Positions 1-64,000 of a DNA stretch of 64,000 nt are shown here, one piece after another. Made by a program: the position numbers and the translations under genes. The stretch is from an uncultured bacterium (GTDB lineage Bacteria > Patescibacteriota > Minisyncoccia > UBA6257 > GWB1-50-10). Below the pieces are notes generated by a model. It was not told the origin of the DNA. It worked only from the letters and a program-made list of their open reading frames with translations, and ran no database searches. The stretch covers positions 7,461 to 71,460 of the forward strand of contig CAVRNT010000002.1 in NCBI GenBank assembly GCA_963722655.1. The letters run 5' to 3'. How positions within the stretch are numbered: the stretch's first letter is position 1; each line of letters opens with the position of its first letter.

Positions 1-2
1 GG

Positions 3-245
3 GCCATTGAACCGATCGATAGAAAGTTCAGGCAATTTCTTATTGATGCTCTCCCGCGAAGCACACTTCGGAGTGTCTTGGATGAAAATCGGAAGAAGCA
101 CACCGTTTTGAGCTGCCATTACTGGCAAGAAGTGTTCCTACTCAAAGAAGAGGCTATAAAGGCCGGCATAGACGACGTTCCGGCGAAGGTCAGGATTTTC
201 TCCATGTGGGATGGTATCATCCGCACAGAACTTTTAATGGGATAG
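3..245 (+). CDS. 3' end of an upstream CDS (hypothetical), entering the window in frame 3
   Basis: Open frame from base 3 to TAG at 243-245 with no internal stops; translation ...KAGIDDVPAKVRIFSMWDGIIRTELLMG; no recognisable family. Confidence 0.3.
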   Translation, partial: AIEPIDRKFRQFLIDALPRSTLRSVLDENRKKHTVLSCHYWQEVFLLKEEAIKAGIDDVPAKVRIFSMWDGIIRTELLMG

Positions 246-251
246 ACATTT

Positions 252-275
252 AGGAGGGCTCGGCCCTCCTTTTTC
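252..275 (+). terminator. Rho-independent terminator hairpin
   Basis: AGGAGGGC-tcg-GCCCTCCT 8-bp stem followed by TTTTT. Confidence 0.5.
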
Positions 276-296
276 TAATTTGCTAAGATATTAGGG

Positions 297-755
297 ATGT
301 TCAAGCAAACTTTGTACGTCATCGCGCTGGTAATCGTTCTCGCCGTCGTCAGTGCCCTCGGCTACGCCGTTTTGAAGAGCTTGAAGGCCCTGCCGGCGCA
401 AATCCAGCAAACAGCTTCTTCCTCCATCTATGATACGAGCGAGCTTCAAGTCCAAAGCCCTCTCCCGAATGCCGTCGTCCAGAGCCCGCTCACCGTCTCC
501 GGCGAAGCGGTGGGGGGCTGGTACTTCGAGGCTGTTTTCCCTGTGAGATTGACCGACGCGAACGGGAACGTCATTGCGACCGGTCAAGCTCGCGCGATGG
601 GTGACTGGACGACCACGAGCTCCGTGCCCTTCACGGCCACCATTGACTTCCAGACCGCGGCGACGCCGACCGGATTCTTGATCCTGCAGAACGATAACCC
701 CTCCGGCAACCCCGCGACCCTGAAAGAGGTGAAAATCCCGGTTCGGTTCAGGTAA
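297..755 (+). CDS. Secreted/membrane-anchored hypothetical protein with Ig-like beta-rich domain
   Basis: N-terminal hydrophobic segment (LYVIALVIVLAVVSALGYAVL), beta-rich remainder; no catalytic motif recognised. Confidence 0.5.
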   Translation: MFKQTLYVIALVIVLAVVSALGYAVLKSLKALPAQIQQTASSSIYDTSELQVQSPLPNAVVQSPLTVSGEAVGGWYFEAVFPVRLTDANGNVIATGQARAMGDWTTTSSVPFTATIDFQTAATPTGFLILQNDNPSGNPATLKEVKIPVRFR

Positions 756-772
756 TTTGGTATAATTGAAGT

Positions 773-1018
773 ATGGAAAAACTAAACGTTAGGAAGTTCG
801 CGGTCGCCTTGGGTTTCTCTTGGGCGATCGGCACGCTCGTCCTCGGGTGGGCGGCGATGAGCGGTTGGGGCGTTTCGATGGTGGATGCGCTCTCCTCGAT
901 CTACGTCGGTTACGGGCCGACCTTCTTGGGCGCCATCATCGGGGCCATCTGGGCCTTCTTCGACGGGGCGATTGGCGGGGCCATCATCGCCTGGATCTAC
1001 AACATTGCGAAGAAGTAG
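773..1018 (+). CDS. Small Gly-rich integral membrane protein
   Basis: 81 aa, two hydrophobic helices rich in G/A/I (GAIIGAIWAFFDGAIGGAIIAWIY). Confidence 0.4.
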   Translation: MEKLNVRKFAVALGFSWAIGTLVLGWAAMSGWGVSMVDALSSIYVGYGPTFLGAIIGAIWAFFDGAIGGAIIAWIYNIAKK

Positions 1019-1122
1019 TACTTGGGAAAAAGAATTCCTCGGTTCGGGGAATTCTTTTTTGTTTGAGATTAGCGTATTTATAGTGGGAATTGCTTTTCAT
1101 TTTATGATAGAATAGGAAGCTC

Positions 1123-1932
1123 ATGGATACGCCCAAAGACGACATCATAAAAGTTGCCGGCCTCACCAAGAAATTCGGCGACTTCACGGCCGTTGACGAC
1201 ATCTCCTTCGACGTGAAGCAAGGGGAGATCTTCGCCTTTCTCGGGCCGAACGGCGCGGGCAAGTCCACGACCATCAAGATGCTCACGACGGTCCTCCGGC
1301 CCACGAGCGGCGCGATGTCCTTGAACGGCCACGACCCGACGCGCGATTCGCTCGGCGCCCGCAAATCCTTCGGTATCGTCTTTCAGGACCCGAGCTTGGA
1401 CGATGAGCTCACGGCCTACGAGAACATCGAGATCCACGGTGTGCTCTACGGCGTCCCGAAGGAAGTGGGCCGCGCGCGGGCGGAACAGCTCTTGAAGTTC
1501 GTCGAGCTCTGGGACCGGCGCAACGACCTGGTCAAAGGTTTTTCGGGCGGGATGAAGCGGCGGCTCGAGATTGCCCGGGGTCTTTTGCACCATCCGAAGA
1601 TACTTTTCCTCGACGAGCCGACCCAAGGTTTGGACCCGCAGACCCGCAACCACATCTGGCAGTACATCCAGAATTTGAACAAAGAGGAGGGGGTCACAAT
1701 ATTCTTCACGACCCATTACATGGAGGAGGCGGACAAGGTGGCCCAAAGGGTGGCGGTCATCGATCACGGAAAGATTGTCGACGGCGGCACGCCGGAAGCG
1801 TTGAAAAAGAAGACCAACACTGCGTCGCTCGAGGATGCCTTCCTCTCCTTGACTGGCCATGGCCTTCGCGAAGACGCCGCGACCGGCGCCGATCATATGC
1901 GGGCCGGCGCCCGCGTTTGGAACCGTCACTAA
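1123..1932 (+). CDS. ABC transporter ATP-binding protein (ABC-2 exporter type)
   Basis: Walker A GPNGAGKST, Q-loop, signature LSGGMKRRLEIA, Walker B ILFLDEPT, H-loop. Confidence 0.9.
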   Translation: MDTPKDDIIKVAGLTKKFGDFTAVDDISFDVKQGEIFAFLGPNGAGKSTTIKMLTTVLRPTSGAMSLNGHDPTRDSLGARKSFGIVFQDPSLDDELTAYENIEIHGVLYGVPKEVGRARAEQLLKFVELWDRRNDLVKGFSGGMKRRLEIARGLLHHPKILFLDEPTQGLDPQTRNHIWQYIQNLNKEEGVTIFFTTHYMEEADKVAQRVAVIDHGKIVDGGTPEALKKKTNTASLEDAFLSLTGHGLREDAATGADHMRAGARVWNRH

Positions 1933-1939
1933 AGATAAA

Positions 1940-2692
1940 ATGCAGGCTATCTACATCATTTGGCTCAGGCAACTCAAGCGCTACGTGCGCTCCAAGTCGC
2001 GCATCGTGGGCTCCCTGGGCCAGCCGCTCCTTTTCCTCGTCGCCCTCGGTTTCGGCCTGGGTCCGATCTTCCAAAAGGCCGGCGGAGGTAATTACCTCGA
2101 CTTCCTCGCGCCGGGCATCATCGCGATGGGCATCCTTTTCACGGCGCTCTTTTCGGGCATCGAGATCATTTGGGACCGGCAGTTCGGCTTCCTCAAGGAG
2201 ATGATGGTGGCGCCCGTCTCGCGGCTCCAGATAATGGTCGGGCGGACGCTCGGCGGCGCGACGGTCGCCATCATCCAAGGGATCGTCGTTTTCATCCTCG
2301 CCTTCCTCGTCGGCTTCCGGCCGGAATATCTCACCGTCGGTACCTTCCTCCTTGCCCTCGTTTTTATGTTCCTCATCGCCGTGCTCTTCACCGCGCTCGG
2401 AACGGCCATCGCCTCGCCTTTGGACGATATGCAGGGTTTCCAGCTCATAATGAACTTCGTCGTAATGCCCCTTTTCTTCCTTTCGGGCGCGCTCTTCCCG
2501 CTTGCGGGGCTGCCGAGCGGCATCGCCCTCGTCGTAAAGATCGACCCGCTCTCCTACGGCGTGGACGGCCTGCGTCACGCCTTGACGGGCGTCGCTCAGT
2601 TCGGCTTCGGCACCGATCTTGCCGTCCTCGCCCTCATCACCGCCGCCCTCCTCGGCATCGGCACCTACTTGTTCTCCAAGATCCAGATTTAA
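1940..2692 (+). CDS. ABC-2 family transporter permease
   Basis: ATG at 1940 (MQAIYIIWLRQLKRY) inside the tabulated ORF; 6 predicted TM helices, typical ABC-2 topology; 5' overlaps ATPase stop. Confidence 0.8.
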   Translation: MQAIYIIWLRQLKRYVRSKSRIVGSLGQPLLFLVALGFGLGPIFQKAGGGNYLDFLAPGIIAMGILFTALFSGIEIIWDRQFGFLKEMMVAPVSRLQIMVGRTLGGATVAIIQGIVVFILAFLVGFRPEYLTVGTFLLALVFMFLIAVLFTALGTAIASPLDDMQGFQLIMNFVVMPLFFLSGALFPLAGLPSGIALVVKIDPLSYGVDGLRHALTGVAQFGFGTDLAVLALITAALLGIGTYLFSKIQI

Positions 2693-2792
2693 ATTCGAGC
2701 TTGATCTTGGTGATTGCTAAAAATCCACAGCAGTGGTAATTTTATTGCACCGTTATTCGTCAATTTAAGAATTAGATAGAAAGGAGCCGGTC

Positions 2793-3110
2793 ATGCTGAA
2801 GATCAAATCTAAGAGGGGAAAGGCACTTCCCCGCAACAAGCAGGTTGAATGGTTTTTAGCGCCAACGAGCGCCTTCGCGAATTTTGCCCTGGCGGAATTG
2901 AACCCCGGAGGGAACGCGGCGATCATAACCGTCGATAAGGGGCACGATAAGAGGGAGAAGCGCCATGTTTGGCTGTGCCAAGGCCTTTTCGAAGTGACGC
3001 GCCTGGTCGAAATGGTCCGTTCGGGCCATCCGGAGATCAAGTTCGAGGTTTTCCGGCGCAATCCCGATATTTCCCGCATCGCCCGGAAGGACTTTTCCAT
3101 CAACGCTTAG
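2793..3110 (+). CDS. Hypothetical protein (105 aa)
   Basis: ORF with own terminator downstream; no recognisable motif. Confidence 0.35.
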   Translation: MLKIKSKRGKALPRNKQVEWFLAPTSAFANFALAELNPGGNAAIITVDKGHDKREKRHVWLCQGLFEVTRLVEMVRSGHPEIKFEVFRRNPDISRIARKDFSINA

Positions 3111-3127
3111 TTAAGTTATCTCATAAA

Positions 3128-3158
3128 GGTAGGGGATTCGATCTCCTACCTTTTTGCT
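3128..3158 (+). terminator. Rho-independent terminator
   Basis: GGTAGGGGAT-tcg-ATCTCCTACC 10-bp stem then TTTTTGCTTT. Confidence 0.6.
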
Positions 3159-3190
3159 TTCCGACCGTCGCCGGATTAAACTGGTGAACG

Positions 3191-4903
3191 ATGGCCAAGG
3201 AAGTTGACCTGATAAAGGAAAAATTGAATTTGGTTGATTTTCTGCGGTCCTACGTCACCCTCCTCCCCGCCGGCAAGAACTTGAAGGCGCTTTGCCCCTT
3301 CCATTCGGAAAAGACAGCGTCCTTTATGGTTTCGCCGGAACGGGGCGTTTGGCACTGCTTCGGCTGCGGATTGGGCGGCGACATCATCAAGTTCGCGATG
3401 CTCTACGAGCATCTGGAGTTCCCCGAGGCCCTGCGTTTCTTGGGCGAGAGGGCCGGCATTCCCATCCAGACTTTGAGCCCGGCCCAGCAGCGTGAGTTCG
3501 GCATCCTTTACGACCTCCAGAACGTCGCCAAGGATTTCTACAAGGAGGCTCTGCAAAAAAATCCGGGCGCCCTCCAGTACCTCAAAGCGCGGGGCCTCTC
3601 GGACGAAACGATCGATGAGTTTGATCTCGGTTACGCGGCGGGCGGCGAGACCCTCGTCCTCCATCTCTTGCATGAAGGATTCGATGTCTCGGACGTCGTC
3701 CGGGCTGGACTCGCCCAGAAGAACGTCCGCGGCCTCTACCGCGATAAGTTTTCCGGCCGAGTGATCTTCCCGATCGCGAACCAGGTGGGGAAGACCGTGG
3801 GCTTCACCGGCCGGCTATTGCCCGACGACCCCTCGGTCAAGAATGCCACCGTCGAGCTCCCCAAATACCTGAACTCGCCCGAGACGCCCATCTTCAATAA
3901 ATCCCGCGTCCTCTACGGTCTGGGAAAGACCAAGCAGGCGATCGCCGAGGCGCGGAGCGTCCTCATCGTCGAGGGCCAGATGGATTTTTTGATGGCCTGG
4001 CAAACGGGCGTGAAGAACATCGTCGCCGTTTCCGGCACCGGCCTCACGCCGCAGCACCTGGAACGTCTGCGGAGCCTGGCCGACACGGTTTTGGTCAGCT
4101 TCGACAACGACGAGGCGGGCCTCCGGGCGCTCGAAAGGAGTTTGGCCAATTTCCATAACTTCGATTTTCACGTGAAGGTCATCGACCTCGGTGAGTTCAA
4201 GGACCCGGCGGACGCGGTGCTCGCCGATCCGGTTTTCTTCAAACAGGCGGTTGAATGGGCGAGGCCCGCGATGAAGCACATCTTCGGCGTCTACTTTTCG
4301 CCGAAGGTCTGGAAGGAAGGGGACATCCCGCTCCAAAAGCGGATCTTACGCCACCTCTTGGGCGAGGTCGGCACCTTGAAGAGCGCCGTCGAACAGAACA
4401 TTTGGATCAAGGAGATGGCGAAGCTCTCCGGAATTTCCGAGAACGCCTTGAACGAAGAAATGGCGGAACTGGGCGGCAGTTCCGCGGGCGGCGGGGTGGA
4501 AGGCGAGACGGCCGCGGCGCCGGATTTGGACCGCCTCGGCGCGGTCGCGAAACGCCTCGTCGCCCTCGCTTTGACAAACGCGGAATTCCTCGCTAAATTA
4601 ATGGAGCATCAAGCGCTTCTCCCGGAAAATTACGTCGCCATCCTCGCCGATCCGCAAGCCGAGGGTTCGGCCTTTCTGGAGCTCCAAGGCGCTTATGAGT
4701 TCGGCGATCTGGACGAGGACAAGAAGCGCAAGGAGTTCGGCGACCTGATCCGCCGCCTGCAGTCCTTCGGTTTGAAGAAAGAATTGGCCGGCGTCAAGAA
4801 GGCGCTCAAATCACCCGAGGCGCGGGAGAACGAGGCGGAGACCGAAAAGCTCTTGAACCGTTTCTCGGACATCACGAAGAAGATGAACGACCTCAACCAA
4901 TAA
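3191..4903 (+). CDS. dnaG: DNA primase DnaG
   Basis: CHC2 zinc finger [11 protein letters not shown]...[16 protein letters not shown] region LIVEGQMD...DNDEAG; followed by rpoD as in the MMS operon. Confidence 0.92.
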
Positions 4904-4904
4904 A

Positions 4905-6125
4905 ATGGCTTTCAAAAGAAAGACCAAAAAGAAGACCAAACGACCGGTCCGCCAGGCCAAGCCGAAGCAGACGGCGCACGAAAAGGCCAAGGCGGCGTCG
5001 GCCAAGAAAGCGCTCAAGAAAAGAAGGCCGGTCGTCGTTCCGGAGGAGTACGCCGGCAATCTGGACGAGCTCGTCCGCCGGGGCCGGAGCCGCGGCTTCG
5101 TGACCGACGCCGAGGTCTTGAACTATTTCCCCGAGGTGGAAAAGAACCTGGCCTATTTGGAAGAGGTTTATGAGCGATTGGAGAAGGAGGGCATCAAGAT
5201 AAAGGAAAGCAGTCCCTTGATGAAGGAGGTCAAAGAGTCCAAGTTCGAGGAGGTCTCGCTCCAAGAGCTCAAGGATGCGACGCGCATCGACCAAGAACTG
5301 CCGGACGCCGTCCAGATGTACTTGAAGGAGATCGGCCGCACGGCCCTGCTCACTTCGGCCGAAGAAAAGGACCTCGCGAAGCGCGCCGAAAAAGGGGACG
5401 AGCTGGCGCGGAAGCGCCTCATCCAGGCCAACTTGCGGCTGGTGGTCTCCATCGCCAAGCGCTACGTGAACCGCTCACCCCGCCTTAGCATCCTGGACCT
5501 CATTCAGGAGGGGAACATCGGCCTTTCGCGCGCCGTGGACAAATTCGATTACCGCAAGGGGTTCAAATTCTCCACTTACGCCACTTGGTGGATCCGCCAA
5601 GCCGTGACCCGCGCCCTCGCGGACTACTCGCGCACCATCCGCATTCCGGTCCATATGGTGGAGACCATCACGAAATACACCCAAACGAAGCGGGCGTTGA
5701 TGCAGGAACTCGGCCGCGAGCCGCTCCCCGAGGAGATCGCGACCGAAATGGGGATGGACGTCAAAAAGATCCACTACATCCAGAAGATCTCGCAGGAGGT
5801 TATCTCGCTCGAAGCACCGATTGGCGAGAGCGAGGATGATCTCACCCTTTCCGACTTCATCAAGGACGAGCAGAGTTTGAGTCCGGACCAGTTGGCCAAC
5901 CAGGCACTATTAAAGGACCAGATCCGCGAGATATTGGACGACCTCACGGAGCGCGAGAGGAGGATCCTCGCGATGCGCTTCGGCTTGGACGACAACATCC
6001 CGCACACCCTGGAAGAGGTGGGGAAGGTTTTCGGCGTCACGCGCGAACGCATCCGGCAGATCGAGGCCAAGGCCCTGGACAAGATCCGCCAGCACCATAA
6101 GGCCAAGAAACTCGAGGGTTATTAA
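4905..6125 (+). CDS. rpoD: RNA polymerase sigma-70 factor RpoD
   Basis: Regions 2-4 conserved: [40 protein letters not shown], region 4 [26 protein letters not shown]; Lys-rich N-terminal tail. Confidence 0.92.
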
Positions 6126-6152
6126 ACCAAAAACACCGCTCAAGGCGGTGTT

Positions 6153-6593
6153 TTAGTTCCGCTTAATTATCACGAGAGGGCCGGAGCGGTTCACGATATC
6201 CTGCAGATCATTCTCTTCCACGGCGCCTTCTTCGATGACGACTGGGTTTTCCTGAACGCGACGGGAGGCGGCATGAATGGTCCGGCCGTTACCGATGTAA
6301 AGGATGACGTGGCCGATGCCCTGCGGAAATTTGCGGTTATAAAATCCGCGTACGCCGTGAATGAAAAGCAGGTCTCCCGGCTGGATGTCTTTGAGATTGA
6401 CGGCAGCACCTTGCTCTGCTTGGAGGATGGTGCTCCGCGGAAATTCTACGCCGACTTCCTTGAAGATGTACTGGATGAAAGAGGAGCAATCGAAAAAATC
6501 CGGCGCCTCTTCCGGTTGCGCACCGTATTTGTACGGCTTGCCGATGAGCTGCTTTGCCAGCTCGACTATTTTATTCCTTTGGACATCCGTCAT
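6153..6593 (-). CDS. NlpC/P60 family (C40) cell-wall peptidase
   Basis: Catalytic Cys context YGAQPEEAPDFFDCSSFIQYIF and downstream His (GHVILYIG...IHAAS). Confidence 0.75.
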   Translation of the reverse strand: MTDVQRNKIVELAKQLIGKPYKYGAQPEEAPDFFDCSSFIQYIFKEVGVEFPRSTILQAEQGAAVNLKDIQPGDLLFIHGVRGFYNRKFPQGIGHVILYIGNGRTIHAASRRVQENPVVIEEGAVEENDLQDIVNRSGPLVIIKRN

Positions 6594-6600
6594 TAATTTG

Positions 6601-6671
6601 TCGGGCCAAGCGGAATTGAACCGCTATCATACCCACCCCAAGGGTACGTACTGCCGTTATACTATGGCCCG
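6601..6671 (-). tRNA. tRNA-Pro (anticodon GGG)
   Basis: Reverse complement folds as cloverleaf: acceptor CGGGCCA/TGGCCCG (7 bp), anticodon stem TACCC/GGGTA with loop TTGGGGT, T-arm AGCGG-TTCAATT-CCGCT, discriminator A; no encoded CCA. Confidence 0.8.
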
Positions 6672-6798
6672 CCTTTGCGGGGCCGAAGCCTCGCTGCGGC
6701 GAGGCGAAGGCCCATGCTTGATTAGTATCAAATATCCGGTATAAAGTAGCAAGTAGAAGGTAGCTAGCATAACGAACATTAAAAATAGAGGAGGAATT

Positions 6799-6993
6799 AT
6801 GAGCGCGTTCAATATTCCTGCGGGACGGCAAGCGCCTTGGGAGGGAAGTGATGATAATTCGGGTGTATTTCTATCACCAACAAGAGTGATGACAATGAAG
6901 AAGCCATCGTTTCCTAATGCCAAGCAACAACGCCAATCCGCCAAGGATAAAAAATTGCGAAAAGCAAAGAAACGAGAAGGAGAAGGTTGGTAG
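6799..6993 (+). CDS. Small hypothetical protein (64 aa), low-GC patch
   Basis: ORF ending just before a bidirectional terminator; no homology recognised. Confidence 0.2.
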   Translation: MSAFNIPAGRQAPWEGSDDNSGVFLSPTRVMTMKKPSFPNAKQQRQSAKDKKLRKAKKREGEGW

Positions 6994-7006
6994 GAGTGTT
7001 AACAAA

Positions 7007-7038
7007 AACGGTCCCATTCTTGGGACCGTTATTTTTAT
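7007..7038. terminator. Bidirectional Rho-independent terminator
   Basis: AACGGTCCCA-ttct-TGGGACCGTT 10-bp stem, A-run upstream and ATTTTTAT downstream; sits between convergent genes. Confidence 0.55.
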
Positions 7039-7232
7039 GCTTTAGCTTTTTGTCTCGTGAGCGTCTTGAGGCACTTCACGCAGACGAGCGAGCGCTTGCT
7101 TTTAACGAGGAGCCGCGTCCACTGCAAATTTGCCCGCTTCTTGCCGAAGGTTGTCGGGTTGTAGTGGGCGCGCAGGAGTTGCCGCGTGCCACTCGAGTTG
7201 TATGATTTTCCGCATTTGGCGCACTGTCGCAT
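7035..7232 (-). CDS. rpmB: 50S ribosomal protein L28
   Basis: 65 aa; MRQCAKCGKS...NSSGTR...KKRANLQWTRL...VCVKCLK matches the bL28 pattern (C-x2-C ... KR-x-ANLQ ... C-x2-C). Confidence 0.7.
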   Translation of the reverse strand: MRQCAKCGKSYNSSGTRQLLRAHYNPTTFGKKRANLQWTRLLVKSKRSLVCVKCLKTLTRQKAKA

Positions 7233-7424
7233 GGCAAGGTAAGAATAGGGGATTCAAAGCATCGTGTCAATCAACCAGTCGGCTTTTGACGGTCAATCTT
7301 GACTTCAATCAGGTATTATTGTACATTATTCACCGGTTTCTTTAATAAAAGCTTTGGGGCGAAAGCGCCCAAGCCGAGGAGTAATCCTCGAAATTAACGA
7401 ACAAAACAAAACAGGAGGTGTAAC

Positions 7425-8774
7425 TTGAAAAAGTTTTTCGTTTTCACGGCCTTTTTCATTTTCTTGAGTTCAACAATCGCGTCTTCGCAAACGCCGGTCA
7501 CTAGGGATTTCACGATCTCGGTGCAAAGCCGGGTCGTCCCTTCGAATTGGTGGATTTCGATCCCCATGTATATGTATGGAGATCCCGGCCGACCGATCGA
7601 AGGATTGGACGTCGTCATCAACTACCAGTTGCCGATCGAACATCAGTATGGTGAGTATATCGGGACATGGTCGTTTCCGAGTGACTGGTGGTGCACCGGC
7701 GGTTACGTCAGTCCGGCAGCGGACACCCTGAGGTTCGCCATGTTAGGCGAGCCGTTCAGCTTCAGTTCGGTATTTCTAGGATATTTCCCGGTATACGTTG
7801 GGGGTATCGCAGAGGGCCAGACGGTCCGACTGAACATTTCTGCGTACGTCGCGGAGAAGATAGCCGGGAGAGATACTCTCATCCAAGTCAGTTACAAGGG
7901 TGGCTATATTACCGGGTGTTCATCCGTGCTTGCGGGAGATGCGGACAACGATGGAGCATATTCGATCTTGGATCCTTTGCGGATTTTGGATATAGCGACC
8001 GGCCAATATGCTGCATCCATGATGGATTCGGTGCGTTGCGACGTCTCCGGTGACGGATACATTTCGTCGTACGACGCGTACGAGGTTTTGATGCGGGTTG
8101 TGTACCCATATTGGACCTTTGAGGTCCTTCAGGGTAACTACGGCGGAGCGAAAGGGAATACGGTGCCGGTACCCGGTACGGAAACGCCTATCTCGATACA
8201 ACTAACCGACGTCGAAGGCGGGGTCCAAGTATCACTTCCTGACAGCGTCAGCATAAATTGCGCTGACCTATCGTTCTCGAGCCCATTGACCATCGACAAG
8301 AACGTTTCTACGAACGGACTTTTCGCTTCGAGCGCGGATAGCAAGCGGATCAGCTTGATAGCGACAAGCGAAAAAATCAGCGGGAAGATCGGTTTCGTAT
8401 CAGGTGTAAGCGCTAAGGATTTGATAGTTACCGGAACGGTCGGCAACGGCACGAGGATAACGGTGGTGAAAAATATCGTTACATCAGTGTCGGACCACTC
8501 AACTGCGGTTAAAGACTTTTCTTTAGCCCAGAATTATCCCAATCCGTTCAATCCGACGACGATGATATCGTACAGCCTTCCAAAGGCAGGCAACGTCACG
8601 CTTAAGGTGTATGACATGCTTGGCCGGGAGGTGGCGGCACTGGTGAACGGAGTCGTCCCGGCAGGTCAGCACGAGGTTCAATTCGATGCTTCGTTCTTAC
8701 CGAGCGGCACATACCTGTATCGCTTAGAGGCAGGCAGTTTCACGAAAACACAGAAAATGCTGCTTCTGAAATAG
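7425..8774 (+). CDS. Secreted protein with dockerin-like Ca-binding repeats and T9SS-type (Por_Secre_tail-like) C-terminal sorting domain
   Basis: Signal peptide MKKFFVFTAFFIFLSSTIASSQ; paired D-x-D/N-x-DG segments DADNDGAYSILDPLRILD / DVSGDGYISSYDAYEVLMRVV; C-terminus SLAQNYPNPFNPTTMISYSLPKAGNVTLKVYDMLGREVA...GTYLYRLEAGSFTKTQKMLLLK typical of T9SS CTDs; region is low GC. Confidence 0.65.
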   Translation: MKKFFVFTAFFIFLSSTIASSQTPVTRDFTISVQSRVVPSNWWISIPMYMYGDPGRPIEGLDVVINYQLPIEHQYGEYIGTWSFPSDWWCTGGYVSPAADTLRFAMLGEPFSFSSVFLGYFPVYVGGIAEGQTVRLNISAYVAEKIAGRDTLIQVSYKGGYITGCSSVLAGDADNDGAYSILDPLRILDIATGQYAASMMDSVRCDVSGDGYISSYDAYEVLMRVVYPYWTFEVLQGNYGGAKGNTVPVPGTETPISIQLTDVEGGVQVSLPDSVSINCADLSFSSPLTIDKNVSTNGLFASSADSKRISLIATSEKISGKIGFVSGVSAKDLIVTGTVGNGTRITVVKNIVTSVSDHSTAVKDFSLAQNYPNPFNPTTMISYSLPKAGNVTLKVYDMLGREVAALVNGVVPAGQHEVQFDASFLPSGTYLYRLEAGSFTKTQKMLLLK

Positions 8775-8786
8775 TAATAAGTTCAC

Positions 8787-8829
8787 AAAAAGACCCATCG
8801 GCCAAAAGTCGATGGGTCTTATATTTTTC
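8787..8829. terminator. Bidirectional Rho-independent terminator
   Basis: AGACCCATCG-gccaaaagt-CGATGGGTCT stem, AAAA upstream and TATATTTTT downstream, between convergent genes. Confidence 0.6.
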
Positions 8830-8834
8830 AGAAT

Positions 8835-9452
8835 TTATCCCAGCACCGTTTGCTGATAGCTTTGCGTCGAGAAGTCGAACTTGTAGTAGTTGGCCGTGGA
8901 AGGGGCGCCGACCTGGAGAATGATGGACGTCGCCCCCGGGTCCACCTTGAAGGTCGCCGTTCCGGTCGTTCCGCCCTGGGGCGGCATCGAGTTCCAATTG
9001 CCGGTCGTCGAGAGCACCGTTTCGTTGTTGCCGGAAAGGTCGACGATCTGGAGGAAGTCCGCCGGGTTTAAGGAGCTGTAGCTCGAGGCTTGGGAGGTGA
9101 AGGCCTTAAGGTTCACGGTGATCGTCCCGTCTGGGCTCTCCGTGACGCTGTTCACGGTCACCGTCACGTTCGTCTGGGGCTGGAGGGCCGGACTCGACTC
9201 TATGGTGAAGAGGATATTGGCCGGGATGGAAACGCCGCCGGTCGGCGCAGACGACGTCGGCGTTTGATTGCTCGGCGTCGAGATCGGTGTGGAAGTGGCG
9301 ATCGTCTGGCTTTGGTTCTGGCCGCTTCCGGGCGAGTTCAAGACGACCTGCTGGATGGAGTTCAGCTGGTTGAAAATGAGATAAAAACCGCCGAGAACGA
9401 TGATCGTGAGAACGATCAAAAAGACGTAAATTGCCGTAGCGTTTCTCATCAC
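8835..9452 (-). CDS. Membrane-anchored Ser/Thr-rich extracellular protein (hypothetical)
   Basis: N-terminal TM (IYVFLIVLTIIVLGGFYLIF), low-complexity S/T/P/Q region, beta-rich C-terminal domain. Confidence 0.5.
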   Translation of the reverse strand: MMRNATAIYVFLIVLTIIVLGGFYLIFNQLNSIQQVVLNSPGSGQNQSQTIATSTPISTPSNQTPTSSAPTGGVSIPANILFTIESSPALQPQTNVTVTVNSVTESPDGTITVNLKAFTSQASSYSSLNPADFLQIVDLSGNNETVLSTTGNWNSMPPQGGTTGTATFKVDPGATSIILQVGAPSTANYYKFDFSTQSYQQTVLG

Positions 9453-9474
9453 TCTATTATATCATTACGGGGCA

Positions 9475-10101
9475 ATGGCGCTCGTTATTTTTTCCGTCAT
9501 CGTCCTGGTCTTCTCTGCTGTCATTCACGAAGTGATGCACGGCGTCGTCGCCGACAAGCTCGGCGACCCGACGGCGCGCCTCATGGGGCGGCTGACCTTG
9601 AATCCCCTGAAGCACTTGGACCCTTTCGGCTCCGTCATCCTGCCGCTCCTCCTCGCCCTCCTGCCGGGCGGGGTCGTCTTTGGCTGGGCGAAGCCCGTGC
9701 CCTACAATCCCTATAACTTGAAGGACCCGGAAAAGGGAGCGGCGATGATCGCCGCCGCGGGACCATTGAGCAACCTCTCGATCGCTGTCATCTTCGCCGT
9801 TATCTTCCGCGCCCTCGCCGCGTTGAACTTGGGCGCGATCGGTCCCGTCCTCGGCCAGCTCATCGAAACCATCGTCGTCATTAACGTCGTCCTCGCCGTC
9901 TTCAACCTCGTGCCCATCCCGCCTCTGGACGGCGCGAAGGTCGCGATGGCCTTTATGCCGGATTCCTGGGGGAGCTTCAAAATGTTCTTCCGCGAGAACA
10001 ATCCTTACGGCTGGATCATCCTCATCTTCTTCATCTTCTTCGGCCTTTCCATCATCAGCCCGATCATCTACGGCATCGCCGGTTTTCTCCTCGGAATTTG
10101 A
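9475..10101 (+). CDS. Peptidase M50 (site-2 protease family) integral membrane zinc metalloprotease
   Basis: HExxH motif HEVMHGVVA inside TM helix, multiple TM segments, downstream LDG motif (PIPPLDGAKV). Confidence 0.8.
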   Translation: MALVIFSVIVLVFSAVIHEVMHGVVADKLGDPTARLMGRLTLNPLKHLDPFGSVILPLLLALLPGGVVFGWAKPVPYNPYNLKDPEKGAAMIAAAGPLSNLSIAVIFAVIFRALAALNLGAIGPVLGQLIETIVVINVVLAVFNLVPIPPLDGAKVAMAFMPDSWGSFKMFFRENNPYGWIILIFFIFFGLSIISPIIYGIAGFLLGI

Positions 10102-10140
10102 CAAATCCTCAGGGTTTATCTATTTTTAATATCGTCACTA

Positions 10141-10554
10141 ATGCCGACAACCCATCAGCTGATGAAGCGCGGCCGCAGTGCGGTCGGGAGAAAATCCAAA
10201 GCGCCGGCCCTGGATTCTTATTTTAATTACATCCAGAACCGCCCCGTCAGTTCGCCCTCGCCCTTCAAGCGGGGAGTTTGCGTGAAGGTTTTCACGACGA
10301 CCCCGAAGAAGCCGAACTCGGCCTTGCGGAAGGTCGCCCGCGTGCGCCTCACGAACGGCATGGAGGTCACGGCCTACATTCCGGGCGAAGGCCATAATCT
10401 GCAGGAACACTCCGTCGTGATGATCCGCGGCGGCCGCGTGAAGGACCTGCCGGGCGTCCGGTACCACATCGTGCGCGGCGTTTTGGACACGCAAGGCGTC
10501 ACGGCCCGGAAACAGCAGCGCTCGAAGTACGGTACGAAGCACGCGAAGAAATAA
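10141..10554 (+). CDS. rpsL: 30S ribosomal protein S12
   Basis: [30 protein letters not shown]...[32 protein letters not shown]; about 13-aa insertion after PALD relative to E. coli. Confidence 0.95.
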
Positions 10555-10555
10555 A

Positions 10556-11023
10556 ATGAGGAGAAAGAATTTCAAAAAAACCGAAAAGAAGGCCGATTAT
10601 AAATACGATCGCATCGACACCGGCCGGTTCATCAACTATCTGATGGAGGACGGCAAGAAGGCCACGGCCGAGAAGGTCTTCTACGACGCTTTGGGAAAGA
10701 TTGCGGCCGAGACCAAAGAGGACCCGATCACGATTTTCGAAAAGGCGCTCACGAACGCGACTCCGCTCCTCGAGGTCGCCTCGAAGCGCATCGGCGGCGC
10801 GAACTACCAGATCCCGCGCGAAGTCAGGCCCGAGAGGCAGTTCTTCCTCGCCACCCACTGGATAATTAATGCGGCCCGCTCCAAGAAGGGGAAGCCGATG
10901 GCCGCGAAGCTCGCCGAAGAGCTCATTTTAGCCGCGAAGAACGAGGGCGCGGCGATCAAGAAGAAACAGGACACTCACCGGATGGCGGAAGCGAACCGCG
11001 CATTCGCGTCATACCTGAGATAA
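10556..11023 (+). CDS. rpsG: 30S ribosomal protein S7
   Basis: Conserved uS7 core, position after rpsL. Confidence 0.95.
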
Positions 11024-11036
11024 AAAGGAGGAACTT

Positions 11037-13142
11037 ATGCCCCGACAGTACCCCATAGAAAAGGTGCGCGATTTCGGCATCATCGCGCATATCGACGCCG
11101 GCAAGACGACCGTTTCGGAGCGGATCCTTTTCTATACCGGCGTTTCCCATAAGATCGGCGAGGTCCACGAAGGGGACACGGTGATGGATTGGATGGAACA
11201 GGAGCGCGAGCGCGGCATCACGATCACCTCGGCCGCGACGACCTGTTTTTGGGTCCCGACCTACGCAAGCGGCGACAAGGAACACGAGCACCGGTTCAAC
11301 ATCATCGACACCCCCGGCCACATCGACTTTACCGTTGAGGTAAAGCGCTCCATGCGCGTCTTGGACGGCGCGGTCGTCGTCTTCGACGGCGTCGCGGGCG
11401 TGGAACCGCAATCCGAGACCAACTGGCACTACGCGGATGAATACAACGTGCCGCGCATCTGCTTCGTGAACAAATTGGATCGCGTCGGCGCGAGCTTCGA
11501 ATTCAGCTTCAAGTCCATCTTGGAACGCCTGACGCCGCATGCGGTCCCGATGCAGATCCCGATCGGCCTCGAAGACAAGTTCCAAGGCGTCGTGGACCTT
11601 TTGAAGATGAAGGCCTACCGCTTCGAAGGCGAGCACGGCGAAAAGATCGTCGAGGGCGAGGTGCCGGAAGATCTGAAGGCCGACGCGATGAAGCACCGCC
11701 ACGACCTCATTGAGAAGATCGTCGAGAAGGACAACTCCTTGATGGCGGAATATTTGGAAGGTAAAGAGCCGCCGCTCGCCGATTTGAAAAGGGTCTTGCG
11801 CAAGGCGACCATCGCGAATGAACTCGTGCCCGTCTTTTGCGGTTCGGCCTTGAAGAACAAGGGCGTCCAGCTCATACTCGACGCCGTCGTGGATTACTTA
11901 CCTTCGCCGGCGGATTTGCCGCCCACCAAGGGCGTGAACCCCTCGACCCATGCCGATGAGGAACGCCATCCGAAGGACGACGAACCCCTGGCGGCCCTCG
12001 CCTTTAAGGTGGCCGCCGATCCCTTCGTCGGTTCCCTCACTTATTTCCGCGTTTACTCCGGTACGATGAAGCGCGGCAGCTACGTTTTGAACTCGACCAA
12101 GAACAACCAGGAGCGCATCGGCCGCATCGTCCGGATGCACGCCAATCACCGCGAGGAGGTGGAGGAGATCTACGCGGGAGATCTGGGCGCCATCGTCGGA
12201 TTAAAGAACACCACGACCGGCGACACGCTCACGGACCCCGAGCATCCGATCATCCTAGAGACCATCACCTTCCCCGAACCGGTCATTTCCGTTCGCATTG
12301 AGCCGAAGACCAAGGCCGACCAGGAAAAAATGGGCATCGCCTTGCACCGCTTGGCGGAAGAAGACCCGACCTTTCGGGTCTCGGGCGATCTTGAAACGGG
12401 GGAGACCATCATCGCCGGAATGGGCGAACTGCATTTGGAGATCATCGTGGACCGCATGAAGCGGGAGTTCAGCGTCGAAGCCAACGTCGGCCGGCCACAG
12501 GTGGCCTACAAGGAGACCATCAAAGGCAAGGCCGAGGCGGAAGGGAAGTACATCCGCCAGTCCGGCGGCCGCGGTCAGTACGGTCACGTTTGGCTCAAGG
12601 TGGAGCCGATGGAACGCGGCACCGGCTTCGAGTTCGTGGATGCCATCAAGGGCGGTTCCATCCCGCAGGAGTTCATCCCGGCCGTCGAGAAAGGGGTGCG
12701 CGAGGCCTTGGATCGCGGCATCTTGGCCGGCTATCCTCTGATCGATCTCAAGGTCACGCTCTTCGACGGCTCCTTCCACGAAGTGGACTCTTCGGAGTTC
12801 GCCTTCAAGATCGCGGGCTCGATGGCCCTCCAGGAAGCGTGCACCAGGGCGAAGCTCATTCTCCTCGAACCGATCATGAAAGTGCAGACCATCGCGCCGC
12901 CGGACTTTTTGGGCGACGTGACGGGCGATCTCTCCGCCAAGCGCGGCCGCATCAAGGCGATGGGCGAGCGCGGCACGGTGCGCGTCATCGACGCGGACGT
13001 GCCCTTGGCCGAGATGTTCGGCTACTCCACCGCCCTCCGTTCGATGACCCAAGGCCGCGGCTCCTTCACGATGGAGTTCAGCCACTACGAGGAGGTGCCC
13101 CAGAGCGTCGCGGCGGCCATCATCGAAGGAAAGAAAAAGTAG
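11037..13142 (+). CDS. fusA: Elongation factor G
   Basis: GTPase motifs [21 protein letters not shown]; five-domain length 701 aa; str operon position. Confidence 0.95.
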
Positions 13143-13248
13143 ACGCCGCTTGACATTTCGAGAGGAATCCGAGAAGATTGAGGATACCGAGTGTTATACT
13201 AAAGAGGTTAAAAAAATAAGGTCGAAACAAAGTATCAAAAAAACAACA

Positions 13249-14448
13249 ATGGCAGAAAAAGAAAAATACGTCAGGACCAAGCCCCACGTGAACGTCGGCA
13301 CGATCGGCCACGTGGACCACGGGAAGACGACCCTCACGGCCGCCATCACCCACATCCTGCACATGAAAGGTCTCGCGAAGAAGGAAGAGGGAGTCGACCA
13401 GATCGACAACGCCCCCGAGGAGAAGGCGCGCGGCATCACAATCGCTTTGCACCACTCGGAGTACGAGTCGGAGAAGCGCCACTACGCGCACATCGACGCT
13501 CCCGGCCACGCGGACTACATCAAGAACATGATTACGGGCGCCGCCCAGATGGACGGTGCGATCCTCGTCGTCGCGGCCACGGATGGCCCGATGCCGCAGA
13601 CCCGTGAGCACATCCTCCTGGCCTACCAGGTCGGCGTGCCGAAGATCGTCGTGTTCCTCAACAAGTGCGATATGGTGGACGATCCGGAGCTCATCGATCT
13701 CGTCGAGTCCGAGGTGCGCGAGCTATTGAAGAAATACCATTACGACGGTGATAATACTCCGATCATCCGCGGTTCGGCTTTGAAGGCCTTGGAGGCCAAG
13801 TCGCCCGATGACCCGGCCGCCAAGCCGATTCTGGACCTCGTGAAGGCCCTGGACGACTACATTCCGGACCCGATTCGCGAGACGGATAAGCCATTCCTAA
13901 TGCCGATCGAGGACATCTTCTCGATCGAAGGCCGCGGCACCGTCGTGACGGGCCGCGTGGAACGCGGCATCGTCCACGTGAACGACGAGGTTGAGGTCGT
14001 CGGTTTGAAGCCGACCGCCAAGACCGTAGTCACGGGCATCGAGATGTTCCAGAAGACGTTGGATGAAGGCCAGGCGGGCGATAACGTGGGCGTGCTCTTG
14101 CGCGGACTCAAGAAGGAGGAAGTGGAACGCGGCCAGGTCATCGCGAAGCCGGGCAGCGTCACCCCGCACACGGAGTTCTCGGCCGAGGTTTACGTCCTCT
14201 CCAAAGAGGAAGGCGGCCGCCACACCCCGTTCTTCAACGGCTACAAGCCCCAGTTCTATATCCGCACGACGGACGTGACGGGCGAAGTGACCTTGGCCCA
14301 GGGGACCGAGATGGTCATGCCGGGAGACACGACGAGTGTCACCGTTAAGCTCATCGCTCCGGTCGCTCTTGAAGAGAAGCAGCGCTTCGCCATCCGCGAA
14401 GGCGGCAAGACGGTGGGTGCCGGCGCGGTCACGAAGATCTTGAAGTAA
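13249..14448 (+). CDS. tuf: Elongation factor Tu
   Basis: Start at ATG 13249 ([29 protein letters not shown]); the upstream in-frame extension in the ORF track is not coding; [21 protein letters not shown] motifs. Confidence 0.95.
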
Positions 14449-14475
14449 AAACAAAGTTCAGCTCTTTATCACTCC

Positions 14476-14808
14476 ATGGCAAAAAAAGAAGAACAGGTCC
14501 AAAACGGCCTCCTCCGGATAAAAGTGAAGGCCTATGATTCCAAGCTCATCGACAATTCGGTGAAGCAGATCATCGAGGCCATCCGCCGGCAGGGCGGAGA
14601 GGTCGTGGGACCGACGCCCTTACCGACTGAGTTCAAGAAGTACACCGTGAACCGCTCGACCTTCGTGCATAAGAAATCGCGCGAACAGTTCGAGCTCCGG
14701 GTGCATAAGCGCCTAGTGGACATCCTGAACCCCCAGCAGAAGGTGATCGAATCATTGACCGATCTCAACCTGCCCTCGGGCGTCGACGTGGAGATAAAGA
14801 TGAGCTAA
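14476..14808 (+). CDS. rpsJ: 30S ribosomal protein S10
   Basis: RIKVKAYDSKLIDNSVKQI...GPTPLPTEFKKYTVNRSTFVHKKSREQFELRVHKRLVDI. Confidence 0.93.
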   Translation: MAKKEEQVQNGLLRIKVKAYDSKLIDNSVKQIIEAIRRQGGEVVGPTPLPTEFKKYTVNRSTFVHKKSREQFELRVHKRLVDILNPQQKVIESLTDLNLPSGVDVEIKMS

Positions 14809-14820
14809 AAGCTAAGAGAA

Positions 14821-14850
14821 AGACCCGCCTCAAAGGCGGGTCTTTCGTTT
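14821..14850 (+). terminator. Rho-independent terminator after rpsJ
   Basis: AGACCCGCC-tcaaa-GGCGGGTCT stem followed by TTCGTTT. Confidence 0.5.
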
Positions 14851-14872
14851 GGGTATTTGGGAAGGGTGGGGA

Positions 14873-14902
14873 TTGACGGATTTGCGGGGAATAGATTAGA
14901 AT
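14873..14902 (+). promoter_or_regulatory. Candidate sigma-70 promoter for rplC operon
   Basis: TTGACG (14873-14878), 18-nt spacer, TAGAAT (14897-14902). Confidence 0.4.
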
Positions 14903-14960
14903 ACCTTTCACAGAGACAAGTAGCCAGAAGGGATAACCGGGCTAGGTCTCGGTTCTTTTT

Positions 14961-15398
14961 TTGACCGGAATCATGCTGAAATTAAGCGGCAAAAAACTGA
15001 AGATGACGCAGGTCTGGCAAGGCGACGTCGCCATGCCGATCACGACCGTCAAGATGGATGAAAAAGCCGACTTGGGCGACCTCAAGACCGGCGATTTGGT
15101 GACCGTGAGCGGCACGAGCAAGGGGCGCGGTTTCGCGGGCGTCGTGAAGCGTTACGGCTTCCACGGCGGACCGAAGACCCACGGTCAGAAAAACCGCCTG
15201 CGGGCTCCGGGTTCCATTGGTCCCACGGCGCCCCAGCGCACCATTCCCGGTCGCCGGATGGCCGGCCATATGGGCGTCGAGAAGATCACCGTGAGGAACC
15301 TTTCCGTCGTTTCCGTCGAAGCCGAAAAGAAGACGGTTGCCCTTAAAGGTGCCGTGCCGGGGGCGGTCGGCGGCAAGGTGGAGATCAGGAAGAAATAA
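14961..15398 (+). CDS. rplC: 50S ribosomal protein L3 (shortened form)
   Basis: KKLKMTQVW...GTSKGRGFAGVVKRYGFHGGPKTHGQKNRLRAPGSIG...; only about 145 aa (typical about 210); start may be the internal Met at 14973. Confidence 0.8.
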   Translation: MTGIMLKLSGKKLKMTQVWQGDVAMPITTVKMDEKADLGDLKTGDLVTVSGTSKGRGFAGVVKRYGFHGGPKTHGQKNRLRAPGSIGPTAPQRTIPGRRMAGHMGVEKITVRNLSVVSVEAEKKTVALKGAVPGAVGGKVEIRKK

Positions 15399-15402
15399 AA
15401 TT

Positions 15403-16026
15403 ATGAAGGTGGAAATTTTCGACAAAACCAACAAGCAGACCGGCGAGATAGAAGTGCCGGAGAAGTTCTTCGGTCTCAAGTGGAACGCCGATCTGGTCCA
15501 CCAGGTGATCACGGCCTTTTTAGCAAATCTTCGGAAGCCCTGGGCCCACACGAAGGATCGGAGCGAGGTCAGAGGCGGTGGCAAGAAGCCCTGGCAACAG
15601 AAGCACACCGGCCGGGCGCGGCATGGCTCCTCCCGGTCGCCGCTCTGGATCGGCGGTGGCGTGACCTTTGGTCCCCGGAACGAGAAATCCTACAAAAAGA
15701 AGATCAACAAGAAGATGCAGCGCATCGCGCTTTGGACCGTTCTGTCCAAAAAGCTCAAGGACGAAGTGAAGATCATTAATGACCTTTCCGTGGCCGAGCC
15801 GAAGACTAAGAACGTCGCCGTCATCCTCAAGAATTTTTTCAAAAAACCGACGAGCTTGCTCATCGTGGGCGCCAAGGCCAACAAAGACTTGCTCCGGGCG
15901 GCCCGCAATCTACCGAAGGTGGAGGTGCGGACGGCGAGCGACCTCAATGTTTACGACTGTGCGAGCCACAAGTACGTCTTTTTCGAAAAGAAGGCAGTCG
16001 AGGAGTTGATGGAGAAATATAAATAA
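15403..16026 (+). CDS. rplD: 50S ribosomal protein L4
   Basis: ATG 15403 (MKVEIFDK...); RGGGKKPWQQKHTGRARHGS motif. Confidence 0.9.
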   Translation: MKVEIFDKTNKQTGEIEVPEKFFGLKWNADLVHQVITAFLANLRKPWAHTKDRSEVRGGGKKPWQQKHTGRARHGSSRSPLWIGGGVTFGPRNEKSYKKKINKKMQRIALWTVLSKKLKDEVKIINDLSVAEPKTKNVAVILKNFFKKPTSLLIVGAKANKDLLRAARNLPKVEVRTASDLNVYDCASHKYVFFEKKAVEELMEKYK

Positions 16027-16031
16027 CCTTT

Positions 16032-16409
16032 ATGGCCCTCTTCAAATCGAAGAAAACCAAAGAGACCAAACCGGCCGCGGCACCGGTCGAGGTCAAGGAA
16101 ACGAAGGCCGCTCCGGTCGCCGTCTCGGGCCACCGGCCGAACTACGCCGTTTTAAAGAAACCCTGGATATCGGAGAAGGCCTTAGTGGCCGGCGCGCACG
16201 AACAGTACGCCTTTGCCGTCGACGTCACCGCGACGAAACCCATGGTCCGCGATGAGGTGGAACGCCGCTACGGCGTGCACGTTTTGGGGGTGAACGTCAT
16301 CCGCTTCACGGGGAAGCAAAAGCACTATCGCGGCAAATTGAGCCACAAAATGGTCCAAAAAAAGGCCATCGTCACCTTGAAGAAAGGCGAGAAGATAGAC
16401 ATCCAATGA
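16032..16409 (+). CDS. rplW: 50S ribosomal protein L23 with about 35-aa Lys/Ala-rich N-terminal extension
   Basis: Core YAVLKKPWISEKA...YAFAVDVTATKPMVRDEVERRYGVHVLGVNVI. Confidence 0.88.
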   Translation: MALFKSKKTKETKPAAAPVEVKETKAAPVAVSGHRPNYAVLKKPWISEKALVAGAHEQYAFAVDVTATKPMVRDEVERRYGVHVLGVNVIRFTGKQKHYRGKLSHKMVQKKAIVTLKKGEKIDIQ

Positions 16410-16410
16410 T

Positions 16411-17241
16411 ATGAAATCCTTCAACCCCACCACCCCCTCTCGCCGGTTCATGACGGTCGCGGATTACAGTTCACTCTCGGCCGTGAAGCCCTTGAAGTCC
16501 CTGACGAAGCGTCTCAAGAAGAACGCCGGCCGCAATAACGCCGGCCGCATCACGATGCGCCACCAAGGGGCCGGCAACAAGATCATCTACCGCAAGATCG
16601 ATTTCAAACAGGACAAGGTCGGCGTGCCGGCGCGGGTCGAGGCGATCGAGTACGATCCGTACCGCACCGCCTTCATCGCCCGCCTCCTTTATGCGGACGG
16701 CGAGCGCCGTTACATCTTGGCGCCTCACGGCCTCGCGGTCGGAGCGAAGATCGTTTCCGGACCGGACGCGCCCCTCGAGACGGGCAACCGCACGAGCTTG
16801 AAGCGCATCCCGGTGGGCGCTTTCGTCCACAACATCGAGTTCTTTCCGGGCCGCGGCGGAGCCCTCGGCCGGAGCGCGGGACTGGCCATCCAAGTCCTCG
16901 CCCAGGAGGACGGCTTCACGCACCTCAAGATGCCTTCGGGCGAGATCCGCAAGGTGAGCTGGGACTGCTTTGCCACCCTCGGTTCCGTTTCGAATCCGGA
17001 GTATAATCTCGTCACGATCGGCAAGGCCGGTCGCACCCGCTGGCTGAACGTTCGACCGACGGTGCGCGGCAGTGCGATGAACCCGCGCGACCATCCTTAC
17101 GGCGGCGGCGAAGGGCGCCAGCCGCGCGGCACGAAGCGGCCGAAGACGAAGTGGGGGAAGATCACGGGCGGTCACAAGACCCGCCGCAAGAAGAAATGGT
17201 CCAACCAGCTGATCGTGAAACGCAGACCAAAAATCAGATAA
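16411..17241 (+). CDS. rplB: 50S ribosomal protein L2
   Basis: [16 protein letters not shown]...[16 protein letters not shown]. Confidence 0.95.
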
Positions 17242-17245
17242 ACAC

Positions 17246-17578
17246 ATGAGTCGCAGTTCAAAAAAAGGACCTTGGGTTGATCCCAAGCTCATCAAGAAGA
17301 TCGCCGGCAAGAAACCGGCGGATGCGGCCGTCATCAAGACCTGGTCGCGCGCGAGCGAGATCTCGCCGGAGATGGTGGGCTTTGCCTTCGCCGTCCATAA
17401 CGGTAAGGATTTCATTGAGGTCCGCATCTCGGAGGATATGGTCGGCCATCGGCTCGGCGAGTTCTCGCCGACCCGGAAGTTCGTGAAGCACGGCGGCAAG
17501 ATGCAGCGCGATCTCGAACAGGGAGCGGCGGCCGCTCCAGCCGCGCCGGCCGGAAACGGCGGAGCCGCAAAAAAATAG
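17246..17578 (+). CDS. rpsS: 30S ribosomal protein S19 with Ala-rich C-terminal tail
   Basis: [14 protein letters not shown]...[38 protein letters not shown]. Confidence 0.93.
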
Positions 17579-17581
17579 ACC

Positions 17582-18118
17582 ATGGACACTTTGACCGTCA
17601 AACTGAACTATCTGCGCATCCCGCCCCGCAAGGTGCGGCTTTTGGCCAATTCCTTGAAGGGCCTTTTGGCCACGGAGGCCGAGGCACGTTTGATGTTGAA
17701 TCCTCGCCGAAGCAAGGAAGCGCTCCTCAAACTCTTGCGTTCGGCCATTGCCAATGCTAAAAATAACCATCAGCTCTCGCCGGAGAAACTTTTCATAAAG
17801 TCCGTTCTGGTGAACATTGGTCCGCGTTACAAGCACTGGACGCCCCGCGCCAAGGGCTCGGCGGCCGTCATTCAGCGCCTCACGAGCCACGTGACCTTGG
17901 TCTTGGGCATCCGGAGCGAGGTACCGAGCCGGTTCACCATCGTCCGAACCAAGCCGAAGAAGACCGAGGAGAAACCGAAGAAGGAACCCAAACAGAAAGT
18001 TGTGCCGTCCGCCAAAGGCGGGTCCGTCTCCGGCGGAAAGAAGACCGAGGCCGCCGAGGCGAAGCCTAAGGCGGAACCCGGCGTCTTCCGGCGCGTCTTT
18101 AGAAGGAAAGCGATTTAA
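17582..18118 (+). CDS. rplV: 50S ribosomal protein L22 with about 60-aa Lys-rich C-terminal extension
   Basis: uL22 core to about residue 115, then KPKKTEEKPKKEPKQK... tail. Confidence 0.9.
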   Translation: MDTLTVKLNYLRIPPRKVRLLANSLKGLLATEAEARLMLNPRRSKEALLKLLRSAIANAKNNHQLSPEKLFIKSVLVNIGPRYKHWTPRAKGSAAVIQRLTSHVTLVLGIRSEVPSRFTIVRTKPKKTEEKPKKEPKQKVVPSAKGGSVSGGKKTEAAEAKPKAEPGVFRRVFRRKAI

Positions 18119-18122
18119 AATT

Positions 18123-18788
18123 ATGGCCAGAAAAGTACAACCGAATTCATATCGTCTGGGACTCAACGTCCCGTGGTCCAGCCGTTGGTTCTTCAAAAGG
18201 TCCCTGCGGTACTTTTTGGCGGAAGACCAGGCGATCCGCGGGATCGTCCGGAAGAAGATCCTCCAGGCGGGCATCGCCGGCATCGACATCGAGCGGATGG
18301 GCGAAAACGTCCGGGTGAACGTCCGCGCCTCGCGCCCGGGCCTCATCATCGGCCGCGGCGGGCAGGGAATCGATGACCTGCGGAGCGCCATCACGAAGGT
18401 CGTGAAAGCCCTGCGGCGCAAGAACAAATGGCCGGAGAAGTTCGTTTTAAACCTGAACGTTGAGGAGCTGAAGCGCTTCGAGGTTTCGGCGCCGGTCCTC
18501 GCCCAGCAGTACGCCTTCGATCTCGAGAAGCGCTTGCCTTACCGGCGGGCGATGAAGCGGCTCATTGAATCCACAATGCAGAACCGCGACGTGAAGGGTG
18601 CGAAGATCCGGGTCGGTGGCCGGCTGGACGGCGCCGAGATCGCGCGCGTGGACGGCCTCACGGTCGGCAAGATGCCGCTCCAAACGCTCCGGGCCAACAT
18701 CGATTACGGCGAGGCAACCGCCTTCACTTCCTACGGCACGATCGGTATCAAGCTTTGGATATACAAAGGGGACATCTTTGAAAAGTAG
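18123..18788 (+). CDS. rpsC: 30S ribosomal protein S3
   Basis: ATG 18123 (MARKVQPNSYRLGLNVPWSSRWF); KH domain and C-terminal domain (RRAMKRLIE...GRLDGAEIAR...LQTLRANIDYG). Confidence 0.93.
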   Translation: MARKVQPNSYRLGLNVPWSSRWFFKRSLRYFLAEDQAIRGIVRKKILQAGIAGIDIERMGENVRVNVRASRPGLIIGRGGQGIDDLRSAITKVVKALRRKNKWPEKFVLNLNVEELKRFEVSAPVLAQQYAFDLEKRLPYRRAMKRLIESTMQNRDVKGAKIRVGGRLDGAEIARVDGLTVGKMPLQTLRANIDYGEATAFTSYGTIGIKLWIYKGDIFEK

Positions 18789-18793
18789 CCATC

Positions 18794-19210
18794 ATGCTCA
18801 CCCAACCCAGGAAAACCAAGCATCGGAAGCAGCAGAAGGGCCGGTCCAAGAAGCGGATGAAGGAGACCCGCGGCCTTTATTTGAGCTACGGCCGTTACGG
18901 TCTTCAGGCGACCTCGGCCGCTTGGGTGACCGCGAACCAGCTCGAGGCCGGCCGCAAGGCCATCACCCACGCCCTCAAAAGGGGCGGCAATATGTGGATC
19001 CGGGTCTTCCCCGACAAGCCGATCACGAAGCTCCCGCCCGAGGTGACCTTGGGCGGAGGCAAAGGCAACGTGGAATATTACGTGGTGCCGGTCAAACCCG
19101 GTCGGATAATCTTCGAGATGGACGGCGTGCCGCGCGAGGCGGCCATGACGGCCTTGAAGAACGCCGGTCACAAGATGCCGGTCCGGACCAGGGTCATAGA
19201 AAAAAGATGA
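18794..19210 (+). CDS. rplP: 50S ribosomal protein L16
   Basis: MLTQPRKTKHRKQQKGR... uL16 N-terminus and core. Confidence 0.93.
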   Translation: MLTQPRKTKHRKQQKGRSKKRMKETRGLYLSYGRYGLQATSAAWVTANQLEAGRKAITHALKRGGNMWIRVFPDKPITKLPPEVTLGGGKGNVEYYVVPVKPGRIIFEMDGVPREAAMTALKNAGHKMPVRTRVIEKR

Positions 19211-19407
19211 AAATAAAAGAATTCAAAAACTTCAAAACGAAGCCCGTCCCGGAGCTCCAAAAAGAGCTCAAAGCCCGCGAGGAAAAGCTCTCGCAGTTGC
19301 GCTTTGACCTCTCGGCCGGTAAGGTGAAGAACATTCGCGAGATCCGGCACATCAAGAAGGACATCGCCCAGATACTCACTTTGATTAAAATATCCAACCA
19401 TGCGTAA
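19207..19407 (+). CDS. rpmC: 50S ribosomal protein L29
   Basis: ATG 19207 overlapping rplP stop; MKIKEFKNFKTKPVPELQKELKAREEKLSQLRFDLSAGKVKNIREIRHIKKDIAQI. Confidence 0.85.
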   Translation: MKIKEFKNFKTKPVPELQKELKAREEKLSQLRFDLSAGKVKNIREIRHIKKDIAQILTLIKISNHA

Positions 19408-19627
19408 GCTCACCGGCATAATCGTTTCGGACAAGATGCAGAAGACCCGCGTCGTCTCCGTCGATCGGCAGAAGAAGCACGCGCGCTACGGCAAGTACTA
19501 CACCGTGACGACGCGCCTCAAAGCCCACGACGAGAAGAACGAGTACAAGACGGGGGACAAGGTCATCATCCAAGAGTCCCGACCGCTCTCCAAAGAAAAA
19601 AGGTGGACGATCGTCTCCAAGGCCTAA
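19400..19627 (+). CDS. rpsQ: 30S ribosomal protein S17
   Basis: LTGIIVSDKMQKTRVVSVDRQKKHARYGKYYTVTTRLKAHDEKNEYKTGDKV. Confidence 0.9.
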   Translation: MRKLTGIIVSDKMQKTRVVSVDRQKKHARYGKYYTVTTRLKAHDEKNEYKTGDKVIIQESRPLSKEKRWTIVSKA

Positions 19628-19630
19628 GCC

Positions 19631-20002
19631 ATGATCCAAGAACGCTCCATACTCAAAGTGGCTGATAACTCGGGCGCGAAGACCGTGCGGTGTTTCCGCG
19701 TCCTCGGGGGCAGCGGCCGCCGGTACGCCCAAGTGGGCGACATCATCATCGCCTCCGTCCAAGCGGCGGAACCGCGGAAACAGATCAAGAAGAAGGACAT
19801 AGTCCAGTGCGTCATCGTCCGCCAAAGCAAGCCCATTCGCCGGGCCGACGGCTCTCAGGTGAAGTTCGACGAGAACGCCGTGGTCATCATCGACAAAGCG
19901 AAGAAGGAACCCAGGGCGACCCGCGTCTTCGGGCCGGTCCCGCGGGAGATCAAGGAAAGGGGCTACGACGCCATCGCTTCGATGGCCGAAGAGCTGGTCT
20001 AA
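19631..20002 (+). CDS. rplN: 50S ribosomal protein L14
   Basis: MIQERSILKVADNSGAK...CFRVLGGSGRRYAQVGDIIIASV. Confidence 0.95.
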   Translation: MIQERSILKVADNSGAKTVRCFRVLGGSGRRYAQVGDIIIASVQAAEPRKQIKKKDIVQCVIVRQSKPIRRADGSQVKFDENAVVIIDKAKKEPRATRVFGPVPREIKERGYDAIASMAEELV

Positions 20003-20006
20003 AAAT

Positions 20007-20312
20007 ATGCGCATCAAGAAAGGGGACAACGTGAAGATCATCAAAGGCAAGGACCGCGGCAAAACGGGGAAGGTCATCCGCATTGACCGGGTCTCTGGCC
20101 GAGTGACCGTTGAGGGTCTGAATGTCTTCAAAAAGCACGCCCGCCCGCGCAAGCAGGGCGAGAAGGGCGAGATCGTTTCGGTGGCGCGCCCGCTTAGAGC
20201 GGAAAACGTCGCCTTGGTTTGCCCATCGTGCCACGAGGCCACTCGGATCGGGATGAAGCTGGAGGGTCAAACTAAAAAGCGCTTTTGCCGGAAATGCGGC
20301 GCCAACATATGA
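20007..20312 (+). CDS. rplX: 50S ribosomal protein L24 with C-terminal CxxC...CxxC zinc-ribbon extension
   Basis: KOW core MRIKKGDNVKIIKGKDRGKTGKV; tail [30 protein letters not shown]. Confidence 0.88.
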   Translation: MRIKKGDNVKIIKGKDRGKTGKVIRIDRVSGRVTVEGLNVFKKHARPRKQGEKGEIVSVARPLRAENVALVCPSCHEATRIGMKLEGQTKKRFCRKCGANI

Positions 20313-20803
20313 ATATGGAAAAGGCGGTCAAACAAATAGAAAAGATCGTGGTCAACGCCGGCATCGGCCGCTTGAGCGGCCAGCCGCAGTTCGAGGAGAA
20401 GCTCCTCCCGGCGGTCGTCGCCGACCTCGCCGCCGTGACCGGCCAAAAGCCGGCCTCGCGGGCGGCTAAGAAGTCCATCGCCTCCTTCAAGATGCGGGAA
20501 GGCCAGATCGTCGGTCTCGTCACCACCCTTCGCCGCCGCAAGATGACGGATTTTCTGACGCGCCTCGTTGGTTTGACGATGCCCCGCGTGAAGGACTTCC
20601 GTGGATTGGATTTGAAGAGCGTGGACGAGAGCGGCAATTTGAACGTCGGCTTCCGCGACCAAACTGTTTTCCCGGAGATTGATTCGGAAAAGACCAAGGT
20701 CAACTTCGGTCTGCAAGTGACCATCGTCCCGCGCATCAAAAACCGCGAGAAAGCGATTGCTTTGTATCGTTCCCTTGGGGTACCATTGAAACGCGAAAAA
20801 TAA
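20309..20803 (+). CDS. rplE: 50S ribosomal protein L5
   Basis: ATG 20309 ([20 protein letters not shown]) overlapping rplX stop; the ORF track extends to a TTG at 20285. Confidence 0.9.
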
Positions 20804-20807
20804 CACC

Positions 20808-20993
20808 ATGGCCAAAACATCCGTCAAGGCGCGCGCCGCAAAAAAACCGAAATTTTCCACCCGGTCGGTCAACCGGTGTTTTCGGTGCGGCCGCAAGCGC
20901 GCTTATATGCGCGATTTCGGACTTTGCCGGATTTGCTTCCGCGAGCTCGCGAGCCGCGGCGAGATCCCGGGCGTGAAGAAAGCCAGCTGGTAA
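20808..20993 (+). CDS. rpsZ: 30S ribosomal protein S14, zinc-binding type Z
   Basis: 61 aa; [20 protein letters not shown] four-Cys motif. Confidence 0.9.
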
Positions 20994-20997
20994 GAAA

Positions 20998-21369
20998 ATG
21001 TATATAGATCTACTCATAAAAATAAAAAACGCCCAGAAGGCCGGGCGCGACATCCTGAAGACCCGTTCCACCAAGATGGACAAAGCGGTGGCCGACCTTT
21101 TGGCCAAGCGCGGCTTCGTGAAGAGCGTTGAGGTCAAGGGCAAAACCTACAAGAAATATCTAGAGATCGACCTCAAGAGCGACCGGCTGATCTCGGGGGT
21201 GAAGTTCCTCAGCAAGCCATCCCTCCACCGCTACTCCGGCTACGCTACGATGAAGAAGGTGAAGGGCGGCTACGGTCTGCTCGTCGTCTCCACCCCGAAG
21301 GGGATCGTGAGCGGCGATGAGGCGAAGAAGCACAAGGTCGGCGGAGAACTCCTCTTGGAGGTTTGGTAA
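20998..21369 (+). CDS. rpsH: 30S ribosomal protein S8
   Basis: uS8 length and conserved C-terminus GYGLLVVSTPKGIVSGDEAKK..GGELLLEVW. Confidence 0.9.
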   Translation: MYIDLLIKIKNAQKAGRDILKTRSTKMDKAVADLLAKRGFVKSVEVKGKTYKKYLEIDLKSDRLISGVKFLSKPSLHRYSGYATMKKVKGGYGLLVVSTPKGIVSGDEAKKHKVGGELLLEVW

Positions 21370-21373
21370 AAAC

Positions 21374-21931
21374 ATGAGTAAGATCGGCAAACAACCAGTG
21401 AAGCTGCCCGTGGGCGTGAGCGCGACGCTCGACCACGACGTTTTGCATTTGAAGGGTGCGAAGGGAGAACTCGAGGTGAAGGTCCTCTCGGGCGTCAAAG
21501 CGAAGATCGAAGGCGACGCGGTCATCTTCGAGGCCGTGAGTTCGTCCAAGCAGGCGCGGAGCAATTGGGGAACGACCCGGGCGCTCGCGGCAAACGCCAT
21601 TCTCGGTCTCGCCCAGGGTTTCGAAAAGACGCTCATTCTAGAAGGTGTCGGCTACCGCGTGACCAAGGAAGGGGAGAATCTTTCGCTTGCCCTCGGCTTT
21701 TCCCATCCGATCAAATATCCGGCCCCAGCGGGCATCAGTTTCGAAGTGGAGAAGAATTCAATCTTGAAGATCAAGGGCTTGGACCGGCAGAAGGTCGGCC
21801 AGGTGGCCGCGGAGATCCGGGCGATGAAGAAGCCAGAGCCGTACAAAGGCAAGGGATTCCACTACGAGAGCGAAGTAGTCCGCCGCAAGGCCGGCAAGAA
21901 GGCCGCCGCAACGGCCGGCCCCGCCGTCTAA
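21374..21931 (+). CDS. rplF: 50S ribosomal protein L6 with Ala/Lys-rich C-terminal tail
   Basis: ATG 21374 ([19 protein letters not shown]); two uL6 alpha-beta domains. Confidence 0.9.
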
Positions 21932-21935
21932 AAAC

Positions 21936-22298
21936 ATGCCAAAACAAGCTAAAAGATCCAATAAAGTGAAGTTACGCCGGGCAAAGCGTGTCCGGGCGCA
22001 CCTCAAAACCGGCGATCAAAAGCCGCGGCTTTCGGTTTTCCGGAGCGGCCGGCACATCTACGCCCAGATTATTGACGACGCGTCGGGCAAGACGCTGGTC
22101 TCGGTCTCTTCGCTTGCCATGAAACCCAAGGCCAAATCCAAGAAGACCGACATCGCGGCCCTCGTCGGCGCCGCGCTCGCCGAAAAGGCGAAACAGGCGA
22201 GCGTCGTGAGCGTCGTCTTCGACCGCGGTCGCTACGCCTATCATGGCCGGGTGAAGGCCTTAGCCGAAGCCGCGCGTGCCGGAGGACTTAAATTCTAA
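21936..22298 (+). CDS. rplR: 50S ribosomal protein L18
   Basis: [29 protein letters not shown]...[28 protein letters not shown]. Confidence 0.88.
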
Positions 22299-22302
22299 AA
22301 AT

Positions 22303-22773
22303 ATGGCCAGACCGTACATGAAACCGAAGAAGGTCAGTGAATTCCAGGAAAAGGTCTTGGAGATCCGACGCGTCACCCGCGTCGTTGCCGGCGGCAAGCG
22401 CTTCAGCTTCCGGGCGACGGTCGTCTTGGGCGACGGCAAAGGCAAGGTGGGCGTGGGCGTCGCGAAGGGAATGGACGTGGCCGCATCCGTCGAGAAGGCC
22501 AAGCGGGCCGCTCAGCGGGAGATGTTCATCGTGCCCCTCAAGGACAATCGGACCATCCCGCACGACGTGGACGCCAAGTACAGCGCCGCCAAGGTGCGTT
22601 TGAAGCCGGCCCGGATAAACCACGGCCTCATCGCCGGCGGTTCCGTCCGCGCCGTCCTGGAGCTTGCGGGCGTGAAGGACATCTCGGCCAAGATCTTGGG
22701 CCGGACGACGAACAAGCTCACGAACGCCCTCGCGACCGTGGAAGCCCTCAAGAAATTAATGAAGGTCAAATAA
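22303..22773 (+). CDS. rpsE: 30S ribosomal protein S5
   Basis: ATG 22303 (MARPYMKPKK...); RVTRVVAGGKRFSFRATVVLGDGKGKVGVGVAKG; the next gene (rplO) starts 2 nt later with no L30 between them. Confidence 0.92.
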   Translation: MARPYMKPKKVSEFQEKVLEIRRVTRVVAGGKRFSFRATVVLGDGKGKVGVGVAKGMDVAASVEKAKRAAQREMFIVPLKDNRTIPHDVDAKYSAAKVRLKPARINHGLIAGGSVRAVLELAGVKDISAKILGRTTNKLTNALATVEALKKLMKVK

Positions 22774-22774
22774 T

Positions 22775-23194
22775 ATGCAGCTCAACGAATTAAAACCGGA
22801 TCACCCAAAGAGAAGGGAACTCCGCGTCGGCCGGGGAGGGAAGCGCGGCACGACCTCCGGTCGCGGCCAGAAAGGCCAGAAAGCCCGCTCTGGCCACCGT
22901 CTGCCCCGGACCGAGCGTGAGACGATTTTGAAGTTCCCGAAGGCCCGCGGTGTGAAGAATAAGCCGCTTTCCGCGCGGGCGACGATTATTCAGGTCTCGG
23001 CGCTGGGCGCTTTGGCCGTTGACGGCAAGCTCACGCGGGCGGTCCTCGCTGAAAAAGGCCTTATTGCGAACCCCCGCGCCAAGGTTAAAATATTGGGAGG
23101 CGGCAAGCTCATCTCCGCCGTCATCGTGCAGGGTGTGCCGGTCTCCGCTTCGGCCAGAAAGGCGATTGAAGCCGCCGGCGGGAAGGTGGAATAA
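22775..23194 (+). CDS. rplO: 50S ribosomal protein L15
   Basis: MQLNELKPDHPKRRELRVGRGGKRGTTSGRGQKGQKARSG. Confidence 0.88.
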   Translation: MQLNELKPDHPKRRELRVGRGGKRGTTSGRGQKGQKARSGHRLPRTERETILKFPKARGVKNKPLSARATIIQVSALGALAVDGKLTRAVLAEKGLIANPRAKVKILGGGKLISAVIVQGVPVSASARKAIEAAGGKVE

Positions 23195-24466
23195 ATGAAC
23201 AGGTTTTTGCAAATCTTCAAGATACCGGACCTCAGGAAGAAGATCCTAATGGTCCTCTTTTGGCTTTTGATCTTCCGGCTCCTCGCCGCGATCCCCACGC
23301 CGGGCATCAATGCTGCGGCCCTCCAGAACTTCTTGGGTTCCAACCAGCTCTTCGGCTTTTTGAACCTCTTCTCGGGCGGCGGGCTTTCCAACCTATCGAT
23401 AATGATGCTCGGCGTCGGGCCTTACATTACGGCGACCATCATCATGCAGCTCCTCACCATCGTCTTCCCGAACTTAAAGAAGATCTATTACGAGGAGGGC
23501 GCGGCCGGCCAGGCCAAGTTCAACCGCATCTCGCGGTACCTCACCGTCCCGCTCGCGATGCTCCAAGGCTACGGCTTTTTGAATCTCTTGATTTCTCAGA
23601 AGGTCCTCACGCCTCTCGCGCCTCTCCAGATGCTTACGAACGTCATCGTCATCACGGCCGGCAGCGTGCTCCTTACCTGGATCGGCGAGCTCATCACCGA
23701 ATACAAGATCGGGAACGGGGTCTCCTTGATCATCTTCGCCGGCATCGTGAGCCGCCTGCCCCAGACGGTCGCGAACGCCTTCGTGAACTACAGCCCGTCC
23801 ACCCTTCCGACCTATCTGGCCTTCGTCATCTTGGCCGTCATCGTGATCGCCGGCGTCGTCTTCGTGAACGAGGGCGAACGCAAGGTGCCGGTCTCGTACG
23901 CCAAGCAGGTCCGGGGGAACAAGCTCTACGGCGGCGTCTCGACCTATCTGCCGCTCCGGGTGAACCAGGCGGGCGTCATCCCCATCATCTTCGCCATCTC
24001 CTTGCTCCTTTTCCCGCAGTTCATCTCGCAGGCCATCACCATCGTTTCGCCGACGCTCGCGGCGAGCATGACCGCGTGGGTGAGCGGCTTTTTCGCCAAC
24101 ATTCCGATCTACAGTTTGGTCTATTTCATCCTCGTGGTGCTTTTCACCTATTTCTACACGGCCATTACCTTTGACCCGAACGAGATCTCGAAGAACCTCC
24201 AGCGGAGCGGGGGATTCGTGCCGGGCGTGCGCCCCGGCGAGTCCACGGCCTCGCTCATCACGCACATTATGCACCGCATCACGCTCTTCGGCGCGATCTT
24301 CCTTGGCATCGTGGCCATCTTGCCTAACCTGACCCAAATGGTGACGGGCATCCAAGCCCTGACCGTCGGCGGCACAGCGCTCCTCATCGTCGTCGCGGTC
24401 GCTTTGGAAGTGATGAAACAGATTGAGTCCCAGCTTACCGTCCGGGAATACGAGAACATAATCTAA
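23195..24466 (+). CDS. secY: Preprotein translocase SecY
   Basis: 10 TM helices; conserved LGVGPYITATIIMQLL and plug/hinge motifs. Confidence 0.95.
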   Translation: MNRFLQIFKIPDLRKKILMVLFWLLIFRLLAAIPTPGINAAALQNFLGSNQLFGFLNLFSGGGLSNLSIMMLGVGPYITATIIMQLLTIVFPNLKKIYYEEGAAGQAKFNRISRYLTVPLAMLQGYGFLNLLISQKVLTPLAPLQMLTNVIVITAGSVLLTWIGELITEYKIGNGVSLIIFAGIVSRLPQTVANAFVNYSPSTLPTYLAFVILAVIVIAGVVFVNEGERKVPVSYAKQVRGNKLYGGVSTYLPLRVNQAGVIPIIFAISLLLFPQFISQAITIVSPTLAASMTAWVSGFFANIPIYSLVYFILVVLFTYFYTAITFDPNEISKNLQRSGGFVPGVRPGESTASLITHIMHRITLFGAIFLGIVAILPNLTQMVTGIQALTVGGTALLIVVAVALEVMKQIESQLTVREYENII

Positions 24467-24532
24467 AACGGATACTGCCACAAAATATCGTGGCGGTTTT
24501 TTTGTCCCAAAAATCGTGCTATCATTACTTAG

Positions 24533-25216
24533 ATGCCTAAACAGGCCGTTATTGTTTTTGGCCCGCCGGGGGGCGGCAAAGGAACGCAGGCGGAACTTTT
24601 GGAAAAGAGACACAACTTTGTCCACTTCGACAGCGGGCGGTTCTTTGAGAACCTCTTCAAGTCGCCGGAGGCGAAAAAGGACCCGGTCCTGAAGCGCGAG
24701 AAGTGCCTCTTCGACACGGGAGAGCTGATGTCTCCGGCATTCGCCTTAAGGACCTCGACGGCAGCTGTGAAGCGCATCGGCCTCGCTGGCGATTCCATCG
24801 TCTTTAGCGGTTCGCCGCGCACGGAATACGAGGCCTTCGGCGACAAGAGACATCAAGGATTGCTCAAGACGATCGAAGGCGTCTACGGCAAAAAGAACGT
24901 TTCCATAGTAGAGCTCAAAGTGAAACCGAGGACGTCGCTCAAGAGGAACGGCGCCCGGCGCGTCTGCGGCTTTTGCGGTTTGCCGGTCCTCGCCTCGGCG
25001 AAGACAGCCATCTGTGCCTTCTGCGCCGGCAAGACCCGCCGCCGGACGCTCGACAAGCCTACGGTCATCAAGGAGCGCCTCAAGGAATACGCCCGGCGCA
25101 CCCAGCCGATGATCGCGCGGATGAGAAGGAATGGCTATAGGATAATCCCGGTGAACGGAGAATTACTGCCGTATAAAATATCTGAAGGTATTGCAAAAAA
25201 ACTCCATTTGGCATGA
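24533..25216 (+). CDS. adk: Adenylate kinase (divergent) with Cys4 zinc lid
   Basis: P-loop GPPGGGKGTQAE; lid CGFCG...CAFC; canonical position after secY; NMP-binding region atypical (FDSGR instead of ISTGD). Confidence 0.7.
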   Translation: MPKQAVIVFGPPGGGKGTQAELLEKRHNFVHFDSGRFFENLFKSPEAKKDPVLKREKCLFDTGELMSPAFALRTSTAAVKRIGLAGDSIVFSGSPRTEYEAFGDKRHQGLLKTIEGVYGKKNVSIVELKVKPRTSLKRNGARRVCGFCGLPVLASAKTAICAFCAGKTRRRTLDKPTVIKERLKEYARRTQPMIARMRRNGYRIIPVNGELLPYKISEGIAKKLHLA

Positions 25217-25974
25217 TGCGTCTTAAGAAGGAGAAAGACCTGGAAGGACTTAGAACTTCCGGAAACATTTTGGTGCAGATCCTCGTCGCCTTGCAGGAAA
25301 AGGCGGTTGTCGGCGTGAACTTGATGGAACTCGAGGAGACGGCCCGGAAGATGCTTAAGGGCGCCGGCGCCATCGCCGCCTTTTTGAACTACAAGCCGGA
25401 GGGCGCCTCGACGCCTTATCCGGCCGCCCTTTGCACCTCTTTGAATGACCAGATCGTCCACGGCCAGCCGCATGATCACGTCCTCAAAGACGGTGAACTG
25501 TTGAAGATCGATTTCGGCGTCGTTTACAAGGGTTACGTCACAGATGCCGCCGTCACGATTGGCCTCGGCAAAATAACGGAAGCGGCGAAGAAGCTTATTG
25601 CCGTGACGGAAGAATCGCTCAAAGAGGGGATCCGTGCCATAAAGAGCGGCGGCAGTTTAGGCGACATCGGCTATGCCATCGAATCCCACGTGGAGAAGAA
25701 CGGCTTGAGCGTCGTCCAAGGCCTCACTGGCCACGGCACGGGCTTCAAGCTCCACGAGGACCCGACGGTCTACAACTCCGGTAAGCGAGGTGAGGGAGTG
25801 AAGCTTCAGGAAGGCCTGGTCCTCGCGATCGAGCCGATGGTGAGCTTGGGCTCGCCGCAGATCAAGCAGGCCAAAGACGACAGCTACTTCACCGCGGACG
25901 GGAGCTTGAGCGCCCATTTCGAAAAGACCGTCGCCATCACGAAAAACGGCGTGGAGATTCTCACGCCGTTTTAA
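25213..25974 (+). CDS. map: Methionine aminopeptidase type I
   Basis: Metal ligands D..D (DFGVVYKGYVTDAA), H (GHGTG), E (EPM), and fold length 253 aa. Confidence 0.9.
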   Translation: MMRLKKEKDLEGLRTSGNILVQILVALQEKAVVGVNLMELEETARKMLKGAGAIAAFLNYKPEGASTPYPAALCTSLNDQIVHGQPHDHVLKDGELLKIDFGVVYKGYVTDAAVTIGLGKITEAAKKLIAVTEESLKEGIRAIKSGGSLGDIGYAIESHVEKNGLSVVQGLTGHGTGFKLHEDPTVYNSGKRGEGVKLQEGLVLAIEPMVSLGSPQIKQAKDDSYFTADGSLSAHFEKTVAITKNGVEILTPF

Positions 25975-28143
25975 CTATTTCTTTAGTTTGTGCGGGTTGT
26001 GGTTCGGACAGGCCTTATTGGAACATCTTTCCGGGATGGTCTTCGTTCCTCGCATCATCAGTGAGCCGCAAAGATGGCATTTATTGCCCGTCGGTTTGGA
26101 TTTCATTATGAACTTGCACTTGGGATAGTTGGAGCAGCTGAAGAAAGGCCCGAAGCGGCCGTGGCGCTCCACGATCTCACCGCCGTCCAACGGGCATTTC
26201 ACCCCGGTCCCGTTCAAATTATTGCCGTTCTCGCTCTGCTTGATGTATTTGCACTTCGGATAACGCGAGCAGGCGATGAACTTGCCGAAACGGCCCTCCT
26301 TCTCGACGAGTTTGCCGATCTTGCACTCGGGGCAGGTTTCGCCCGTTTCCTTAGGCGGTTCCATCACCGAGCCGTCGATCTTTCGCGCTCCGAGGCAGTC
26401 GGGGAAGAGCCGGCAGCTCAAGAAGCGGCCGGAACGGGAAAGTTTGATGAGCATCGGACCGTGGCTCGGGTCCAAGGGGCAGAGGAAGCGCGCGTCCTCG
26501 CCCAAGGTCGTCGCTTTTTCCAGTTTGTCCTTCGCCTTAACGTCCTTGGAAAAGGGGCCGTAGAAACCCTTCAAGGTCTTTTCATAATCGCGCTTGCCTT
26601 CGGCAATCTCGTCCAGGTCGTTCTCCATCTCGGCGGTGAAGGAATCGCTCACGTAAGTTGGGAAATTCTTCTCCAAGAACGACGAGACGACGTCACCCGT
26701 GTCCGTGGGCTGAAGGGCTTTGCCGTTCTTCTCGACGTAGCCGCGCTTGAGGAGCGTCGCAATTATCGTGGCGTAGGTCGAAGGCCGGCCGATTTCGCGC
26801 TTCTCGAGCTCGCGGACCAAGCCCGCCTCGGTGTAGCGCGGCGGCGGCTCGGTCTGCTTCTCCTCGCTCGCAATCTCCTTCAATTTCAGCACTTCACCCT
26901 CTTTGACCGGCGGCAGTTCTTTTTCCTCTCCCCGGGAACGGGGATCACCCAAGAGCCAGCCGGGGAAGGAAATCACGCTCCCGGTCGCCGTGAAGTTCGG
27001 TATTTTAGCGCCGTCGATGTTAGTGCTGACCGTCGTCCGGGCCATCTCGGCGTCCATCATCTGGCTCGCGAGCGTCCGCTCGCGGATCAGAACGTAGAGT
27101 TTTCTCTGTTCCTCGGTCGTGCCGGCGTACTTTTTAGATACCTGCGTTGGCCGGATGGCCTCGTGGGCCTCTTGGGCCGTCTTGCTCTTCGTCATAAAGA
27201 CCCGGGGCTGAACGTACTCCTTGCCGAACTCTTTCTCCACTTGGAAGAGGATGGCCGGCAAGAGCTCCTTGCTGATCGCGACGCTATCGGTCCTCATATA
27301 GGTGATGAGGCCTTGCTCGTAGAGCTTTTGGGCGATGCCCATCGTACGGGAAGGGGAGAAACCCAGACGCGACGAAGCGGACTGCTGGAGGGTGGAGGTA
27401 GTGAAGGGCGGGCGCGGCGAGCGCTTGACCTTCGTCTGCTTGACCTCCAAGATGCTCCACCGGCCGCTTTTCGCCTCGGCGATGATCCTCTCAGCCTCGT
27501 TCTTTTCTTTGGGCTGTTCGACGCAAACGAGGCGCAACTCGCCTTCTTCAGCGGCGAAATCGCCCTCCAAGACGTAGAACGTCTCGGGCTTGAAGGCCCG
27601 GATCTCGCGCTCCCGCTCGACGAGGATGCGCAGGGCGGGAGATTGGACGCGCCCGGCCGATAATCCGTAGCGCACCTTCTTCCAAATGAGGCCGGAAAGG
27701 TCGTAGCCGAAGAGCCGGTCCAGGACGCGACGGGCCTCCTGGGCCTTCAAGAGATTCTGGTCGATCGGCCGGGGATGCTCCATCGCCTCCTTGATGGCCG
27801 GTTCGGTGATCTCGTGGAAGGCAATCCGGTCGGCGTTCTTTTCGTCCAGGCCGATTGTCTCCGCGATGTGCCAAGCGATGGCTTCGCCCTCGCGGTCCGG
27901 ATCGGTCGCAAGATAGACCCTGTCCGCCTTACCCGCGAGCTTTTTGAGCTCGGCCACGACGTGCTCCTTACCCTTGACGATCTCGTAGGTCGGCTTGAAG
28001 CCGGCCGCGACGTCGATGGCCTTCTTGTTGCTCTTGGGGAGGTCGCGAATATGGCCGACGCTCGCCCGGATCTCGAATGATGGGTCCAGGTATTTGGAGA
28101 TCGTCTTGGCCTTGGTCGGCGACTCAACAATGACTAAATTCAT
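25975..28143 (-). CDS. topA: DNA topoisomerase I with C-terminal zinc-ribbon repeats
   Basis: TOPRIM N-terminus MNLVIVESPTKAKTISKYL, catalytic Tyr region ITYMRTDS, multiple C4 ribbons (CPECKIG...CSRYPKC etc.). Confidence 0.93.
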   Translation of the reverse strand: MNLVIVESPTKAKTISKYLDPSFEIRASVGHIRDLPKSNKKAIDVAAGFKPTYEIVKGKEHVVAELKKLAGKADRVYLATDPDREGEAIAWHIAETIGLDEKNADRIAFHEITEPAIKEAMEHPRPIDQNLLKAQEARRVLDRLFGYDLSGLIWKKVRYGLSAGRVQSPALRILVEREREIRAFKPETFYVLEGDFAAEEGELRLVCVEQPKEKNEAERIIAEAKSGRWSILEVKQTKVKRSPRPPFTTSTLQQSASSRLGFSPSRTMGIAQKLYEQGLITYMRTDSVAISKELLPAILFQVEKEFGKEYVQPRVFMTKSKTAQEAHEAIRPTQVSKKYAGTTEEQRKLYVLIRERTLASQMMDAEMARTTVSTNIDGAKIPNFTATGSVISFPGWLLGDPRSRGEEKELPPVKEGEVLKLKEIASEEKQTEPPPRYTEAGLVRELEKREIGRPSTYATIIATLLKRGYVEKNGKALQPTDTGDVVSSFLEKNFPTYVSDSFTAEMENDLDEIAEGKRDYEKTLKGFYGPFSKDVKAKDKLEKATTLGEDARFLCPLDPSHGPMLIKLSRSGRFLSCRLFPDCLGARKIDGSVMEPPKETGETCPECKIGKLVEKEGRFGKFIACSRYPKCKYIKQSENGNNLNGTGVKCPLDGGEIVERHGRFGPFFSCSNYPKCKFIMKSKPTGNKCHLCGSLMMRGTKTIPERCSNKACPNHNPHKLKK

Positions 28144-28146
28144 TTT

Positions 28147-28484
28147 TTATTTTCGTTTTAACAAGTACCGACCATGATCCTCAATCACCAAACCGCGCAG
28201 GATGAGGTACGTCGGGTATTCGGACACTACTATATGGGTCTCAAGATTAACCATCCGCGAGAGGTTGTCAAACGCGAGGGGTCCGGCGCTCCCCGTGAGC
28301 GCTTGGAGGATGGCTCGGTCAACGTCGTCATTTTCCTCGCCGATGCTTGAGGCGGCCGACCGGGAAAGGGCGAGACCGTAGTCCGCGGCGCCTCGCCGAG
28401 GCAAAATAGGGCAGCGGGCAGATCCTTCGTCTGCCGCAAGAGTTCGGGATACCCTTCGTCGCCGAGCGCGATCTCGCTCATCAT
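28147..28484 (-). pseudogene. dprA: Degenerate dprA (smf): N-terminal Rossmann start and C-terminal winged helix joined by frameshift, core deleted
   Basis: Frame A 28389-28484: MMSEIALGDEGYPELLRQTKDLPAALFCLGEAPRT (DprA YPxLL...DPPxxLFxxG motif); frame B 28147-28404: DDVDRAILQALTGSAGPLAFDNLSRMVNLETHIVVSEYPTYLILRGLVIEDHGRYLLKRK (DprA C-terminal WH); total about 115 aa versus about 360 expected; conserved dprA-topA adjacency. Confidence 0.6.
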
Positions 28485-28527
28485 CCCTTCATTATATATG
28501 AGCCGTCGGTTATAATAGAGGAAAGAG

Positions 28528-29052
28528 ATGGACCACTTCAAAAAGCGGCTGATCGTCGAGCTCATCGTCGCGGTCATCATCATTGCGGCTCTTTTCGCTG
28601 GCATCTTCTTCTTCAAGGGCAATGTCGATGATTACATCGGCCGGATCGCCCAAGCCCGGGCGCTCCTCACGAGCCGCACCCAAGCCGCGAACAACCTCGC
28701 TCTTCTTGAGAGGCAGTACAACGGCGAGGTCGTCGGCGATCTGAACGAGCTTTACAACATCGTCCCGACCTACGACAGCTTAATTAACTTGAACGCCGAA
28801 CTGCAGTCGATGGCTGTACCCTACAAGCTCGGCTACGGCTTTTCCTTCGCCGGCCAGAACCCCCCGAGCGGGGACAATCTGGGCAGTTTGGGATATAACC
28901 TCACGGTGACCTCCGGCAACATCAACGATCTCCTCTCTTTCCTCAAAGCGCTGACCAATTTCCACGACTTGGGCTCGGTCGACAACGTTTCCGTCCATAC
29001 TTCGAGCGGCCAGTTGAACCTCGCCGTGAACGGTCACATCTTCTATCGCTGA
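28528..29052 (+). CDS. Membrane-anchored periplasmic protein, PilO-like architecture (hypothetical)
   Basis: Single N-terminal TM (LIVELIVAVIIIAALFAGIFFF), coiled-coil then beta domain; reminiscent of type IV pilus assembly PilO, not confirmable without search. Confidence 0.4.
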   Translation: MDHFKKRLIVELIVAVIIIAALFAGIFFFKGNVDDYIGRIAQARALLTSRTQAANNLALLERQYNGEVVGDLNELYNIVPTYDSLINLNAELQSMAVPYKLGYGFSFAGQNPPSGDNLGSLGYNLTVTSGNINDLLSFLKALTNFHDLGSVDNVSVHTSSGQLNLAVNGHIFYR

Positions 29053-29058
29053 ACCATA

Positions 29059-29271
29059 ATGGCCAAGGTCTTCAAGAAATTCAAAAAGTTTGGACAATAT
29101 TGGTTCTTCGCCTTGGCGGTCGTGCTCGTCATTCTCGTCGGGCTTTTCGTCATCTGGAGCGTGGTCTATTTAGGCGAGAGCTTCAACGAGGCCCTCGCGG
29201 TCTCGACCGCGCCGCCGCCCCAGCTTCAATTTGACATCCAGGGTTTCCAAAAACTAAACTTGAACCAGTAA
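29059..29271 (+). CDS. Small single-pass membrane protein (70 aa)
   Basis: TM helix YWFFALAVVLVILVGLFVIWSVVYL. Confidence 0.35.
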   Translation: MAKVFKKFKKFGQYWFFALAVVLVILVGLFVIWSVVYLGESFNEALAVSTAPPPQLQFDIQGFQKLNLNQ

Positions 29272-29276
29272 CGAAG

Positions 29277-29351
29277 GGGCGTGTAGTTCAGTGGTAGAAC
29301 GCTGTCCTGATAAGACAGAGGTCCCAGGTTCGATCCCTGGCACGCCCACCA
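29277..29351 (+). tRNA. tRNA-Ile (anticodon GAT), CCA encoded
   Basis: Acceptor GGGCGTG/CACGCCC, anticodon stem CTGTC/GACAG loop CTGATAA, T-arm CCAGG-TTCGATC-CCTGG, 3' ACCA. Confidence 0.85.
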
Positions 29352-29373
29352 GCTCTTTTCGTTCCTAGCTGTT

Positions 29374-29446
29374 GGGCCGTTAGCTTAGCTGGTAGAGCAC
29401 CTCATTTGCAATGAGGAGGTCAGCGGTTCGACTCCGCTACGGTCCA
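29374..29446 (+). tRNA. tRNA-Ala (anticodon TGC)
   Basis: Acceptor GGGCCGT/ACGGTCC with G3:U70 alanine identity pair, anticodon loop TTTGCAA, T-arm AGCGG-TTCGACT-CCGCT. Confidence 0.85.
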
Positions 29447-29501
29447 CAAATAAGATACCCCGCCAATAGTGCGAGATATCTTACTTTTACGATATTTCTT
29501 T

Positions 29502-29945
29502 TTATCTTTCGGCGATATGGCTGCCAGGACCGCTCACGACGACGATATCCGTCTTATGGATGCCGAAATCCTTGGCTTGCGCGACGGTCGGCATCCAGAC
29601 GTCCACGAAGCCAATCATCTTGCGGTTCATTCGATCCTCGACGGTGAAGACCTTGTCGCCGAAGAGCGCCGGGATCTGGACTTGGGTGCCGAAGGGCAGG
29701 AAATTCGCGGCCAGGAATCCGTCCGCCACGCGCTTATTGGAGGCCGTGACGAACGGTGTCGCATCGGTCTCTTGAGGGACGCTCGCGTAGGCCGTGACGT
29801 AGACCGAAACCGTCTGGGGAGCGGCGGCCGTGACCGCCGGGGCGGAACTGGTTGCGGCAGTGCCGTCCACCGTCTTCGCGTAATCTATCGGGATGGGCCT
29901 TATAAGCAAAACGCCCATCAAAAGCGGCGTTAGATACTTTTTCAT
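29502..29945 (-). CDS. Secreted 3D/DPBB-domain protein (MltA/RlpA-like cell-wall binding or lytic)
   Basis: Signal peptide MKKYLTPLLMGVLLI; VYVTAYASVPQETDATPFVTASNKRVADGFLAANFLPFGTQVQIP...FVDVWMP consistent with 3D-domain double-psi beta barrel. Confidence 0.5.
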   Translation of the reverse strand: MKKYLTPLLMGVLLIRPIPIDYAKTVDGTAATSSAPAVTAAAPQTVSVYVTAYASVPQETDATPFVTASNKRVADGFLAANFLPFGTQVQIPALFGDKVFTVEDRMNRKMIGFVDVWMPTVAQAKDFGIHKTDIVVVSGPGSHIAER

Positions 29946-30074
29946 TTGATTCTATTTACCTTTCCAAACAAAAACCCCCGACGTTGAGGATTATGGCCGT
30001 ATTCTATCATAGCCACGGAAAAAGTCAACCGTAAGGGCTAGGAACCCCATAAAATCAGGCCTATAATGGCTTAG

Positions 30075-30839
30075 ATGGACCTTTTGGATAAGATAGATGT
30101 CATCTACGAGAACGACGACTTCCTGGCAATAAACAAGCCCGCCGGGGTGCTTGTCCATCGGCCGGAAAGCGGCCCCAAGGCCTCCCGGAAGGGGGATGTC
30201 CTCGCGGATTGGATAAAGGGGCGCTATCCGGAGGCCAAAGAGGTCGGGGATGAGCCGAACCTCCGGCCAGGCATCGTCCATCGCCTGGACGAGGACACCT
30301 CGGGCATCATCCTCGTCGCCAAGAATCAGCCGACCTTTGAATACCTCAAGGGCCTCTTCCAAAGACACGAGGTCAAAAAGACCTATCTGGCCTTGGTCCA
30401 CGGCCGGATGGCGGGAAGGGGAAAGATCGAAAAACCCATCGGCCTCCGGTCGGGCTCCTTGAAAAGGAGCGTGAACGCCAGGGACATGAAGATGGTCAAG
30501 GAGGCCGCGACGGAGTACCGGGTCATCAAGCTCTTCAAAAGCGGTCTTGAAACGTACACCCTCCTCCAAGTGACGCCCCTCACCGGCCGGACGCACCAGA
30601 TCCGGGTCCATCTCGCCTCAATCGGCCACCCGATCGTGGGCGACGCGCTCTACGGCAAACCTAAAGCCGACGAGGCGCTCGGCCTCAAGCGCCAGTTCCT
30701 CCATGCCGGAGCCGTGGAGTTCAACCTCGAGGACGGCAGCCGGATGAAGATTGAGGCGGAGATGCCGGAGGACCTGCAGGAATTCTTGGGTCATCTGGCC
30801 GAAGCCGGGGAGAATGATGGCGAGGTCGTTGAATATTAG
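30075..30839 (+). CDS. RluA-family pseudouridine synthase
   Basis: Catalytic motif HRLDEDTSGIILVAKN, upstream DFLAINKPAGVLVH. Confidence 0.88.
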   Translation: MDLLDKIDVIYENDDFLAINKPAGVLVHRPESGPKASRKGDVLADWIKGRYPEAKEVGDEPNLRPGIVHRLDEDTSGIILVAKNQPTFEYLKGLFQRHEVKKTYLALVHGRMAGRGKIEKPIGLRSGSLKRSVNARDMKMVKEAATEYRVIKLFKSGLETYTLLQVTPLTGRTHQIRVHLASIGHPIVGDALYGKPKADEALGLKRQFLHAGAVEFNLEDGSRMKIEAEMPEDLQEFLGHLAEAGENDGEVVEY

Positions 30840-30879
30840 ATTTGACGCGATACCGATCAGCTGTTAAACTCGTAAAACC

Positions 30880-31206
30880 ATGATCGACCAGAAGATATTG
30901 GAAAAGATCAAGCCCGGCGCCAAGGTCCGGGTGACCGAACGCATCAAGGAAGGGGACAAGGAGCGCCAGAGCGTCTTCGAGGGCCTCGTCATCGCCCGCA
31001 AACACGGTAGCGAGCCGGGTGCCTCTTTCACCGTCCGAGCGACGGTCCACGAAGTGGGCGTCGAGAAGCTCTACCCGGTCCATTCGCCGATGATCGCTAA
31101 GGTCGGCGTTCTCTCGTCGCCGAAAAAGGTCCACCGCTCCAAGCTCTATTACGTCCGCCAGCTCTCCCACAAGCAGACCCGCGAGAAACTCCAAACGACC
31201 GCCTAG
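30880..31206 (+). CDS. rplS: 50S ribosomal protein L19
   Basis: KPGAKVRVTERIKEGDKERQSVFEGLVIARKHGSEPGASFTVR. Confidence 0.92.
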   Translation: MIDQKILEKIKPGAKVRVTERIKEGDKERQSVFEGLVIARKHGSEPGASFTVRATVHEVGVEKLYPVHSPMIAKVGVLSSPKKVHRSKLYYVRQLSHKQTREKLQTTA

Positions 31207-31209
31207 TTT

Positions 31210-31238
31210 AAACCGCCGCTTGGCGGTTTTTTGTTTTT
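31210..31238 (+). terminator. Rho-independent terminator after rplS
   Basis: AAACCGCC-gctt-GGCGGTTT followed by a T-run of 10. Confidence 0.65.
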
Positions 31239-31257
31239 GAGCTATCATTTTCCGCGA

Positions 31258-31344
31258 GCCCAGGTGGTGGAAATGGCAGACACACTACCTTGAGGTGGTA
31301 GCGCCAGCAATGGCTTGGAGGTTCGAATCCTCTCCTGGGCACCA
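31258..31344 (+). tRNA. tRNA-Leu (anticodon GAG), long variable arm, CCA encoded
   Basis: Acceptor GCCCAGG/CCTGGGC, anticodon stem CTACC/GGTAG loop TTGAGGT, long variable arm, 3' ACCA. Confidence 0.85.
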
Positions 31345-31444
31345 AGGTGGGATTTTTAAATAGGTGCTTCTCTTGGGCGGTCGAAAGAGCGGTCAAAAAC
31401 CGCTCTTTTAAATATTTCGTTATGGTAGAATTAAGGAAACCCCA

Positions 31445-32965
31445 ATGAAAAGGAGTTTGATTCGCGTTTTTGCAATCGGAATATTGTTCCTGCTCCTTTT
31501 TTTGCCGGCCAAAAGGGAGCAGTCGCTTAATCGCGCCAAGGCGGCATCTTTGACGGCCCAGCCGACCGTCTGCCTCGGCGGTTGGCAAAACCCGGGCAGC
31601 GCGGCGGGAGAGCCGGACGGCAATTCGGCCGTTTTGAGCCAGACGGCGGCGCAGATCTTCTGCGGTTATTTCCAGTCGGGCGACCAATCCAACCCGCCGG
31701 CGCAGGTTACGCTCAATTTTTCTTGGAACATCATCTTTGGAAATCAGAGCGGCCAAACGGTCCAACCGGCCGCGACCGATACCGACACTCAAAATTGGAG
31801 CGCGGTCTTGAGTGGAACTAGCACGACGTCAATCGCGCCAACCTCGACTGAGCCGGCGACCACATCGACCCAAGAAGAGCCATCTTCAACGGATGCCGTG
31901 ATCGTGACGTCAACGGATGCCACGAGCACGGAGCAAACAGCCGCCGATACGTCGACTGACGCAACGGCTCCGACGTCGACATCGATGGACCAAACAACGC
32001 CGCCGCCAACGCCCACGTCCACCGACTCGAACTCCACGACGACCTCCTTTTTGGACAACGTGGGTAAATTCATCGCCGGACTTTTCCTGAACAAGGCCTC
32101 GGCTGATACCGGTCCGGCCGTGAACTTCCTCGAGGTGAGCTACTCTTTGGACGGCCAGACCTGGCAGGTTTTGGGCGACGTGAACCAGAACAACTGGCAG
32201 GGACTGACCTTCAACATTCCGGTCACTTCCTGGGACGACATCAATAAGCTCCAAATACAATTGAGCCCGCTCCCGACGATGGATATGCCCGAAATAGACC
32301 TCGACGGAATGTGGCTCCAGGTCGGCTACAACCAGTCGGTCGCGGACGCCCTCACCTCCGGCGCGAATGCCGCCTTGGATACGGCCGCCAATTTAAGCGA
32401 CGCGGTGAACAGCGCCTTGAGTAACGTCGCCGACGCAATTACGAACGCCCTGACCGGCAATAACCAAGATCAAAGCACCTCCACTCAACCCCAAATGCCG
32501 ACTCTGCCGCCTCCGCCCGCGCACCGATACTCCTTCGCTATCGGCGGAGTAACGCCTATCCCGAGCGGCCCATTACCCTGGGTCTCCGAAAAGGACGCGG
32601 ATTATCTCAAGGATAATTTGAGCGCGAACACGGCCGTGCCCGTCGTGACGCTGACCGACAGGAACACCATCCAAATCCAAGGCGGTTGCGCGGCCCCGTA
32701 TTACACCATCCTCATCTTCGCCAATCCTACCGACTATGCGAGCGATCCTTCCTCTGCCGTATTCAACAAATCGTATAACTGCACGGGCGGTAATTTCACG
32801 AAGACCCTTTCCGACGAAGATCTGCCGCCGGTGCTCCAGAACGGTACCTATTACCTTATCGTCGCCGACCAGGGGGACAAAGGCCCGTGGCAACCTAGAC
32901 CGGGGATTTTCCAAATCTCCTTCGCCGCCGTCGCGCCGGACGCTTCATCAACTGCCACTCAATGA
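31445..32965 (+). CDS. Large secreted Ser/Thr-rich protein with C-terminal 2-Cys domain (hypothetical surface protein)
   Basis: Signal/TM LIRVFAIGILFLLLFL; long T/S/P low-complexity tract; C-terminal domain GGCAAPYYTILIFANP...KSYNCTGGNFTKTL...NGTYYLIVADQGDKGPWQPRPG paralogous to the 40316-40816 product. Confidence 0.55.
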   Translation: MKRSLIRVFAIGILFLLLFLPAKREQSLNRAKAASLTAQPTVCLGGWQNPGSAAGEPDGNSAVLSQTAAQIFCGYFQSGDQSNPPAQVTLNFSWNIIFGNQSGQTVQPAATDTDTQNWSAVLSGTSTTSIAPTSTEPATTSTQEEPSSTDAVIVTSTDATSTEQTAADTSTDATAPTSTSMDQTTPPPTPTSTDSNSTTTSFLDNVGKFIAGLFLNKASADTGPAVNFLEVSYSLDGQTWQVLGDVNQNNWQGLTFNIPVTSWDDINKLQIQLSPLPTMDMPEIDLDGMWLQVGYNQSVADALTSGANAALDTAANLSDAVNSALSNVADAITNALTGNNQDQSTSTQPQMPTLPPPPAHRYSFAIGGVTPIPSGPLPWVSEKDADYLKDNLSANTAVPVVTLTDRNTIQIQGGCAAPYYTILIFANPTDYASDPSSAVFNKSYNCTGGNFTKTLSDEDLPPVLQNGTYYLIVADQGDKGPWQPRPGIFQISFAAVAPDASSTATQ

Positions 32966-33594
32966 TAAATTCCCAATCCCTCCATAAAAGTAACGTCGTC
33001 TTGGTCTTCAAAGACAGGGGCTTGCAGCCGCCGGAAAATTCGGAGATGACCGCCCTCTACGAGAGCGACAAGGGCCGGGGAGCACAACTCGTGGATGACC
33101 CTTTGATGCGGATGAAGATAATGGATGTGCCGCAGTTGAAGCTCCAGGTCGCCTGGGAGGCCGAGCGCCTGCGCCTCGAAGACATGGGTGCCCTGGAGCC
33201 GGACGAATCGCTTTTGATGGACGAGCTCGTCCGGGTCTACGAGAAGCTATGCGAGAAGCGGCCCATCGAGATCGCTTCCTTCGGATTCAACTTCGACGTT
33301 TTTTACCAGACCTCCGACGTGATCCGTATAGGCGACCTCTGGAACGAGGTGTCTAAAATGCCACTTACGCTCGGCGACAGCTTATTGGACTTCGGCTGGC
33401 AGTGGACGATCGCTGAAAAGAGCGGCCGGCGTTTGGACGCCTATTTCACAAAGGTCACGGCGCCACTAGAGTTCGTGATGCACCACAACGCCCACTTCAA
33501 TGTCCACCCACTCCCCGCGCTCAAGGAATTGAAAGATTTGTTCAAGAGGTCGTATGAAAGGACGCGCACCGCTGCTGAAAATCTCAAACTATGA
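32962..33594 (+). CDS. Hypothetical cytoplasmic protein (210 aa)
   Basis: No TM, no recognisable motif. Confidence 0.4.
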   Translation: MINSQSLHKSNVVLVFKDRGLQPPENSEMTALYESDKGRGAQLVDDPLMRMKIMDVPQLKLQVAWEAERLRLEDMGALEPDESLLMDELVRVYEKLCEKRPIEIASFGFNFDVFYQTSDVIRIGDLWNEVSKMPLTLGDSLLDFGWQWTIAEKSGRRLDAYFTKVTAPLEFVMHHNAHFNVHPLPALKELKDLFKRSYERTRTAAENLKL

Positions 33595-35174
33595 GTCTTT
33601 CCGCTGACAAGAAAAAGGGGGTGAAAATAAGGACCGTGAAGCGCCACGGGGCGTTTGCCGTCGCCGTCATAATCGCTGCAGAGGCTATTTTCTCCTTCTT
33701 CCTTTACCTCGCTATCGCCGGGAAGATTTTTGCGCCGCTTCCAGTGGAAGCCCAACCTGGCGTGCCCAACCTCATTTCATACCAGGGACGTCTCACGGAC
33801 ACCTCCGGCAATCCCTTAGGTGGGACAGGAACCGTTTATTGTTTCCGCTATTCCATCTTCGATGCCCAGAGTGGTGGCAATCAACTCTGGCCGGCGAACG
33901 GTAGCGCAACCACCACCCCCAGTAATTCAACGACAACCGTCACGGATGGCGTTTTCAGCGACCAGATCGGCCGGGTGGATAACCTCGCATCTTCATCGCT
34001 CCTTGATTTCATGTCCACCTCAACCTACTACCTGCAGGTTCAGGTGAGCACTTCGTCCCCAACATGCGCAAGCGGCCTAGAAACACTCGCGCCACGCCAA
34101 CAGATCGTCTCCGATGCTTGGGCTAGAACCGCGGCTAACGTTTACGGCTCCATCCGAACAAACGTCGCAAACAAGGTTCAGATCGGTTCCGGCGCCGGCG
34201 CCCAATCCGGCTACACCTTGCTGACCTTGGACCAGTCAAGCTCGAGCACGGAGGCGGTGGGTAACGCCTGCCCAAGCGGTGCGAGTAACGGCTCACTGTG
34301 GTACAACAACATATCTAGCCGCGCCCTCGTTTGCGAGAACAACCTCATCCAGGCCATTTCGAACGCCTCGACGACTATCGCTGGCATTACCGTGAACGCC
34401 ACGAGCGTCACGGCCGGGACGGTCGTGTTCCAAAACGGGAACAACGTCTCCTTTGGTATCAACGGGTCGACGATTACGGCAACCGCAGCTGCTGGCGGCG
34501 GGGGAGCTACCTTGAGCAATTTTTACTATCCACCCGGGGTCATGCAGAGTGCTATGTCCTTATTGTTGAACGCCTCCGGCGGGGTTCTTTCGTTAGTTCC
34601 TTTCCAATTAAATCAAGCACTGACCGCTAGCCGGGTAGCTATTATGGCTTCGATCACTGGCACGACCAGCGCTTCAGCTACTACTCAGTTACGTTCCAAC
34701 CAAATATCTCTTCAAATAGGCATCTATACAAGGGGTGGTGGGACATCCACGGCGAGCATCTATGCGGCCACGTCAATTGCAACAACTTGGTCGTGGAGCT
34801 GGAACGGTACAACAAACACGACAGTTCTCCAAAATATCACCGGCTGGCGGCGGTTGTCGGCGGCGGTGAACATTAACGCCACGCCGGGAGAATATTGGTA
34901 CGGCGTATGGATAAGTCAAGCCCAAACCAACACGGCCTCAGGAGTAGTTGTCTCCTTGGCGATAGGTGATTACAATTCGACTCTTATTTATGGAGGTAAC
35001 ATCAGTGCAATTACCAACTCTTCCCGGCAACCAATGTTGGGCATGGGCATTTACAGCAACAATACTACTAGTGGCTTGACCACATCTATGCCAATCACTT
35101 ATATTTTCGGTGGCGGGGCAACGGGCACACTTAATATGCCATGGATTTTGTTCACGGATTTTGATATGAACTAA
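33591..35174 (+). CDS. Large membrane-anchored/secreted beta-rich protein (hypothetical surface protein)
   Basis: N-terminal TM FAVAVIIAAEAIFSFFLYLAIAG; Gly/Ser/Thr/Asn-rich repetitive beta-strand sequence; GC content drops from about 34.5 kb inside the gene. Confidence 0.5.
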   Translation: MSLSADKKKGVKIRTVKRHGAFAVAVIIAAEAIFSFFLYLAIAGKIFAPLPVEAQPGVPNLISYQGRLTDTSGNPLGGTGTVYCFRYSIFDAQSGGNQLWPANGSATTTPSNSTTTVTDGVFSDQIGRVDNLASSSLLDFMSTSTYYLQVQVSTSSPTCASGLETLAPRQQIVSDAWARTAANVYGSIRTNVANKVQIGSGAGAQSGYTLLTLDQSSSSTEAVGNACPSGASNGSLWYNNISSRALVCENNLIQAISNASTTIAGITVNATSVTAGTVVFQNGNNVSFGINGSTITATAAAGGGGATLSNFYYPPGVMQSAMSLLLNASGGVLSLVPFQLNQALTASRVAIMASITGTTSASATTQLRSNQISLQIGIYTRGGGTSTASIYAATSIATTWSWSWNGTTNTTVLQNITGWRRLSAAVNINATPGEYWYGVWISQAQTNTASGVVVSLAIGDYNSTLIYGGNISAITNSSRQPMLGMGIYSNNTTSGLTTSMPITYIFGGGATGTLNMPWILFTDFDMN

Positions 35175-35180
35175 ATAAAA

Positions 35181-36173
35181 ATGAAAGATAACTTCAAATA
35201 CATCATTATCTCTGTTATCTTGGCGGCGGCAACATTCATCTTGGGGTTTTACGTGAGCAAGGTGAATAGTGGGGCACAGAATGCCTATGTCGCTCCCGTA
35301 AACGGCGATAGTACCGAAGCGACACAAAATAATCTTATTAACCCATCTGTGACGATGAACATCGGGAAACATTTCATCATCAACTTCAAGCCGCTCAAAG
35401 ACCAGCTAACGGCGATACAGAAAGAATATGCTCAAAAAACGTACATTTATTTCGATTATCTCAATAATGCTTCCTGGATCGGCTTGAACGAGAGGGACAA
35501 CTTTACGGCCGCGAGCACCGTGAAGGTTCCGCTTGCCATGGTGCTTATGAAAGCCGTTGAAGACGGAAAGTTGAAATTGACCGATTCATATGCCCTGGAT
35601 GATTTGGATTTGGACAAGAATTTCGGGGATTTATACAAGGTTGGTGCCGACCAAGCATTTACTATAGAGGAATTGCTTAAGATAATGCTGGAACAATCGG
35701 ATAACACGGCGATGCATGGCATCGTTAATGTTTTCAATAAAATCGGGATTGACGACCCGCTAGCGGGTGTATACGATGCCATGGGATGGGGGATAGGTAC
35801 CCCGAATTTATTGCCAGATGTGGGACAAACCGTGGATTACGGTCAGATAAATCTTAAAATGTTATCCAATATGTTCATCGCCCTTTATAACGCAGATTAT
35901 GTGAACGTGGAGCATTCCCAACAAATCCTGAATTACCTAGATAACACGCCATTCAACGACAAAATAGAAGCCGGCGTTCCAGCAAACATTTCGGTTGCTC
36001 ATAAGATAGGAACATCCGTAGACAACGAAACCTTCGCGGATTGTGGTATCATCTACGCCCCAAGCCGTAATTATCTTCTATGTCTCGCCTCCAACGGTGG
36101 GAACGATAATGTCGCTTCAGAATTTATGGCTGAAATTTCCAAGGCAGTTTATAGCTACGTTATGAAAAATTAA
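35181..36173 (+). CDS. Membrane-anchored serine hydrolase of class-A beta-lactamase fold
   Basis: SxxK (STVK), SDN (EQSDNTAM), KTG-like (HKIGTS) motifs; N-terminal TM; low GC. Confidence 0.65.
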   Translation: MKDNFKYIIISVILAAATFILGFYVSKVNSGAQNAYVAPVNGDSTEATQNNLINPSVTMNIGKHFIINFKPLKDQLTAIQKEYAQKTYIYFDYLNNASWIGLNERDNFTAASTVKVPLAMVLMKAVEDGKLKLTDSYALDDLDLDKNFGDLYKVGADQAFTIEELLKIMLEQSDNTAMHGIVNVFNKIGIDDPLAGVYDAMGWGIGTPNLLPDVGQTVDYGQINLKMLSNMFIALYNADYVNVEHSQQILNYLDNTPFNDKIEAGVPANISVAHKIGTSVDNETFADCGIIYAPSRNYLLCLASNGGNDNVASEFMAEISKAVYSYVMKN

Positions 36174-36175
36174 AC

Positions 36176-36979
36176 ATGGAAGAAACACGGAAGATTAAAA
36201 TCGACGAACTGCTAGCCACCGCAAAGGCCAAAGAATGGGAAACACGAGTGCTTCAGGGTAATACCTACAAGAATTTTTCGACCATCATTGTCATTGCGAC
36301 CCGTGGCAAAGGCGTCACGAACGTTAAATGCCCGAAATGCGACCACCCGTTCGAAGTGGAACATTGGGTCGGCCTCCACCCGTGGATAGTGGAGTCGTGG
36401 AAACGATTCATCAAGCCGATGAACATTCCGGTGCAAGAAATAATGATTTCAGGGCACGAGGTAGGTCAAGCTTATGAGGAAGCAGTTCAGGTTATCCTTG
36501 AAACACCGCAGTTCAAAAATTATCGCTACATACTTTTTCTCGAGGATGATATTATCGTGCCATTCATAAACAATTCTTTCGGGCCGCTCATCGAGCTTTT
36601 CAAACATATGGAGAAGTTTGATGTCGCCTCGGCCCTATACTGGACTAAAGGCGAACCGTCTTTACCTCTCGTCTATGGCGACGGTAACATCAACGCGTCC
36701 AGTCCATTCGAGGTCAATACCAATTGGCAGCCCGGTCAGACCGTCGAGGTGAACGGTTGCGGCATGGGCTTCGCACTCATGAAGAAGAATATATTTGAGG
36801 ATCCGCACCTCGAAAGGCCGTTTTTTAAAACCGTAAGTGAGGTTAAAGACGGCCAATACAAGGGTTATACGCAGGACCTGTATTTTTACGAGAAGATAAA
36901 GAGATTGGGTTATAAGATATGTGTTGACACCGGCGTCCGCTGCGGCCACCTGGATTTTCAGAGTGAGGTGGTCTATTGA
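36176..36979 (+). CDS. GT2-like (GT-A fold) glycosyltransferase with N-terminal CxxC element
   Basis: DXD (YILFLEDDII), GT2 C-terminal signature NGCGMGFALMKKNIFED; CPKCDHPF near N-terminus. Confidence 0.55.
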   Translation: MEETRKIKIDELLATAKAKEWETRVLQGNTYKNFSTIIVIATRGKGVTNVKCPKCDHPFEVEHWVGLHPWIVESWKRFIKPMNIPVQEIMISGHEVGQAYEEAVQVILETPQFKNYRYILFLEDDIIVPFINNSFGPLIELFKHMEKFDVASALYWTKGEPSLPLVYGDGNINASSPFEVNTNWQPGQTVEVNGCGMGFALMKKNIFEDPHLERPFFKTVSEVKDGQYKGYTQDLYFYEKIKRLGYKICVDTGVRCGHLDFQSEVVY

Positions 36980-37872
36980 TCATGGAGAGAAACCAGTTCG
37001 ACGAATTATTGGAGAACGTTAAGCGCGTATATGGACCGTTTTATTCATACACTCTTAACTTTGAGAAGACTATTACCCCTAGGGAAGATCTAGGCGTATT
37101 TTTTAACCGCCTATTATACATCACGAACGATATGTTTCGGGATATTCCTATCAAAAAGATCAGAGTTCTAGATCTCGGCTCTTATGAAGGCATATATTCG
37201 GTGGGCTTTGCTCAACTAGGCGCAGAGGTGGTCTCGGTTGAAGGGAGGAGAATCAATTTCGCCAAGATGAAGGTGGCTAAAGAATATCTGGGCTTGCGGA
37301 AGCTCGATGTGGTTCAAGCTGATGTCCGAACCATCACGAGAGAAACATACGGTCGCTTTGACATCGTGCTTGCCTGCGGAATTATGTATCACCTGGATGC
37401 CCCTTCGGTTTTCGAAGTGTCCAAAAACATATCTGATATGGCCGAGCGCTTGGCTATTATCGACACACACATTTCTCTGTCCCGCCCGGTCAGCCATATC
37501 TACAAAGAAAGAGCTTATTGGGGTATGATTCATAAAGAATTCGACGCTGGTATCTCAACTCACGAAAAAGAATTATATCTCGCTAACGCACTAGATAATA
37601 ACGAGAGTTTTTGGCTGACGAAAATTTCCTGGTTAAATCTCCTGAAGAGTCTAGAGTTCAACACGGTTTATGAGTGTTTGGTACCCCAAGCGGAACGGGA
37701 AAAAAGATTATACGACAGAGCAACGCTTGTTGCAGTTAAAAATCTAAAATCTAAATCGTTCTTCCCGGTTTCTATTTCTCCGGACCCGCTATCAGAACAG
37801 ATCGGAGAGACGATATTCATTATGCAGGATAATCAACCCATTCCCAACGATAACGGAATAATTGTAAGATAA
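36976..37872 (+). CDS. Class I SAM-dependent methyltransferase
   Basis: Motif I VLDLGSYEG, acidic loop VVSVEGR, motif FDIVLACGIMYHL. Confidence 0.65.
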   Translation: MIMERNQFDELLENVKRVYGPFYSYTLNFEKTITPREDLGVFFNRLLYITNDMFRDIPIKKIRVLDLGSYEGIYSVGFAQLGAEVVSVEGRRINFAKMKVAKEYLGLRKLDVVQADVRTITRETYGRFDIVLACGIMYHLDAPSVFEVSKNISDMAERLAIIDTHISLSRPVSHIYKERAYWGMIHKEFDAGISTHEKELYLANALDNNESFWLTKISWLNLLKSLEFNTVYECLVPQAEREKRLYDRATLVAVKNLKSKSFFPVSISPDPLSEQIGETIFIMQDNQPIPNDNGIIVR

Positions 37873-37877
37873 AATCC

Positions 37878-38639
37878 GTGGTAGATGTTGTAATCCCAAC
37901 CAAAAAAACTTCACCTTTCTTCGATGCGAGCATCGATTCGTTAAAATACATCCCGTTCCCTTATAAATTACACCTCATTACTAAAGGTACTAGCTGGGCT
38001 GAGGCGATAAATATCGGCTTTGGGGAGAGCGAAAATGATGTGCTCATAATGGACGACGACACGATTCTGGAACCCGACACATTCAGGAATTTTAAACCAA
38101 TTGGGGACATAACCGGATTCAAATTAAGAGGCGGGGATGGGAAAATTAACCATGCCGGGAGCTATGTCGAAATTAGCGATTTCTCATATTGCAATGCTCC
38201 AGTCTCTCCATATTTTCCCGAAACACCGGATATCGTTATTAACTGCCATGCCGGATTTGGGCATCTCTCGGAAGATATAACCGAACCTATCGAGGTTCCT
38301 CATTGCACCGCCTCGCTGCTCTATATCAAGAAAAATGTCTGGCAAAAATTGCACGGTATAGCAACCGACTATCCGGGTTACCAGTACGAGGACGTGGATT
38401 TTTCTTTCCGGGCTCTGAAAGAAGGGTTCAAGATAGTTTGCCTGCCCAATGAAGCGATCCACCATTTGGGAGCAACTAAGGGCTCCGACCCGAATTTCCC
38501 TCAGAAAATGTCGGTCAATCTAAAAATTATCACTCGAAAATTTTTTAGTGACCCGGAATTTATAGGACTCCTTTACAAGAGAGGGCTTGTCAATGGGCAT
38601 TCATCAATCTTTACAAATTCAGATTTTCTGATAAAATAA
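37878..38639 (+). CDS. GT2-like glycosyltransferase
   Basis: N-terminal VVIPTKK, DXD in VLIMDDDTIL, GT-A spacing. Confidence 0.55.
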   Translation: MVDVVIPTKKTSPFFDASIDSLKYIPFPYKLHLITKGTSWAEAINIGFGESENDVLIMDDDTILEPDTFRNFKPIGDITGFKLRGGDGKINHAGSYVEISDFSYCNAPVSPYFPETPDIVINCHAGFGHLSEDITEPIEVPHCTASLLYIKKNVWQKLHGIATDYPGYQYEDVDFSFRALKEGFKIVCLPNEAIHHLGATKGSDPNFPQKMSVNLKIITRKFFSDPEFIGLLYKRGLVNGHSSIFTNSDFLIK

Positions 38640-38704
38640 TTACTTAATTAAGTTCTTTTAAAATTCACTTTCCCCGATAAACTCAGAAATGGAGGACAGC
38701 CGTC

Positions 38705-39706
38705 ATGGCAGAAGAGTTCTACAACAGGTTTAATTCCTTAAAGATCCTGATTTTTTCTGACAGGTTGCAGGAGATCGCTGTCGGCGGATTGCCGTACCCG
38801 TTGATCTGGCACATTTACCCGACCAATCACTGCCCCTTAGATTGCGATTTTTGTATCATGGCCGAGGAAAGGGAAAACAAGGTTTCCCTCCCCAGAGAGA
38901 TTCTTTTGAAGGCTATCCGGGATGCCGCCGAACACGCGAAAACCATACATTTTTCCGGAGGCGGGGAACCGACAGCTCACCCCGATCTTTTGGAAGCGAT
39001 CGAACTAGCTAAGAGATCCGGCTTGAAGGTGGCACTTTCGACCAACGGTGTTTCCCTGACCCAGAAAATATTTGATCTGGTAGATTTTCCGCGGGTCAGC
39101 TTGAACGCTGCTACAAAAGAGGTCTTCCGAAGCAATACCGGCACCGATCTTTGGGACAAAATCATCGAGAACATCAAAGATCTCAAGGGCAACAAGGGTA
39201 AATTAGGACTAGGATTCGTATTGACCCCGGAAAACCAAAGAGACCTTTACGGTTTTTGCAAGTTGGCGAACGACCTCGGCATTAGTTGGGTCCACATCCG
39301 GCCGGCTTTTCTAAAGAAAAGGAACGAAGAGGTCAGAGCCCTGATGCCCGAATCGACCAGGATCATCGATGGTGCTAAGGAGGATTTCCCCGACTTGGTG
39401 ATTCACTTCAAAACGGACAAATTCGACGGCTATTGGACGCCAAGGAGGTACGATAAGTGCCGGGCAACACCATTATTAGCGGTGCTGAAGGCGAACGGCA
39501 AATTCTGCGTTTGCCAAGACAGGGTCGACCTGGAATACGGCGATTATCGGAAACAATCCTTCGAGGAAATTTGGCGCTCAAAAGAACATCTGGAAATACT
39601 GAAGAGAATCAATCTCGAAGAATGTCCCAGATGTGTCGAGACGAAGAAGAACGAGTACATCCAAAAAATCTTCATAGAGGATGGATTTGTAAGAGATATT
39701 CTCTAG
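38705..39706 (+). CDS. Radical SAM enzyme with C-terminal Cys-rich (SPASM/twitch-like) region
   Basis: CPLDCDFC (Cx3Cx2C) at residues about 43-50, GGEP motif (FSGGGEPTAHPDL), C-terminal CVCQDR...ECPRC cysteines. Confidence 0.75.
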   Translation: MAEEFYNRFNSLKILIFSDRLQEIAVGGLPYPLIWHIYPTNHCPLDCDFCIMAEERENKVSLPREILLKAIRDAAEHAKTIHFSGGGEPTAHPDLLEAIELAKRSGLKVALSTNGVSLTQKIFDLVDFPRVSLNAATKEVFRSNTGTDLWDKIIENIKDLKGNKGKLGLGFVLTPENQRDLYGFCKLANDLGISWVHIRPAFLKKRNEEVRALMPESTRIIDGAKEDFPDLVIHFKTDKFDGYWTPRRYDKCRATPLLAVLKANGKFCVCQDRVDLEYGDYRKQSFEEIWRSKEHLEILKRINLEECPRCVETKKNEYIQKIFIEDGFVRDIL

Positions 39707-39721
39707 CATACGTAAGAATTA

Positions 39722-39756
39722 GCCTGTTCAGTTATGAAACTGAACAGGCGTTTTTT
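39722..39756 (+). terminator. Rho-independent terminator after the radical SAM gene
   Basis: GCCTGTTCAGTT-atga-AACTGAACAGGC 12-bp stem followed by TTTTTT. Confidence 0.65.
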
Positions 39757-39776
39757 AAAATAGGCCTCGCGCGCTG

Positions 39777-39785
39777 TGTTATAAT
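39777..39785 (+). promoter_or_regulatory. Candidate extended -10 promoter (TGtTATAAT) for downstream methyltransferase
   Basis: TGTTATAAT at 39777-39785; SD AAGAGGGA 8 nt before ATG 39810. Confidence 0.35.
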
Positions 39786-39809
39786 GCCATACGTAAGAGG
39801 GATGAAACC

Positions 39810-40319
39810 ATGAAACTGGATATCGGCTGTGGCCCAAATAGACAGAAAGGATTTAAGGGAACGGACGTCATTTCAGGACCTACCGTGGATTTTGTTTTGG
39901 ACCTGGAGAAATTTCCTTGGGAACCGTTCGCGGACAACTCCTGCGACGAAATCTACACGTCTCATTATGTGGAAAAAACGAAAGACCTCATTAAGTTTAT
40001 GGACGAAATGTGGCGCATCTGCACTCCGAACGCTAAAATTACGATAGTCGCCCCTTACTACACCTCGATCCGCGCCTTTCAGGATCCCATGGCGACCCGT
40101 TTGCTTTCCGAAGCCACGTGGCCATATTTCAATAAGGAATGGCGCACCGCAAACAAGCTCGATCACTACCCGATCAAGTCGGATTTTGCCATTGAAAAAA
40201 TAATGGTCTTTTTTAACCAGCCATGGGACAAGAAATCCGAGGAGGCAAGGGAGTTCGCTAAAACCCATTACTGGAACGTCGTCTCCGATATTCTCGTCGA
40301 GCTCAAAGCCGTAAAATGA
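39810..40319 (+). CDS. SAM-dependent methyltransferase (type 11-like, small)
   Basis: Motif I LDIGCGPN, acidic DVIS, SCDEIYTSHYVE motif. Confidence 0.65.
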   Translation: MKLDIGCGPNRQKGFKGTDVISGPTVDFVLDLEKFPWEPFADNSCDEIYTSHYVEKTKDLIKFMDEMWRICTPNAKITIVAPYYTSIRAFQDPMATRLLSEATWPYFNKEWRTANKLDHYPIKSDFAIEKIMVFFNQPWDKKSEEAREFAKTHYWNVVSDILVELKAVK

Positions 40320-40816
40320 AGATCAAGACCAAGGCAAAGATCGGCCGCGAATATCGCGTCTTGGCCATCGCGGTCGTTTTCTTTGCCGTCGGCCTTTTTT
40401 TCTTTATCAAGGACCAAACGATACCGGCGCCGCAGACTAAGCCGACGGCCGCGCCAACATTGAGCGTCGCTTCGCCCCAGGGGGCAAGTTTCCCCGATCC
40501 GACATTCGCCAAATATCCTGCGCCATCCAATTTCGAAAAATTCACCTATGAGAATGGAGAGATCGACGGCGCGAGCAGCTTGAGCGTCTCTGCGACCTGC
40601 AATGGCCAATACGTCGCCATCCTGATATATCCCGGGAACTTCGATTACCGGTTGGATGTGAGCCGGTCCGTTTACAACAAATCGTTCCCTTGCGACACCG
40701 GAAAAACCTTCAATCACATCATCGAAGCAGCGGACCTTTCAACCCTCCAGCCGGGAAGTTATTACCTGATGACGGCTGACCAGGGAGCGAGCGGCCCGTG
40801 GTATAATCCTAAGTAG
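40316..40816 (+). CDS. Secreted small protein carrying the same C-terminal 2-Cys domain as the 31445-32965 product
   Basis: TM VLAIAVVFFAVGLFFFI; SATCNGQYVAILIYPGNFDY...NKSFPCDTGKTFNHI...GSYYLMTADQGASGPWYNPK aligns with the C-terminus of the 506-aa protein. Confidence 0.5.
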   Translation: MKIKTKAKIGREYRVLAIAVVFFAVGLFFFIKDQTIPAPQTKPTAAPTLSVASPQGASFPDPTFAKYPAPSNFEKFTYENGEIDGASSLSVSATCNGQYVAILIYPGNFDYRLDVSRSVYNKSFPCDTGKTFNHIIEAADLSTLQPGSYYLMTADQGASGPWYNPK

Positions 40817-40817
40817 C

Positions 40818-41252
40818 ATGGCGGTAAGGAAGAACAATAAAAGAGTTTTCGTCATCCCGGCTGTCCTTGGCTGCTTAATTATCGCGGCCGCCTTCGTTTG
40901 GCTGAACCTCGAGCCAATAAAGCTCTATCTGGAATCCAACAACCCCTTGAGCGCTAACTGGGCCGCCATCCAGTTGAACGACGGCGAGATCCTTTACGGC
41001 CACCTCGCGGGCGTCACGGACGCGACGATCGGCCTGCGGGATGTCTATTCGCTCCAGAAGTTCACGCCGGCGGAGACTGTAAGCGTCGCGGCCACCTCGA
41101 CCGGCCTTGCTCTTTCCCAGACCCCGGATATCGTGCCACCCGCGAAGCTCATCCCGATCCAGATGTCCGGCGACCTCTTCATTGACCGCCATTCCGTGCT
41201 CTATTTCAGTTTCATTTCGCCCGACAACCCCGTCGTCCCGTATCTCCAATAA
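40818..41252 (+). CDS. Membrane-anchored hypothetical protein (144 aa)
   Basis: N-terminal TM VFVIPAVLGCLIIAAAFVWL. Confidence 0.4.
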   Translation: MAVRKNNKRVFVIPAVLGCLIIAAAFVWLNLEPIKLYLESNNPLSANWAAIQLNDGEILYGHLAGVTDATIGLRDVYSLQKFTPAETVSVAATSTGLALSQTPDIVPPAKLIPIQMSGDLFIDRHSVLYFSFISPDNPVVPYLQ

Positions 41253-41254
41253 AA

Positions 41255-42589
41255 ATGCTCAAGGGAGGGTCCGCTATCTCGCTGGCCGCTTTAATCCTCG
41301 CGCTCGCCGCCTTGCCGTCGGCGCGGGCTTTTAATTCTACATCGACCGATTTCTTCCTGCGCGGTGACGTCCAAAGCATCGGCGGGCGGACGACCTCCAC
41401 CGATTTCATTATCTTTAACAACGGTGCGGTGGATGCCCTGAATCTCGCGACCTCGACGGATTTCCAGCTCATCCCGGGCCTCATCCGCGCCCTTTTCCAG
41501 TCGCCCGCGCCGACCTACACGCTCATACATTATCATTTCCGTTTTGACAACGGCACGGAGCAGACGGCGAGTTCCGCGACGAATGGGATTGAAGATGTTG
41601 CCCTCACGAACTGGGCACAGAGCACGAGCACGCGACTCCGGGTGGAGATCTCGAACACCGGCGGGACCATCATCAACTACACCTCACAACAGTTCCGCAT
41701 CGAATACGGGCTCTTGAGTTCCTCCTGCGCGTCCTCGTCCTATTCCGCTGTAACGAGCACGGGCGCCTGGACGATGTTCAATTCGGGCAATTTGAACGAC
41801 GCCTCGGACACCACGAACATCGCGGTATCGACGGGCGGCGTTTTGGACACCAACCATACCTTCCTCACGCCGAACGGGGGAGTGCGAGATTCTTCGAACC
41901 AGACGGGCGCGCTTTCATTACCATTACCGAGCGATTCTTTCGCGGAACTGGAATACGACATCCAGGCGGTCGCGAGCTCTACCCCCGGCGCCACTTACTG
42001 TTTCCGGGTCACGAACGCCGGTAGCGCGACAAGCTTCGCTTATTCCCAATATCCCCAGATAACCTTGGTGGGCGGCGCCCAGTCCATCTCGCTCGTCATC
42101 TCCACAACGACCGTGAACTTGCCGGGCCTCGCTCCGGGGACGCCCATCACGGGAACCTCGACCGCGACGGTCACATTGACTGGCGGCACTCATGGCTACA
42201 GTTTGCAGATTCAAAGGAACTCGTCCACCTCCACGCTCTCGTCCTCCACCACTCCGTTCCCGGATTACGCCTCCTGGAATCCATCAAGCACCAACTGCAC
42301 ATCGGGAGAGGGGAACGCCACGACGACCCCCGGGAAGACATTTGCCCTCCGCGTTCAGCAGACGGGCACGACGGCGAACTACTGCTCTTTCTGGTGGGGA
42401 GCGAGCGACGCAAGCGGCACCGCCCTTTACGCCGGGGTGCCGACGAGCACCGTGACGATCGTTAACGCCACCTCAACGAACAACGGCACCTCCACCTCGA
42501 CCATTCTTTACCGGGCCGACGTGCCTTCAACCCAAAAAGCCACGAATTATACCGGATTAGTGACCATCACCGTCCTGGCCAACCCGTGA
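41255..42589 (+). CDS. Secreted Ser/Thr-rich protein with repeated TSTDF motifs and C-terminal domain paralogous to the next gene
   Basis: Signal peptide; three N-terminal (S/T)STDF(F/I/Q) repeats; C-terminal NSSTSTLSSSTTPFPDYASWN...FALRVQQTGTTANY...WWG...GVPT...TNYTG. Confidence 0.5.
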   Translation: MLKGGSAISLAALILALAALPSARAFNSTSTDFFLRGDVQSIGGRTTSTDFIIFNNGAVDALNLATSTDFQLIPGLIRALFQSPAPTYTLIHYHFRFDNGTEQTASSATNGIEDVALTNWAQSTSTRLRVEISNTGGTIINYTSQQFRIEYGLLSSSCASSSYSAVTSTGAWTMFNSGNLNDASDTTNIAVSTGGVLDTNHTFLTPNGGVRDSSNQTGALSLPLPSDSFAELEYDIQAVASSTPGATYCFRVTNAGSATSFAYSQYPQITLVGGAQSISLVISTTTVNLPGLAPGTPITGTSTATVTLTGGTHGYSLQIQRNSSTSTLSSSTTPFPDYASWNPSSTNCTSGEGNATTTPGKTFALRVQQTGTTANYCSFWWGASDASGTALYAGVPTSTVTIVNATSTNNGTSTSTILYRADVPSTQKATNYTGLVTITVLANP

Positions 42590-42626
42590 TATCCACAGCT
42601 ATAGTCAAAACCGGTATGTTATAATA

Positions 42627-43292
42627 GTGTCAATGAGGAAGGCAATAAAAACGCTCTCTTTCGAAGGTTATGTCGTGGCAATATCGGTCGCGGTCTTCAC
42701 GGCGGTGGCTCTTTTTGCCGCTATTCCATCGCTCGTACCCCAGGTTTTCGCGAGCACGTCCACGTCAACGGGCCAGACGATAAATTTGACGGTGAATCAG
42801 ACGATCACGCTCACCGTCCCGGCCGCGGTCAGCATGACGGCCCTCACGCCGGGCAACAACACGCCGAGTATCTCGACGACGACCGCGGTCGTTTCGACGA
42901 ACGCATCGAACGGCTGGAACTTGCAAATCAATCGCAATTCCTCTACCTCGACTCTTGCCTCGTCGACCATAAATTTCCCGGACTACACTTCCTGGAACGG
43001 GAGCAGTAATGCGGCTACATCTTCCGTCGTCGCACAGACCTTCGCCTTCCGCGTCTACCAGACCGGGACGACCGGAGGTATCTACAACACCACCTGGTGG
43101 GGGACGAACGACACGGACCCGAACGCTAAATTCGGCGGCGTGCCGACGGGTGCAACTACAATGGCGAGTACGAGCACCTACAGCGGTTCATCTCAAACCG
43201 TCGTCTTCGGTTTCCGGGCCGACGCACCGGCCACCCAAGCCGCCACGAACTACACCGGCAACATCACCGTGACCGCGATCGCCCTTCCGTAA
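42627..43292 (+). CDS. Secreted paralogue of the C-terminal domain of the preceding gene
   Basis: NSSTSTLASSTINFPDYTSWN...FAFRVYQTGTTGGIYNTTWWG...GVPT...ATNYTG collinear with 41255-42589 C-terminus. Confidence 0.5.
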   Translation: MSMRKAIKTLSFEGYVVAISVAVFTAVALFAAIPSLVPQVFASTSTSTGQTINLTVNQTITLTVPAAVSMTALTPGNNTPSISTTTAVVSTNASNGWNLQINRNSSTSTLASSTINFPDYTSWNGSSNAATSSVVAQTFAFRVYQTGTTGGIYNTTWWGTNDTDPNAKFGGVPTGATTMASTSTYSGSSQTVVFGFRADAPATQAATNYTGNITVTAIALP

Positions 43293-43332
43293 AGCGCTTG
43301 CCGGCCAAGGGCTGAGCTGTATAATAAGGGGG

Positions 43333-44238
43333 ATGGTCAATAAACGATTCAGATTTTTCTTCGCTATTACCGCCATTACGGTAATATTTTTATCTCCGGT
43401 CTTAGCCAACGCCCAGGTCGGGATCTCGCTCTTCCCAATCAAGTTCGATGTTACGGTCGCGCCGGGGCAGACCTACTCCGACACCGTTACCGTCATCAAC
43501 CCCAACGATTTCCCGATCGGCGTCCAGCCAGAGGTGGAGAACATCGCGGGCGGCAATCAGGGCTCCATCGACCTCGTTGACACAGACATCCCGCACGGCC
43601 TTTCGGCTTGGATCCAGATCGACCGAACCCAGTTCACCTTGGCCCCGCAGGAAAGACGACAGGTGTCGTTCTCTATCGTGGTCCCGGAAAACGGCGAGCC
43701 CGGAGGCCACTACGGCGCTATTCTCTTTAGAGGCGTAACGGTCGCGGGGAATCCCGCCGCGACCGGCGTCGGTATTTCCGGCCGAGTCGGTTCGGTGATC
43801 CTCGTGAACGTCCCAGGCGCCTCTTACGCCACCGGCAATTTGGCCGACTTCGCCGGTCCTAGTTCCTACGTCTCCCACGGCCCGGTGAACTTCTCCTTTA
43901 CCGTCAACAACACCGGCAACACCCATTTCAGCCCCCAAGGCCAAATCACATTGAACGGCCCCTTATTGGGGACCATCCAAATACCCTTTGATTCTGGCAT
44001 CATTTTCCCTGGTTACAACCGCGTTTTCACAGCCTCCTGGCCAAACCGGTACGGTTTCGGCCCGCTCACGGCTACCCTTTCGGTCCAGATCCCGGGGAGC
44101 GGGACAGTGACAAAAACGCTTCATTTCTTCATGTTCCCGTGGCAGGAAGCCTTCGGCATACTGGTAATTCTGCTCGTCCTGATCTTCTCCTTCCGGGGCG
44201 TCAAGAAGAACTTCCGGATAGTCCGCGTTCAGAGGTAA
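43333..44238 (+). CDS. Cell-surface protein, DUF916-like ectodomain with C-terminal TM anchor (DUF3324-like)
   Basis: Signal peptide, beta-rich domain, C-terminal WQEAFGILVILLVLIFSF + RGVKKNFR; architecture as in Firmicute WxL-locus DUF916 proteins. Confidence 0.45.
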   Translation: MVNKRFRFFFAITAITVIFLSPVLANAQVGISLFPIKFDVTVAPGQTYSDTVTVINPNDFPIGVQPEVENIAGGNQGSIDLVDTDIPHGLSAWIQIDRTQFTLAPQERRQVSFSIVVPENGEPGGHYGAILFRGVTVAGNPAATGVGISGRVGSVILVNVPGASYATGNLADFAGPSSYVSHGPVNFSFTVNNTGNTHFSPQGQITLNGPLLGTIQIPFDSGIIFPGYNRVFTASWPNRYGFGPLTATLSVQIPGSGTVTKTLHFFMFPWQEAFGILVILLVLIFSFRGVKKNFRIVRVQR

Positions 44239-44239
44239 C

Positions 44240-45439
44240 GTGAAAAATGTCATCTTCTGGTCAGCGCTCATCTCCTTAACGGCCTTTTGCCTGCCGGCGG
44301 CCGAAGCCCAGGTCATCCCGCCCGCGAGCGGCACGACCGCGGTCTCCATTACGGTCATCTTCCCACCGGCGGCTCCAAGCGATCTCTCGGCCTCGGCCAT
44401 CTCGAACTCGCAGATAAATTTGGCCTGGACGGACAACTCCAATAACGAAACCGGCTTCAGCATCGAGGAGGCGGTCGGCAACGATTCCATCTTCACGCCG
44501 ATCGATTCCGTCGGACCGAACGTCACGACCTATTCACGAACCGGGCTCCTCGCGAGCACGGACTATTTTTATCGAATTCGGGCCTATAACATTGCCGGTC
44601 CGAGCAACTACTCGAACGAGGCTTCGACGACAACGCCCGCCGCGCCCGTGACTCCTCCTCCGCCTCCGCCACCGACGGGTGGAGGCGGAGGAGGCGGAGG
44701 AAGTTATTCACCTTTGCCTAATGCCGGCACCGCGGTTAGTTTTGCCGGCCACGCGTTCCCCAAGACGCAGGTGACGCTTCTCAAGGATGCTCAGGTCGTC
44801 GCGAGCACCGTCGCGAGCGACGACGCGAGTTTTCAGATGTCCCTTTCCGGACTTTCCGCCGGCAACTACATCTTCTCGCTCTACGGCACTGATGCTTACG
44901 GCAACCGCTCCGCCCTCCGCACCTTCCCCTTGAGCGTTACGAGCGGGGCGAGCACCAACGTGAGCGGCATCTTCATCGCGCCCACGCTCACGACCGATAA
45001 GAGCACGGTGAAACAGGGAGACCCGATCACCTTCTTCGGTCAGACCGTCCCCGCTGGCGTCGTCACGATCGCCGTGAATTCAAGCGGCGGTTTTTACGTG
45101 ACGACGACTGCCGATCAATCAGGTGAATACCTCAAGGAATTCGACACGACCCCGTTGGATTTCGGTCAGCACACGGCCTATGCCCGCACATCCGCCATGA
45201 ACCTCGTGACGGACAACAGCAGCGTCATCGGCTTCAATGTCGGCACGACGAACGTCAAGAACAACCCCAAGGCCTCTAAGGGCGACCTGAACGGCGACAA
45301 CCGAGTGAACATCGTGGATTTCTCCATAATGGCCTACTGGTACGGCAAAAAGAATCCACCGAAGAGCATAGACATTGGCGGCTTCGGTGTCGTTGACCTT
45401 CGGGATTTCAGCATTCTCGCATACAATTGGACAGGCTAA
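44240..45439 (+). CDS. Secreted FN3-domain protein with poly-Pro/Gly linker, Ig-like domain and C-terminal dockerin
   Basis: FN3 (INLAWTDNSNNETGFSIEEA...STDYFYRIRAYNIAGPSNYSNEAS), PPPPPPPTGGGGGGGG linker, dockerin repeats DLNGDNRVNIVDFSIMAYWYG and DIGGFGVVDLRDFSILAYNW. Confidence 0.65.
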   Translation: MKNVIFWSALISLTAFCLPAAEAQVIPPASGTTAVSITVIFPPAAPSDLSASAISNSQINLAWTDNSNNETGFSIEEAVGNDSIFTPIDSVGPNVTTYSRTGLLASTDYFYRIRAYNIAGPSNYSNEASTTTPAAPVTPPPPPPPTGGGGGGGGSYSPLPNAGTAVSFAGHAFPKTQVTLLKDAQVVASTVASDDASFQMSLSGLSAGNYIFSLYGTDAYGNRSALRTFPLSVTSGASTNVSGIFIAPTLTTDKSTVKQGDPITFFGQTVPAGVVTIAVNSSGGFYVTTTADQSGEYLKEFDTTPLDFGQHTAYARTSAMNLVTDNSSVIGFNVGTTNVKNNPKASKGDLNGDNRVNIVDFSIMAYWYGKKNPPKSIDIGGFGVVDLRDFSILAYNWTG

Positions 45440-45443
45440 ATCA

Positions 45444-46355
45444 ATGAAGAAATACCTTTTAATGATAATCTTGTTCTCGCTGGCTTTGACCTCCAAAGCC
45501 GCCTCGTTAAGCTTAGAAACGCCGAACCCAATCGTTCCTCTGGGCACACCCTTTGCGGTGACCGTCTATTTGGACCCCCAAGGCCAGAGCGTGAACGCCT
45601 TGGAGGGTAACTTGACCTTTCCAAACGACAAACTCCAATTGGAGAACGTCTACGGCAGCGATTCCATCGTGAGCCTTTGGATCGAACGCCCGCATGAGGC
45701 GGTTTCCGGCACGATCGCCTGGAGCGGGATAATGCCCGGCGGTTTCGGCGGCGTATTGGAACCGAATGAGGCCCAACCCACTCCGGGCCAAGTGGCCGTC
45801 GCGGTCTTCAAGCCGCTCCAGATCGGAACCGCCACCATCGGTTTCGGAAATGTCTCGGTGCTCTTAAACGATGGTCGAGGGACGCCGGCCACCGTCACGA
45901 TGAGCACCCTCACCGTCTCCGTCGCTGCCTCAAGCTCGACGGCCGGAGCGGCCTTGCCTACCGCGCTCATCGGTGACAATGTTCCGCCGGAACCCTTCCA
46001 AATCAACCTAAGTCGTTCTCCCAACCTCTTTAATGACCAATGGTTCATCGCCTTCGTCGCCCACGACAAAGGGACAGGTGTTGCTTCCTACGACGTCTTG
46101 GAATCGAGAACGCCGGTCGTCGACTTCAGCAGTGCTGCCTGGCAACCGGTAATAAATCCGTATGTCTTAAAAGATCAATCTCTAGCGAGCTATGTTTACG
46201 TGAGAGCGACGGACTACGCCGGGAACTCCCGCCTCGCCTCTTTGCCGCCGACGCGCCAGAACGCATTGTCACCAGTCCTGACCTATCTGTTAGTTATAAT
46301 AATAGGAGCGGCATCTTTCATCCTATGGCTGACTTTAAGAAAGAGAAAAAACTGA
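45444..46355 (+). CDS. Cohesin-like domain protein with C-terminal TM anchor
   Basis: Signal peptide; GTPFAVTVYLDPQGQSVNALEGNLTFPNDKLQLENVYGSDSIV...GQVAVAVFKPLQIGTATIGFGNVSVLLNDGRG cohesin-type pattern; C-terminal VLTYLLVIIIGAASFILWL + RKRKN. Confidence 0.55.
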   Translation: MKKYLLMIILFSLALTSKAASLSLETPNPIVPLGTPFAVTVYLDPQGQSVNALEGNLTFPNDKLQLENVYGSDSIVSLWIERPHEAVSGTIAWSGIMPGGFGGVLEPNEAQPTPGQVAVAVFKPLQIGTATIGFGNVSVLLNDGRGTPATVTMSTLTVSVAASSSTAGAALPTALIGDNVPPEPFQINLSRSPNLFNDQWFIAFVAHDKGTGVASYDVLESRTPVVDFSSAAWQPVINPYVLKDQSLASYVYVRATDYAGNSRLASLPPTRQNALSPVLTYLLVIIIGAASFILWLTLRKRKN

Positions 46356-48079
46356 AATTCGTTTGCCTGACCGCCGTTGTCGCGGCGGTCTTCCTCGTCT
46401 TTCCGACGGCCCGGGCCGCCGGCGCCTCTTTCACCTTTTCGGCCCAGACCGGCTCTTATGAGGTCGGCGATGCTATCCCGATTACGGTCTATATCCAGAG
46501 TCCGGGTCAATCCATCAATGCCGTCTCCGGCGCGATCTCCTTCCCGAGTGACAAATTGGCGGTCACCTCCATATCGCAGAGCGGTTCCATCGTTAACCTC
46601 TGGGTTCAAAACCCGAGCTATTCCAACGGTGCCGGTACGGCTAACTTCCAAGGAGTGGTTCTGAATCCGGGTTTCGTTGGTTCCAACGGAACGATCATTA
46701 CCATCAATTTCAAGGCGATTGCCCCAGGCGTCGCTCTCGTTTCTTTCACTTCCGGTTCCATTCTCGCGAACGACGGCCAGGGCACGAACATCCTGGACCC
46801 GGACGGATTGCCTTCCGATCAATACGCCATCAACGTACTGGGAACGACTAGCAACGGTCTGACGAGCACTCCGAACAGCGCGAATGGACCGCTTGCGACC
46901 GTGATTTCATCACCGACCCATCCCGACCCGACGAAGTGGTATTCCGAGAACGATGCAAAGTTCGTTTGGACAGTCCCCGACGGCGTTGACGCCGTGCGCT
47001 TGCTCTACAACAAATACTCCAACTCGACACCGACCGTGCTCTACCAACCGCCGATCAGCGAAAAGGAACTCACGGGGCTAGACGACGGCGTCTGGTATTT
47101 CCACATCCAGTTCCATGACGCGAGTGGCTGGGGGAACATCGCCCATTTCAAATTCCAAGTAGACACGACGCCACCTAATCCGTTCCAAATCGGTTTCGTG
47201 TCCAGCGCCGATCCAACAGACCCACGACCGACTGCCATTTTGAATGCCACCGACGCGCTTTCTGGTATCGCTTATTACAAGATAAAGATTGATGACCAGA
47301 ATTTCATAACAGTTTCGGCCAGCCAAGCACAAAGCGGCCCCTATCAGCTACCAGTCCAAGCGAGCGGCGCCCACAACATTTTGGTCCAGGTCTTTGACCA
47401 AGCTGGCAATTATCAAACCGCTATCGGGCAGTTCACCGTCGCGCCGATCGATCCTCCGATGATTGTGAACTACACCACCCAATTCCGGTCCGGCGAGTAT
47501 CTGGTCGTCAAGGGCACGACCTACCCGAACGCCACCGTGACCGTCCACCTCGAAGGGAGCGGCGTTCTACCGAAGAGCTGGACGGGCGTAAGCGACAGCT
47601 CCGGTGCCTTTACGGTCACCGGTGACGGCGCGATCGACGCAGGCGCTTACAAGATGTACGCCACCGTGACCGACAGCCGGGGCGCTCAAAGCCCGCCGAC
47701 CCAGCAGTACGACGTTGCGGTCGCGCCGAGCACTTTCCTCGGCATCGGCAACTACGCCATCAGCTTAATCGCCATAGTGATCTCGCTCATCATCGTTCTG
47801 CTCGTAGTCGGGGCGTTCCTGCTCGGTCCCGGGCGGGTCCACGCAATCAGAAAAGGTGTGACCTTGGAGACGAAGACGGCCGAGCGCGACGTGGAACGCG
47901 CCTTCAACTCCTTGCGACAGGATATTAAGACCCACGTCCGCTTCTTGGAGAAGGTGAAATCGATGCGCGACCTGACGAAAGAGGAAGGAATGATCTTAAA
48001 GCAGCTCAAGGACGATCTGGAACGCTCGGAGAAGTCCATCGAGAGCGACCTCGAGAAGATCGAAAAACAGCTGAAATAA
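46325..48079 (+). CDS. Cohesin-like domain surface protein with Ig-like repeats, C-terminal TM and cytoplasmic coiled-coil tail
   Basis: Start ATG 46325 (MADFKKEKKLKFVCLTAVVAAVFLV); GDAIPITVYIQSPGQSINAVSGAISFPSDKLAVTSISQSGSIVNLW...GTIITINFKAIAPGVALVSFTSGSILANDGQG cohesin-like; TM ISLIAIVISLIIVLLVVGAFLL; charged coiled-coil C-terminus. Confidence 0.55.
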   Translation: MADFKKEKKLKFVCLTAVVAAVFLVFPTARAAGASFTFSAQTGSYEVGDAIPITVYIQSPGQSINAVSGAISFPSDKLAVTSISQSGSIVNLWVQNPSYSNGAGTANFQGVVLNPGFVGSNGTIITINFKAIAPGVALVSFTSGSILANDGQGTNILDPDGLPSDQYAINVLGTTSNGLTSTPNSANGPLATVISSPTHPDPTKWYSENDAKFVWTVPDGVDAVRLLYNKYSNSTPTVLYQPPISEKELTGLDDGVWYFHIQFHDASGWGNIAHFKFQVDTTPPNPFQIGFVSSADPTDPRPTAILNATDALSGIAYYKIKIDDQNFITVSASQAQSGPYQLPVQASGAHNILVQVFDQAGNYQTAIGQFTVAPIDPPMIVNYTTQFRSGEYLVVKGTTYPNATVTVHLEGSGVLPKSWTGVSDSSGAFTVTGDGAIDAGAYKMYATVTDSRGAQSPPTQQYDVAVAPSTFLGIGNYAISLIAIVISLIIVLLVVGAFLLGPGRVHAIRKGVTLETKTAERDVERAFNSLRQDIKTHVRFLEKVKSMRDLTKEEGMILKQLKDDLERSEKSIESDLEKIEKQLK

Positions 48080-48116
48080 GGCGGCGCAGCGGCGCCCAAT
48101 CGGGTATAATGATATT

Positions 48117-48596
48117 ATGAAACATTTTAAATTTTTACCGTTCCTGACGGCCGAGGCGCACTGCGACGTGCCCTGCGGCATCTATGACCCGACGCCGGCG
48201 AAGATCGCCGCGAAGACCGTCGCCAGAATGGTCGACCAAATAGCGGACATCCATCCGCCGCAGGATTGGAACGACGCCGCGGCGGCTTCGGCTTACGTCC
48301 AAAGTATCGCCCGACGCGTGGCCGTGAAGGAGGAGCACGCCCAGATCTGTAAGAAGGAGCTTTCTGTTCTTTGGTCCGATTTCTTCAAGCCGGAGCATCT
48401 CGTGAAGTACCCGAACCTGCACAATTTGTTCTGGAAAGCGGCCAAACTCTGTTCCAAGGACAAGCAGACGATCAGCAAGGAGGATGCCGTCGCCCTCGTC
48501 GGCGCCGTGGATGAAATCGCCCGGGTCTTTTACGAAGTGAAGGGCGATCCGAAGAGATACGAGGCCTATAAGGAAATCACCGACAAGCTATACTAA
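48117..48596 (+). CDS. sodN: Nickel superoxide dismutase precursor
   Basis: 14-aa leader then Ni-hook HCDVPCGIYDP; LSVLWSDFFKPEHLVKYPNLHNL matches the NiSOD core (LDVLWSDYFKP...YPELH in Streptomyces). Confidence 0.88.
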   Translation: MKHFKFLPFLTAEAHCDVPCGIYDPTPAKIAAKTVARMVDQIADIHPPQDWNDAAAASAYVQSIARRVAVKEEHAQICKKELSVLWSDFFKPEHLVKYPNLHNLFWKAAKLCSKDKQTISKEDAVALVGAVDEIARVFYEVKGDPKRYEAYKEITDKLY

Positions 48597-48601
48597 AACT
48601 T

Positions 48602-48640
48602 GGAGGTTGAACCTCCCAGGAGGTTCAACCTCCTGATTTT
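48602..48640 (+). terminator. Strong hairpin (14-bp stem) between sodN and sodX; terminator/attenuator-like
   Basis: GGAGGTTGAACCTC-ccag-GAGGTTCAACCTCC then TGATTTTA directly abutting ATG 48641; stem contains the only GGAGG Shine-Dalgarno-like sequences. Confidence 0.45.
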
Positions 48641-48910
48641 ATGAGGCCGTTCATCTTCAAGGTTCAGGTCAGCGGCGAGAGCCTCTGGCCCGAACTCGTG
48701 CCCGGCCGCATCTACTGGGCGACCGGCCTTTTGGCCCCCAAAGCGGGGGATTATGCCGTCTTTCGAAGTCCCGACGAACCGGGTAAGTTCGTCGTGAAGA
48801 AGGTGAAAAGCGTCCAGGACGGGCTTTATGAGCTCGTCGGGACCGTTCCGTGGTCTTCGTCATACAAAGTGCCAAAAAGCCAGATTTTAGGCCGTCTTTT
48901 GGGCGTTTAG
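48641..48910 (+). CDS. sodX: Putative NiSOD maturation peptidase SodX (S26/S24-like)
   Basis: 89 aa, GESLWPEL (GDSM-like Ser motif) and downstream KKVK; placed by adjacency to sodN. Confidence 0.5.
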   Translation: MRPFIFKVQVSGESLWPELVPGRIYWATGLLAPKAGDYAVFRSPDEPGKFVVKKVKSVQDGLYELVGTVPWSSSYKVPKSQILGRLLGV

Positions 48911-48976
48911 CGGCTTGTTTTTGGAGGCCCGATTTGGTATAATTACATCAAGAAAAGGAGCCGAACGGCTATTTTT

Positions 48977-50926
48977 TTGCCCCGTATGCCCAAGGAGAAA
49001 AAAGAAGAAGAAAACAACATTACGAACGGCAGCGCCTCATACAGCGCGAAGGACATCTACGTCTTGGAGGGCTTGGAGCCGGTCCGCCGGCGCCCGGGAA
49101 TGTACATCGGCTCGACGGGCGTCGACGGCCTGCATCACCTGGTCTGGGAGATCGTGGACAACTCCATCGACGAGGCGATGGCCGGCTTCGCCAAGAACAT
49201 CAAGGTGGAACTCCTCAAGGACAACAAGGTGGCCGTCACGGACGACGGCCGCGGCATTCCGGTGGACATCCATCCCCAAACCAAGAAATCGGCCCTCGAG
49301 ACCGCGCTCTGCACGCTCCACGCGGGCGGCAAGTTCGGCGGCGAATCCTACAAGGTCTCGGGTGGCTTGCACGGCGTGGGCGTCTCCGTTGTGAACGCAC
49401 TCTCGGTCTGGATGAAAGCGGAGGTCAACAAGGATGGCGGGCTTTACGTCCAGGAGTACAAGCGCGGCAAACCGCAGTACAACGTCAAAAAGATCGCCAA
49501 GTCCGATACGACGGGTACGAAGATAATTTTCCAGCCCGACCCGGAGATATTCCAGACGATAGAGTTCGACCGCAAGAAGATCTTGGACCATCTGCGCCAG
49601 CAGGCCTATCTCACAAAGGGCATCCGGATAGAAGTTCTGGACGAGCGCGAGGAGAGACCGTTTTATTACGGCTTTTACTTCGACGGCGGTTTGAGCTCGT
49701 TTATCCATTATCTTTTGGACGACGAGCCGGTCCTTTTGGACGAGAACTTCTACGTCCACAAGGCCTCCGAAGGGATCGACGTCGAAGCGGTCTTCACCTA
49801 CGTGGACGACCAGGAAGCGAAGGAACTGTCCTTCGCGAACAACATTTATACCCCCGACGGCGGCATGCATTTGACCGGCCTCCGAGCCGCCCTCACGCGC
49901 ACCTTGAACGACTACGCCCGGAGCGAAGGATATTTGAAGGAGAGCGATGAGAACCTCACCGGCGACGACATCCGCGAGGGGATCGTGGCCATCGTCTCGG
50001 TGAAGATCCGCGAGCCCCAGTTCGAAGGCCAGACCAAGGCCCGTCTGGGGAATCCCGAGGCGCGCCCGGCCGTCGAGACGGTCGTCGCCGACGCCCTCAA
50101 GGAATTTTTGGAAAAGCACGGTAGTGAGGGCCGGAAGATGATCGAGAAGAACCTCTTGGCCGCGAAGGCCAGGAAGGCCGCGAAGGCGGCGAAAGACACC
50201 GTCCTCAGAAAAGGCGCCTTGGAAGGGCTCACGCTTCCGGGGAAGCTCGCCGACTGCTCATCACGCAAGGCCGAGGAATCGGAGCTCTACATCGTCGAGG
50301 GCGACAGCGCCGGCGGTTCCGCCAAGCAGGGCCGCGACCGCCGCTTCCAGGCCATTTTGCCCCTCCGCGGCAAGATAATGAACGTGGAGAAGTCCCGCAT
50401 CGACAAGATGCTCCTCAACAAGGAGATCCGCGCCTTGGTCGTCGCCTTGGGCACGGCCATTTCCGAGAACTTCGACATCACGAAGCTTCGCTACCACAAG
50501 ATCGTCATTATGACCGATGCCGACGTGGACGGCGCCCACATCCGGACCTTACTCCTCACGCTCTTTTACCGCTACTTCCCGAAGATCGTTGAGGACGGCT
50601 ATCTCTACATCGCCCAGCCGCCGCTCTTCCAGCTCCGCAAAGGCAAAGAGATGAGCTACGCCTACACCGATGCCGAGCGCGACAGGATCTTGAAGAAAAT
50701 GGGGGACGGCGTCACGATCCAGCGTTACAAGGGTTTAGGCGAGATGAACCCCTCTCAGCTTTGGGAAACGACGATGGATCCCGCAAAGCGCCTCTTCCTC
50801 AAGGTCACGGTGGACGACGCTCTGGAGGCCGACAAGCTCTTTGACGTATTGATGGGGGAGCTCGTGGAGCCACGCAAGAACTTCATCCAGGCCAACGCCG
50901 TTTACGCCAAGAACATAGATATATAA
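48977..50926 (+). CDS. gyrB: DNA gyrase subunit B (compact form lacking the large insert)
   Basis: GHKL ATPase motifs (VLEGLE..RRPGMYIGS, GLHGVG), TOPRIM EGDSAGGSAKQGRDRRFQAILPLRGKI, C-terminal PLF..KGLGEMNPSQLWETTMDP. Confidence 0.93.
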   Translation: MPRMPKEKKEEENNITNGSASYSAKDIYVLEGLEPVRRRPGMYIGSTGVDGLHHLVWEIVDNSIDEAMAGFAKNIKVELLKDNKVAVTDDGRGIPVDIHPQTKKSALETALCTLHAGGKFGGESYKVSGGLHGVGVSVVNALSVWMKAEVNKDGGLYVQEYKRGKPQYNVKKIAKSDTTGTKIIFQPDPEIFQTIEFDRKKILDHLRQQAYLTKGIRIEVLDEREERPFYYGFYFDGGLSSFIHYLLDDEPVLLDENFYVHKASEGIDVEAVFTYVDDQEAKELSFANNIYTPDGGMHLTGLRAALTRTLNDYARSEGYLKESDENLTGDDIREGIVAIVSVKIREPQFEGQTKARLGNPEARPAVETVVADALKEFLEKHGSEGRKMIEKNLLAAKARKAAKAAKDTVLRKGALEGLTLPGKLADCSSRKAEESELYIVEGDSAGGSAKQGRDRRFQAILPLRGKIMNVEKSRIDKMLLNKEIRALVVALGTAISENFDITKLRYHKIVIMTDADVDGAHIRTLLLTLFYRYFPKIVEDGYLYIAQPPLFQLRKGKEMSYAYTDAERDRILKKMGDGVTIQRYKGLGEMNPSQLWETTMDPAKRLFLKVTVDDALEADKLFDVLMGELVEPRKNFIQANAVYAKNIDI

Positions 50927-51058
50927 GGTCTTGCATTCTTTTTGGCAGTGTGGTAAGTTAGTATTAATTCCACAGACAGCGGGCGAACAATAAGACCCGC
51001 CGAGGAAAAGCCCTCAAGGCCTCTTTGTCTGCGGAAAACCGCGGATTTTTTCGTAAAT

Positions 51059-51559
51059 ATGAAGACTAAAGCCCAAAAAAAGGAACAAATAGACCTCGGT
51101 AAGAAAGCACTCGAAAAGAGCGAGACGATCGTCATCACCGATTTCACCGGCCTTTCGGCCAACGAACTAAACGCCTTCCGGCGGGCGGTGCGCGATATCG
51201 GCGGTGCAATGGTCGTTCTCAAAAAGCGCCTTTTGAAGCTGGTCTTAAAGGACAAGGGGCTGGACTTCGAACCTAAGAGCTTCACCGGCCAGACCGGCGT
51301 GGTCTTTTCGCCTAAGGATATGGTGGAAACGGCCGGCGCGGTCCACAAGTTTGGCAAACCCTTCGCCGCGAAGAACCTTTTCAAGATCTCCGGCGGCTTC
51401 GAGGTTAAGGAGAAGAAGTTCGTGGACGCCGAGATCGTCAAGCGGTACGGGGAGTTGCCGTCCCGCGAAGCGCTCCTCGGCCAGCTCGCCTTCATGCTCA
51501 CCGTCCCCATCAAGAAATTATTGTTTGTAATGAACGAGAAAACGAAAAAGGTCGTTTAG
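51059..51559 (+). CDS. rplJ: 50S ribosomal protein L10
   Basis: uL10 N-terminal domain; position before rplL. Confidence 0.88.
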
Positions 51560-51572
51560 AATAAATAAAATC

Positions 51573-51944
51573 ATGTCTGAAAAATTCGATAAAATCATCT
51601 CCGAGGTCGAGAAGCTCTCCGTTTTGGAGCTCTCCGAGCTCGTGAAGGCCCTCGAAGAGAGGTTCGGCGTTTCCGCCGCGGCCATGGCTGTCGCTGGTCC
51701 GACTGCCAGTAACGGTGGCGCGGCCGAAGAGAAGACCGCCTGGAACGTGCTTCTCAAGGTCTCGGGCGACCAGAAGATCAATGTCATCAAGGCCATCCGC
51801 GAAGCGACCGGTCTCGGTCTCAAAGAGGCCAAAGACATCGCCGACGGCGCGCCGAAGGTAGTGAAGGAGGGCCTCAAAAAGGAAGACGCCGAGGAGCTTA
51901 AGAAAAAGCTCGAAGCGGTCGGCGCCACGGTCGAGCTTCAATAA
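51573..51944 (+). CDS. rplL: 50S ribosomal protein L7/L12
   Basis: N-terminal dimerisation helix, Ala-rich hinge, C-terminal domain [53 protein letters not shown]. Confidence 0.92.
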
Positions 51945-52094
51945 CCACGGTCAGTTTGCTATACTTAAACAGTCAGATGTTAACCAACCAGTCCATCATC
52001 GTCGTCGGTTTGTCTCTTATCCTCCTTACGGACGGGCGGGTGGTTGGTTTTCTCAAATAATGGACACAGACACCGATTAGAATAAAAAAGAAAA

Positions 52095-52130
52095 CAAGCC
52101 CTCCGCCCCAAGCGGAGGGCTTGTCGTTTC
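52095..52130 (+). terminator. Rho-independent terminator downstream of rplL
   Basis: CAAGCCCTCCGC-cccaa-GCGGAGGGCTTG 12-bp stem then TCGTTTCGT. Confidence 0.6.
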
Positions 52131-52217
52131 GTCTCCAAACGCAAGGGAAATCTGGCCTTTGGGTGTGGGGATAAGACGAACGTCACCCACAAGCCCTTTA
52201 ACAAAAAGGAGGGAAAT

Positions 52218-52409
52218 ATGGACCAGCGAGTCCAAGACAAAGAGAAACCGGTCGAGCAGGTGCTCCGCGTTTTCCATCAAACCAAGAAAAAGGCGGAAGT
52301 GCTCGTATCCGGCACAGGGAAACCGAAGAGGCTGTATGTCGAAAAACAAGGAGACAAATGGCAAGACCAATTCGGCAAACAACACAAACTGTTTTTCCCG
52401 GAGGCCTGA
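52218..52409 (+). CDS. Small basic hypothetical protein (63 aa)
   Basis: ORF preceded by GGAGG SD (AAAGGAGGGAAATATG); no family recognised. Confidence 0.25.
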   Translation: MDQRVQDKEKPVEQVLRVFHQTKKKAEVLVSGTGKPKRLYVEKQGDKWQDQFGKQHKLFFPEA

Positions 52410-52525
52410 AATGAATGAGTTTTAGGAGTGAAAACACCGCTCCGAGACAGCAACACCGTGGGGTGGCGCGACATGCCGCCCCTTTTTCTTGCCTCCTTAT
52501 GGATTTTTACGTATCCTAATGGCGA

Positions 52526-52597
52526 GGGCGTTTAGTTCAGTGGTAGAACGTTGCATTCACATTGCAAAGATCGCTGGTTCGATCCCAGCAACGCCCA
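52526..52597 (+). tRNA. tRNA-Val (anticodon CAC)
   Basis: Acceptor GGGCGTT/AACGCCC, anticodon stem TTGCA/TGCAA loop TTCACAT, T-arm GCTGG-TTCGATC-CCAGC, discriminator A; no encoded CCA. Confidence 0.85.
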
Positions 52598-52661
52598 CTA
52601 AAGTTGCCGAAAGCGACATATTTACCCCACTTAACGGTGGGGTTCCTGCTATACTTATCTC

Positions 52662-53399
52662 ATGAAACACAAAGAGGGGTTTTCGCAGATAGCGGTCATA
52701 TTGATCGCGATTGGGATAGTCGTAATCGGGGGAGCGATATGGTATTTTTCTTCGCGGGGACCTGCGGTTATACCTACTCCAATTTCTCAAAATGAAACCG
52801 AGGGTTGGCAGACATACACTACTAGCAGTTACGGCGGATTTTCATTTAAGTACCCGGCGAATCTCACGATTGCTTATAATGGATCAAATGATACATACAG
52901 CCCAATCGTATGGACGGTGGCATTCAGCGATGGAACGGACATAGAGTTAATAACGAAAGATGCGTGGCAGCAATTGGCTAGCTACGAAAAGAATACTATT
53001 TTAGTCTCACCGTCAAGCACATACCAGTTTAATTATCAGCAATTTGAAAGCCCAGATGGTTCAATGAGAGGCGCTTCATGTTTCGAGACGTCGGATGAGT
53101 CGGTTGGGCTACTAGATGCAAATTTTATTGTTGAGGCAATGGATATGAATGGGAATTACATCTTCGTCTCAAGTGTCGATTTGATAAGTGATCCAATGAC
53201 CGATCCGGCATTCAGTGCACTTGATAAACAATACTCGGAGTTATTCATGAGCACGTCAACGGATGCTAATATGAGAGCAGAGCAATTTAAGAATAACGAT
53301 ATCGTGAATTACTTCAACAGCCCTCAGGCACGCCAAGACGCATCGAGCACCGTAAAAGAAGTGGAGCAGATAGCATCCTCTGTGCATTTCAACCAGTAG
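52662..53399 (+). CDS. Membrane-anchored extracellular hypothetical protein (low GC)
   Basis: N-terminal TM IAVILIAIGIVVIGGAIWYF; remainder beta-rich, no motif. Confidence 0.45.
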   Translation: MKHKEGFSQIAVILIAIGIVVIGGAIWYFSSRGPAVIPTPISQNETEGWQTYTTSSYGGFSFKYPANLTIAYNGSNDTYSPIVWTVAFSDGTDIELITKDAWQQLASYEKNTILVSPSSTYQFNYQQFESPDGSMRGASCFETSDESVGLLDANFIVEAMDMNGNYIFVSSVDLISDPMTDPAFSALDKQYSELFMSTSTDANMRAEQFKNNDIVNYFNSPQARQDASSTVKEVEQIASSVHFNQ

Positions 53400-53433
53400 G
53401 GATCGAATGCATCAAGAGCCGTTCCATAATTAT

Positions 53434-53575
53434 CCCTTCCGTCATTTTCTCTCACCTTTCCCTGTGGATTTCTTTCTCGTACAATGACCATATGGCAGGG
53501 GAAGATGTAGGTCTTCGAAGATCTTCTCAAAGAAGAAAGTTCTAACATCCTCCACTAACCTCCACAAAAGTTGCC
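53434..53575 (+). repeat. Direct repeat copy 1 (about 140 bp, about 85% identical to 54545-54685), internally hairpin-forming
   Basis: Shared blocks CCCTTCCGTCATTTTCTC...TTTCTTTCTC...GGGGAAGATGTAG(G/A)TCTTCGAAG(A/G)TCTT..CAAAGAAGAAAGTTCTAACATCC(T)TCACTA..CTTCACA. Confidence 0.6.
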
Positions 53576-53591
53576 GCTTTAGTCATAAAAA

Positions 53592-53617
53592 CCCATCTTC
53601 TCGGATGGGCTTTTTTG
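53592..53617 (+). terminator. Rho-independent terminator following repeat copy 1
   Basis: CCCATC-ttctcg-GATGGG then CTTTTTT. Confidence 0.5.
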
Positions 53618-53706
53618 TGGGATAGTATAGGAATGAATCCCAGTAAAAAAATAAAAGTGCCGATCCTTATTAAGGACTATGTCTCTAATGCGGAAGCTGC
53701 GGTAAG

Positions 53707-54102
53707 GTGAAACCATTTTTAGCTGGTTCTGATCAACTGGAATACACCGAGGGCGACCTGCTTTACCGAGACGTCTACTACACCGGCAACGGCCTCTTCA
53801 TGGGCTTGGAGGTCGTACATCTCAAAGGGAAGCCGGTGCTTTCGATGTCTTACTACGGCAACTTCAAGAAGATGACCGAGGAAGAGGTTGACGGCGTTTT
53901 AAAACAAGCCCTACTTGCTACCGCTAACACTACCCGAATCTGGAAGCACGCGGAATGGGAGAAAGGGGAATACAAATACGTCTGCGAACCGGACTTTGAT
54001 GGTTCACTCGACGAGTTCGCTGGCCTGGAACAGATATCCAAGTCAAGTGAGAGTGTTTACCGCTTTTTCTATGCCGGCGGCTTATTAAACGAACTAGCGT
54101 GA
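53707..54102 (+). CDS. Hypothetical protein (131 aa)
   Basis: ORF in the repeat-bracketed cassette, 4-nt overlap with the next gene; start may be GTG; no family recognised. Confidence 0.4.
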   Translation: MKPFLAGSDQLEYTEGDLLYRDVYYTGNGLFMGLEVVHLKGKPVLSMSYYGNFKKMTEEEVDGVLKQALLATANTTRIWKHAEWEKGEYKYVCEPDFDGSLDEFAGLEQISKSSESVYRFFYAGGLLNELA

Positions 54103-54533
54103 AGATACTGTTCGTCTGCAAGGGCAATGTTGGTAGGAGCCAGATGGCTGAGGCGATTTTTAATAATCTCGCCAAGGGAAATCATCATGCCTATTCCGCA
54201 GGGACATGGGTCTATGATAAGGAAGGTAAGAGTCTAGAAGGGCAAAAGATAGAAGAGGTAGATGAGGCATTGGTTGTCATCAACTCCCTGAAAGAGCTGG
54301 GCATCGATGTTTCCAAGAAACAACGAAATCAGGTTACACCAGAAATGATCAGGGAAGCAGATAAAATTGTTGTTATGGCGGAAGAACACACTATTCCCGA
54401 CTTCCTAAGAATCAGCGATAAGGTCATCTACTGGGAAATTGAGAACCCTAAAGGTATGGACCAATTAGATACAAACAAGATACGTGATCAGATAGCTGAT
54501 CGTGTTAGAAAATTAGTGTCCGAGTTAGATTAG
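54099..54533 (+). CDS. Low-molecular-weight phosphotyrosine phosphatase / ArsC-like (LMW-PTP fold)
   Basis: P-loop ILFVCKGNVGRSQMAEA (CX5R-S), single Cys, later aspartate (DxxD) region; 144 aa. Confidence 0.7.
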   Translation: MKILFVCKGNVGRSQMAEAIFNNLAKGNHHAYSAGTWVYDKEGKSLEGQKIEEVDEALVVINSLKELGIDVSKKQRNQVTPEMIREADKIVVMAEEHTIPDFLRISDKVIYWEIENPKGMDQLDTNKIRDQIADRVRKLVSELD

Positions 54534-54544
54534 GTTATGAATTG

Positions 54545-54685
54545 CCCCTTCCGTCATTTTCTCCTACCTTTTCCTGTTAATTTCTTTCTCCTATGATTAC
54601 TCCATGGTAGGGGAAGATGTAGATCTTCGAAGGTCTTGTCAAAGAAGAAAGTTCTAACATCCTTCACTAGCCTTCACAATGGACA
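54545..54685 (+). repeat. Direct repeat copy 2 (overlaps truB start region)
   Basis: See copy 1; ends at the truB ATG (54679). Confidence 0.6.
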
Positions 54686-55329
54686 GGATATTCGCCGTTT
54701 GGAAGCCTAAGGGGCCGACGTCGCACGACATCGTGGACCAAATCCGGCGTGCGATGGGGGAATATCGGGTCGGCCATGCCGGCACGCTTGACCCGCTCGC
54801 GTCCGGCATCTTGGTTATCGCGACGGGTAAGAGTACCAAACTCCTAGGGCGACTCGTAGACAAGGACAAGGAGTACATTGCGAAAGTGAAGCTCGGCGAA
54901 TACAGCTCGACCGATGATACGGAAGGCGAGAAGACGCGAGTTAAAAACGCACCGAGACCAAAGAGATCGGGGGTCCTGAACGCCTTATCCAAATTCGTCG
55001 GTGAGATAGACCAAATACCTCCCACCTATAGTGCCGTGAAGATTGCTGGCCAAAGGGCCTACCAGCTCGCACGGGAGGGGAAGGCGCCAAATTTGAAACC
55101 CCGGCGCGTCTTAGTTAAGGAGATTAGACTCATCTCCTATAAATGGCCTTATCTTAAGTTTAGAGCGATGACCGGCCCAGGCGTTTACATCCGGGCTTTG
55201 GCCCGAGACATCGGCCAAATGCTTGGCAGCGGCGGATACCTGACGGAACTGAAGCGGGTTAGGGTTGGCGATTTTCGGAAAGGCGATTGTATATCCATAC
55301 AAGATTTGGTAAAATTAAAAGGTAAATAA
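54679..55329 (+). CDS. truB: tRNA pseudouridine-55 synthase
   Basis: GHAGTLDPLASGILVIATGKSTKL catalytic Asp motif, VWKPKGPTSHD N-terminus. Confidence 0.9.
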   Translation: MDRIFAVWKPKGPTSHDIVDQIRRAMGEYRVGHAGTLDPLASGILVIATGKSTKLLGRLVDKDKEYIAKVKLGEYSSTDDTEGEKTRVKNAPRPKRSGVLNALSKFVGEIDQIPPTYSAVKIAGQRAYQLAREGKAPNLKPRRVLVKEIRLISYKWPYLKFRAMTGPGVYIRALARDIGQMLGSGGYLTELKRVRVGDFRKGDCISIQDLVKLKGK

Positions 55330-55579
55330 AGATCGGCATCCCTTAGGAGATCCTGTGGCCGGCCTAAGGGAGTTGAACATATGGCCACAACCTCCCTCTT
55401 TTCTCCTGCCCCGGGCCTCTGTGCCCGGGGCACCCATTTTCGGAATGTTTTGAGAAAACGAAAATGAGTCGGTGGGGAAATGCAAGCTGTTGATAACCTC
55501 GGTCTAAAATCCAAGTAAATGAAAGGTTATTAAATGATGCTACTTTAAAAGGCGGCATTTTTAGCGTAACTAGAAGTGC

Positions 55580-55646
55580 TATAATTGTGTATGTAAGTGG
55601 GGAACAGTGGATAACTTTGGGGATAAGTCCCCAATCTGGGGATAAC
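55580..55646 (+). promoter_or_regulatory. Candidate mraZ promoter (-10 TATAAT 55580-55585) overlapped by TGGGGA(T/A)AA direct repeats (putative MraZ operator)
   Basis: TATAAT at 55580; repeats GTGGGGAA 55597, GTGGATAA 55607, TGGGGATAA 55618, TGGGGATAA 55637 at about 10-bp periodicity, 10-60 nt upstream of mraZ ATG. Confidence 0.45.
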
Positions 55647-55657
55647 CCAGAAAAACC

Positions 55658-56089
55658 ATGATATTAGGCGAGTTCAAACATAGCGTAGATCCTAAAGGCC
55701 GGTTGGCCCTGCCGGCCAAATTCCGCGAAAAGTTCCAGGCCGGCGCCATCATCACCCGTGGCTTGGACAAGTGCTTGTTCGTCTTCGGCTTGAACGAATG
55801 GGAGGCTCTGGTCCAGAAGCTCACGAATTTGCCCCTGGCCCAAGCGAACTCCCGCGCCTTCGTGCGCCTGATGCTTGCCGGGGCGAGCGACGTGAAGCTC
55901 GACGGGCAAGGGCGGATCCTCGTGCCGGACTATCTCCGCCATTACGCCGGCCTCTTGAAACAAGCGGTCATCACCGGATTATACAATCGGATGGAGATCT
56001 GGGACGAGGCGGAGTGGGAGACATACAAGCAGAGGACCGAATCCGCATCGGACGAGATCGCGGAAAAATTGGGGGAACTGGGGATCTGA
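55658..56089 (+). CDS. mraZ: Transcriptional regulator MraZ
   Basis: Duplicated DPKGRLxLP motifs (SVDPKGRLALPAKFRE; LDGQGRILVPDYLRHYA). Confidence 0.9.
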   Translation: MILGEFKHSVDPKGRLALPAKFREKFQAGAIITRGLDKCLFVFGLNEWEALVQKLTNLPLAQANSRAFVRLMLAGASDVKLDGQGRILVPDYLRHYAGLLKQAVITGLYNRMEIWDEAEWETYKQRTESASDEIAEKLGELGI

Positions 56090-56093
56090 TCCG

Positions 56094-56978
56094 ATGCCCC
56101 ACGTTCCCGTTCTTTTAAAGGAGGTTATTAAGGTGCTGGAGCCGAAACCGGGTGAGTTCTTCGTGGACGGCACCCTCGGGGCCGGCGGCCACGCCCGGGC
56201 GATCATCGAGAGGACCAAGGGTCGGGGGCTTTTCCTCGGCCTCGACTGGGACGAAAAGGCGCTCGAGGCTTTCCGCCCTGAAGTGGCGAGCCGCGGCAAT
56301 GTCATTCTGGCCCACGAGAACTACGCCCACATCCCGGAACTTTTGAAAAAACTGCAAACGCCGAAGATCGACGGCTTGGTCCTCGACCTCGGACTTTCTT
56401 CGGACCAGCTCGAGAGCTCCGGCCGAGGCTTCAGCTTCCTGCGGAGCGAGCCCTTGGACATGCGTTACGACCGGAGTGACGAGGAACGACCGACAGCGGC
56501 CCAGGTAGTGAACAGCTTCAGCGAGGATGCCCTCACGGACATTATCTTCAAGTACGGCGAGGAGCGCTTCGCCCGTCGCATCGCGAAGCGGATCGTGGAA
56601 CGAAGGCGCACGGCCAGAATAATGACGACCGAGGAACTGGTCCGGGCAATCGAAAGCGCCGTGCCGGTGAGCAGCCGAGGTCATTTACATCCTGCGACCA
56701 AGGCCTTCCAGGCCCTGCGGATCTATGTGAACAACGAACTCAAGAACCTCGAGACCATCCTCGCCGCCTTACCGGAGATAATGGCGGACGGCGGTCGGGT
56801 GGCCGTCATCTCCTTCCATTCGCTCGAGGACCGGCTCGTGAAGAACGCTTTCCGAGAACTGGCCGTCGCGAAAAAGGCCGACCTCGTGAACAAGAAGCCG
56901 ATCGCGCCCGGTCCGCCCGAGATCAAGGCGAATCCGCGGAGCCGTTCGGCGAAACTAAGGGCAATAAGATTCAAATAA
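56094..56978 (+). CDS. rsmH: 16S rRNA (cytosine1402-N4)-methyltransferase RsmH
   Basis: HVPVLLKEV, DGTLGAGGHA, DLGLSSDQL motifs. Confidence 0.92.
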   Translation: MPHVPVLLKEVIKVLEPKPGEFFVDGTLGAGGHARAIIERTKGRGLFLGLDWDEKALEAFRPEVASRGNVILAHENYAHIPELLKKLQTPKIDGLVLDLGLSSDQLESSGRGFSFLRSEPLDMRYDRSDEERPTAAQVVNSFSEDALTDIIFKYGEERFARRIAKRIVERRRTARIMTTEELVRAIESAVPVSSRGHLHPATKAFQALRIYVNNELKNLETILAALPEIMADGGRVAVISFHSLEDRLVKNAFRELAVAKKADLVNKKPIAPGPPEIKANPRSRSAKLRAIRFK

Positions 56979-56990
56979 CGATAAATAAAA

Positions 56991-57302
56991 ATGACCATCT
57001 TCAAACCAAATTTTCATAAAGGCTCGGTGAAATTCATCGTGCTGCTCTTCCTCACGCTGCTCGTCGGTGGCGTTTTCTACGTCATCGAGTATAATTCTTT
57101 GGTAAACGCCCGTTATCAAGTGAACTCATTGAAGGGACAGATTGCGTCCGCCCAAAGCTTGGGGACCCAGCTCCAGAACGGCCTTTACCAGGTGACGGAC
57201 CCGGTGAAGCTCGAAACGCTGGCCGCGAAATACTCATTGACGCTCGATAACCGGCCGCAATACTTGCTCGCCGCACAATGGGTTTCAGATTCATCTTTTT
57301 AA
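56991..57302 (+). CDS. ftsL: FtsL-like cell division protein
   Basis: 103 aa, single TM (FIVLLFLTLLVGGVFYVI) then coiled coil; canonical position between rsmH and ftsI. Confidence 0.55.
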   Translation: MTIFKPNFHKGSVKFIVLLFLTLLVGGVFYVIEYNSLVNARYQVNSLKGQIASAQSLGTQLQNGLYQVTDPVKLETLAAKYSLTLDNRPQYLLAAQWVSDSSF

Positions 57303-58888
57303 CCGCGCTCTTCGGTATTATCTTCGGCCTTTTAGGTCTCAATTTGTTCCGCCTCCAGATAGAGAACGGGGGCTACTACTTCGCCCGCGCCGAGGCGCGG
57401 AATCAAGCCCTCGCCCAGTCCAATCTCACGCGGGGGCAGATCTTTTTCACGGACCGGAGCGGCAACAAGATCACGGTCGCGATGGACCAACCCTACCCCG
57501 TAATCTACGCCGTCCCGCAGGAGATCGCGGACCCGTCCTCGACCGCCGCCGCTCTCGCGCCGGCGATCGGCTGGGACCCCGGAGCCCTCGCCAAAGCCCT
57601 GGACAATCCGAAAAGTTTGTTCCGGATGCTCATCGAAAAGGCGACGCCCACCGAGACCGACGCCGTCACGGCCCTCAACTTGAGCGGCATCTATACCGAC
57701 GAGAAGGACTACCGTTACTATCCTTTCGGGACGCTCGCCGCGCAGGTCGTCGGCTTCGTGGGACTCAACAGTTCGACTTCGCAGCCGGCGGGCCTCTATG
57801 GTCTCGAGAACCAGTACAACGCTGAGCTCGCGGCGGGCACCGACCTCCAGACCACCATCGACCGGACGCTCCAAGCCCAGTCGGAGGAGATCTTGCAGAA
57901 CCTCATGACCGCCCGGAAAGCTGAGGGAGGCACCATCATCATCGAGGACCCGAAAACTGGCGCCATCCTCACCTTCGCCAATTCACCGACCTTCGACCCG
58001 AACGCCTACGCGAGCTCGTCCGTCTCCACTTTCATCGATCCGGGCACGGAATATTTTTACGAACCTGGCTCCGTCTTTAAAGCCATCACGATGGCGATCG
58101 GCATCGATGACGACATCTTCACCTCGAGCACGACCTACACCGACCCCGGCTACGTCGTGTTGAACGGGAAGAAGATCACGAATTACGACCACAAGGCCTA
58201 CGGCCCCGGCACGACGATGACTGGGGTCATTATGCATTCCATCAATACCGGCGCCGTCTGGGCCGAGCAGCAGATCGGGAGCAAGCTTTTCTCCCAAGGT
58301 GTCTTCAATTTCGGTTTCGGCTCCCCGACTGGCATCGACCTGCCGAACGAGATCGGCGGACGGACCGTGAACCTAACGAACAAGAACGCTGAGCCGGTGG
58401 ACTTCGCGACCGTCGGCTTCGGCCAGGGGATTGGCGTAACCCCCATCCAGATGGTGAACGCCTACGCGGCCCTGGCGAACGGTGGCCTTCTGATGCGGCC
58501 CTACGTCAACGCGGCTCTCGGGCCCGAGGTCGTGCGGCGGGTTATAAGCCCGGCCACGGCCAAGGAGGTCACCTTGATGATACAGATCGCGGCGGAAAAC
58601 GGCGGGGTCGCGAACATCCCGTCCTTCCACGTGGCGGGGAAGACCGGCACGGCCCAAATTCCGGATTTGGTCCACGGCGGCTACACCCAAAACTACATCC
58701 ACACCTTCGTCGGCATGGTGCCGGCGACCGACCCACGCCTCGTCATTCTTCTCAAGTTGGACAATCCCGACGTGGGCGACCTCGCGGCCCTGACCGTCGT
58801 TCCGGCCTTCCGCCAACTGGCCTCCTTCGCTATGAACTACCTGAACGTCACCCCGGATAATCCGAACAACATCGTCACTAAACCATGA
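57278..58888 (+). CDS. ftsI: Penicillin-binding protein 2/FtsI-type transpeptidase
   Basis: N-terminal TM, dimerisation domain, transpeptidase motifs SVFK (SxxK), SIN (SxN), KTGT. Confidence 0.85.
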   Translation: MGFRFIFLTALFGIIFGLLGLNLFRLQIENGGYYFARAEARNQALAQSNLTRGQIFFTDRSGNKITVAMDQPYPVIYAVPQEIADPSSTAAALAPAIGWDPGALAKALDNPKSLFRMLIEKATPTETDAVTALNLSGIYTDEKDYRYYPFGTLAAQVVGFVGLNSSTSQPAGLYGLENQYNAELAAGTDLQTTIDRTLQAQSEEILQNLMTARKAEGGTIIIEDPKTGAILTFANSPTFDPNAYASSSVSTFIDPGTEYFYEPGSVFKAITMAIGIDDDIFTSSTTYTDPGYVVLNGKKITNYDHKAYGPGTTMTGVIMHSINTGAVWAEQQIGSKLFSQGVFNFGFGSPTGIDLPNEIGGRTVNLTNKNAEPVDFATVGFGQGIGVTPIQMVNAYAALANGGLLMRPYVNAALGPEVVRRVISPATAKEVTLMIQIAAENGGVANIPSFHVAGKTGTAQIPDLVHGGYTQNYIHTFVGMVPATDPRLVILLKLDNPDVGDLAALTVVPAFRQLASFAMNYLNVTPDNPNNIVTKP

Positions 58889-60192
58889 TGAAAACCATCG
58901 TTTTAAAAATAATTGCCTGGAAACTTAAGCTCATCGCGCGCCTCACCGTCCTCAAGTACCGACCGGCGATCGTGGGCGTGACCGGGAACGTCGGCAAGAC
59001 CTCGGCCAAGCTCGCGATCGCAGCCGTGCTTTCCGCCGACCGGAAAACCCGGGTCTCGGCCAAGAATTTCAACAACGAGCTGGGTCTGCCTTTGAACATC
59101 ATCGGCGATTTCAAATCGAGCGAGGGTCTCGGCGTCTGGTTGCGGGCGCTCGCCTTGGGCGTGAAAAACCTAGTTCTCACGACGGACTACCCCGAGGTCC
59201 TCGTCCTCGAATACGGCGTGGACCGGCCGGGGGATATGACCTATCTCTTGGGCATTGCAAGGCCCCAGATCGGGGCGGTGACAGCGATCGGCCGAATTCC
59301 GGTCCACGTGGAGTTCTTCCAAGGGCCGGAGGGCATCGCCAAGGAAAAGTCCAAGCTGGTCAGTTTCCTCCCCGCGACCGGTTTCGCGCTCCTCAACGCC
59401 GACGACGAGACCGTTTTAAAAATGAAGGAGCAAACTCGGGCCCACGTCGTGACCTTCGGCTTCGATCCGAAGGCAGATATGCGCATCACGAACTTCCAGA
59501 ACCGGTTCGACCCGGAAACGGGTGAGGCCGGGATTTCCTTCAAACTCAAATACGGCGGGAGTATGGTGCCCATACGCATCCCCGGCGTTTTCGGCCGGAC
59601 CACCGCTTACGCCTCGGCTGTGGGCGCCGCGACCGGCCTCGTCTTCGGAATGAACCTATTGAAGATCTCCGAGGCGCTTTCGAACTATCGCGGCCCGGCC
59701 GGCCGTTTGCGGGCAGTGCCTGCCATTCGAGGCGGGATGATCGTCGACGACACATACAATTCTTCGCCCCACGCGGCGCGCGAGGCCCTGGAGACATTAG
59801 GGATGCTCAAAGCCAAACGGAAGATCGCCGTTCTGGGGGATATGCTGGAACTCGGCAAATACACGATGGAGGCCCACAAAGAGATCGGGAAATTGGCCGC
59901 GAAGACCGCCGATCTGCTCGTGACCGTGGGGGCCAGGGCGAAGTTCATCGCCGAGGCGGCCGAGGGGGCCAAGATGCCGAGGAAGGATATTGCGGCCTTC
60001 GAATCCGTTTCCGAAGCGGGGATTTGGCTCGCTGAGCGGGTGAAGAAAGGTGATTTGGTCCTCGTGAAGGGCTCGCAGGGAGTGCGGATGGAGAAAATCG
60101 TCAAGGAATTGATGGCCGAACCCTTGAAGGCTAAAGAGACGCTGGTCCGCCAATCGCCCGTCTGGCTTGCGAAATCGGGACTCTACGAGTAA
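58885..60192 (+). CDS. murF: UDP-N-acetylmuramoyl-tripeptide--D-alanyl-D-alanine ligase MurF
   Basis: P-loop VGVTGNVGKTSAKLAIAAVL, Mur ligase central and C-terminal domains. Confidence 0.88.
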   Translation: MMKTIVLKIIAWKLKLIARLTVLKYRPAIVGVTGNVGKTSAKLAIAAVLSADRKTRVSAKNFNNELGLPLNIIGDFKSSEGLGVWLRALALGVKNLVLTTDYPEVLVLEYGVDRPGDMTYLLGIARPQIGAVTAIGRIPVHVEFFQGPEGIAKEKSKLVSFLPATGFALLNADDETVLKMKEQTRAHVVTFGFDPKADMRITNFQNRFDPETGEAGISFKLKYGGSMVPIRIPGVFGRTTAYASAVGAATGLVFGMNLLKISEALSNYRGPAGRLRAVPAIRGGMIVDDTYNSSPHAAREALETLGMLKAKRKIAVLGDMLELGKYTMEAHKEIGKLAAKTADLLVTVGARAKFIAEAAEGAKMPRKDIAAFESVSEAGIWLAERVKKGDLVLVKGSQGVRMEKIVKELMAEPLKAKETLVRQSPVWLAKSGLYE

Positions 60193-60207
60193 ATTGGAAA
60201 CGTGAAT

Positions 60208-60282
60208 GGCCCTATCGTCTAGTGGCTAGGACGGCGCCCTCTCACGGCGCAAACAGGGGTTCGACTCCCCTTGGGGCTACCA
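60208..60282 (+). tRNA. tRNA-Glu (anticodon CTC), CCA encoded
   Basis: Acceptor GGCCCTA/TGGGGCT (two G.U pairs), anticodon stem GCGCC/GGCGC loop CTCTCAC, T-arm AGGGG-TTCGACT-CCCCT, 3' ACCA. Confidence 0.75.
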
Positions 60283-61759
60283 AATTAGATTTTTTACCGT
60301 CGTAAGTCTGGTTAAGCTCATAAATCTTAGCCAATTTACTGTTTCCAAATCTCTTGCCGTCAAAGTATATTTTTTCGGGAAATACGTTCTTTTGGAAACG
60401 CATTTTAAAGTCATAGCGGAGCCGCTTCCATGTTGCTGCGCTATTACGAACGAACTCGAAGCAGTATGCTAGTGCCTCGTCCATATTGAATTCATCAATG
60501 CGGTTTTCGTTCCCAAGCCGGGATTTCTCGCGGATCTTATTATTGATGATATTCTTCTGCTCAAGAAACTCATCATCGTTATAAACGCCGGACCTATGAA
60601 GATTGAAGATTTCCTGTCGTTCATTTTCCAGTTTTTCAATTTCCCGCCGAAGTTGGCCGTTAGCCGCGTCGAACTTCTTAAAATTTGATTGCCAAACATC
60701 AATCATGATTTCCCTGAACCACTTCTCGTACCTGACATTCGGTGTGATGGAATGCAAGTACTCAATAAACAACTCCTCAAATGTTGACTTGGGTATGAAC
60801 GAAGCGTTTCTGCATTCTTGCTTGTGGTGATGATAATATGGATATCGTTTGCCGTTTCTACCTCGTGAATTACTCCCAGTGATCTGGCATAAGCAATCCG
60901 AGCAGAAAGATCTCCGCAATGGGAAATCCTCATTAACGACCTGCCGTCTGAAGGATCGGTTGTTGCTCTCACGCCTCGCTTGGCACCTGGCAAAAAGTTC
61001 CTTCGAGACAATAGGCTCGAAGTTGCCCTCCACACGAAAGCCCCAAACATCTATGATGCCGGCGTATATTTCATTCTTAGTAATCTTCTCAATGAGCTGC
61101 GGGAAGGGTCTTTTTCCGTGCCTTGTTCTAAGACCTCGTTCCGCCACGAAATCAGACAAAGACTCATAGCTATACGTCCCCTTAGCCCACTCATCAAAGA
61201 TAAGCCGAATATATGCTGCTTTTTCAGGATCGGGAACGATGTTGGAGCCATGGTGCGGGCGATAATAGCCAAGGGGCGACTGCCAAACCCAGATCCCTTG
61301 TTTGATGCGCTCTATCATCCCACTTTTGGTTCTTTCAGTTCTCATATTATTATCAAGTTCAGCGAACACAGAAATCATTCCTTCCATCGCCCTGCCTATC
61401 GAGGTCTCATTAATCGGTTCGGTGACAGACCGCAACTCAGTGTTGTAACGTCTCAACATTCCTCGCACGGAGACATGATCGTCCTGGTTCCTTGAAAAAC
61501 GATCGAGCTTGTAAACAATAAAGAAATTTACAGGCCGCTTTTTATTCGAACAGAGGCTAATTGCCTTTAGGAATTCGGGGCGATCCGCTGTCTTCGCTGA
61601 CTCGCCCTTGTCAATGAACGCAGCTAATACTTCGATATTGTTTCTTGACGCCCATTCACGACAAAGGCGTTCTTGCATTTCTAAGCTCGTACCTTCAACC
61701 TGCTCCTTCGAAGATACGCGGCAATAAATCACTCCTGTTCTATTCCCCTCGATTTGCAT
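60242..61759 (-). CDS. Large serine recombinase (resolvase/integrase family)
   Basis: N-terminal catalytic domain GVIYCRVSSKEQ (Ser nucleophile), DRFSRN, then recombinase domain and Cys-rich region (CSDCLCQ...C). Confidence 0.85.
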   Translation of the reverse strand: MQIEGNRTGVIYCRVSSKEQVEGTSLEMQERLCREWASRNNIEVLAAFIDKGESAKTADRPEFLKAISLCSNKKRPVNFFIVYKLDRFSRNQDDHVSVRGMLRRYNTELRSVTEPINETSIGRAMEGMISVFAELDNNMRTERTKSGMIERIKQGIWVWQSPLGYYRPHHGSNIVPDPEKAAYIRLIFDEWAKGTYSYESLSDFVAERGLRTRHGKRPFPQLIEKITKNEIYAGIIDVWGFRVEGNFEPIVSKELFARCQARRESNNRSFRRQVVNEDFPLRRSFCSDCLCQITGSNSRGRNGKRYPYYHHHKQECRNASFIPKSTFEELFIEYLHSITPNVRYEKWFREIMIDVWQSNFKKFDAANGQLRREIEKLENERQEIFNLHRSGVYNDDEFLEQKNIINNKIREKSRLGNENRIDEFNMDEALAYCFEFVRNSAATWKRLRYDFKMRFQKNVFPEKIYFDGKRFGNSKLAKIYELNQTYDGKKSNLVAPRGVEPLFAP

Positions 61760-61941
61760 AACTTAATTCTATTAGCTTCCCGCAATCTTTGTAAGACCCC
61801 AACGGGATATTTGGAAACAGCTCCATTTTCAAGCCAGTCATCAAAAATCAGCTGGCCTAGGTCATAAAGAGCGTTGCGAATTTCAATAATCTCATCATCA
61901 GACAGATGAATTTCCGCATCTTGTTTCATGTTCCTTCTCAT
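61729..61941 (-). CDS. Small hypothetical protein (70 aa) upstream of recombinase
   Basis: ORF overlapping recombinase start by about 30 nt; acidic; no family. Confidence 0.3.
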   Translation of the reverse strand: MRRNMKQDAEIHLSDDEIIEIRNALYDLGQLIFDDWLENGAVSKYPVGVLQRLREANRIKLCKSRGIEQE

Positions 61942-62081
61942 CCACGATAGGGGAACATGGGGGAAATCTTAAGGTGGGACTTATTGCTAGAAGGAGGACA
62001 TTGTCCAGTCGTACCGGTGAATTACCCCGTTGGGAATACCATTGAAATGTAAAGAATAGTAAACTATACTAACATGGCAGA

Positions 62082-62612
62082 ATGGATACAGCAACCATCA
62101 GAAAATATGTCCGGCTTTACGACGCAGAAAGATGCCTTTTTGAAGAAGTCGGCCCACAAGCCAGTCGAAGAGGATATTTGACGTTCAGAGAATTTTACGC
62201 GATATGTATTTGGAAATCGGCAAGGCAAAAGCAAAATTATCTTCAGAACGAGGGTAAGAAGTGTGTAGAGGATATAACGAAGAAAGCGTTTTCCACCGAA
62301 GACGAAAAGGAAAAAATCAAACTCCTTTGCAAGTTGAGAGGCGTTAAAATTCGGACTGCATCTGCTTTGCTCACAGTTGTGTTTCCAAACAAATATGCTG
62401 TCCTGGATATCAGGTGCCTAGAGATGTTGGAAGAGCAGTTTCGCTCCGGGATCTCAAAATCTGTTTCCCTGAAAACATGGCTGGAATACCTTTCGAAGAT
62501 GAGGAGCCTTGCAAGCGGCTACGGGATCACTCCAAGACAATTGGATATGGCGCTATTTGCAATGCACAAGGAAAAATTGGAGAATATGAACCATAGGAAC
62601 TTATATCAATGA
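62082..62612 (+). CDS. Hypothetical protein with possible helix-hairpin-helix (HhH-GPD/Ogg-like) segment
   Basis: LRGVKIRTASALLTVVFPNKYAVLDIRCLE resembles an HhH followed by catalytic-Asp position of HhH-GPD glycosylases; weak. Confidence 0.35.
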   Translation: MDTATIRKYVRLYDAERCLFEEVGPQASRRGYLTFREFYAICIWKSARQKQNYLQNEGKKCVEDITKKAFSTEDEKEKIKLLCKLRGVKIRTASALLTVVFPNKYAVLDIRCLEMLEEQFRSGISKSVSLKTWLEYLSKMRSLASGYGITPRQLDMALFAMHKEKLENMNHRNLYQ

Positions 62613-62794
62613 AGACTGTGGAAAGCAAAGAGTTTTATACAGCGCAGGAACTCGCCGACAAGTTGGCAGTGAACATAATGACGATCTATAGATATATCAA
62701 AGCAAGGCGGCTCAAGGCGTACAAAATAGGCAAGGAGTTCAGGATTGATAAGAACGAATTCGGAAGATTCTTAAAGAGATCTGAAACAAAATGA
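62609..62794 (+). CDS. Excisionase-family helix-turn-helix DNA-binding protein
   Basis: 61 aa; YTAQELADKLAVNIMTIYRYIKARRLKAYKIGKEFRI typical of MerR-superfamily excisionase HTH. Confidence 0.65.
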   Translation: MKTVESKEFYTAQELADKLAVNIMTIYRYIKARRLKAYKIGKEFRIDKNEFGRFLKRSETK

Positions 62795-64000
62795 GCAATC
62801 TAAATAAACACGACATTGAGTTTTTAATTGATTGCCTTAAAAACGGAAAAGAAATTCCGGAGGTTTATAAGTACGCAATTTTCCCGACTAAGCAAATGGA
62901 ATACGAGCTTGTCTACGCGGGCAAAATGCGGAAGGAAGATGTGCTTGCCGATACAGAAGAAGCCAAGCCTGTACCGCTCCAAATCGAAAAAGTCTTTAAT
63001 GGGAAAACGTACCCGCTCTTTTCCAGAGATTGGCGCAACCTTCTGGTTTTTGGGGACAATCTGCAAATTCTGAAGACATTCTATGAAGACAAAGATCCCC
63101 TCATAAGAGGAAAAGTAAAGGGGAAAGTGAAACTTATTTACATAGATCCGCCTTTCGGTACAGGCGACGAGTATGAAGGATCTGGCAATTCGGGTGCCTA
63201 TAGCGCGAAAAGAAAAGGGGCAGATTTTGTAGAGTTCTTGCGCAGACGATTGATACTTTTGAGAGAGATGCTCGATCCGCTAGGATTCATACTGGTTAGA
63301 CTGGATTATCACTTTGGCCATTACACAAAAGCCGTCTTAGATGAAATATTTGAAAGAAGTAATTTTCGTAATGAGTTCATTGTCAATCGAGTCAAGAAAA
63401 ATGTCACTGAAAAAGGAAGAAGAACGATTCCGAATGCGGTAGATAGTATTTTTGCTTATTCTGCGACGGAAAGTGCTGAGTATAAATACATACTTAGGCA
63501 ACTAAAAGAGAGGCGAGAAGGATATTGGCACAATATGGAATCAGCGGGCTATTCGGGACCACGGCAAGTCGTTATTACTGGGAAGACGTATTATCCGACC
63601 AAGAACTCCCATTTTAAATTCACTCAAAAACAAGCAGATGAAATGATAGCTGCCGGGAGAATAAGAGTGAACCCACGAAGCAACAAACCAGAATATTGGG
63701 TAGAAGCAAAAGATTTTGAGACATTAGACAGTAATTGGTCTGATATACCAGGGTACACTTTCACGACAGGTTATCCCACTGAAAATTCCGAAGATCTACT
63801 AACTAGAGTAATAAAACTGACGACGGATGATGGCGATTTAGTCATGGACGTTTTCGCTGGAAGCGGGACTTCTCTTGCGGTTTCAGAAAAGCTCGGACGC
63901 CGCTGGGTTGGTTGCGATATTGGCAAGTTATCCATTTACACAATTCAAAAGCGACTGCTTGGAATCGATGAAAGTAAGGATTTAGGGAATCCAAAGAGGA
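62791..64000 (+). CDS. DNA methyltransferase, beta class (N6-adenine or N4-cytosine), 5' partial; continues beyond window
   Basis: Motif IV DPPF (IYIDPPFGTGDEY) precedes motif I FxGxG (VMDVFAGSGTSLAV), the beta-class order; ATG 62791 overlaps preceding stop. Confidence 0.8.
   Translation, partial: MSNLNKHDIEFLIDCLKNGKEIPEVYKYAIFPTKQMEYELVYAGKMRKEDVLADTEEAKPVPLQIEKVFNGKTYPLFSRDWRNLLVFGDNLQILKTFYEDKDPLIRGKVKGKVKLIYIDPPFGTGDEYEGSGNSGAYSAKRKGADFVEFLRRRLILLREMLDPLGFILVRLDYHFGHYTKAVLDEIFERSNFRNEFIVNRVKKNVTEKGRRTIPNAVDSIFAYSATESAEYKYILRQLKERREGYWHNMESAGYSGPRQVVITGKTYYPTKNSHFKFTQKQADEMIAAGRIRVNPRSNKPEYWVEAKDFETLDSNWSDIPGYTFTTGYPTENSEDLLTRVIKLTTDDGDLVMDVFAGSGTSLAVSEKLGRRWVGCDIGKLSIYTIQKRLLGIDESKDLGNPKR

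Follow-up and report, generated by a model that had tools for sequence, protein, structure and literature searches.

A low-GC gene block in a Minisyncoccia surface-protein operon as a candidate variable glycotype cassette

What does a block of six co-directional genes of conspicuously low GC content do in the middle of an array of secreted proteins, and how did it come to be there? We address this question for a 64,000-nt stretch of DNA from an uncultured bacterium of the Minisyncoccia (henceforth the window), the features of which are listed in Table 1. A protein of at least 90% identity bears a Minisyncoccia label, in support of a CPR origin. The reading that we favour, with a probability of roughly 0.6, is that the block (35181–40319) is a variable glycotype cassette of a surface-protein operon conserved in Minisyncoccia (CPR), and that it glycosylates the adjacent proteins before their export.

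Table 1. Features of the low-GC block and its flanks (positions in the window).
Feature	Position	Strand	Basis or remark
Thr/Ser-rich secreted protein, 506 aa, first gene of co-directional array	31445..32965	+	S+T 0.22, N-terminal hydrophobic segment
cyt210, conserved cytoplasmic protein, 210 aa	32962..33594	+	flank-phylogeny marker; 4-nt overlaps with both neighbours
surf527, mosaic boundary gene, membrane-anchored Ser/Thr/Asn-rich surface protein, 527 aa	33591..35174	+	S+T 0.24
Beta-lactamase-fold serine enzyme, N-terminally anchored	35181..36173	+	Pfam Beta-lactamase2
GT-A-fold glycosyltransferase, A197-like (protein 2)	36176..36979	+	structure prediction, PDB sequence match
MT298, class I SAM methyltransferase, 298 aa	36976..37872	+	weak Pfam Methyltransf_25/11/23
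GT2-type glycosyltransferase, small, cytoplasmic, 253 aa	37878..38639	+	Pfam Glyco_trans_2_3 below gathering score
Radical SAM enzyme (rSAM) with twitch-like SPASM	38705..39706	+	Pfam Radical_SAM + SPASM
Intrinsic-terminator-like hairpin	39722..39749	+	12-bp stem, 4-nt loop, T-run; closes GT2-rSAM module
Extended -10 promoter-like element TGtTATAAT	39777..39785	+	consensus match only; upstream of small methyltransferase gene
Small class I SAM methyltransferase, 169 aa	39810..40319	+	Pfam Methyltransf_11
Small secreted protein, 166 aa, right edge of low-GC block	40316..40816	+	composition and affinity flank-like again
Continued surface-protein array, further candidate targets	41255..45439	+	four proteins, see text

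The initial annotation described the six genes as tightly packed with overlaps of 1–4 nt. They are indeed co-directional, but the gaps between them measure +2, -4, +5, +65 and +103 nt, so not all six are packed in this way and a single junction among them overlaps; the last gene, encoding the small methyltransferase, then overlaps the following surface-protein gene by 4 nt. The two signals described at the same time, i.e., a terminator after the radical SAM gene and an extended -10 promoter before the last methyltransferase, are both present.

The first protein of the block had been read as a serine hydrolase with SxxK and SDN motifs, and the motifs (STVK and SDN) were found, together with a strong match to Beta-lactamase2 (1.4e-34) and a TM-like segment at residues 3–21. 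Its score against the NCBIfam model bla_class_A was 74 bits (cut-off 200). When aligned to TEM-1, the protein keeps STxK, SDN and K-x-G and has a gap or Gly at E166/N170, so the deacylation residues Glu166 and Asn170 are missing. The second protein had been called a GT2 enzyme with a DXD motif and a CxxC element; the glycosyltransferase fold and the CxxC insert stand, whereas a recognisable GT2 domain does not. The protein matched no Pfam or NCBIfam model, that of Pfam GT2 included, and we rejected the GT2 assignment in favour of a GT-A fold closest to that of STIV A197. This protein was its PDB sequence match (5e-4) and also the first Foldseek hit of its AF2 model (pLDDT 88; 1e-10), ahead of LH3, COLGALT1, POMGnT1 and ppGalNAc-Ts. 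The enzyme belongs to a family of about 200 proteins, mainly from Patescibacteria and without a Pfam model, in which E123, D125, TQDL and H258 are invariant; its CxxC...H...H insert was seen only in the closest subfamily. Judging from the predicted structure, we propose that it may be an initiating glycosyltransferase that acts on a protein acceptor.

Both methyltransferases expected from the initial annotation were recovered. MT298 matches Pfam weakly, and the solved structures closest to it are those of EvdMO1 (a sugar O-methyltransferase; 6e-10) and WbdD (8e-3), with the match confined to the SAM-binding core (residues 60–184); by sequence, it is probably a glycan O-methyltransferase. It has orthologs in L020 (69% identity) and L019 (52%), and is missing from L001 and L021. 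The small methyltransferase scores above the Methyltransf_11 cut-off (25.5 vs. 21.2 bits), matches phrog_5399 (SAM-dependent methyltransferase), and has orthologs in L001, L019, L020 and L021 (58–66%) as well as in L022 (31%).

Both flanks encode Thr/Ser-rich extracytoplasmic proteins, as had been claimed, with S+T fractions of 0.22–0.31 and N-terminal hydrophobic segments. The 506-aa protein, which has orthologs in L001, L019, L020 and L021, is paralogous over its C-terminal ~85 aa to the 166-aa protein encoded at 40316–40816 (37–38% identity). Next to it, cyt210 had no match in Pfam, NCBIfam, PHROG, PADLOC or PDB, and no TM-like segment was seen in it. The boundary protein surf527 carries a TM-like segment at residues 19–37 and 18 NxS/T sequons, and is a candidate glycosylation target. 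Downstream, the array comprises two paralogous Thr/Ser-rich proteins, one WxLIP_PGBD protein (2e-8) and one fn3-Ig-dockerin protein (fn3 3e-9, Dockerin_1), with S+T fractions of 0.22–0.31 except in the WxLIP_PGBD protein (0.14), and is syntenic in L001, L020 and L021.

None of the five glycosyltransferase, methyltransferase and radical SAM enzymes has a TM segment, and we envisage that they would build a short, decorated glycan in the cytoplasm on the adjacent Ser/Thr-rich proteins. The A197-like enzyme would put the first sugar on the protein, the GT2 would attach a further sugar, the methyltransferases would O-methylate the glycan, and rSAM would abstract an H atom from the sugar added by the GT2, or from its nucleotide-sugar donor, and so tailor it (the sugar could be oxidised to a keto sugar, deoxygenated, decarboxylated or epimerised; cf. 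DesII, BtrN and BlsE). The anchored beta-lactamase-fold enzyme would act extracellularly, either on the wall or on the glycoprotein once exported. It is uncommon for Sec substrates to be glycosylated in the cytoplasm; precedents are SRRP/GtfAB, HMW1C and the autotransporter heptosyltransferases.

The same enzymes could instead decorate a non-protein envelope polymer (peptidoglycan, a teichoic-acid-like polymer, a glycolipid or capsule), in which case the cassette would merely sit in a surface-protein operon and the beta-lactamase-fold enzyme would be a wall-active peptidase partner. The near-constant presence of this extracytoplasmic beta-lactamase/PBP-fold enzyme would fit such a role, as would the downstream WxLIP_PGBD protein, which binds peptidoglycan, and the gene cluster of the Pacearchaeota homolog, one for lipid-linked N-glycan assembly. 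GT2 enzymes, too, often make polyprenol-linked sugars or polysaccharides. However, the region between 31 and 48 kb contains no priming phosphoglycosyltransferase, flippase, polymerase, ligase or GT-C, all glycosyltransferases of the cassette are soluble, and the nearest structures to the GT-A enzyme are mostly those of protein-acceptor glycosyltransferases. Moreover, the type of cassette changes together with the C-terminal half of one specific surface protein (see below), and the phage head modules in which homologs occur offer no envelope polymer to decorate. We therefore regard this alternative as unlikely, while noting that it survives better than the others.

Turning to the origin of the block, composition along the window is not uniform, and both the fall in GC within the 3′ third of surf527 and the recovery near 40316 that had been noted earlier are borne out by windowed GC and GC3. 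Per gene, GC is 0.43–0.48 and GC3 0.47–0.60 in the block, vs. 0.54–0.60 and 0.68–0.77 in the flanking genes; in 500-nt windows, GC drops from 0.55–0.63 to 0.39–0.50 between ~34500 and ~40300 and is back at flank level at ~40300–40400. The block lies at a tetranucleotide distance of 0.031–0.034 from the window mean, compared with 0.013–0.026 elsewhere, two other low-GC patches excepted. Within surf527, GC3 is 0.78–0.80 at 34191–34490 and 0.46–0.66 past 34491, and the gene at 40316–40816 has a GC3 of 0.68.

We compared the cassette with those of five syntenic Patescibacteria relatives; in each of the five, one occupies the corresponding slot of a conserved surface-protein operon. The full set of six is not kept together: each relative has three to five of the genes, arranged as modules, with the GT-A enzyme and the small methyltransferase constant, the beta-lactamase-fold protein near-constant, and MT298 (found in type-A cassettes only, i.e., in the window, L019 and L020) and the GT2-rSAM pair optional. 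In L019, an NDP-sugar epimerase/dehydratase and a nucleotidyltransferase lie next to the cassette. The GT-A enzyme is the most conserved member, being 88%, 85% and 76% identical to that of the window in L020, L019 and L001, respectively, vs. 52–69% among the remaining genes of the cassette.

The type of cassette varies together with the C-terminal half of surf527, and against the flank phylogeny. The closest flank relative of the window is L001, as seen in cyt210 (72% identity, vs. 57% in L020, 41% in L021 and 33% in L019), residues 1–200 of surf527 (81%, vs. 65% in L020) and the 40316–40816 protein (53%, vs. 43% in L020), yet its cassette is of a different type. Over residues 281–527 of surf527, identity to the window is only 38% in L001, vs. 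64% in L020 and 50% in L019. The 5′ part of the gene thus tracks the flank phylogeny and the 3′ part (from ~34200–34500) the cassette type, and the switch of affinity at ~34.2–34.5 kb coincides with the fall in GC, which is why we read it as a serotype-like allelic replacement.

Low GC could also have arisen without any transfer, through vertical inheritance combined with local mutational or selective bias or with the amino-acid usage of enzymes. All relatives hold a cassette in the same slot, that of L001 shows a GC dip too (milder than that of the window), and the GC2 of the cassette enzymes (0.31–0.36) is intrinsically below that of Thr/Ala/Gly-rich surface proteins. Nevertheless, GC3 falls as well, and cyt210, with an equally low GC2 (0.34), has a GC3 of 0.75; the break is intragenic where affinity switches, and in both the GT-A enzyme and the surf527 C-terminus the window groups with L019 and L020, in conflict with the flank tree, which makes a purely vertical history improbable.

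The horizontal acquisition proposed in the initial annotation stands only in part: it does so as regards the composition break and phylogenetic discordance, and not as regards foreign DNA. A classic mobile island was rejected: the locus showed neither an integrase nor a tRNA junction nor flanking repeats, and the slot is occupied in all five relatives, so foreign DNA was not inserted here. Replacement of a resident cassette by another allele, one from a relative of lower GC, fits both the composition break and the discordance. Such a homologous replacement, like that at O-antigen or flagellin-glycosylation loci, would have had breakpoints at ~34.2–34.5 kb and ~40.3 kb. The window comes from a high-GC genome, in which the cassette resembles lower-GC relatives in composition. 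The low-GC relatives L019 and L020 show no compositional anomaly at their cassettes, and it is from composition that we infer the direction of the exchange. In the 3′ half of surf527, L001 is the outlier to all genomes (30–39%), so it may also, or instead, have swapped. Furthermore, the GT2-rSAM pair is common only to the window and L001, at 68–76% identity (a flank-like divergence), yet is low-GC in the window, which a single replacement event does not cleanly explain.

This pair also bears on the chemistry. Its GT2 had been annotated as a second GT2 enzyme and is of GT2 type, but the Glyco_trans_2_3 match is weak (6.5e-5); its homologs carry PF13632/PF13641 and adjoin rSAM in L001, L006, L009, L011 and L015. 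The radical SAM/SPASM assignment holds for the CPLDCDFC motif and both domains (Radical_SAM 8.5e-20; SPASM 28.9 bits, cut-off 21.5), whereas the supposed C-terminal Cys cluster shrinks to four family-conserved residues (CX12GX4C...CxxC), and the SPASM domain is therefore truncated. A housekeeping role was checked and rejected on profile scores (NrdG2 35 bits vs. a cut-off of 131; MoaA 41–43 vs. 284–325), and QueE is absent among the listed NCBIfam matches. The family comprises 1,376 representative clusters and is uncharacterised. The GT2-type protein cluster to which this enzyme belongs is represented near rSAM homologs in 21 of 26 distant loci; one homolog adjoins GT2 genes in an archaeal (Pacearchaeota) AglB/STT3 cluster, and another lies in a glycosyltransferase cluster beside flagellin/FlaG. 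Others occur in phage portal-MuF-protease-capsid modules, and a reciprocal search recovered the pair in an SU10-like phage directly after SU10_MCP. The phage modules of glycosyltransferase and rSAM genes might in principle act on DNA rather than on virion proteins. Fusions join rSAM homologs to an FkbM methyltransferase and a DegT sugar aminotransferase (a CBM6 match is sub-threshold). These contexts support a role in protein glycosylation and, together with gene content, bear out the initial view of a glycan-building and -tailoring enzyme set among Ser/Thr-rich secreted proteins; we propose that rSAM is a sugar-tailoring enzyme, with a chemistry that may resemble that of DesII, BtrN or BlsE.

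Could rSAM instead be a peptide or protein maturase (installing a thioether, epimer, crosslink or formylglycine-type residue) on the Cys-containing secreted paralogues, with the glycosyltransferases and methyltransferases acting on the modified residue or independently? Its top structural neighbours are DesII and BlsE, but the RiPP maturases SkfB and SuiB lie within 0.2–1.7 Z units of DesII, so structural neighbours do not discriminate. Other evidence makes this RiPP-type role, raised initially, very improbable. The stretch ahead of the rSAM core is only ~35 residues long, too short for an RRE domain, no small precursor ORF lies in the 65- and 103-nt spacers, and every curated peptide-maturase model scores far below its cut-off. 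Recurrent neighbours in the 26 loci are glycosyltransferases, methyltransferases and phage head genes, with no peptidase, transporter or precursor peptide among the annotated clusters; in the two true fusions the partner is a methyltransferase or a sugar aminotransferase, and three relatives retain the secreted paralogues without any rSAM. Least likely of all, and scarcely credible, is anti-phage defence or nucleic-acid modification (a viperin-like rSAM, or DNA glycosylation/methylation): the PADLOC matches (pVip, 46 bits, to rSAM; mad2 to MT298) span only the generic N-terminal rSAM core and methyltransferase fold, viperin_w_prok scores 40 bits vs. a cut-off of 180, the locus has no nuclease, kinase, hydroxymethylase or DNA-binding gene, and the genes lie in a secreted-protein operon or, in phages, in head-morphogenesis modules, even though phages employ glycosyltransferases and rSAM enzymes in DNA hypermodification (reportedly described in 2024).

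Among known enzymes, A197 (PDB 2c0n) is the best sequence and structure match to the GT-A protein (TM 0.72 on the target) and is likewise a compact, soluble GT-A enzyme with an acidic ExD/DxD motif; the window protein is 17% identical and ~75 aa longer, with an N-terminal helical extension besides its insert, and we know of no established acceptor for A197 either. The beta-lactamase-fold enzyme shares the fold and the SxxK/SDN/KxG motifs of class A beta-lactamases and penicillin-binding serine enzymes but lacks Glu166 and Asn170 of the omega loop, is membrane-anchored and lies inside the proposed glycosylation cassette. The orthosomycin sugar O-methyltransferase EvdMO1 and the O-antigen terminal methyltransferase WbdD are class I SAM enzymes that act on glycans, whereas the substrate-binding region of MT298 has no characterised relative. 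DesII, BlsE and BtrN, the substrates of which are sugar nucleotides, nucleoside sugars or aminocyclitols, combine a radical SAM domain with auxiliary domains of the twitch/SPASM type; they work in antibiotic biosynthesis rather than at protein or virion glycosylation loci. rSAM is only 16–19% identical to them, with sequence matches over just part of the radical SAM domain, and RiPP maturases match it almost equally.

At the level of whole systems, SRRP glycosylation by GtfA/B and tailoring glycosyltransferases, HMW1C, the autotransporter heptosyltransferases and phage virion glycosylation (reportedly described in 2023) resemble the cassette in that soluble glycosyltransferases adjoin Ser/Thr-rich structural or surface proteins, and modification precedes export or assembly, the phage versions lying in head-gene modules. 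To our knowledge, these systems use GT4, GT8, GT41 or GT2 enzymes and have no radical SAM partner; no accessory Sec genes were seen at the window locus, and modification of the target is here predicted. With O-antigen clusters and flagellin glycosylation islands the cassette has in common a GC below that of the genome, a fixed slot, modular gain and loss of glycosyltransferase and tailoring genes, and a probable exchange via homologous recombination in the flanks without an integrase. It differs from them in lacking Wzx/Wzy/ABC export, a priming glycosyltransferase and a nucleotide-sugar pathway, in its CPR host, and in that the exchanged unit takes in half of the presumed target gene.

The cassette belongs to a co-directional gene array that is preceded by a tRNA-Leu gene and a terminator-like hairpin and extends to about 48 kb, running from a secreted 506-aa protein through a 210-aa cytoplasmic protein (cyt210) and an anchored 527-aa protein (surf527) to six enzymes and then to a series of secreted proteins, among them a WxLIP_PGBD protein and an fn3-Ig-dockerin protein. 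Pfam and NCBIfam searches returned the six open reading frames and their domains as the initial annotation had given them, apart from three details that we corrected. The radical SAM gene does have its own terminator, the extended -10 element claimed for the last methyltransferase gene is present, and the flanking secreted proteins are indeed Thr/Ser-rich (Ser+Thr 22-31%, with a hydrophobic segment at the N terminus). The genes are, however, less tightly packed than the proposed overlaps of 1-4 nt, being spaced by +2, -4, +5, +65 and +103 nt, with -4 nt to the following gene.

Features of the window referred to in the text, with coordinates in nucleotides and, where available, the matches behind each assignment
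Feature	Coordinates	Remarks
tRNA-Ile(gat) and tRNA-Ala(tgc)	29277-29447	22 nt apart
Terminator-like hairpin	31210-31229	precedes array
tRNA-Leu	31258-31344	precedes array
Paralogous C termini (506-aa and 166-aa proteins)	32650-32965, 40560-40816	~85 residues, 37-38% identity
cyt210	32962-33594	
surf527	33591-35174	
Beta-lactamase fold protein (Bla)	35181-36173	Pfam Beta-lactamase2 1.4e-34
Protein 2 (GT-A)	36176-36979	no family match
CPKC...H...H insert of protein 2	36326-36370	residues ~51-65
Class I methyltransferase MT298	36976-37872	weak Pfam matches
Protein 4 (GT2-type)	37878-38639	weak, under gathering score
Radical SAM protein (rSAM)	38705-39706	Radical_SAM 8.5e-20; SPASM (PF13186) 28.9 bits vs 21.5
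Hairpin terminator	39722-39749	12-bp stem and T-run
Extended -10 element	39777-39785	TGtTATAAT
Small methyltransferase MT169	39810-40319	Methyltransf_11 25.5 bits vs 21.2
Surface-protein set	41255-48079	
Second low-GC patch	52000-56000	GC 0.47-0.50
tRNA-Val(cac)	52526-52598	
245-aa ORF	52662-53399	no Pfam match
TruB	54679-55329	
Lowest-GC stretch	60208-64000	GC 0.42-0.46
tRNA-Glu(ctc)	60208-60282	
Large serine recombinase	60242-61759	minus strand, 505 aa, Resolvase and Recombinase domains

Several further observations concern the array itself. All five relatives retain cyt210 (33-72% identity), and its gene overlaps the secreted-protein genes on either side by 4 nt; the protein matched nothing in Pfam, NCBIfam, PHROGs, PADLOC or PDB and might serve the surface proteins as a dedicated chaperone or adaptor. 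The C termini of the 506-aa and 166-aa proteins are paralogous, each with Cys, and this paralogy recurs in L001, L019, L020 and L021 (loci of relatives described below). The surface set downstream includes two paralogous Thr/Ser-rich proteins that share a terminal ...NYTG..T(V/I)T...P motif, together with WxLIP_PGBD (DUF916-type), fn3-Ig-dockerin and Big_13/Big_6 proteins; in L020 a cohesin-like gene is adjacent. The set recalls both the WxL/Csc complexes at the surface of Firmicutes and cohesin-dockerin pairing, but occurs in a CPR genome. The secreted proteins at 33591-35174, 31445-32965, 41255-43292 and 44240-45439 carry 18, 11, 11, 10 and 9 N-x-S/T sequons, and the cytoplasmic enzymes 0-4, numbers that may simply reflect richness in Asn, Ser and Thr; N-linked modification of the secreted proteins is possible on this sequence evidence.

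Four distinct relatives were syntenic with the window on both flanks (locus L005, found in a genome scan, represents the same lineage as L001), and L022 is a more distant locus. Each syntenic relative had a cassette in the same slot, although its contents differed. The window carries Bla, GT-A, MT298, GT2, rSAM and MT169 in that order; L001/L005 (GCA_009712145.1) has GT-A, Bla, MT170, GT2 and rSAM; L019 and L020 have Bla, GT-A, MT295 and MT169, without GT2 or rSAM; L021 has only Bla, GT-A and MT170; and in L022 GT-A is accompanied by two proteins, one with Methyltransf_24 and one resembling MT169. The cassette therefore consists of a constant core (GT-A and a small methyltransferase), a near-constant Bla and two optional modules, the ~295-aa methyltransferase and the GT2-rSAM pair; in this comparison the six genes did not move together as a unit. 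In the window the GT2-rSAM module lies between MT298 and MT169, own terminator included, and MT169 has acquired a promoter-like element. The junction DNA was too diverged from L019/L020 for an informative alignment around a possible insertion scar. Directly 5' of its surface-protein array, L019 encodes a VirD4/TraG-like coupling ATPase (3465-5327).

Cassette content was matched by part of a neighbouring protein. Across five genomes the C-terminal half of surf527 falls into types that correspond to the cassette: type A (window, L019 and L020, which share the ~295-aa methyltransferase and one gene order), type B (L001) and type C (L021). Such co-variation with a protein argues against decoration of a wall or lipid polymer, a reading that the Bla-fold enzyme favours and for which no priming glycosyltransferase, flippase or GT-C was found at the locus; we consider it unlikely, though still worth keeping in mind. 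The surf527 ortholog in L020 (Minisyncoccia GCA_049997835.1) is split by a frameshift at 2950-2953 (the two tblastn HSPs lie in different frames and the predicted gene has only 405 aa), which could mean that the gene is a pseudogene or phase-variable, or that the assembly is in error there.

The block had also been described as of low GC, with a break inside the 33591-35174 gene, and as horizontally acquired. Windowed GC, per-gene GC/GC3 and tetranucleotide distance all confirmed the deviation. Between about 34500 and 40300 the GC of 500-nt windows is 0.39-0.50, down from 0.55-0.63; GC and GC3 of the six genes are 0.43-0.48 and 0.47-0.60, against 0.54-0.60 and 0.68-0.77 in flanking genes; and tetranucleotide distance to the window average is 0.031-0.034 at 34-40 kb versus 0.013-0.026 in ordinary stretches. 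The fall does begin within the surf527 gene, where GC3 drops from 0.78-0.80 (34191-34490) to 0.46-0.66, and composition recovers at 40300-40400. In the relatives of lower GC (L019, L020 and L021; 0.44-0.52 overall) cassette composition was not distinct from the flanks, while L001, high-GC like the window, showed a milder dip.

Flank genes identified L001 as the nearest relative of the window: identity of cyt210 was 72% in L001, 57% in L020, 41% in L021 and 33% in L019, and the two flank proteins WxL444 and DUF916 were 71% and 74% identical in L001 versus 58% and 63% in L020. Against this flank tree, GT-A was most similar in L020 (88%) and L019 (85%) and less so in L001 (76%), and Bla was 63% identical in L020 versus 56% in L001. 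Within surf527 the affinity switches: residues 1-200 were 81%, 65% and 46% identical in L001, L020 and L019, respectively, and residues 281-527 were 38%, 64% and 50% identical. The switch falls at about residues 200-270 (nt 34200-34400), just 5' of the GC3 fall. Judged on five relatives and these identity tables, the locus has the hallmarks of a serotype-like exchanged glycan locus, i.e., a fixed slot, alternative contents, a composition break and discordance with the flanks. From composition, flank/cassette discordance and the surf527 switch and types, our conclusion is that homologous recombination among Minisyncoccia lineages has probably swapped the cassette and, with it, the 3' half of the surf527 gene, and that the window copy appears to derive from a lower-GC lineage.

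Vertical inheritance with a local compositional bias is an improbable source of the low GC, being contradicted by GC3, the intragenic break and the tree discordance. Horizontal acquisition stands as probable cassette exchange, supported by the composition break and discordant identities, and not as a classic mobile island: no recombinase, integrase or transposase was found between 31 and 48 kb, flanking direct or inverted repeats that could mark att sites were limited to chance-level matches of 14-24 nt, and the slot is filled in all five relatives. Two observations complicate the history. In the C-terminal half of surf527 L001 is an outlier to all others (30-39%), so it may also have swapped. 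Moreover, the GT2-rSAM pair is common to the window and L001 only, with flank-like divergence (68-76%), yet it is low-GC in the window; a single exchange event does not account for this.

Elsewhere, in contrast to the cassette, the window does contain a classic element: a large serine recombinase gene abuts or overlaps tRNA-Glu(ctc), and here begins the stretch with the lowest GC and the most deviant tetranucleotide usage, in all probability a mobile element that has integrated, or a prophage, continuing past the window end. A second low-GC patch, holding a 245-aa ORF and TruB, begins directly after tRNA-Val(cac). The tRNA-Ile/tRNA-Ala pair resembles an rRNA-operon spacer; an Rfam search found no rRNA in the entire window.

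Protein 2 had been called a GT2, but no Pfam GT2-family model matches it; it has no Pfam or NCBIfam match, nor do the records of the 120 homologs listed show one. About 200 proteins make up its family, most of them with a Patescibacteria or Parcubacteria label, and its cluster at 90% identity or more includes MGC9610977.1 ("Minisyncoccia bacterium"), which bears out the CPR origin supposed at the outset. The family invariably keeps E123-x-D125, the TQDL motif and H258. For the AF2 model (pLDDT 88) the best Foldseek match was the STIV viral GT-A glycosyltransferase A197 (1e-10), followed by the glycosyltransferase domains of LH3, COLGALT1, Mnn9, mimivirus R699, POMGnT1 and polypeptide GalNAc-transferases; the top matches are all GT-A enzymes, and most of those named after A197 have protein acceptors. 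Given the modelled fold, the acidic motif and the C-terminal metal-binding His, protein 2 is a predicted GT-A fold glycosyltransferase. Its zinc-knuckle-like insert (CPKC...H...H) is found only in the subfamily of at least 46% identity and is missing from the ~240-aa family majority; the model places it in extra beta-strands. Neither a phage Anp1-like glycosyltransferase (cluster c28) nor the window GT2 proved to be a specific A197-like relative (hhalign E ~0.09, generic C-terminal GT-A motif only).

Among solved structures, MT298 is nearest to the sugar O-methyltransferase EvdMO1 (6e-10) and to WbdD; PDB sequence searches with MT169, cyt210 and the C-terminal half of surf527 gave no significant match. 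The Bla-fold protein, the only membrane-anchored member of the cassette, keeps STVK, SDN and K-I-G but lacks Glu166 and Asn170, and scores 74 bits against NF033103 (cut-off 200); we therefore rejected it as a class A beta-lactamase. Protein 4 reached 23.3 bits with PF13632 (gathering score 27), many of its homologs carry precomputed PF13632/PF13641 annotations, and it groups with annotated GT2 genes.

The rSAM protein is a member of the radical SAM superfamily: C43-x3-C47-x2-C50 is invariant among 41 homologs, and PF04055 scores 72 bits against a gathering score of 29.5. The proposed SPASM domain with a C-terminal Cys cluster holds in part, in that PF13186 passes its threshold but family-wide conservation of auxiliary Cys is limited to four positions (C252, C270, C307 and C310). 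The seven-Cys motif of a full SPASM enzyme with two auxiliary clusters (CX9-15GX4C...CX2CX5CX3C...C) is missing; the CX12GX4C...CxxC pattern provides Cys for one auxiliary cluster and points to a truncated, twitch-like SPASM domain (AF2 model pLDDT 94). R130, H197, R199, K239 and R309 are invariant as well. No curated NCBIfam model came near its cut-off. Housekeeping enzymes were ruled out by scores far below cut-off for MoaA (41-43 bits vs 284-325) and NrdG2 (35 vs 131), with QueE absent among the matches listed, and maturase models scored similarly low (PqqE 46 vs 381, PapB 35 vs 340, StsB 42 vs 625). The alternative of a RiPP-type enzyme (sactipeptide, ranthipeptide, PqqE, SuiB) was not supported. 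A peptide or protein maturase is structurally possible, but the radical SAM core begins at residue ~37 with no N-terminal RRE, no small precursor ORF was found in the cassette spacers, no peptide precursor, peptidase or transporter is among the annotated recurrent neighbour clusters of the family, and three relatives retain the secreted paralogues without rSAM, all of which makes this role very improbable. Defence or DNA modification deserves next to no weight, since PADLOC matched only generic domains (pVip on the rSAM core, residues 35-126, and mad2 on the methyltransferase core; five other proteins gave no match).

The rSAM family comprises 1,376 representatives (50% identity, E<=1e-30), and no functional name is attached to any member examined. 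A profile search of genome contigs yielded 10 loci, too few for statistics, so viral contigs (the family occurs on seventeen) and per-protein contexts were added. In a Pacearchaeota locus, rSAM stands after a flippase and a GT2 and before a homolog of the window GT2, which is followed by Alg14/Alg13, GT2, GT4 and STT3/AglB. In a Deltaproteobacterium the order is GT, rSAM, three further GT genes, then flagellin and FlaG. Two phage or prophage loci embed rSAM in head modules, namely terminase, portal, MuF, GT1, methyltransferases, rSAM, sugar-type methyltransferase, GT2 and prohead protease in one, and Portal_Mu, Mu_F, GT1, class I methyltransferase, rSAM and XkdF protease in the other; a large phage carries a double GT2, rSAM and another GT, with a portal gene ~2.5 kb downstream. 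A GT2-type cluster that includes the window GT2 was present in 21 of 26 distant loci, usually immediately 5' or 3' of rSAM (counts resting on a crude gene call). A search in the reverse direction, with the GT2 partner as the starting point (41 homologs), turned up an SU10-like phage in which portal, scaffold, SU10_MCP, a 109-aa gene, GT2, rSAM and adaptor follow one another, with the GT2-rSAM pair at 7001-8886 of locus L040. The rSAM of this phage belongs to the family over its full length (36% identity, 3e-70).

Most of the long matches to the rSAM profile proved to be intein insertions, and others were fusions to carbohydrate enzymes (FkbM methyltransferase and DegT/DnrJ/EryC1 sugar aminotransferase, plus a sub-threshold CBM6 match). 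Inteins (Hint, Intein_splicing, LAGLIDADG) interrupt family members P0293, P0294, P0375 and P0380, and inteins are also found in MuF of L017 and in the L018 portal gene, a pattern typical of phage-borne genes. Similarity to the sugar-modifying enzymes DesII, BtrN, BlsE and AprD4 is structural only (16-19% identity); given the carbohydrate context and the fusions, it is plausible that rSAM works like them. Literature searches on radical SAM enzymes in flagellin, N-glycan, capsid or virion glycosylation, and on Patescibacteria glycosylation, yielded nothing characterising the rSAM family or the GT2-rSAM pair.

For a modular cassette that keeps its position, co-varies with part of surf527 and contains a GT2-rSAM pair recurrent in glycosylation-type contexts, we propose the following pathway. 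The soluble GT-A would put a sugar on Ser/Thr-rich regions of neighbouring proteins in the cytoplasm, the C-terminal half of surf527 being the first candidate target. The methyltransferases would O-methylate the glycan, GT2 would attach another sugar, and rSAM would use radical chemistry resembling that of DesII, BtrN or BlsE to tailor the sugar so added, or its nucleotide donor. The modified proteins would then be exported, and the anchored Bla-fold enzyme may act extracellularly on some step. Directly 3' of its cassette, L019 encodes an NDP-sugar epimerase/dehydratase and a sugar nucleotidyltransferase (12734-14407), which fits a pathway fed by sugar nucleotides. More broadly, with a probability of roughly 0.4, the GT2-rSAM pair may represent a widespread radical-SAM-dependent step in protein glycosylation (in CPR, in DPANN archaea within an AglB cluster, in flagellin loci and in many phage head modules) that installs an undescribed glycoprotein sugar modification (keto, deoxy, epimerised or decarboxylated; a linkage made by radical chemistry is also conceivable). 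The Minisyncoccia pair would then be an exchangeable module within a surface "glycotype" system that diversifies the episymbiont cell surface.

Episymbiont surfaces mediate attachment to the host. The locus offers a testable system, with a conserved surface-protein operon, hot-swappable enzymes and a type that co-varies with part of the candidate target. The chemistry of one rSAM-family member would annotate many genes, and could reveal new sugar tailoring on glycoproteins and virions, which is relevant to phage-host recognition, to immune evasion and to the search for new enzymes. A 2024 Saccharibacteria study called protein glycosylation in CPR/Patescibacteria unexplored. We rate the cassette itself as an ordinary kind of locus, and the recurrent GT2-rSAM module and target-linked swapping as worthwhile, testable leads. 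The locus behaves like serotype-type glycan loci (e.g., O-antigen loci or the flagellin glycosylation island), but does so within a CPR surface-protein operon. In its logic it is similar to cytoplasmic adhesin and virion glycosylation systems, from which it differs by its unannotated GT-A family, its Bla-fold member and, above all, its radical SAM partner.

Follow-up and report, generated by a model that had tools for sequence, protein, structure and literature searches.

The window analysed here, a stretch of DNA of 64,000 nucleotides, very probably contains a genuine two-gene operon, sodN-sodX, for a nickel superoxide dismutase (NiSOD) and the peptidase that trims it, in a bacterium of the Parcubacteria (CPR). 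In Patescibacteria this gene pair is already documented and widespread, and the present operon is an ordinary example of it. Only three points are mildly unusual, namely the divergent SodX, a clade-specific C-terminal tail on SodN, and the source of the nickel.

The SodN precursor and its nickel hook

The original prediction placed a NiSOD gene with an adjacent peptidase gene at positions 48117-48910. The first open reading frame is present as it was described, on the plus strand, and the following features were assigned to it.

48117..48596, plus strand: sodN, nickel superoxide dismutase precursor of 159 amino acids, identified by matches to TIGR02753, PF09055 and PDB entries
48117..48158, plus strand: codons 1-14 of sodN, encoding the leader MKHFKFLPFLTAEA, which ends in A-E-A; its end was placed by aligning His15 to mature residue 1
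48159..48191, plus strand: codons of the Ni-hook HCDVPCGIYDP (mature His1, Cys2, Cys6 and Tyr9), read from the sequence

SodN scores 155.9 bits (E 7.6e-46) against the NCBIfam equivalog model TIGR02753 ("superoxide dismutase, Ni"), for which the curated cutoff is 90, and 143.1 bits against the Pfam family PF09055 (Sod_Ni), for which the cutoff is 25. The first of these comparisons is the HMM check that had been proposed along with the original prediction. Two outcomes had been named beforehand as contrary to it, top matches to non-SOD families and loss of the His1-Cys2-Cys6 hook in an alignment, and neither occurred. Among solved structures, SodN matches only the NiSOD of Streptomyces (PDB codes 1T6I, 1Q0D and 1T6U; E ~3e-19), and the alignment sets His15 of the query opposite residue 1 or 2 of the mature polypeptides. 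The block LSVLWSDFFKPEHLVKYPNLH, read from the DNA, is present inside SodN, and the block VLWSD[FY]FKP.H..KYP.LH is also aligned between SodN and the Streptomyces structures.

Residues 15-23 of SodN, HCDVPCGIY, fit the Ni-hook pattern H-C-x-x-P-C-G-x-Y. An alignment with 23 relatives shows that His15, Cys16, Asp17, Pro19, Cys20, Tyr23 and Pro25 are invariant, and that Ala12 and Ala14 of the leader are at least 90% conserved. The sequence A-x-A directly before HCD ends the leader in nearly all of 80 genome loci. Peptidases of the S26 type prefer small residues at positions -3 and -1 of their substrates. The predicted arrangement of a cleavable leader of 14 residues followed by HCDVPCGIYDP can thus be read from the DNA and agrees with the alignment of His15 to the mature His1 of the Streptomyces enzyme; cleavage itself is predicted. 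Both the hook and the leader are intact, and SodN is a member of the NiSOD family. Nickel binding and superoxide dismutase activity would be expected by analogy with the enzymes studied in Streptomyces and Prochlorococcus.

A search for homologues of SodN returned 5342 proteins, the closest of which come from Patescibacteria MAGs. Against three orthologues the dN/dS of sodN is 0.06-0.09, a rough value because dS is near saturation. The Parcubacterial SodN clade differs from Streptomyces NiSOD by an insertion of ~13 amino acids after helix 1, and it carries a conserved C-terminal extension of ~17 amino acids with the motif PxRYxAYxxITDKL[YF], at which position the Dehalococcoidia have YSDPNAxVR[FY]G.

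The SodX-like peptidase

The second gene encodes a protein of 89 amino acids, which the original prediction took for an S26-like SodX that removes the SodN leader.

48641..48910, plus strand: sodX-like gene for an 89-residue cytoplasmic Ser/Lys peptidase of the S26 type, the predicted SodN leader peptidase, assigned from synteny, motifs and fold
48680..48682, plus strand: codon of Ser14 in G-E-S-L-W-P, the predicted nucleophile, which is invariant and aligns to GESMDP of SpsB
48797..48799, plus strand: codon of Lys53 in V-K-K-V, the predicted general base, which is invariant and aligns to the lysine of VKRV in SpsB

The best family for this protein is TIGR02754 ("nickel-type superoxide dismutase maturation protease"), but the score of 23.1 bits (E 7.7e-05) lies below the curated cutoff of 63.25, and the matches to Pfam S26 and S24 are also sub-threshold. 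Because the protein's own scores fall short, the assignment as SodX was tested independently. It is upheld by synteny, the Ser/Lys dyad, the family matches of the relatives and the predicted fold, whereas the score of the protein itself on TIGR02754 does not support it.

Synteny was analysed in 80 sodN loci sampled from bacterial and archaeal assemblies with one genome per species, the best locus being 83% identical. Among the 50 loci closest to the window, phmmer detected a SodX homologue as the next gene after sodN, in the same orientation, with only a few exceptions. The start of sodX in the window is 44 nt past the stop of sodN, and in some relatives the stop and the start abut as TAATG. 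A profile built from the SodX homologues also reaches longer S26-like genes adjoining sodN in loci of Chloroflexota, Acidobacteriota and archaea.

Residues Gly12, Ser14, Pro17 and Lys53 are invariant in the SodX homologues (33, and 49 of 49), down to an identity of 24-29%, and the family motifs are G-E-S-[LM]-W-P and [VI]-K-[KR]-[VI]. When the family profile is compared with the PDB, these motifs align with those that carry the nucleophile and the general base in Staphylococcus aureus SpsB and Escherichia coli LepB. TIGR02754 is matched by 30 of the 33 homologues at E <= 0.01, the best reaching 3.9e-22, and bacterial signal peptidase I is matched by 24 of the 33. An AlphaFold2 model of SodX shows an all-beta domain with a pLDDT of 76.3 and a pTM of 0.64, a moderate confidence obtained from an alignment of five sequences. 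In a Foldseek comparison of the model with the PDB, the top 37 matches are all Ser/Lys peptidases of clan SF, namely LexA, UmuD', the C-terminal domain of lambda cI, SpsB and LepB, mostly with a TMq of 0.65-0.75.

The C-terminal part of the protein is less well preserved. The S26 motif found there in canonical SodX relatives is GDNxxxSxDSRxFG, and most CPR copies have it reduced to G-T-V-S-W-x-S-S-x-D-F-G. The conserved motif is absent from the SodX of the window, where the homologue alignment shows that a four-residue deletion shared by the subclade leaves WSSSYK. This degeneration and deletion probably account for the sub-threshold score on TIGR02754. A word-indexed homologue search with SodX returned only five proteins, and none of these close homologues carries a precomputed Pfam domain. 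When the subclade profile was run exhaustively with HMMER against 1.84 billion cluster representatives, 90 matched at E <= 1e-3, 53 of them at E <= 1e-10, which indicates that the word-indexed search is insensitive and that the family is not rare.

The sub-threshold scores, the partial loss of the C-terminal motif in this subclade and the five homologues without a precomputed domain could also be read as marks of a degenerate or non-specific S24/S26-like protein, either a remnant or a peptidase that acts on a different substrate, in which case SodN would be processed otherwise, for example by a general signal peptidase or by autocatalysis. This explanation is improbable. With few exceptions among the 50 closest loci, the gene strictly adjoins sodN even between deeply diverged relatives, at identities down to 29%, and in some relatives the stop and start codons abut. 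The Ser/Lys dyad is invariant, and most members of the family match TIGR02754. Moreover, sodX is under purifying selection, with a dN/dS of ~0.14 against its two closest orthologues (again a rough value, with dS near saturation). Judged by its sequence relatives, the 89-residue protein is a diverged, outlying member of the SodX family, broadly defined, and probably functions as SodX, although it fails the curated equivalog cutoff. Falling below that cutoff and having no precomputed Pfam domain, the SodX of this lineage is probably called hypothetical by automated pipelines; its strict linkage to sodN permits a confident annotation.

Host, gene neighbourhood and origin of the pair

Two further features flank the operon and a third lies within it.

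48986..50926, plus strand: gyrB, the downstream neighbour, which lies outside the superoxide dismutase system and is used here to trace host lineage and vertical inheritance, identified by Pfam DNA_gyraseB, Toprim and HATPase_c
48103..48110, plus strand: GGTATAAT, a -10-like box separated from the ATG of sodN by 6 nt, read from the sequence
48602..48633, no strand: a perfect 14-bp inverted repeat, GGAGGTTGAACCTCC CA GGAGGTTCAACCTCC, between sodN and sodX, found by a scan of both strands for terminator-like elements

The closest named relatives of GyrB, at 74-81% identity, are from MAGs labelled "Patescibacteria group", Minisyncoccia, Candidatus Jorgensenbacteria, Brennerbacteria and Parcubacteria. 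Elsewhere in the window, the gene for L15 (22775-23194) begins two bases after that for ribosomal protein S5 (22276-22773) and is itself followed by SecY, with no L30 between S5 and L15. Absence of L30 from its position between S5 and L15 is reportedly a hallmark of CPR bacteria. The relatives of GyrB and the missing L30 together identify the host as a Parcubacteria-type CPR bacterium, in agreement with the CPR host guessed originally.

The relatives of SodN at 60-84% identity are almost all from Patescibacteria MAGs (Nealson-, Lipton-, Sung- and Harrisonbacteria, and others). A few carry generic labels, for example "Candidatus Saccharibacteria", "bacterium" and "Anaplasmataceae". The next relatives, at 46-55% identity, belong to the Dehalococcoidia and other Chloroflexota. 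In a rough neighbour-joining tree of SodN, the window falls in a clade made up mainly of Parcubacteria, whose sister group is a clade of Chloroflexota. NiSOD was reported earlier in many Patescibacteria MAGs, within or next to Chloroflexota sequences, and at least three transfers from Chloroflexota to Patescibacteria were inferred (10.1101/2021.01.12.426412). The SodN relatives found here reproduce the Patescibacteria/Chloroflexota pattern of that 2021 preprint. The surprise that the original prediction attached to NiSOD in a CPR organism is accordingly not borne out, as the several dozen closest relatives of SodN are themselves all from Patescibacteria MAGs and the enzyme's presence there was already published. 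The main text of the preprint has 0 mentions of sodX or peptidase, and the small additions made here are the near-universal linkage of sodN and sodX in Parcubacteria and the divergent, short SodX.

Given those inferred ancient transfers, the Chloroflexota and Dehalococcoidia enzymes as nearest relatives outside the Parcubacteria-type clade, and five loci labelled Chloroflexi or Chloroflexia that fall inside the CPR-type SodN clade, the pair might be suspected to be a recent horizontal acquisition from Chloroflexota or another aerobe, or an artefact of assembly or binning. Either is very unlikely. Within a single contiguous sequence, the two genes are flanked by CPR-type surface proteins on one side and by the Patescibacterial genes for gyrB, L10 and L7/L12 on the other, and the same SodN protein is also present on a contig of 278,717 bp. 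The window shares the order sodN-sodX-gyrB with its four closest genomes (L002-L005), whose GyrB proteins are 77-94% identical; one of them, L004, consists of one chromosome of 804,691 bp. The GC content of the operon is 0.566, typical of the window, most of which is at 0.55-0.60. The conserved gene order and the typical GC content indicate that the operon was already present in the common ancestor of the local clade and is neither a recent import nor a binning artefact. Inside the window, no att repeat was found for a putative integrated element at the tRNA-Glu gene.

The inverted repeat between sodN and sodX is followed by TGATTTT and then by the ATG of sodX. As RNA it folds with -28.4 kcal/mol (z = -5.3), and 0 of 200 shuffled sequences fold as well; the motif occurs nowhere else in the window. 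The hairpin is terminator-like or attenuator-like and it is lineage-specific. One half-copy is present in L005 and none in L003 or L004 (in the last of which the stop of sodN and the start of sodX abut as TAATG), so that the hairpin was rejected as a conserved regulatory element of general occurrence. Speculatively, it probably keeps sodX below sodN, by reducing either read-through or translation. Such attenuation, if true, would fit an abundant enzyme served by a protease in catalytic amounts. Upstream of sodN, a two-hexamer scan found no full sigma-70 promoter. The window contains five copies of the box GGTATAAT where 0.76 would be expected, one of them at 48936-48943 before gyrB, which suggests that the box upstream of sodN is a possible promoter of a separate, leaderless or near-leaderless sodN-sodX transcript.

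No recognisable nickel transporter was found in the 64-kb window when essentially all sizeable open reading frames were compared with Pfam and NCBIfam and screened by hydropathy; this covers the NiCoT, UreH/SodT, HupE, CbiMNQO and Nik systems. The only multi-pass membrane proteins found in the window are an ABC-2 exporter pair (1123-2692) and an M50 peptidase (9475-10101). Clustering of the neighbouring open reading frames in the 50 closest loci likewise gave no conserved nickel transporter adjoining sodN. In 17 of these loci, sodN is preceded by genes for a class-V aminotransferase (cysteine desulfurase-like), a NifU_N scaffold protein and a small 4Fe-4S ferredoxin, and 14 of the 17 have a gene for an HtrA-like protease after the sodN-sodX pair. 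The association with Fe-S assembly genes fits a shielding of Fe-S clusters from superoxide.

Taken jointly, the unusual points could mean that the Parcubacterial sodN-sodX is a distinct sub-type, with a minimal SodX, a SodN tail and nickel possibly obtained without a dedicated importer, a reading that we consider doubtful as a whole. SodX may be a minimal peptidase of ~85-90 amino acids that has lost the C-terminal S26 motif, most completely in the subclade of the window, and so escapes the curated SodX model. The conserved tail PxRYxAYxxITDKL[YF] of SodN may serve a different mode of assembly or recognition, and the nickel may, for example, be scavenged from a host or enter by a non-specific route. 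[quoted passage not shown]

Predicted from sequence, then, this Parcubacteria genome carries a complete and selectively maintained cytoplasmic superoxide defence. It adds to the published evidence that many CPR bacteria meet oxygen despite their reputation as anaerobes. NiSOD has also been noted in the genome of a soil Saccharibacteria member (10.1101/211649). Beyond correct annotation the significance of the pair is slight, and how such reduced genomes acquire nickel is a modest question.

Proposed mechanism and known systems

Neither protein has a signal peptide or a membrane segment, and the N terminus of SodN is a pro-sequence, which points to a cytoplasmic system. SodX, with Ser14 as nucleophile and Lys53 as base, would cut after the A-E-A of the SodN leader and remove residues 1-14, so that His15 would be exposed as the new N terminus, His1. 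The amine and imidazole of His1, the backbone amide of Cys2 and the thiolates of Cys2 and Cys6 would then wrap Ni(II/III) as the Ni-hook, and cycling between Ni(II) and Ni(III) would dismutate superoxide in the cytoplasm. Cleavage of the leader by SodX and the loading of nickel are proposed by analogy with Streptomyces and Prochlorococcus; in Streptomyces, SodX is established as the cognate SodN peptidase (PMC3919588).

The system of Streptomyces, SodN (SCO5254; PDB codes 1T6U and 1Q0D) and SodX (SCO5255), shares with the present one the HCDxPCGxY hook, a leader of ~14 amino acids before His1, the central motif VLWSDxFKPxH and a gene for an S26-type peptidase adjoining sodN. The similarity of the enzymes is modest, at ~73 bits (E ~3e-19), and the Parcubacterial SodN differs by its ~13-residue insertion after helix 1 and its ~17-residue C-terminal extension. 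No regulation of the Nur/sodF type is evident here, in contrast to Streptomyces.

The genes sodN and sodX co-localise in marine cyanobacteria with sodT, which encodes a putative nickel permease (PMC4284471). The clusters of Prochlorococcus and Synechococcus resemble that of the window in having sodN followed by a short sodX (~90-100 amino acids) in an operon. They differ in carrying SodT, a nickel permease of the UreH family, whereas neither the window nor the conserved neighbours in CPR loci include a recognisable nickel importer.

The type I signal peptidases of family S26 (LepB and SpsB) and the S24 proteins LexA and UmuD share with SodX the motifs G-x-S-M/L-x-P and [VI]-K-[KR]-[VI] and a beta-barrel core. 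In contrast to these peptidases, SodX has no membrane anchor and consists of a catalytic core of ~85 amino acids only, and the C-terminal GDN...DSR motif of the S26 enzymes is degenerate in its clade. The predicted substrate of SodX is a cytoplasmic pro-enzyme, whereas that of a signal peptidase is a secretory signal peptide. Closest of all are the NiSODs of Patescibacteria and Chloroflexota (Dehalococcoidia) described in the 2021 preprint (10.1101/2021.01.12.426412). The sodN of the window belongs to that clade and shows no difference in kind from its members.

Immediate surroundings of sodN

The promoter-like box GGTATAAT occurs five times in the window, against an expectation of 0.76. One copy is situated 6 nt 5' of the ATG of sodN, the gene for the nickel superoxide dismutase precursor, and another lies in the gap preceding gyrB.

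48103-48110, copy 5' of sodN
48936-48943, copy preceding gyrB
759-766, further copy
40800-40807, further copy
42546-42553, minus strand, further copy

Judged from the sequence, GGTATAAT may be an extended -10 promoter element of the host organism, and it also hints at leaderless transcripts.

Six consecutive secreted or anchored proteins are encoded at 41255-48079, immediately 5' of sodN. Four of them contain fn3, bacterial Ig-like (Big_6/Big_13), dockerin-like or WxL-interacting domains, and the other two lack any known domain. The run plausibly represents proteins that an episymbiont uses at its cell surface or for adhesion. In L003, a sodN locus from a related assembly, the final two members of the run are likewise conserved 5' of sodN.

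Regions of low GC content and tRNA genes

The GC content is 0.445-0.49 at about 34000-40000, compared with about 0.57 elsewhere. Besides methyltransferases and a GT2 glycosyltransferase, this island encodes the following proteins.

35181-36173, class-A beta-lactamase-family protein
38705-39706, radical SAM/SPASM enzyme

The island may be a cluster gained by horizontal transfer, with a role in modifying the cell envelope or peptides.

A second drop in GC content, to 0.42-0.46, is observed between about 60 kb and the end of the window, where a tRNA gene overlaps at its 3' end with the gene for a large serine recombinase.

60208-60282, tRNA-Glu(ctc)
60242-61759, minus strand, large serine recombinase with Resolvase and Recombinase domains

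The region 60208-64000 probably belongs to a mobile element or prophage that has integrated at tRNA-Glu. Because no att direct repeat for this element was found within the window, it probably extends beyond 64000.

Two further tRNA genes are adjacent to each other.

29277-29447, tRNA-Ile(gat) and tRNA-Ala(tgc)

The usual place of such a pair is the 16S-23S spacer; an Rfam search detected no rRNA genes in the whole window.

Comparison with related genomes

The window GyrB (48986-50926) is an intein-free protein of 646 residues, and several of its close relatives (P0220, P0250, P0251, P0253, P0261, and P0285) have about 1030-1100 residues and contain an intein (PF14890).

In 17 Parcubacteria-type loci, genes for an Aminotran_5 protein (cysteine desulfurase-like), a NifU_N scaffold, and a small 4Fe-4S ferredoxin are found 5' of sodN (L022, 2338-5255; L033, 1058-2341; and 15 other CPR loci), and in 14 of these a gene for an HtrA-like Trypsin_2-PDZ protease is located 3' of the sodN-sodX pair. 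This Fe-S assembly and superoxide dismutase neighbourhood is absent from the window.

The Parcubacteria-type sodN-sodX pair is also present on five metagenome-assembled contigs labelled Chloroflexia, Chloroflexi, or Chloroflexota (L031, L046, L048, L049, and L051). All five have the CPR-type SodN C-terminal tail and the short SodX, and their sodN is nested within the CPR clade in a neighbour-joining tree. This reflects mis-binning of the contigs or else a back-transfer of the pair to Chloroflexota.

Follow-up and report, generated by a model that had tools for sequence, protein, structure and literature searches.

Two direct copies of a 140-nt repeat, R, in the 64-kb window (the whole stretch of DNA analyzed here) most probably are the end-pieces of two foreign, recombinase-less cassettes inserted successively between the genes for tRNA-Val and TruB of a Patescibacteria (CPR) genome, a reading of the sequence organization to which we assign a probability of roughly one half. 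The region follows the order tRNA-Val, a1, secreted-protein gene, R1, a2, DUF5680 gene, low-molecular-weight phosphatase (LMW-PTP) gene, R2, truB, where a denotes a second, shorter repeat (Table 1). The DNA between tRNA-Val and truB has a GC content of 0.443, compared with 0.559 and 0.575 in the flanks, and its low GC is common to R, a, and the cargo genes.

Table 1. Features of the tRNA-Val/truB region, in window coordinates; roles of repeats and cargo are those proposed in the text
Feature	Coordinates	Strand	Role	Evidence
tRNA-Val(CAC)	52526..52598	+		ARAGORN; Rfam tRNA, 73 bits
a1	52599..52645	+	candidate left-end module of cassette 1	
245-aa protein gene	52662..53399	+	putative cassette 1 cargo	ORF, GC 0.439
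R1	53428..53567	+	candidate right-end module of cassette 1 (copy 1 of R)	repeat finding; three-way alignment with L036
a2	53566..53615	+	candidate left-end module of cassette 2	
DUF5680 gene	53707..54102	+	putative cassette 2 cargo	Pfam PF18931, E=1.6e-21
LMW-PTP (ArsC-like) gene	54099..54533	+	putative cassette 2 cargo	Pfam LMWPc, E=2.6e-17
R2	54540..54679	+	candidate right-end module of cassette 2 (copy 2 of R)	
truB	54679..55329	+	host gene right of insert	Pfam TruB_N, E=5.5e-47

Repeat finding in the window groups R1 and R2 into one direct-repeat family, gapless and 85% identical over 140 nt. The first-pass annotation had recognized repeats of about this length and identity, at positions shifted ~6 nt rightward that extend past the 3′ end. 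R1 ends in CCTCCAC followed by AA, and R2 in CCTTCAC followed by A; R2 abuts the truB ATG, the A of which is also the final base of R2 (CAC-A-ATG), in agreement with the earlier observation that copy 2 reaches the start codon. The described surroundings of copy 1 are also as reported: R1 begins 29 nt past the stop of the 245-aa secreted-protein gene (GC 0.44), and an intrinsic terminator (stem 53592–53609, then a T-run) lies downstream. No copies beyond R1 and R2 were detected in the window by nhmmer or blastn; a third occurrence of CATAAAAGTTGCCG, at 1146, falls inside a gene for an ABC transporter and is due to chance. The whole region is 100% identical over 5,934 nt in the Logan assembly of run ERR10755942, the reads of which are possibly shared with the window’s assembly. 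An origin of the R1/R2 arrangement by repeat collapse or mis-joining is unlikely because the two copies differ by 15%.

R does not resemble a decayed tRNA: stringent local alignment to tRNA-Val returns a 15-nt echo only, and ARAGORN and Rfam return nothing. The small ORFs within R were likewise rejected as coding. A minus-strand ORF of 37–41 aa shows 4 synonymous and 11 non-synonymous differences between R1 and R2 and has no counterpart at L036, a related locus described below; a plus-strand ORF of 17 aa (MAGEDVGLRRSSQRRKF / MVGEDVDLRRSCQRRKF) is missing from L036; and the minus-frame peptide VGENDGRGN follows a conserved block but is interrupted by stops in the R2 frame.

The 15-nt echo (52595–52609 versus 53562–53576) is identical at 14 of 15 positions, with a local-alignment score matched by 2 of 500 shuffles, and is the beginning of the longer a repeat in the same register. 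Over ~45 nt, a1 and a2 are identical at 28 of 45 positions (62%) in register, a value reached by 0 of 20,000 shuffles (p<5e-5), and 18 of 34 positions remain identical (p = 0.0004) when the first 11 nt are left out. The a1 module consists of TAAAGTTGCCG, a spacer, and a hairpin (CCCCAC/GTGGGG) without a T-run, while a2 consists of AAAAGTTGCCG, a spacer, and the canonical intrinsic terminator that lies downstream of R1. The insert, which starts 1 nt past 52598, is bounded on its left by the 3′ end of tRNA-Val (..GCCCAC), at junction J1. The resemblance between the 3′ end of copy 1 and the sequence after tRNA-Val, pointed out in the first-pass annotation, is thus real and extends to a 45-nt repeat.

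We compared the junction with that of seven related contigs (truB 66–71% identical), among which four arrangements are observed. The gene order gyrB-L10-L12-small ORF-tRNA-Val-truB-mraZ-rsmH is kept, and the window tRNA-Val is 100% identical to those of L003, L037, and L039. The spacing between tRNA-Val and truB is 2 nt in L039 and L040, and 33 nt in L003, L037, and L038. L001 and L002 carry a second tRNA-Val, and 16 nt left over from a tRNA 3′ end of the window type abut their truB; L041 carries a YkuD gene with neither R nor a. None of the related contigs carries R, and a is absent after tRNA-Val in every relative examined. Since the related contigs differ at this junction and none has R there, the site is variable and the window holds a 2.08-kb insertion. 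An earlier suggestion of a duplicated att-like site, with a cassette inserted next to tRNA-Val, gains from these comparisons: the junction is unoccupied or differently occupied in relatives, the insert is low in GC, the a repeat spans 45 nt, and the breakpoints fall at the same CAC. Searches for sister strains through identical TruB and L7/L12 proteins returned the same sample only; only one sample carries the sequence, and neither an excised circle nor an empty site was seen in this population, which counts against a mobile cassette. The YkuD insertion in L041, without R or a, indicates that the junction also gains genes in other ways and is a further point against the cassette model.

In the model that we favor, R (140 nt) and a (45 nt) would be the two halves of a ~190-nt boundary or attachment module carried by small cassettes. 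The insert would then comprise two such cassettes in tandem, a1–secreted-protein gene–R1 and a2–DUF5680–LMW-PTP–R2, of 0.97 and 1.11 kb and with one or two genes each. Each cassette would once have been a circle with a joined R/a site, integrated by a recombinase acting in trans and encoded outside the insert. A crossover just past the CAC at the tRNA end would yield three junction types: an attL-like junction (tRNA/a1), an attP-like junction that stays intact where the two cassettes meet (R1/a2, J2), and an attR-like junction (R2/truB, J3). With t for the tRNA, X and Y for cargo, and b for truB, the order t/a-X-R/a-Y-R/b is the exact product of two integrations of circles of the form a-cargo-R. 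The likeness of R1 and R2 would accordingly reflect related end-pieces of two elements, not a common RNA fold. The R ends fit this model less well in one respect: they match the tRNA 3′ end at only 10 of 16 (R1) and 7 of 16 (R2) positions, with only CAC in common. On this comparison, R is not a copy of the tRNA end such as classical tRNA-targeting elements leave behind.

Known R-type sequences number four in all, a small set that counts against the cassette model: R1, R2, and two at unrelated loci. An exact 18-mer scan of genome contigs gave 22 matches, of which 21 were chance (≤10 bits) and one, L036, was real, with a full-length R scoring 35 bits. A 21-mer seed matched none of the genome contigs and one of the metagenome contigs (L014, a contig-edge fragment), and a 23-mer gave no exact match in metagenome contigs. 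In viral contigs, the exact-pattern scan produced one chance 24-nt match (L010) and nothing more; blastn against phage and plasmid collections gave no match.

L036 belongs to another candidate-phyla bacterium, the M50 protease of which shares 37–64% amino-acid identity with that of the window (tblastx). The 5′ 65 nt of its R are 78% identical to R2, a higher value than the 71% of the closest match at DNA level between the M50 genes of the two. The L036 R heads a 1.3-kb low-GC stretch behind a sortase gene and runs on into a-like sequence (GCAGTTGCAGCT). It lies on the left, not the right, of that stretch, and no second R was found in the 8 kb of L036 sequence; both observations weigh against the cassette model. 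L014 retains at least the last 41 nt of R, with the same CAC end. On the opposite strand, 10 nt beyond that end, a gene for a large serine recombinase has its stop codon; this gene is fragmented, on a 1.5-kb contig (Pfam Recombinase, 0.0037, and Resolvase, 3.9e-5). Viral contigs yielded no relatives of this enzyme, and a large serine recombinase of this type is absent from the window and from 8 kb of L036. A search of the window for recombinases like E. coli XerD (query sequence approximate) or like that of L014 was negative, which counts against the cassette model but is a weak test that covers those two types only. At five junctions, homology switches directly after the CAC: the left halves of J2, J3, L036, and L014 have 19–27 of 30 positions in common, and the right halves of J1 and J2 have 19 of 30, while J3 enters truB and L014 enters the recombinase gene.

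These observations also bear on a plain segmental duplication, in which R would be native sequence upstream of truB and a the native trailer of tRNA-Val, both multiplied by slippage or unequal crossing-over, with genes landing between them later. The presence of two copies in 64 kb, the negative recombinase search, a divergence (15% in R, 38% in a) that resembles neutral decay, and the 4 synonymous and 11 non-synonymous differences in small ORFs of R agree with such an origin. Nevertheless, such a history requires three events or more: genes would have had to insert twice, independently, at the corresponding position between a and R, and the duplication breakpoints would have to coincide precisely with the end of the tRNA and the ATG of truB. 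Both a and R are missing at the junction in all relatives, R, a, and cargo are all low in GC, and an R/a unit recurs at an unrelated locus of a distant genome, with L014 showing the same CAC end. We therefore regard segmental duplication as unlikely.

The first-pass annotation had also considered a MITE-like unit, and a non-autonomous transposable element would account for a discrete ~140-nt unit that is sharply bounded on both sides in three contexts and is present in more than one genome. This proposal fails on copy number, with only two copies in 64 kb, both direct, and on structure: there are no terminal inverted repeats and no target-site duplication, and the right edge continues into conserved a in two of four cases. 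We consider it very improbable.

Among the proposed cargo, the 245-aa protein has an N-terminal membrane or signal segment and no Pfam family. A search of 1.84 billion representative proteins found three homologs at E≤1e-10, itself included, and most other matches span only the N-terminal 70–110 residues, so that by sequence comparison it appears essentially an orphan. The DUF5680 protein has homologs 153 aa long, with identities of up to 78%, and lacks ~22 N-terminal codons relative to them; stop codons are present in the upstream frame. Judged by this alignment, the gene is shortened at its N terminus, a form of cargo decay. The start of the LMW-PTP gene overlaps the DUF5680 stop, and its best homolog is 67% identical. 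In other genomes, homologs of the two genes are found in other contexts and are unlinked.

R might alternatively be a structured plus-strand RNA, as the first-pass annotation had argued. In copy 1 it could then attenuate DUF5680–LMW-PTP, and in copy 2 serve truB as a translational leader; or R1 and a2 together could give a ~120-nt small RNA from a promoter in R to the terminator. Both proposed hairpin stems are present in both copies as written, and the four changes between copies preserve pairing on the plus strand only. The claim that these are compensatory did not hold: all four are one-sided transitions (G-C to G-U, U-A to U-G, G-U to A-U), with no double compensatory changes. About half of stem transitions preserve pairing on one strand by chance, and the four changes are consequently weak as evidence. 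Copy 1 does show a suggestive arrangement of a −10-like box, ~100 nt, a terminator, and an ORF, and long-range pairing between CAUUUUCUC and GAAGAAAGU, two blocks without variation, is feasible in each of the three full-length sequences. Against these points, folding energies of R1, R2, and L036 are not outstanding on either strand and are no better than those of shuffled sequence (plus-strand z-scores of +0.30, −1.47, and −0.56, respectively). Rfam searches with the gathering cutoff, and over 52400–54800 with E values as high as 10, found only the tRNA and no match to R, and RNAalifold on R1, R2, and L036 gave a covariation term of −0.1 (three sequences, low power). L036 keeps 8 of the 14 proposed pairs, within the 45–57% of shifted-partner controls (again three sequences, with low power), and the segment that holds the 3′ strands of both stems is unconserved there (11–13 of 31 identical). 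No such leader precedes truB in the seven related contigs. R is not attached to one gene family; what lies downstream is DUF5680, truB, or no gene, without a shared function, and R was not found beside DUF5680 or LMW-PTP homologs elsewhere. Taken together, the one-sided changes, the missing Rfam match and energy signal, the pairs lost in L036, and the relatives’ truB genes make a folded RNA improbable.

A promoter function is suggested by −10-like hexamers in the same alignment columns of the three full-length copies, TACAAT (53481–53486) in R1, TATGAT (54593–54598) in R2, and TAAAAT in L036, which differ at positions 3 and 4 only (TAnnAT). Canonical TATAAT promoters are in use in the window genome. 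The −35 region of R is weak (TTTCCC, TTTTCC, TTATTT), and the site was not called by a promoter scan. The link of truB to the tRNA-Val promoter has been lost because a hairpin and a terminator now intervene, whereas in L039 truB follows the tRNA almost directly. R2 thus sits between truB and that promoter; its TAnnAT box may supply a substitute, and R2 is probably now the promoter and 5′ UTR of truB, the start codon of which is conserved with relatives and has no Shine-Dalgarno sequence.

One could go further and take R as chiefly a portable promoter/5′-UTR module, duplicated for driving downstream genes and not for recombination, in keeping with the retained hexamer and the separation of truB from its usual promoter. 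We rate this as no more probable than the RNA fold, given the weak −35 region and the missing scan call. R1 points straight at the a2 terminator, a poor fit with R1 as an outward promoter that also speaks against this part of the cassette model. The best-conserved blocks of R are its 5′ end and the vicinity of the CAC boundary, outside the promoter region, and the a1/a2 repeat and the shared breakpoint are left unexplained.

Candidate-phyla bacteria have small genomes, and their gene-gain routes are little known. On the cassette reading, two ~1-kb recombinase-less units lie one behind the other at a tRNA end and have in common a 190-nt boundary module, which is found in other such genomes as well. 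If the module were an active recombination site, it would give these organisms an inexpensive means of shuffling accessory genes (those for surface proteins and phosphatases) and provide a sequence handle for locating more such cassettes; should the repeats be no more than decayed scars, the locus is an ordinary genomic islet. The locus also shows how the essential truB may stay expressed after separation from its usual tRNA promoter.

The insertion resembles tRNA-associated islands in its position at a tRNA 3′ end where relatives have a short spacing, in its deviant GC content, and in cargo unrelated to the neighboring genes. Its direct repeats, R1/R2 and a1/a2, are not derivatives of the tRNA 3′ end, and none of its three genes (orphan, DUF5680, LMWPc) encodes an integrase. 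Xer/dif-type modules and transposon ends were ruled out on sequence grounds. Riboswitch and attenuator leaders or small RNAs share with R the order of possible promoter, ~100 nt, terminator, and ORF at copy 1 and the extension to a start codon at copy 2, but R differs from them in having no Rfam family, energy signal, or covariation and no tie to a gene family.

Integron attC sites are 57–141 nt long and form an imperfect hairpin bounded by an inverse core (RYYYAAC) and a core (GTTRRRY). Like integrons and CALINs, the locus has head-to-tail units of one or two genes without a recombinase, each with a similar-sized site-like module at its 3′ end that would be split on linearization. In contrast to attC, the R/a site lacks the R′′/L′′...L′/R′ inverted-repeat hairpin, and its array starts from a tRNA end where an integron array would start from attI. 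As a candidate attC, the site was rejected: TTCTAAC and GTTGCCG misfit the cores, the intervening 30 nt are rich in pyrimidines and lack self-complementarity, and J3 has no GTT. More speculatively, and with a probability well below that of the cassette reading itself, R/a could be the attachment site of an undescribed family of ~1-kb recombinase-less cassettes of Patescibacteria, stacked head-to-tail at tRNA 3′ ends by an external recombinase, possibly of the L014 large serine type; such a family would be integron-like without attC hairpins, and its end-piece would carry a downstream promoter.

The SCC and pseudo-SCC composite islands of staphylococci are driven by large serine recombinases. 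Together with the ssrA islands of Dehalococcoides, they share with the present locus small tandem islands directly downstream of a stable-RNA gene or conserved gene end, boundaries formed by repeats with extra conserved element-derived sequence beside them, low GC, broken synteny, and islands of which some have no integration genes. Their repeats are, however, ~15–20-bp copies of the target end, whereas R is 140 nt long and matches the tRNA at 10 of 16 positions, and the window copies have no linked recombinase. In the Dehalococcoides ssrA islands, the recombinase lies on the reverse strand by attL, the islands occur in tandem, and some are without an integration module; the reverse-strand recombinase at the L014 boundary is similar in layout (PMC3146451). 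The vcrABC islands, at ~12 kb, are far larger than the 0.97- and 1.11-kb units described here (PMC3146451). CIMEs lack integration and transfer genes and keep attL/attR-type ends (PMC5704250). Those of the ICESt1/ICESt3 type are similar to the present cassettes in their tandem position at a tRNA 3′ end, with an internal att site between neighbors; they are defined by att sites working with a known tyrosine integrase, while the cassette sites here are candidates recognized by sequence and the window cassettes have no known parent element. Against this background, the cassettes beside tRNA-Val look like a modest case of a familiar type of genomic islet.

Between tRNA-Val(CAC) and truB lies an insert of 2,080 nt with three genes, in the order tRNA-Val/a1 - orphan gene - R1/a2 - DUF5680 gene - phosphatase gene - R2/truB, where R is a 140-nt direct repeat and a is a second repeat of about 45 nt. 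The GC content of the insert is 0.443 versus 0.559 and 0.575 in its flanks, the low value being common to cargo, R and a. The best named homologs of truB are from Portnoybacteria, Harrisonbacteria and similar groups, and the window genome is that of a candidate-phyla bacterium (Patescibacteria). The DUF5680 gene lacks the approximately 22 N-terminal codons of 153-aa homologs (MDK..FLLKARTKTYAGSGG); homology starts at CGSCGKVKP, right behind an in-frame TAA, and the sole start is the GTG at 53707 (window 53616-53760). A few versions of 129-132 aa occur in the protein collection, and the short form may be tolerated or else decayed.

Features of the insert and its borders, in window positions
Feature	Position	Remark
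tRNA-Val(CAC)	52526-52598	left edge of insert
Orphan protein gene, 245 aa, N-terminal membrane or signal segment	52662-53399	insert gene 1
R1	53428-53567	29 nt after orphan-gene stop
Intrinsic terminator with T-run	53592-53609	3' of R1; is the a2 hairpin
DUF5680 gene	53707-54102	insert gene 2
Low-molecular-weight phosphatase gene	54099-54533	insert gene 3; overlaps DUF5680 gene
R2	54540-54679	7 nt after phosphatase stop; ends on the A of the truB ATG
truB	ATG at 54679	right edge of insert

Relatives with truB 66-71% identical share the neighbourhood gyrB, L10, L7/L12, a small conserved ORF, tRNA-Val, truB, mraZ and rsmH, and the cassette and R are absent from their tRNA-Val/truB locus. Because the junction in these relatives takes four other states, namely a 2-nt spacer (contigs L039 and L040), a 33-nt spacer (L003, L037 and L038), a second tRNA-Val with another sequence, trailed by about 100 nt whose last 16 nt are a remnant abutting the truB ATG (L001 and L002), and a YkuD gene (L041), it is a variable spot and the window content is an insertion. 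The remnant (TCCCAGCAACGCCCAC; L001 7823-8003, also L002) exactly matches the window-type tRNA-Val 3' end; the arrangement resembles a replaced tRNA or a scar left by an integration long ago. The YkuD (L,D-transpeptidase) gene (L041 527-1096) begins 2 nt past the tRNA and overlaps the truB start, with neither R nor a; it is another independent occupation of the site, next to a truB 66% identical to that of the window. Upstream, a strong bidirectional hairpin (ACAAGCCCTCCGC..GCGGAGGGCTTGT; 52094-52124) 3' of L7/L12 and a 63-aa ORF preceding tRNA-Val (52218-52409; good AGGAGG site, product without a Pfam family) are both kept in L001, L003 and L039. The gyrB of L003 (2421-5657) carries an intein (1,078 aa versus 649 aa in the window), and a Band_7 gene between gyrB and L10 in L001 (4707-5810) is missing from the window.

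The 140-bp direct repeats reported in the first-pass annotation are real: R1 and R2 align over 140 nt without gaps at 85% identity, with no more copies across the 64-kb window, and the terminator placed behind the first copy is intrinsic. The window sequence is known from one sample, and the Logan assembly of run ERR10755942 matches it at 100% identity over 5,934 nt of the region; because R1 and R2 differ by 15%, an assembly artefact is very unlikely to account for the arrangement. The 15-nt echo noticed after tRNA-Val also proved significant (score matched by 2 of 500 shuffles) and opens a longer repeat, a, that continues in the same register. The 45 nt behind the tRNA CAC (a1, from 52599) agree with those behind the R1 CAC (a2, from 53566) at 28 of 45 positions, which none of 20,000 shuffles reaches, and at 18 of 34 (p = 0.0004) when the first 11 nt are removed. 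In both, AAAGTTGCCG comes before a spacer and an equally distant hairpin, which is a canonical terminator in a2 and has no T-run in a1. The end of R matches the tRNA 3' end weakly (10/16 for R1, 7/16 for R2).

Exact scans with a 21-mer of R gave no match in species-representative genomes and a single metagenome contig, L014, and a 23-mer gave none among metagenome contigs. An 18-mer found 22 loci in genome contigs (596 billion bases), about the number estimated by chance; with a profile of R1 and R2, 21 of these were at 10 bits or less or unlisted, and L036 scored 35 bits over profile positions 2-131. L036 is from another candidate-phyla bacterium, with an M50 protease at 37-64% amino-acid identity to that of the window (tblastx). 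Its R copy stands about 30 nt past a sortase gene stop, at the left of a 1.3-kb stretch with a GC content of 0.38-0.43 against a background of about 0.5, and continues into a-like GCAGTTGCAGCT; the 8 kb examined hold no second R. Against R1 and R2, the first 65 columns of this copy agree at 69-77%, the central 31 at 35-42% (a random level) and the final 45 at 62-64%. Over its 5' 65 nt it shares 78% of positions with R2, above the best DNA match of the two M50 genes (71%). L014, a short, error-prone contig, carries at its edge just the 3' end of R (41 nt or more), matching R1 at 25 of 30 positions up to the same terminal CAC, and the stop of a large serine recombinase gene on the opposite strand lies 10 nt beyond that CAC. 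Three ORFs make up this fragmented gene (Pfam Resolvase 3.9e-5, Recombinase 0.0037).

With all junctions aligned on CAC, the left halves agree at 19-27 of 30 positions among R1/a2, R2/truB, L036 and L014, that of tRNA-Val/a1 being the tRNA. The right halves of tRNA-Val/a1 and R1/a2 are alike (19 of 30), as is that of L036 with a 1-nt shift; what follows R2 is truB, and in L014 the recombinase gene. The change of homology falls on one and the same dinucleotide boundary in every junction compared, a pattern that, as read from the alignments, fits the product of site-specific recombination and argues against divergence or an RNA gene. The main null model, plain duplication of the repeat, would require at least three events with coincident breakpoints and leaves both R/a in L036 and the same CAC end in L014 unexplained; we consider it unlikely. 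Within R are two 7-mers at a distance of 11 nt, of which the second is at the CAC boundary (53550-53565; 54662-54677), and they vary per copy in concert (CCTCCAC twice in R1, CCTTCAC twice in R2); at the same spacing L014 has CCTCTAC and GGTCCAC, and L036 TCTGTAC and GGAGCAC. These could be paired protein-binding sites, and the concerted change alone could arise by chance (rough estimate p ~0.07).

R had also been read as a structured RNA with stems kept by compensatory changes. The described stems exist in both R1 and R2, but the four differences are one-sided transitions, and chance alone preserves pairing on one strand in about half of such changes. On the plus strand, R1, R2 and L036 have MFE z-scores of +0.30, -1.47 and -0.56, Rfam gives no match to R even at E up to 10, and the RNAalifold covariation term for the alignment of these three sequences is -0.1. 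L036 keeps 8 of 14 proposed pairs (57%, versus 45-57% with 3' partners shifted by 1-3 columns), and the 3' strands of both stems fall in its one segment without conservation. The truB genes of relatives have no R leader, and DUF5680 and phosphatase homologs in other genomes are neither accompanied by R nor linked to one another. The idea is not supported and, because a test with three full-length R sequences is weak, we leave it at improbable. A coding role was rejected, as small ORFs of either strand are not kept in L036 and R1 and R2 differ by 4 synonymous and 11 non-synonymous changes. A 17-codon ORF (MAGEDVGLRRSSQRRKF in R1, MVGEDVDLRRSCQRRKF in R2; 53493-53546 and 54605-54658) begins a few nt 3' of where transcription in R is predicted to start, and both versions stop at a common TAA; it is probably not meaningful, since it is missing from L036. 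R is likewise no MITE (no inverted ends, no duplicated target, just two copies) and no integron attC (no hairpin-forming inverted repeat; GTTGCCG unlike GTTRRRY).

The truB ATG lies 2 nt beyond the tRNA-Val end in L039 (1449-1535) and L040 (115-200). Because of this placement in L039 and the lack of a Shine-Dalgarno sequence before truB in any relative, truB appears normally to be transcribed together with tRNA-Val, and to be released from the tRNA transcript as a nearly leaderless mRNA; the window genome elsewhere uses AGGAGG and canonical TATAAT promoters. The insertion places a hairpin and a terminator between the two genes. A -10-like hexamer occupies identical alignment columns in all three full-length R copies (TACAAT, TATGAT and TAAAAT, variable at positions 3 and 4 only), and R2 probably now supplies the truB promoter, with the caution that the -35 is weak and that a terminator lies directly 3' of R1.

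The proposed insertion beside tRNA-Val at an att-like site is thus supported and sharpened by the longer a repeat, the relatives' junctions, the low GC and the common CAC breakpoint. Circles of the form a-cargo-R, each with a joined R/a site, could have integrated one after another at one site; two such events would be predicted to give t/a-X-R/a-Y-R/b, with hybrid outer junctions and an intact R/a inner junction, which is the order observed. A window search limited to XerD (an approximate query) and the L014 enzyme found no similar recombinase. Cargo homologs were seen beside tRNA genes elsewhere. L006 has a 3' fragment (30 nt; 3401-3430) of a tRNA-Ile(GAT)-type gene, identical to the end of the window tRNA-Ile (29277-29349) and followed by CAC and AAAAATC. 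It lies 38 nt past tRNA-Ile(TAT), and bPH_2, DUF5680, a 499-aa ORF and tRNA-Val(GAC) come after it; DUF5680 genes may often travel as cargo beside tRNA genes. A 61%-identical phosphatase homolog in L011 (885-1403) and L012 (496-1014) starts 8 nt past tRNA-Lys, ahead of a SpoU methylase gene, and is another tRNA-adjacent position for a cassette-cargo homolog.

The most fitting label for the feature is a small tandem islet, located at a tRNA gene, lacking a recombinase gene and delimited by a conserved 190-nt module; that it represents a genuine, hitherto undescribed cassette system of candidate-phyla bacteria is a tentative proposal (probability roughly 0.15). The islet would work like CIME, SCC or ssrA-island accretion, membership in any of those families being unproven because there is no linked recombinase and neither repeat copies the tRNA end. 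One parallel is tandem accretion involving CIMEs, elements whose integration genes have been lost (PMC5704250). The tandem ssrA islands of Dehalococcoides have a CcrB-type serine recombinase on the reverse strand adjoining attL and an extra element-derived conserved sequence beside the repeat, and some are without an integration module (PMC3146451); they parallel the islet in their tandem order, in the conserved sequence beside the repeat and in those islands that lack the module.
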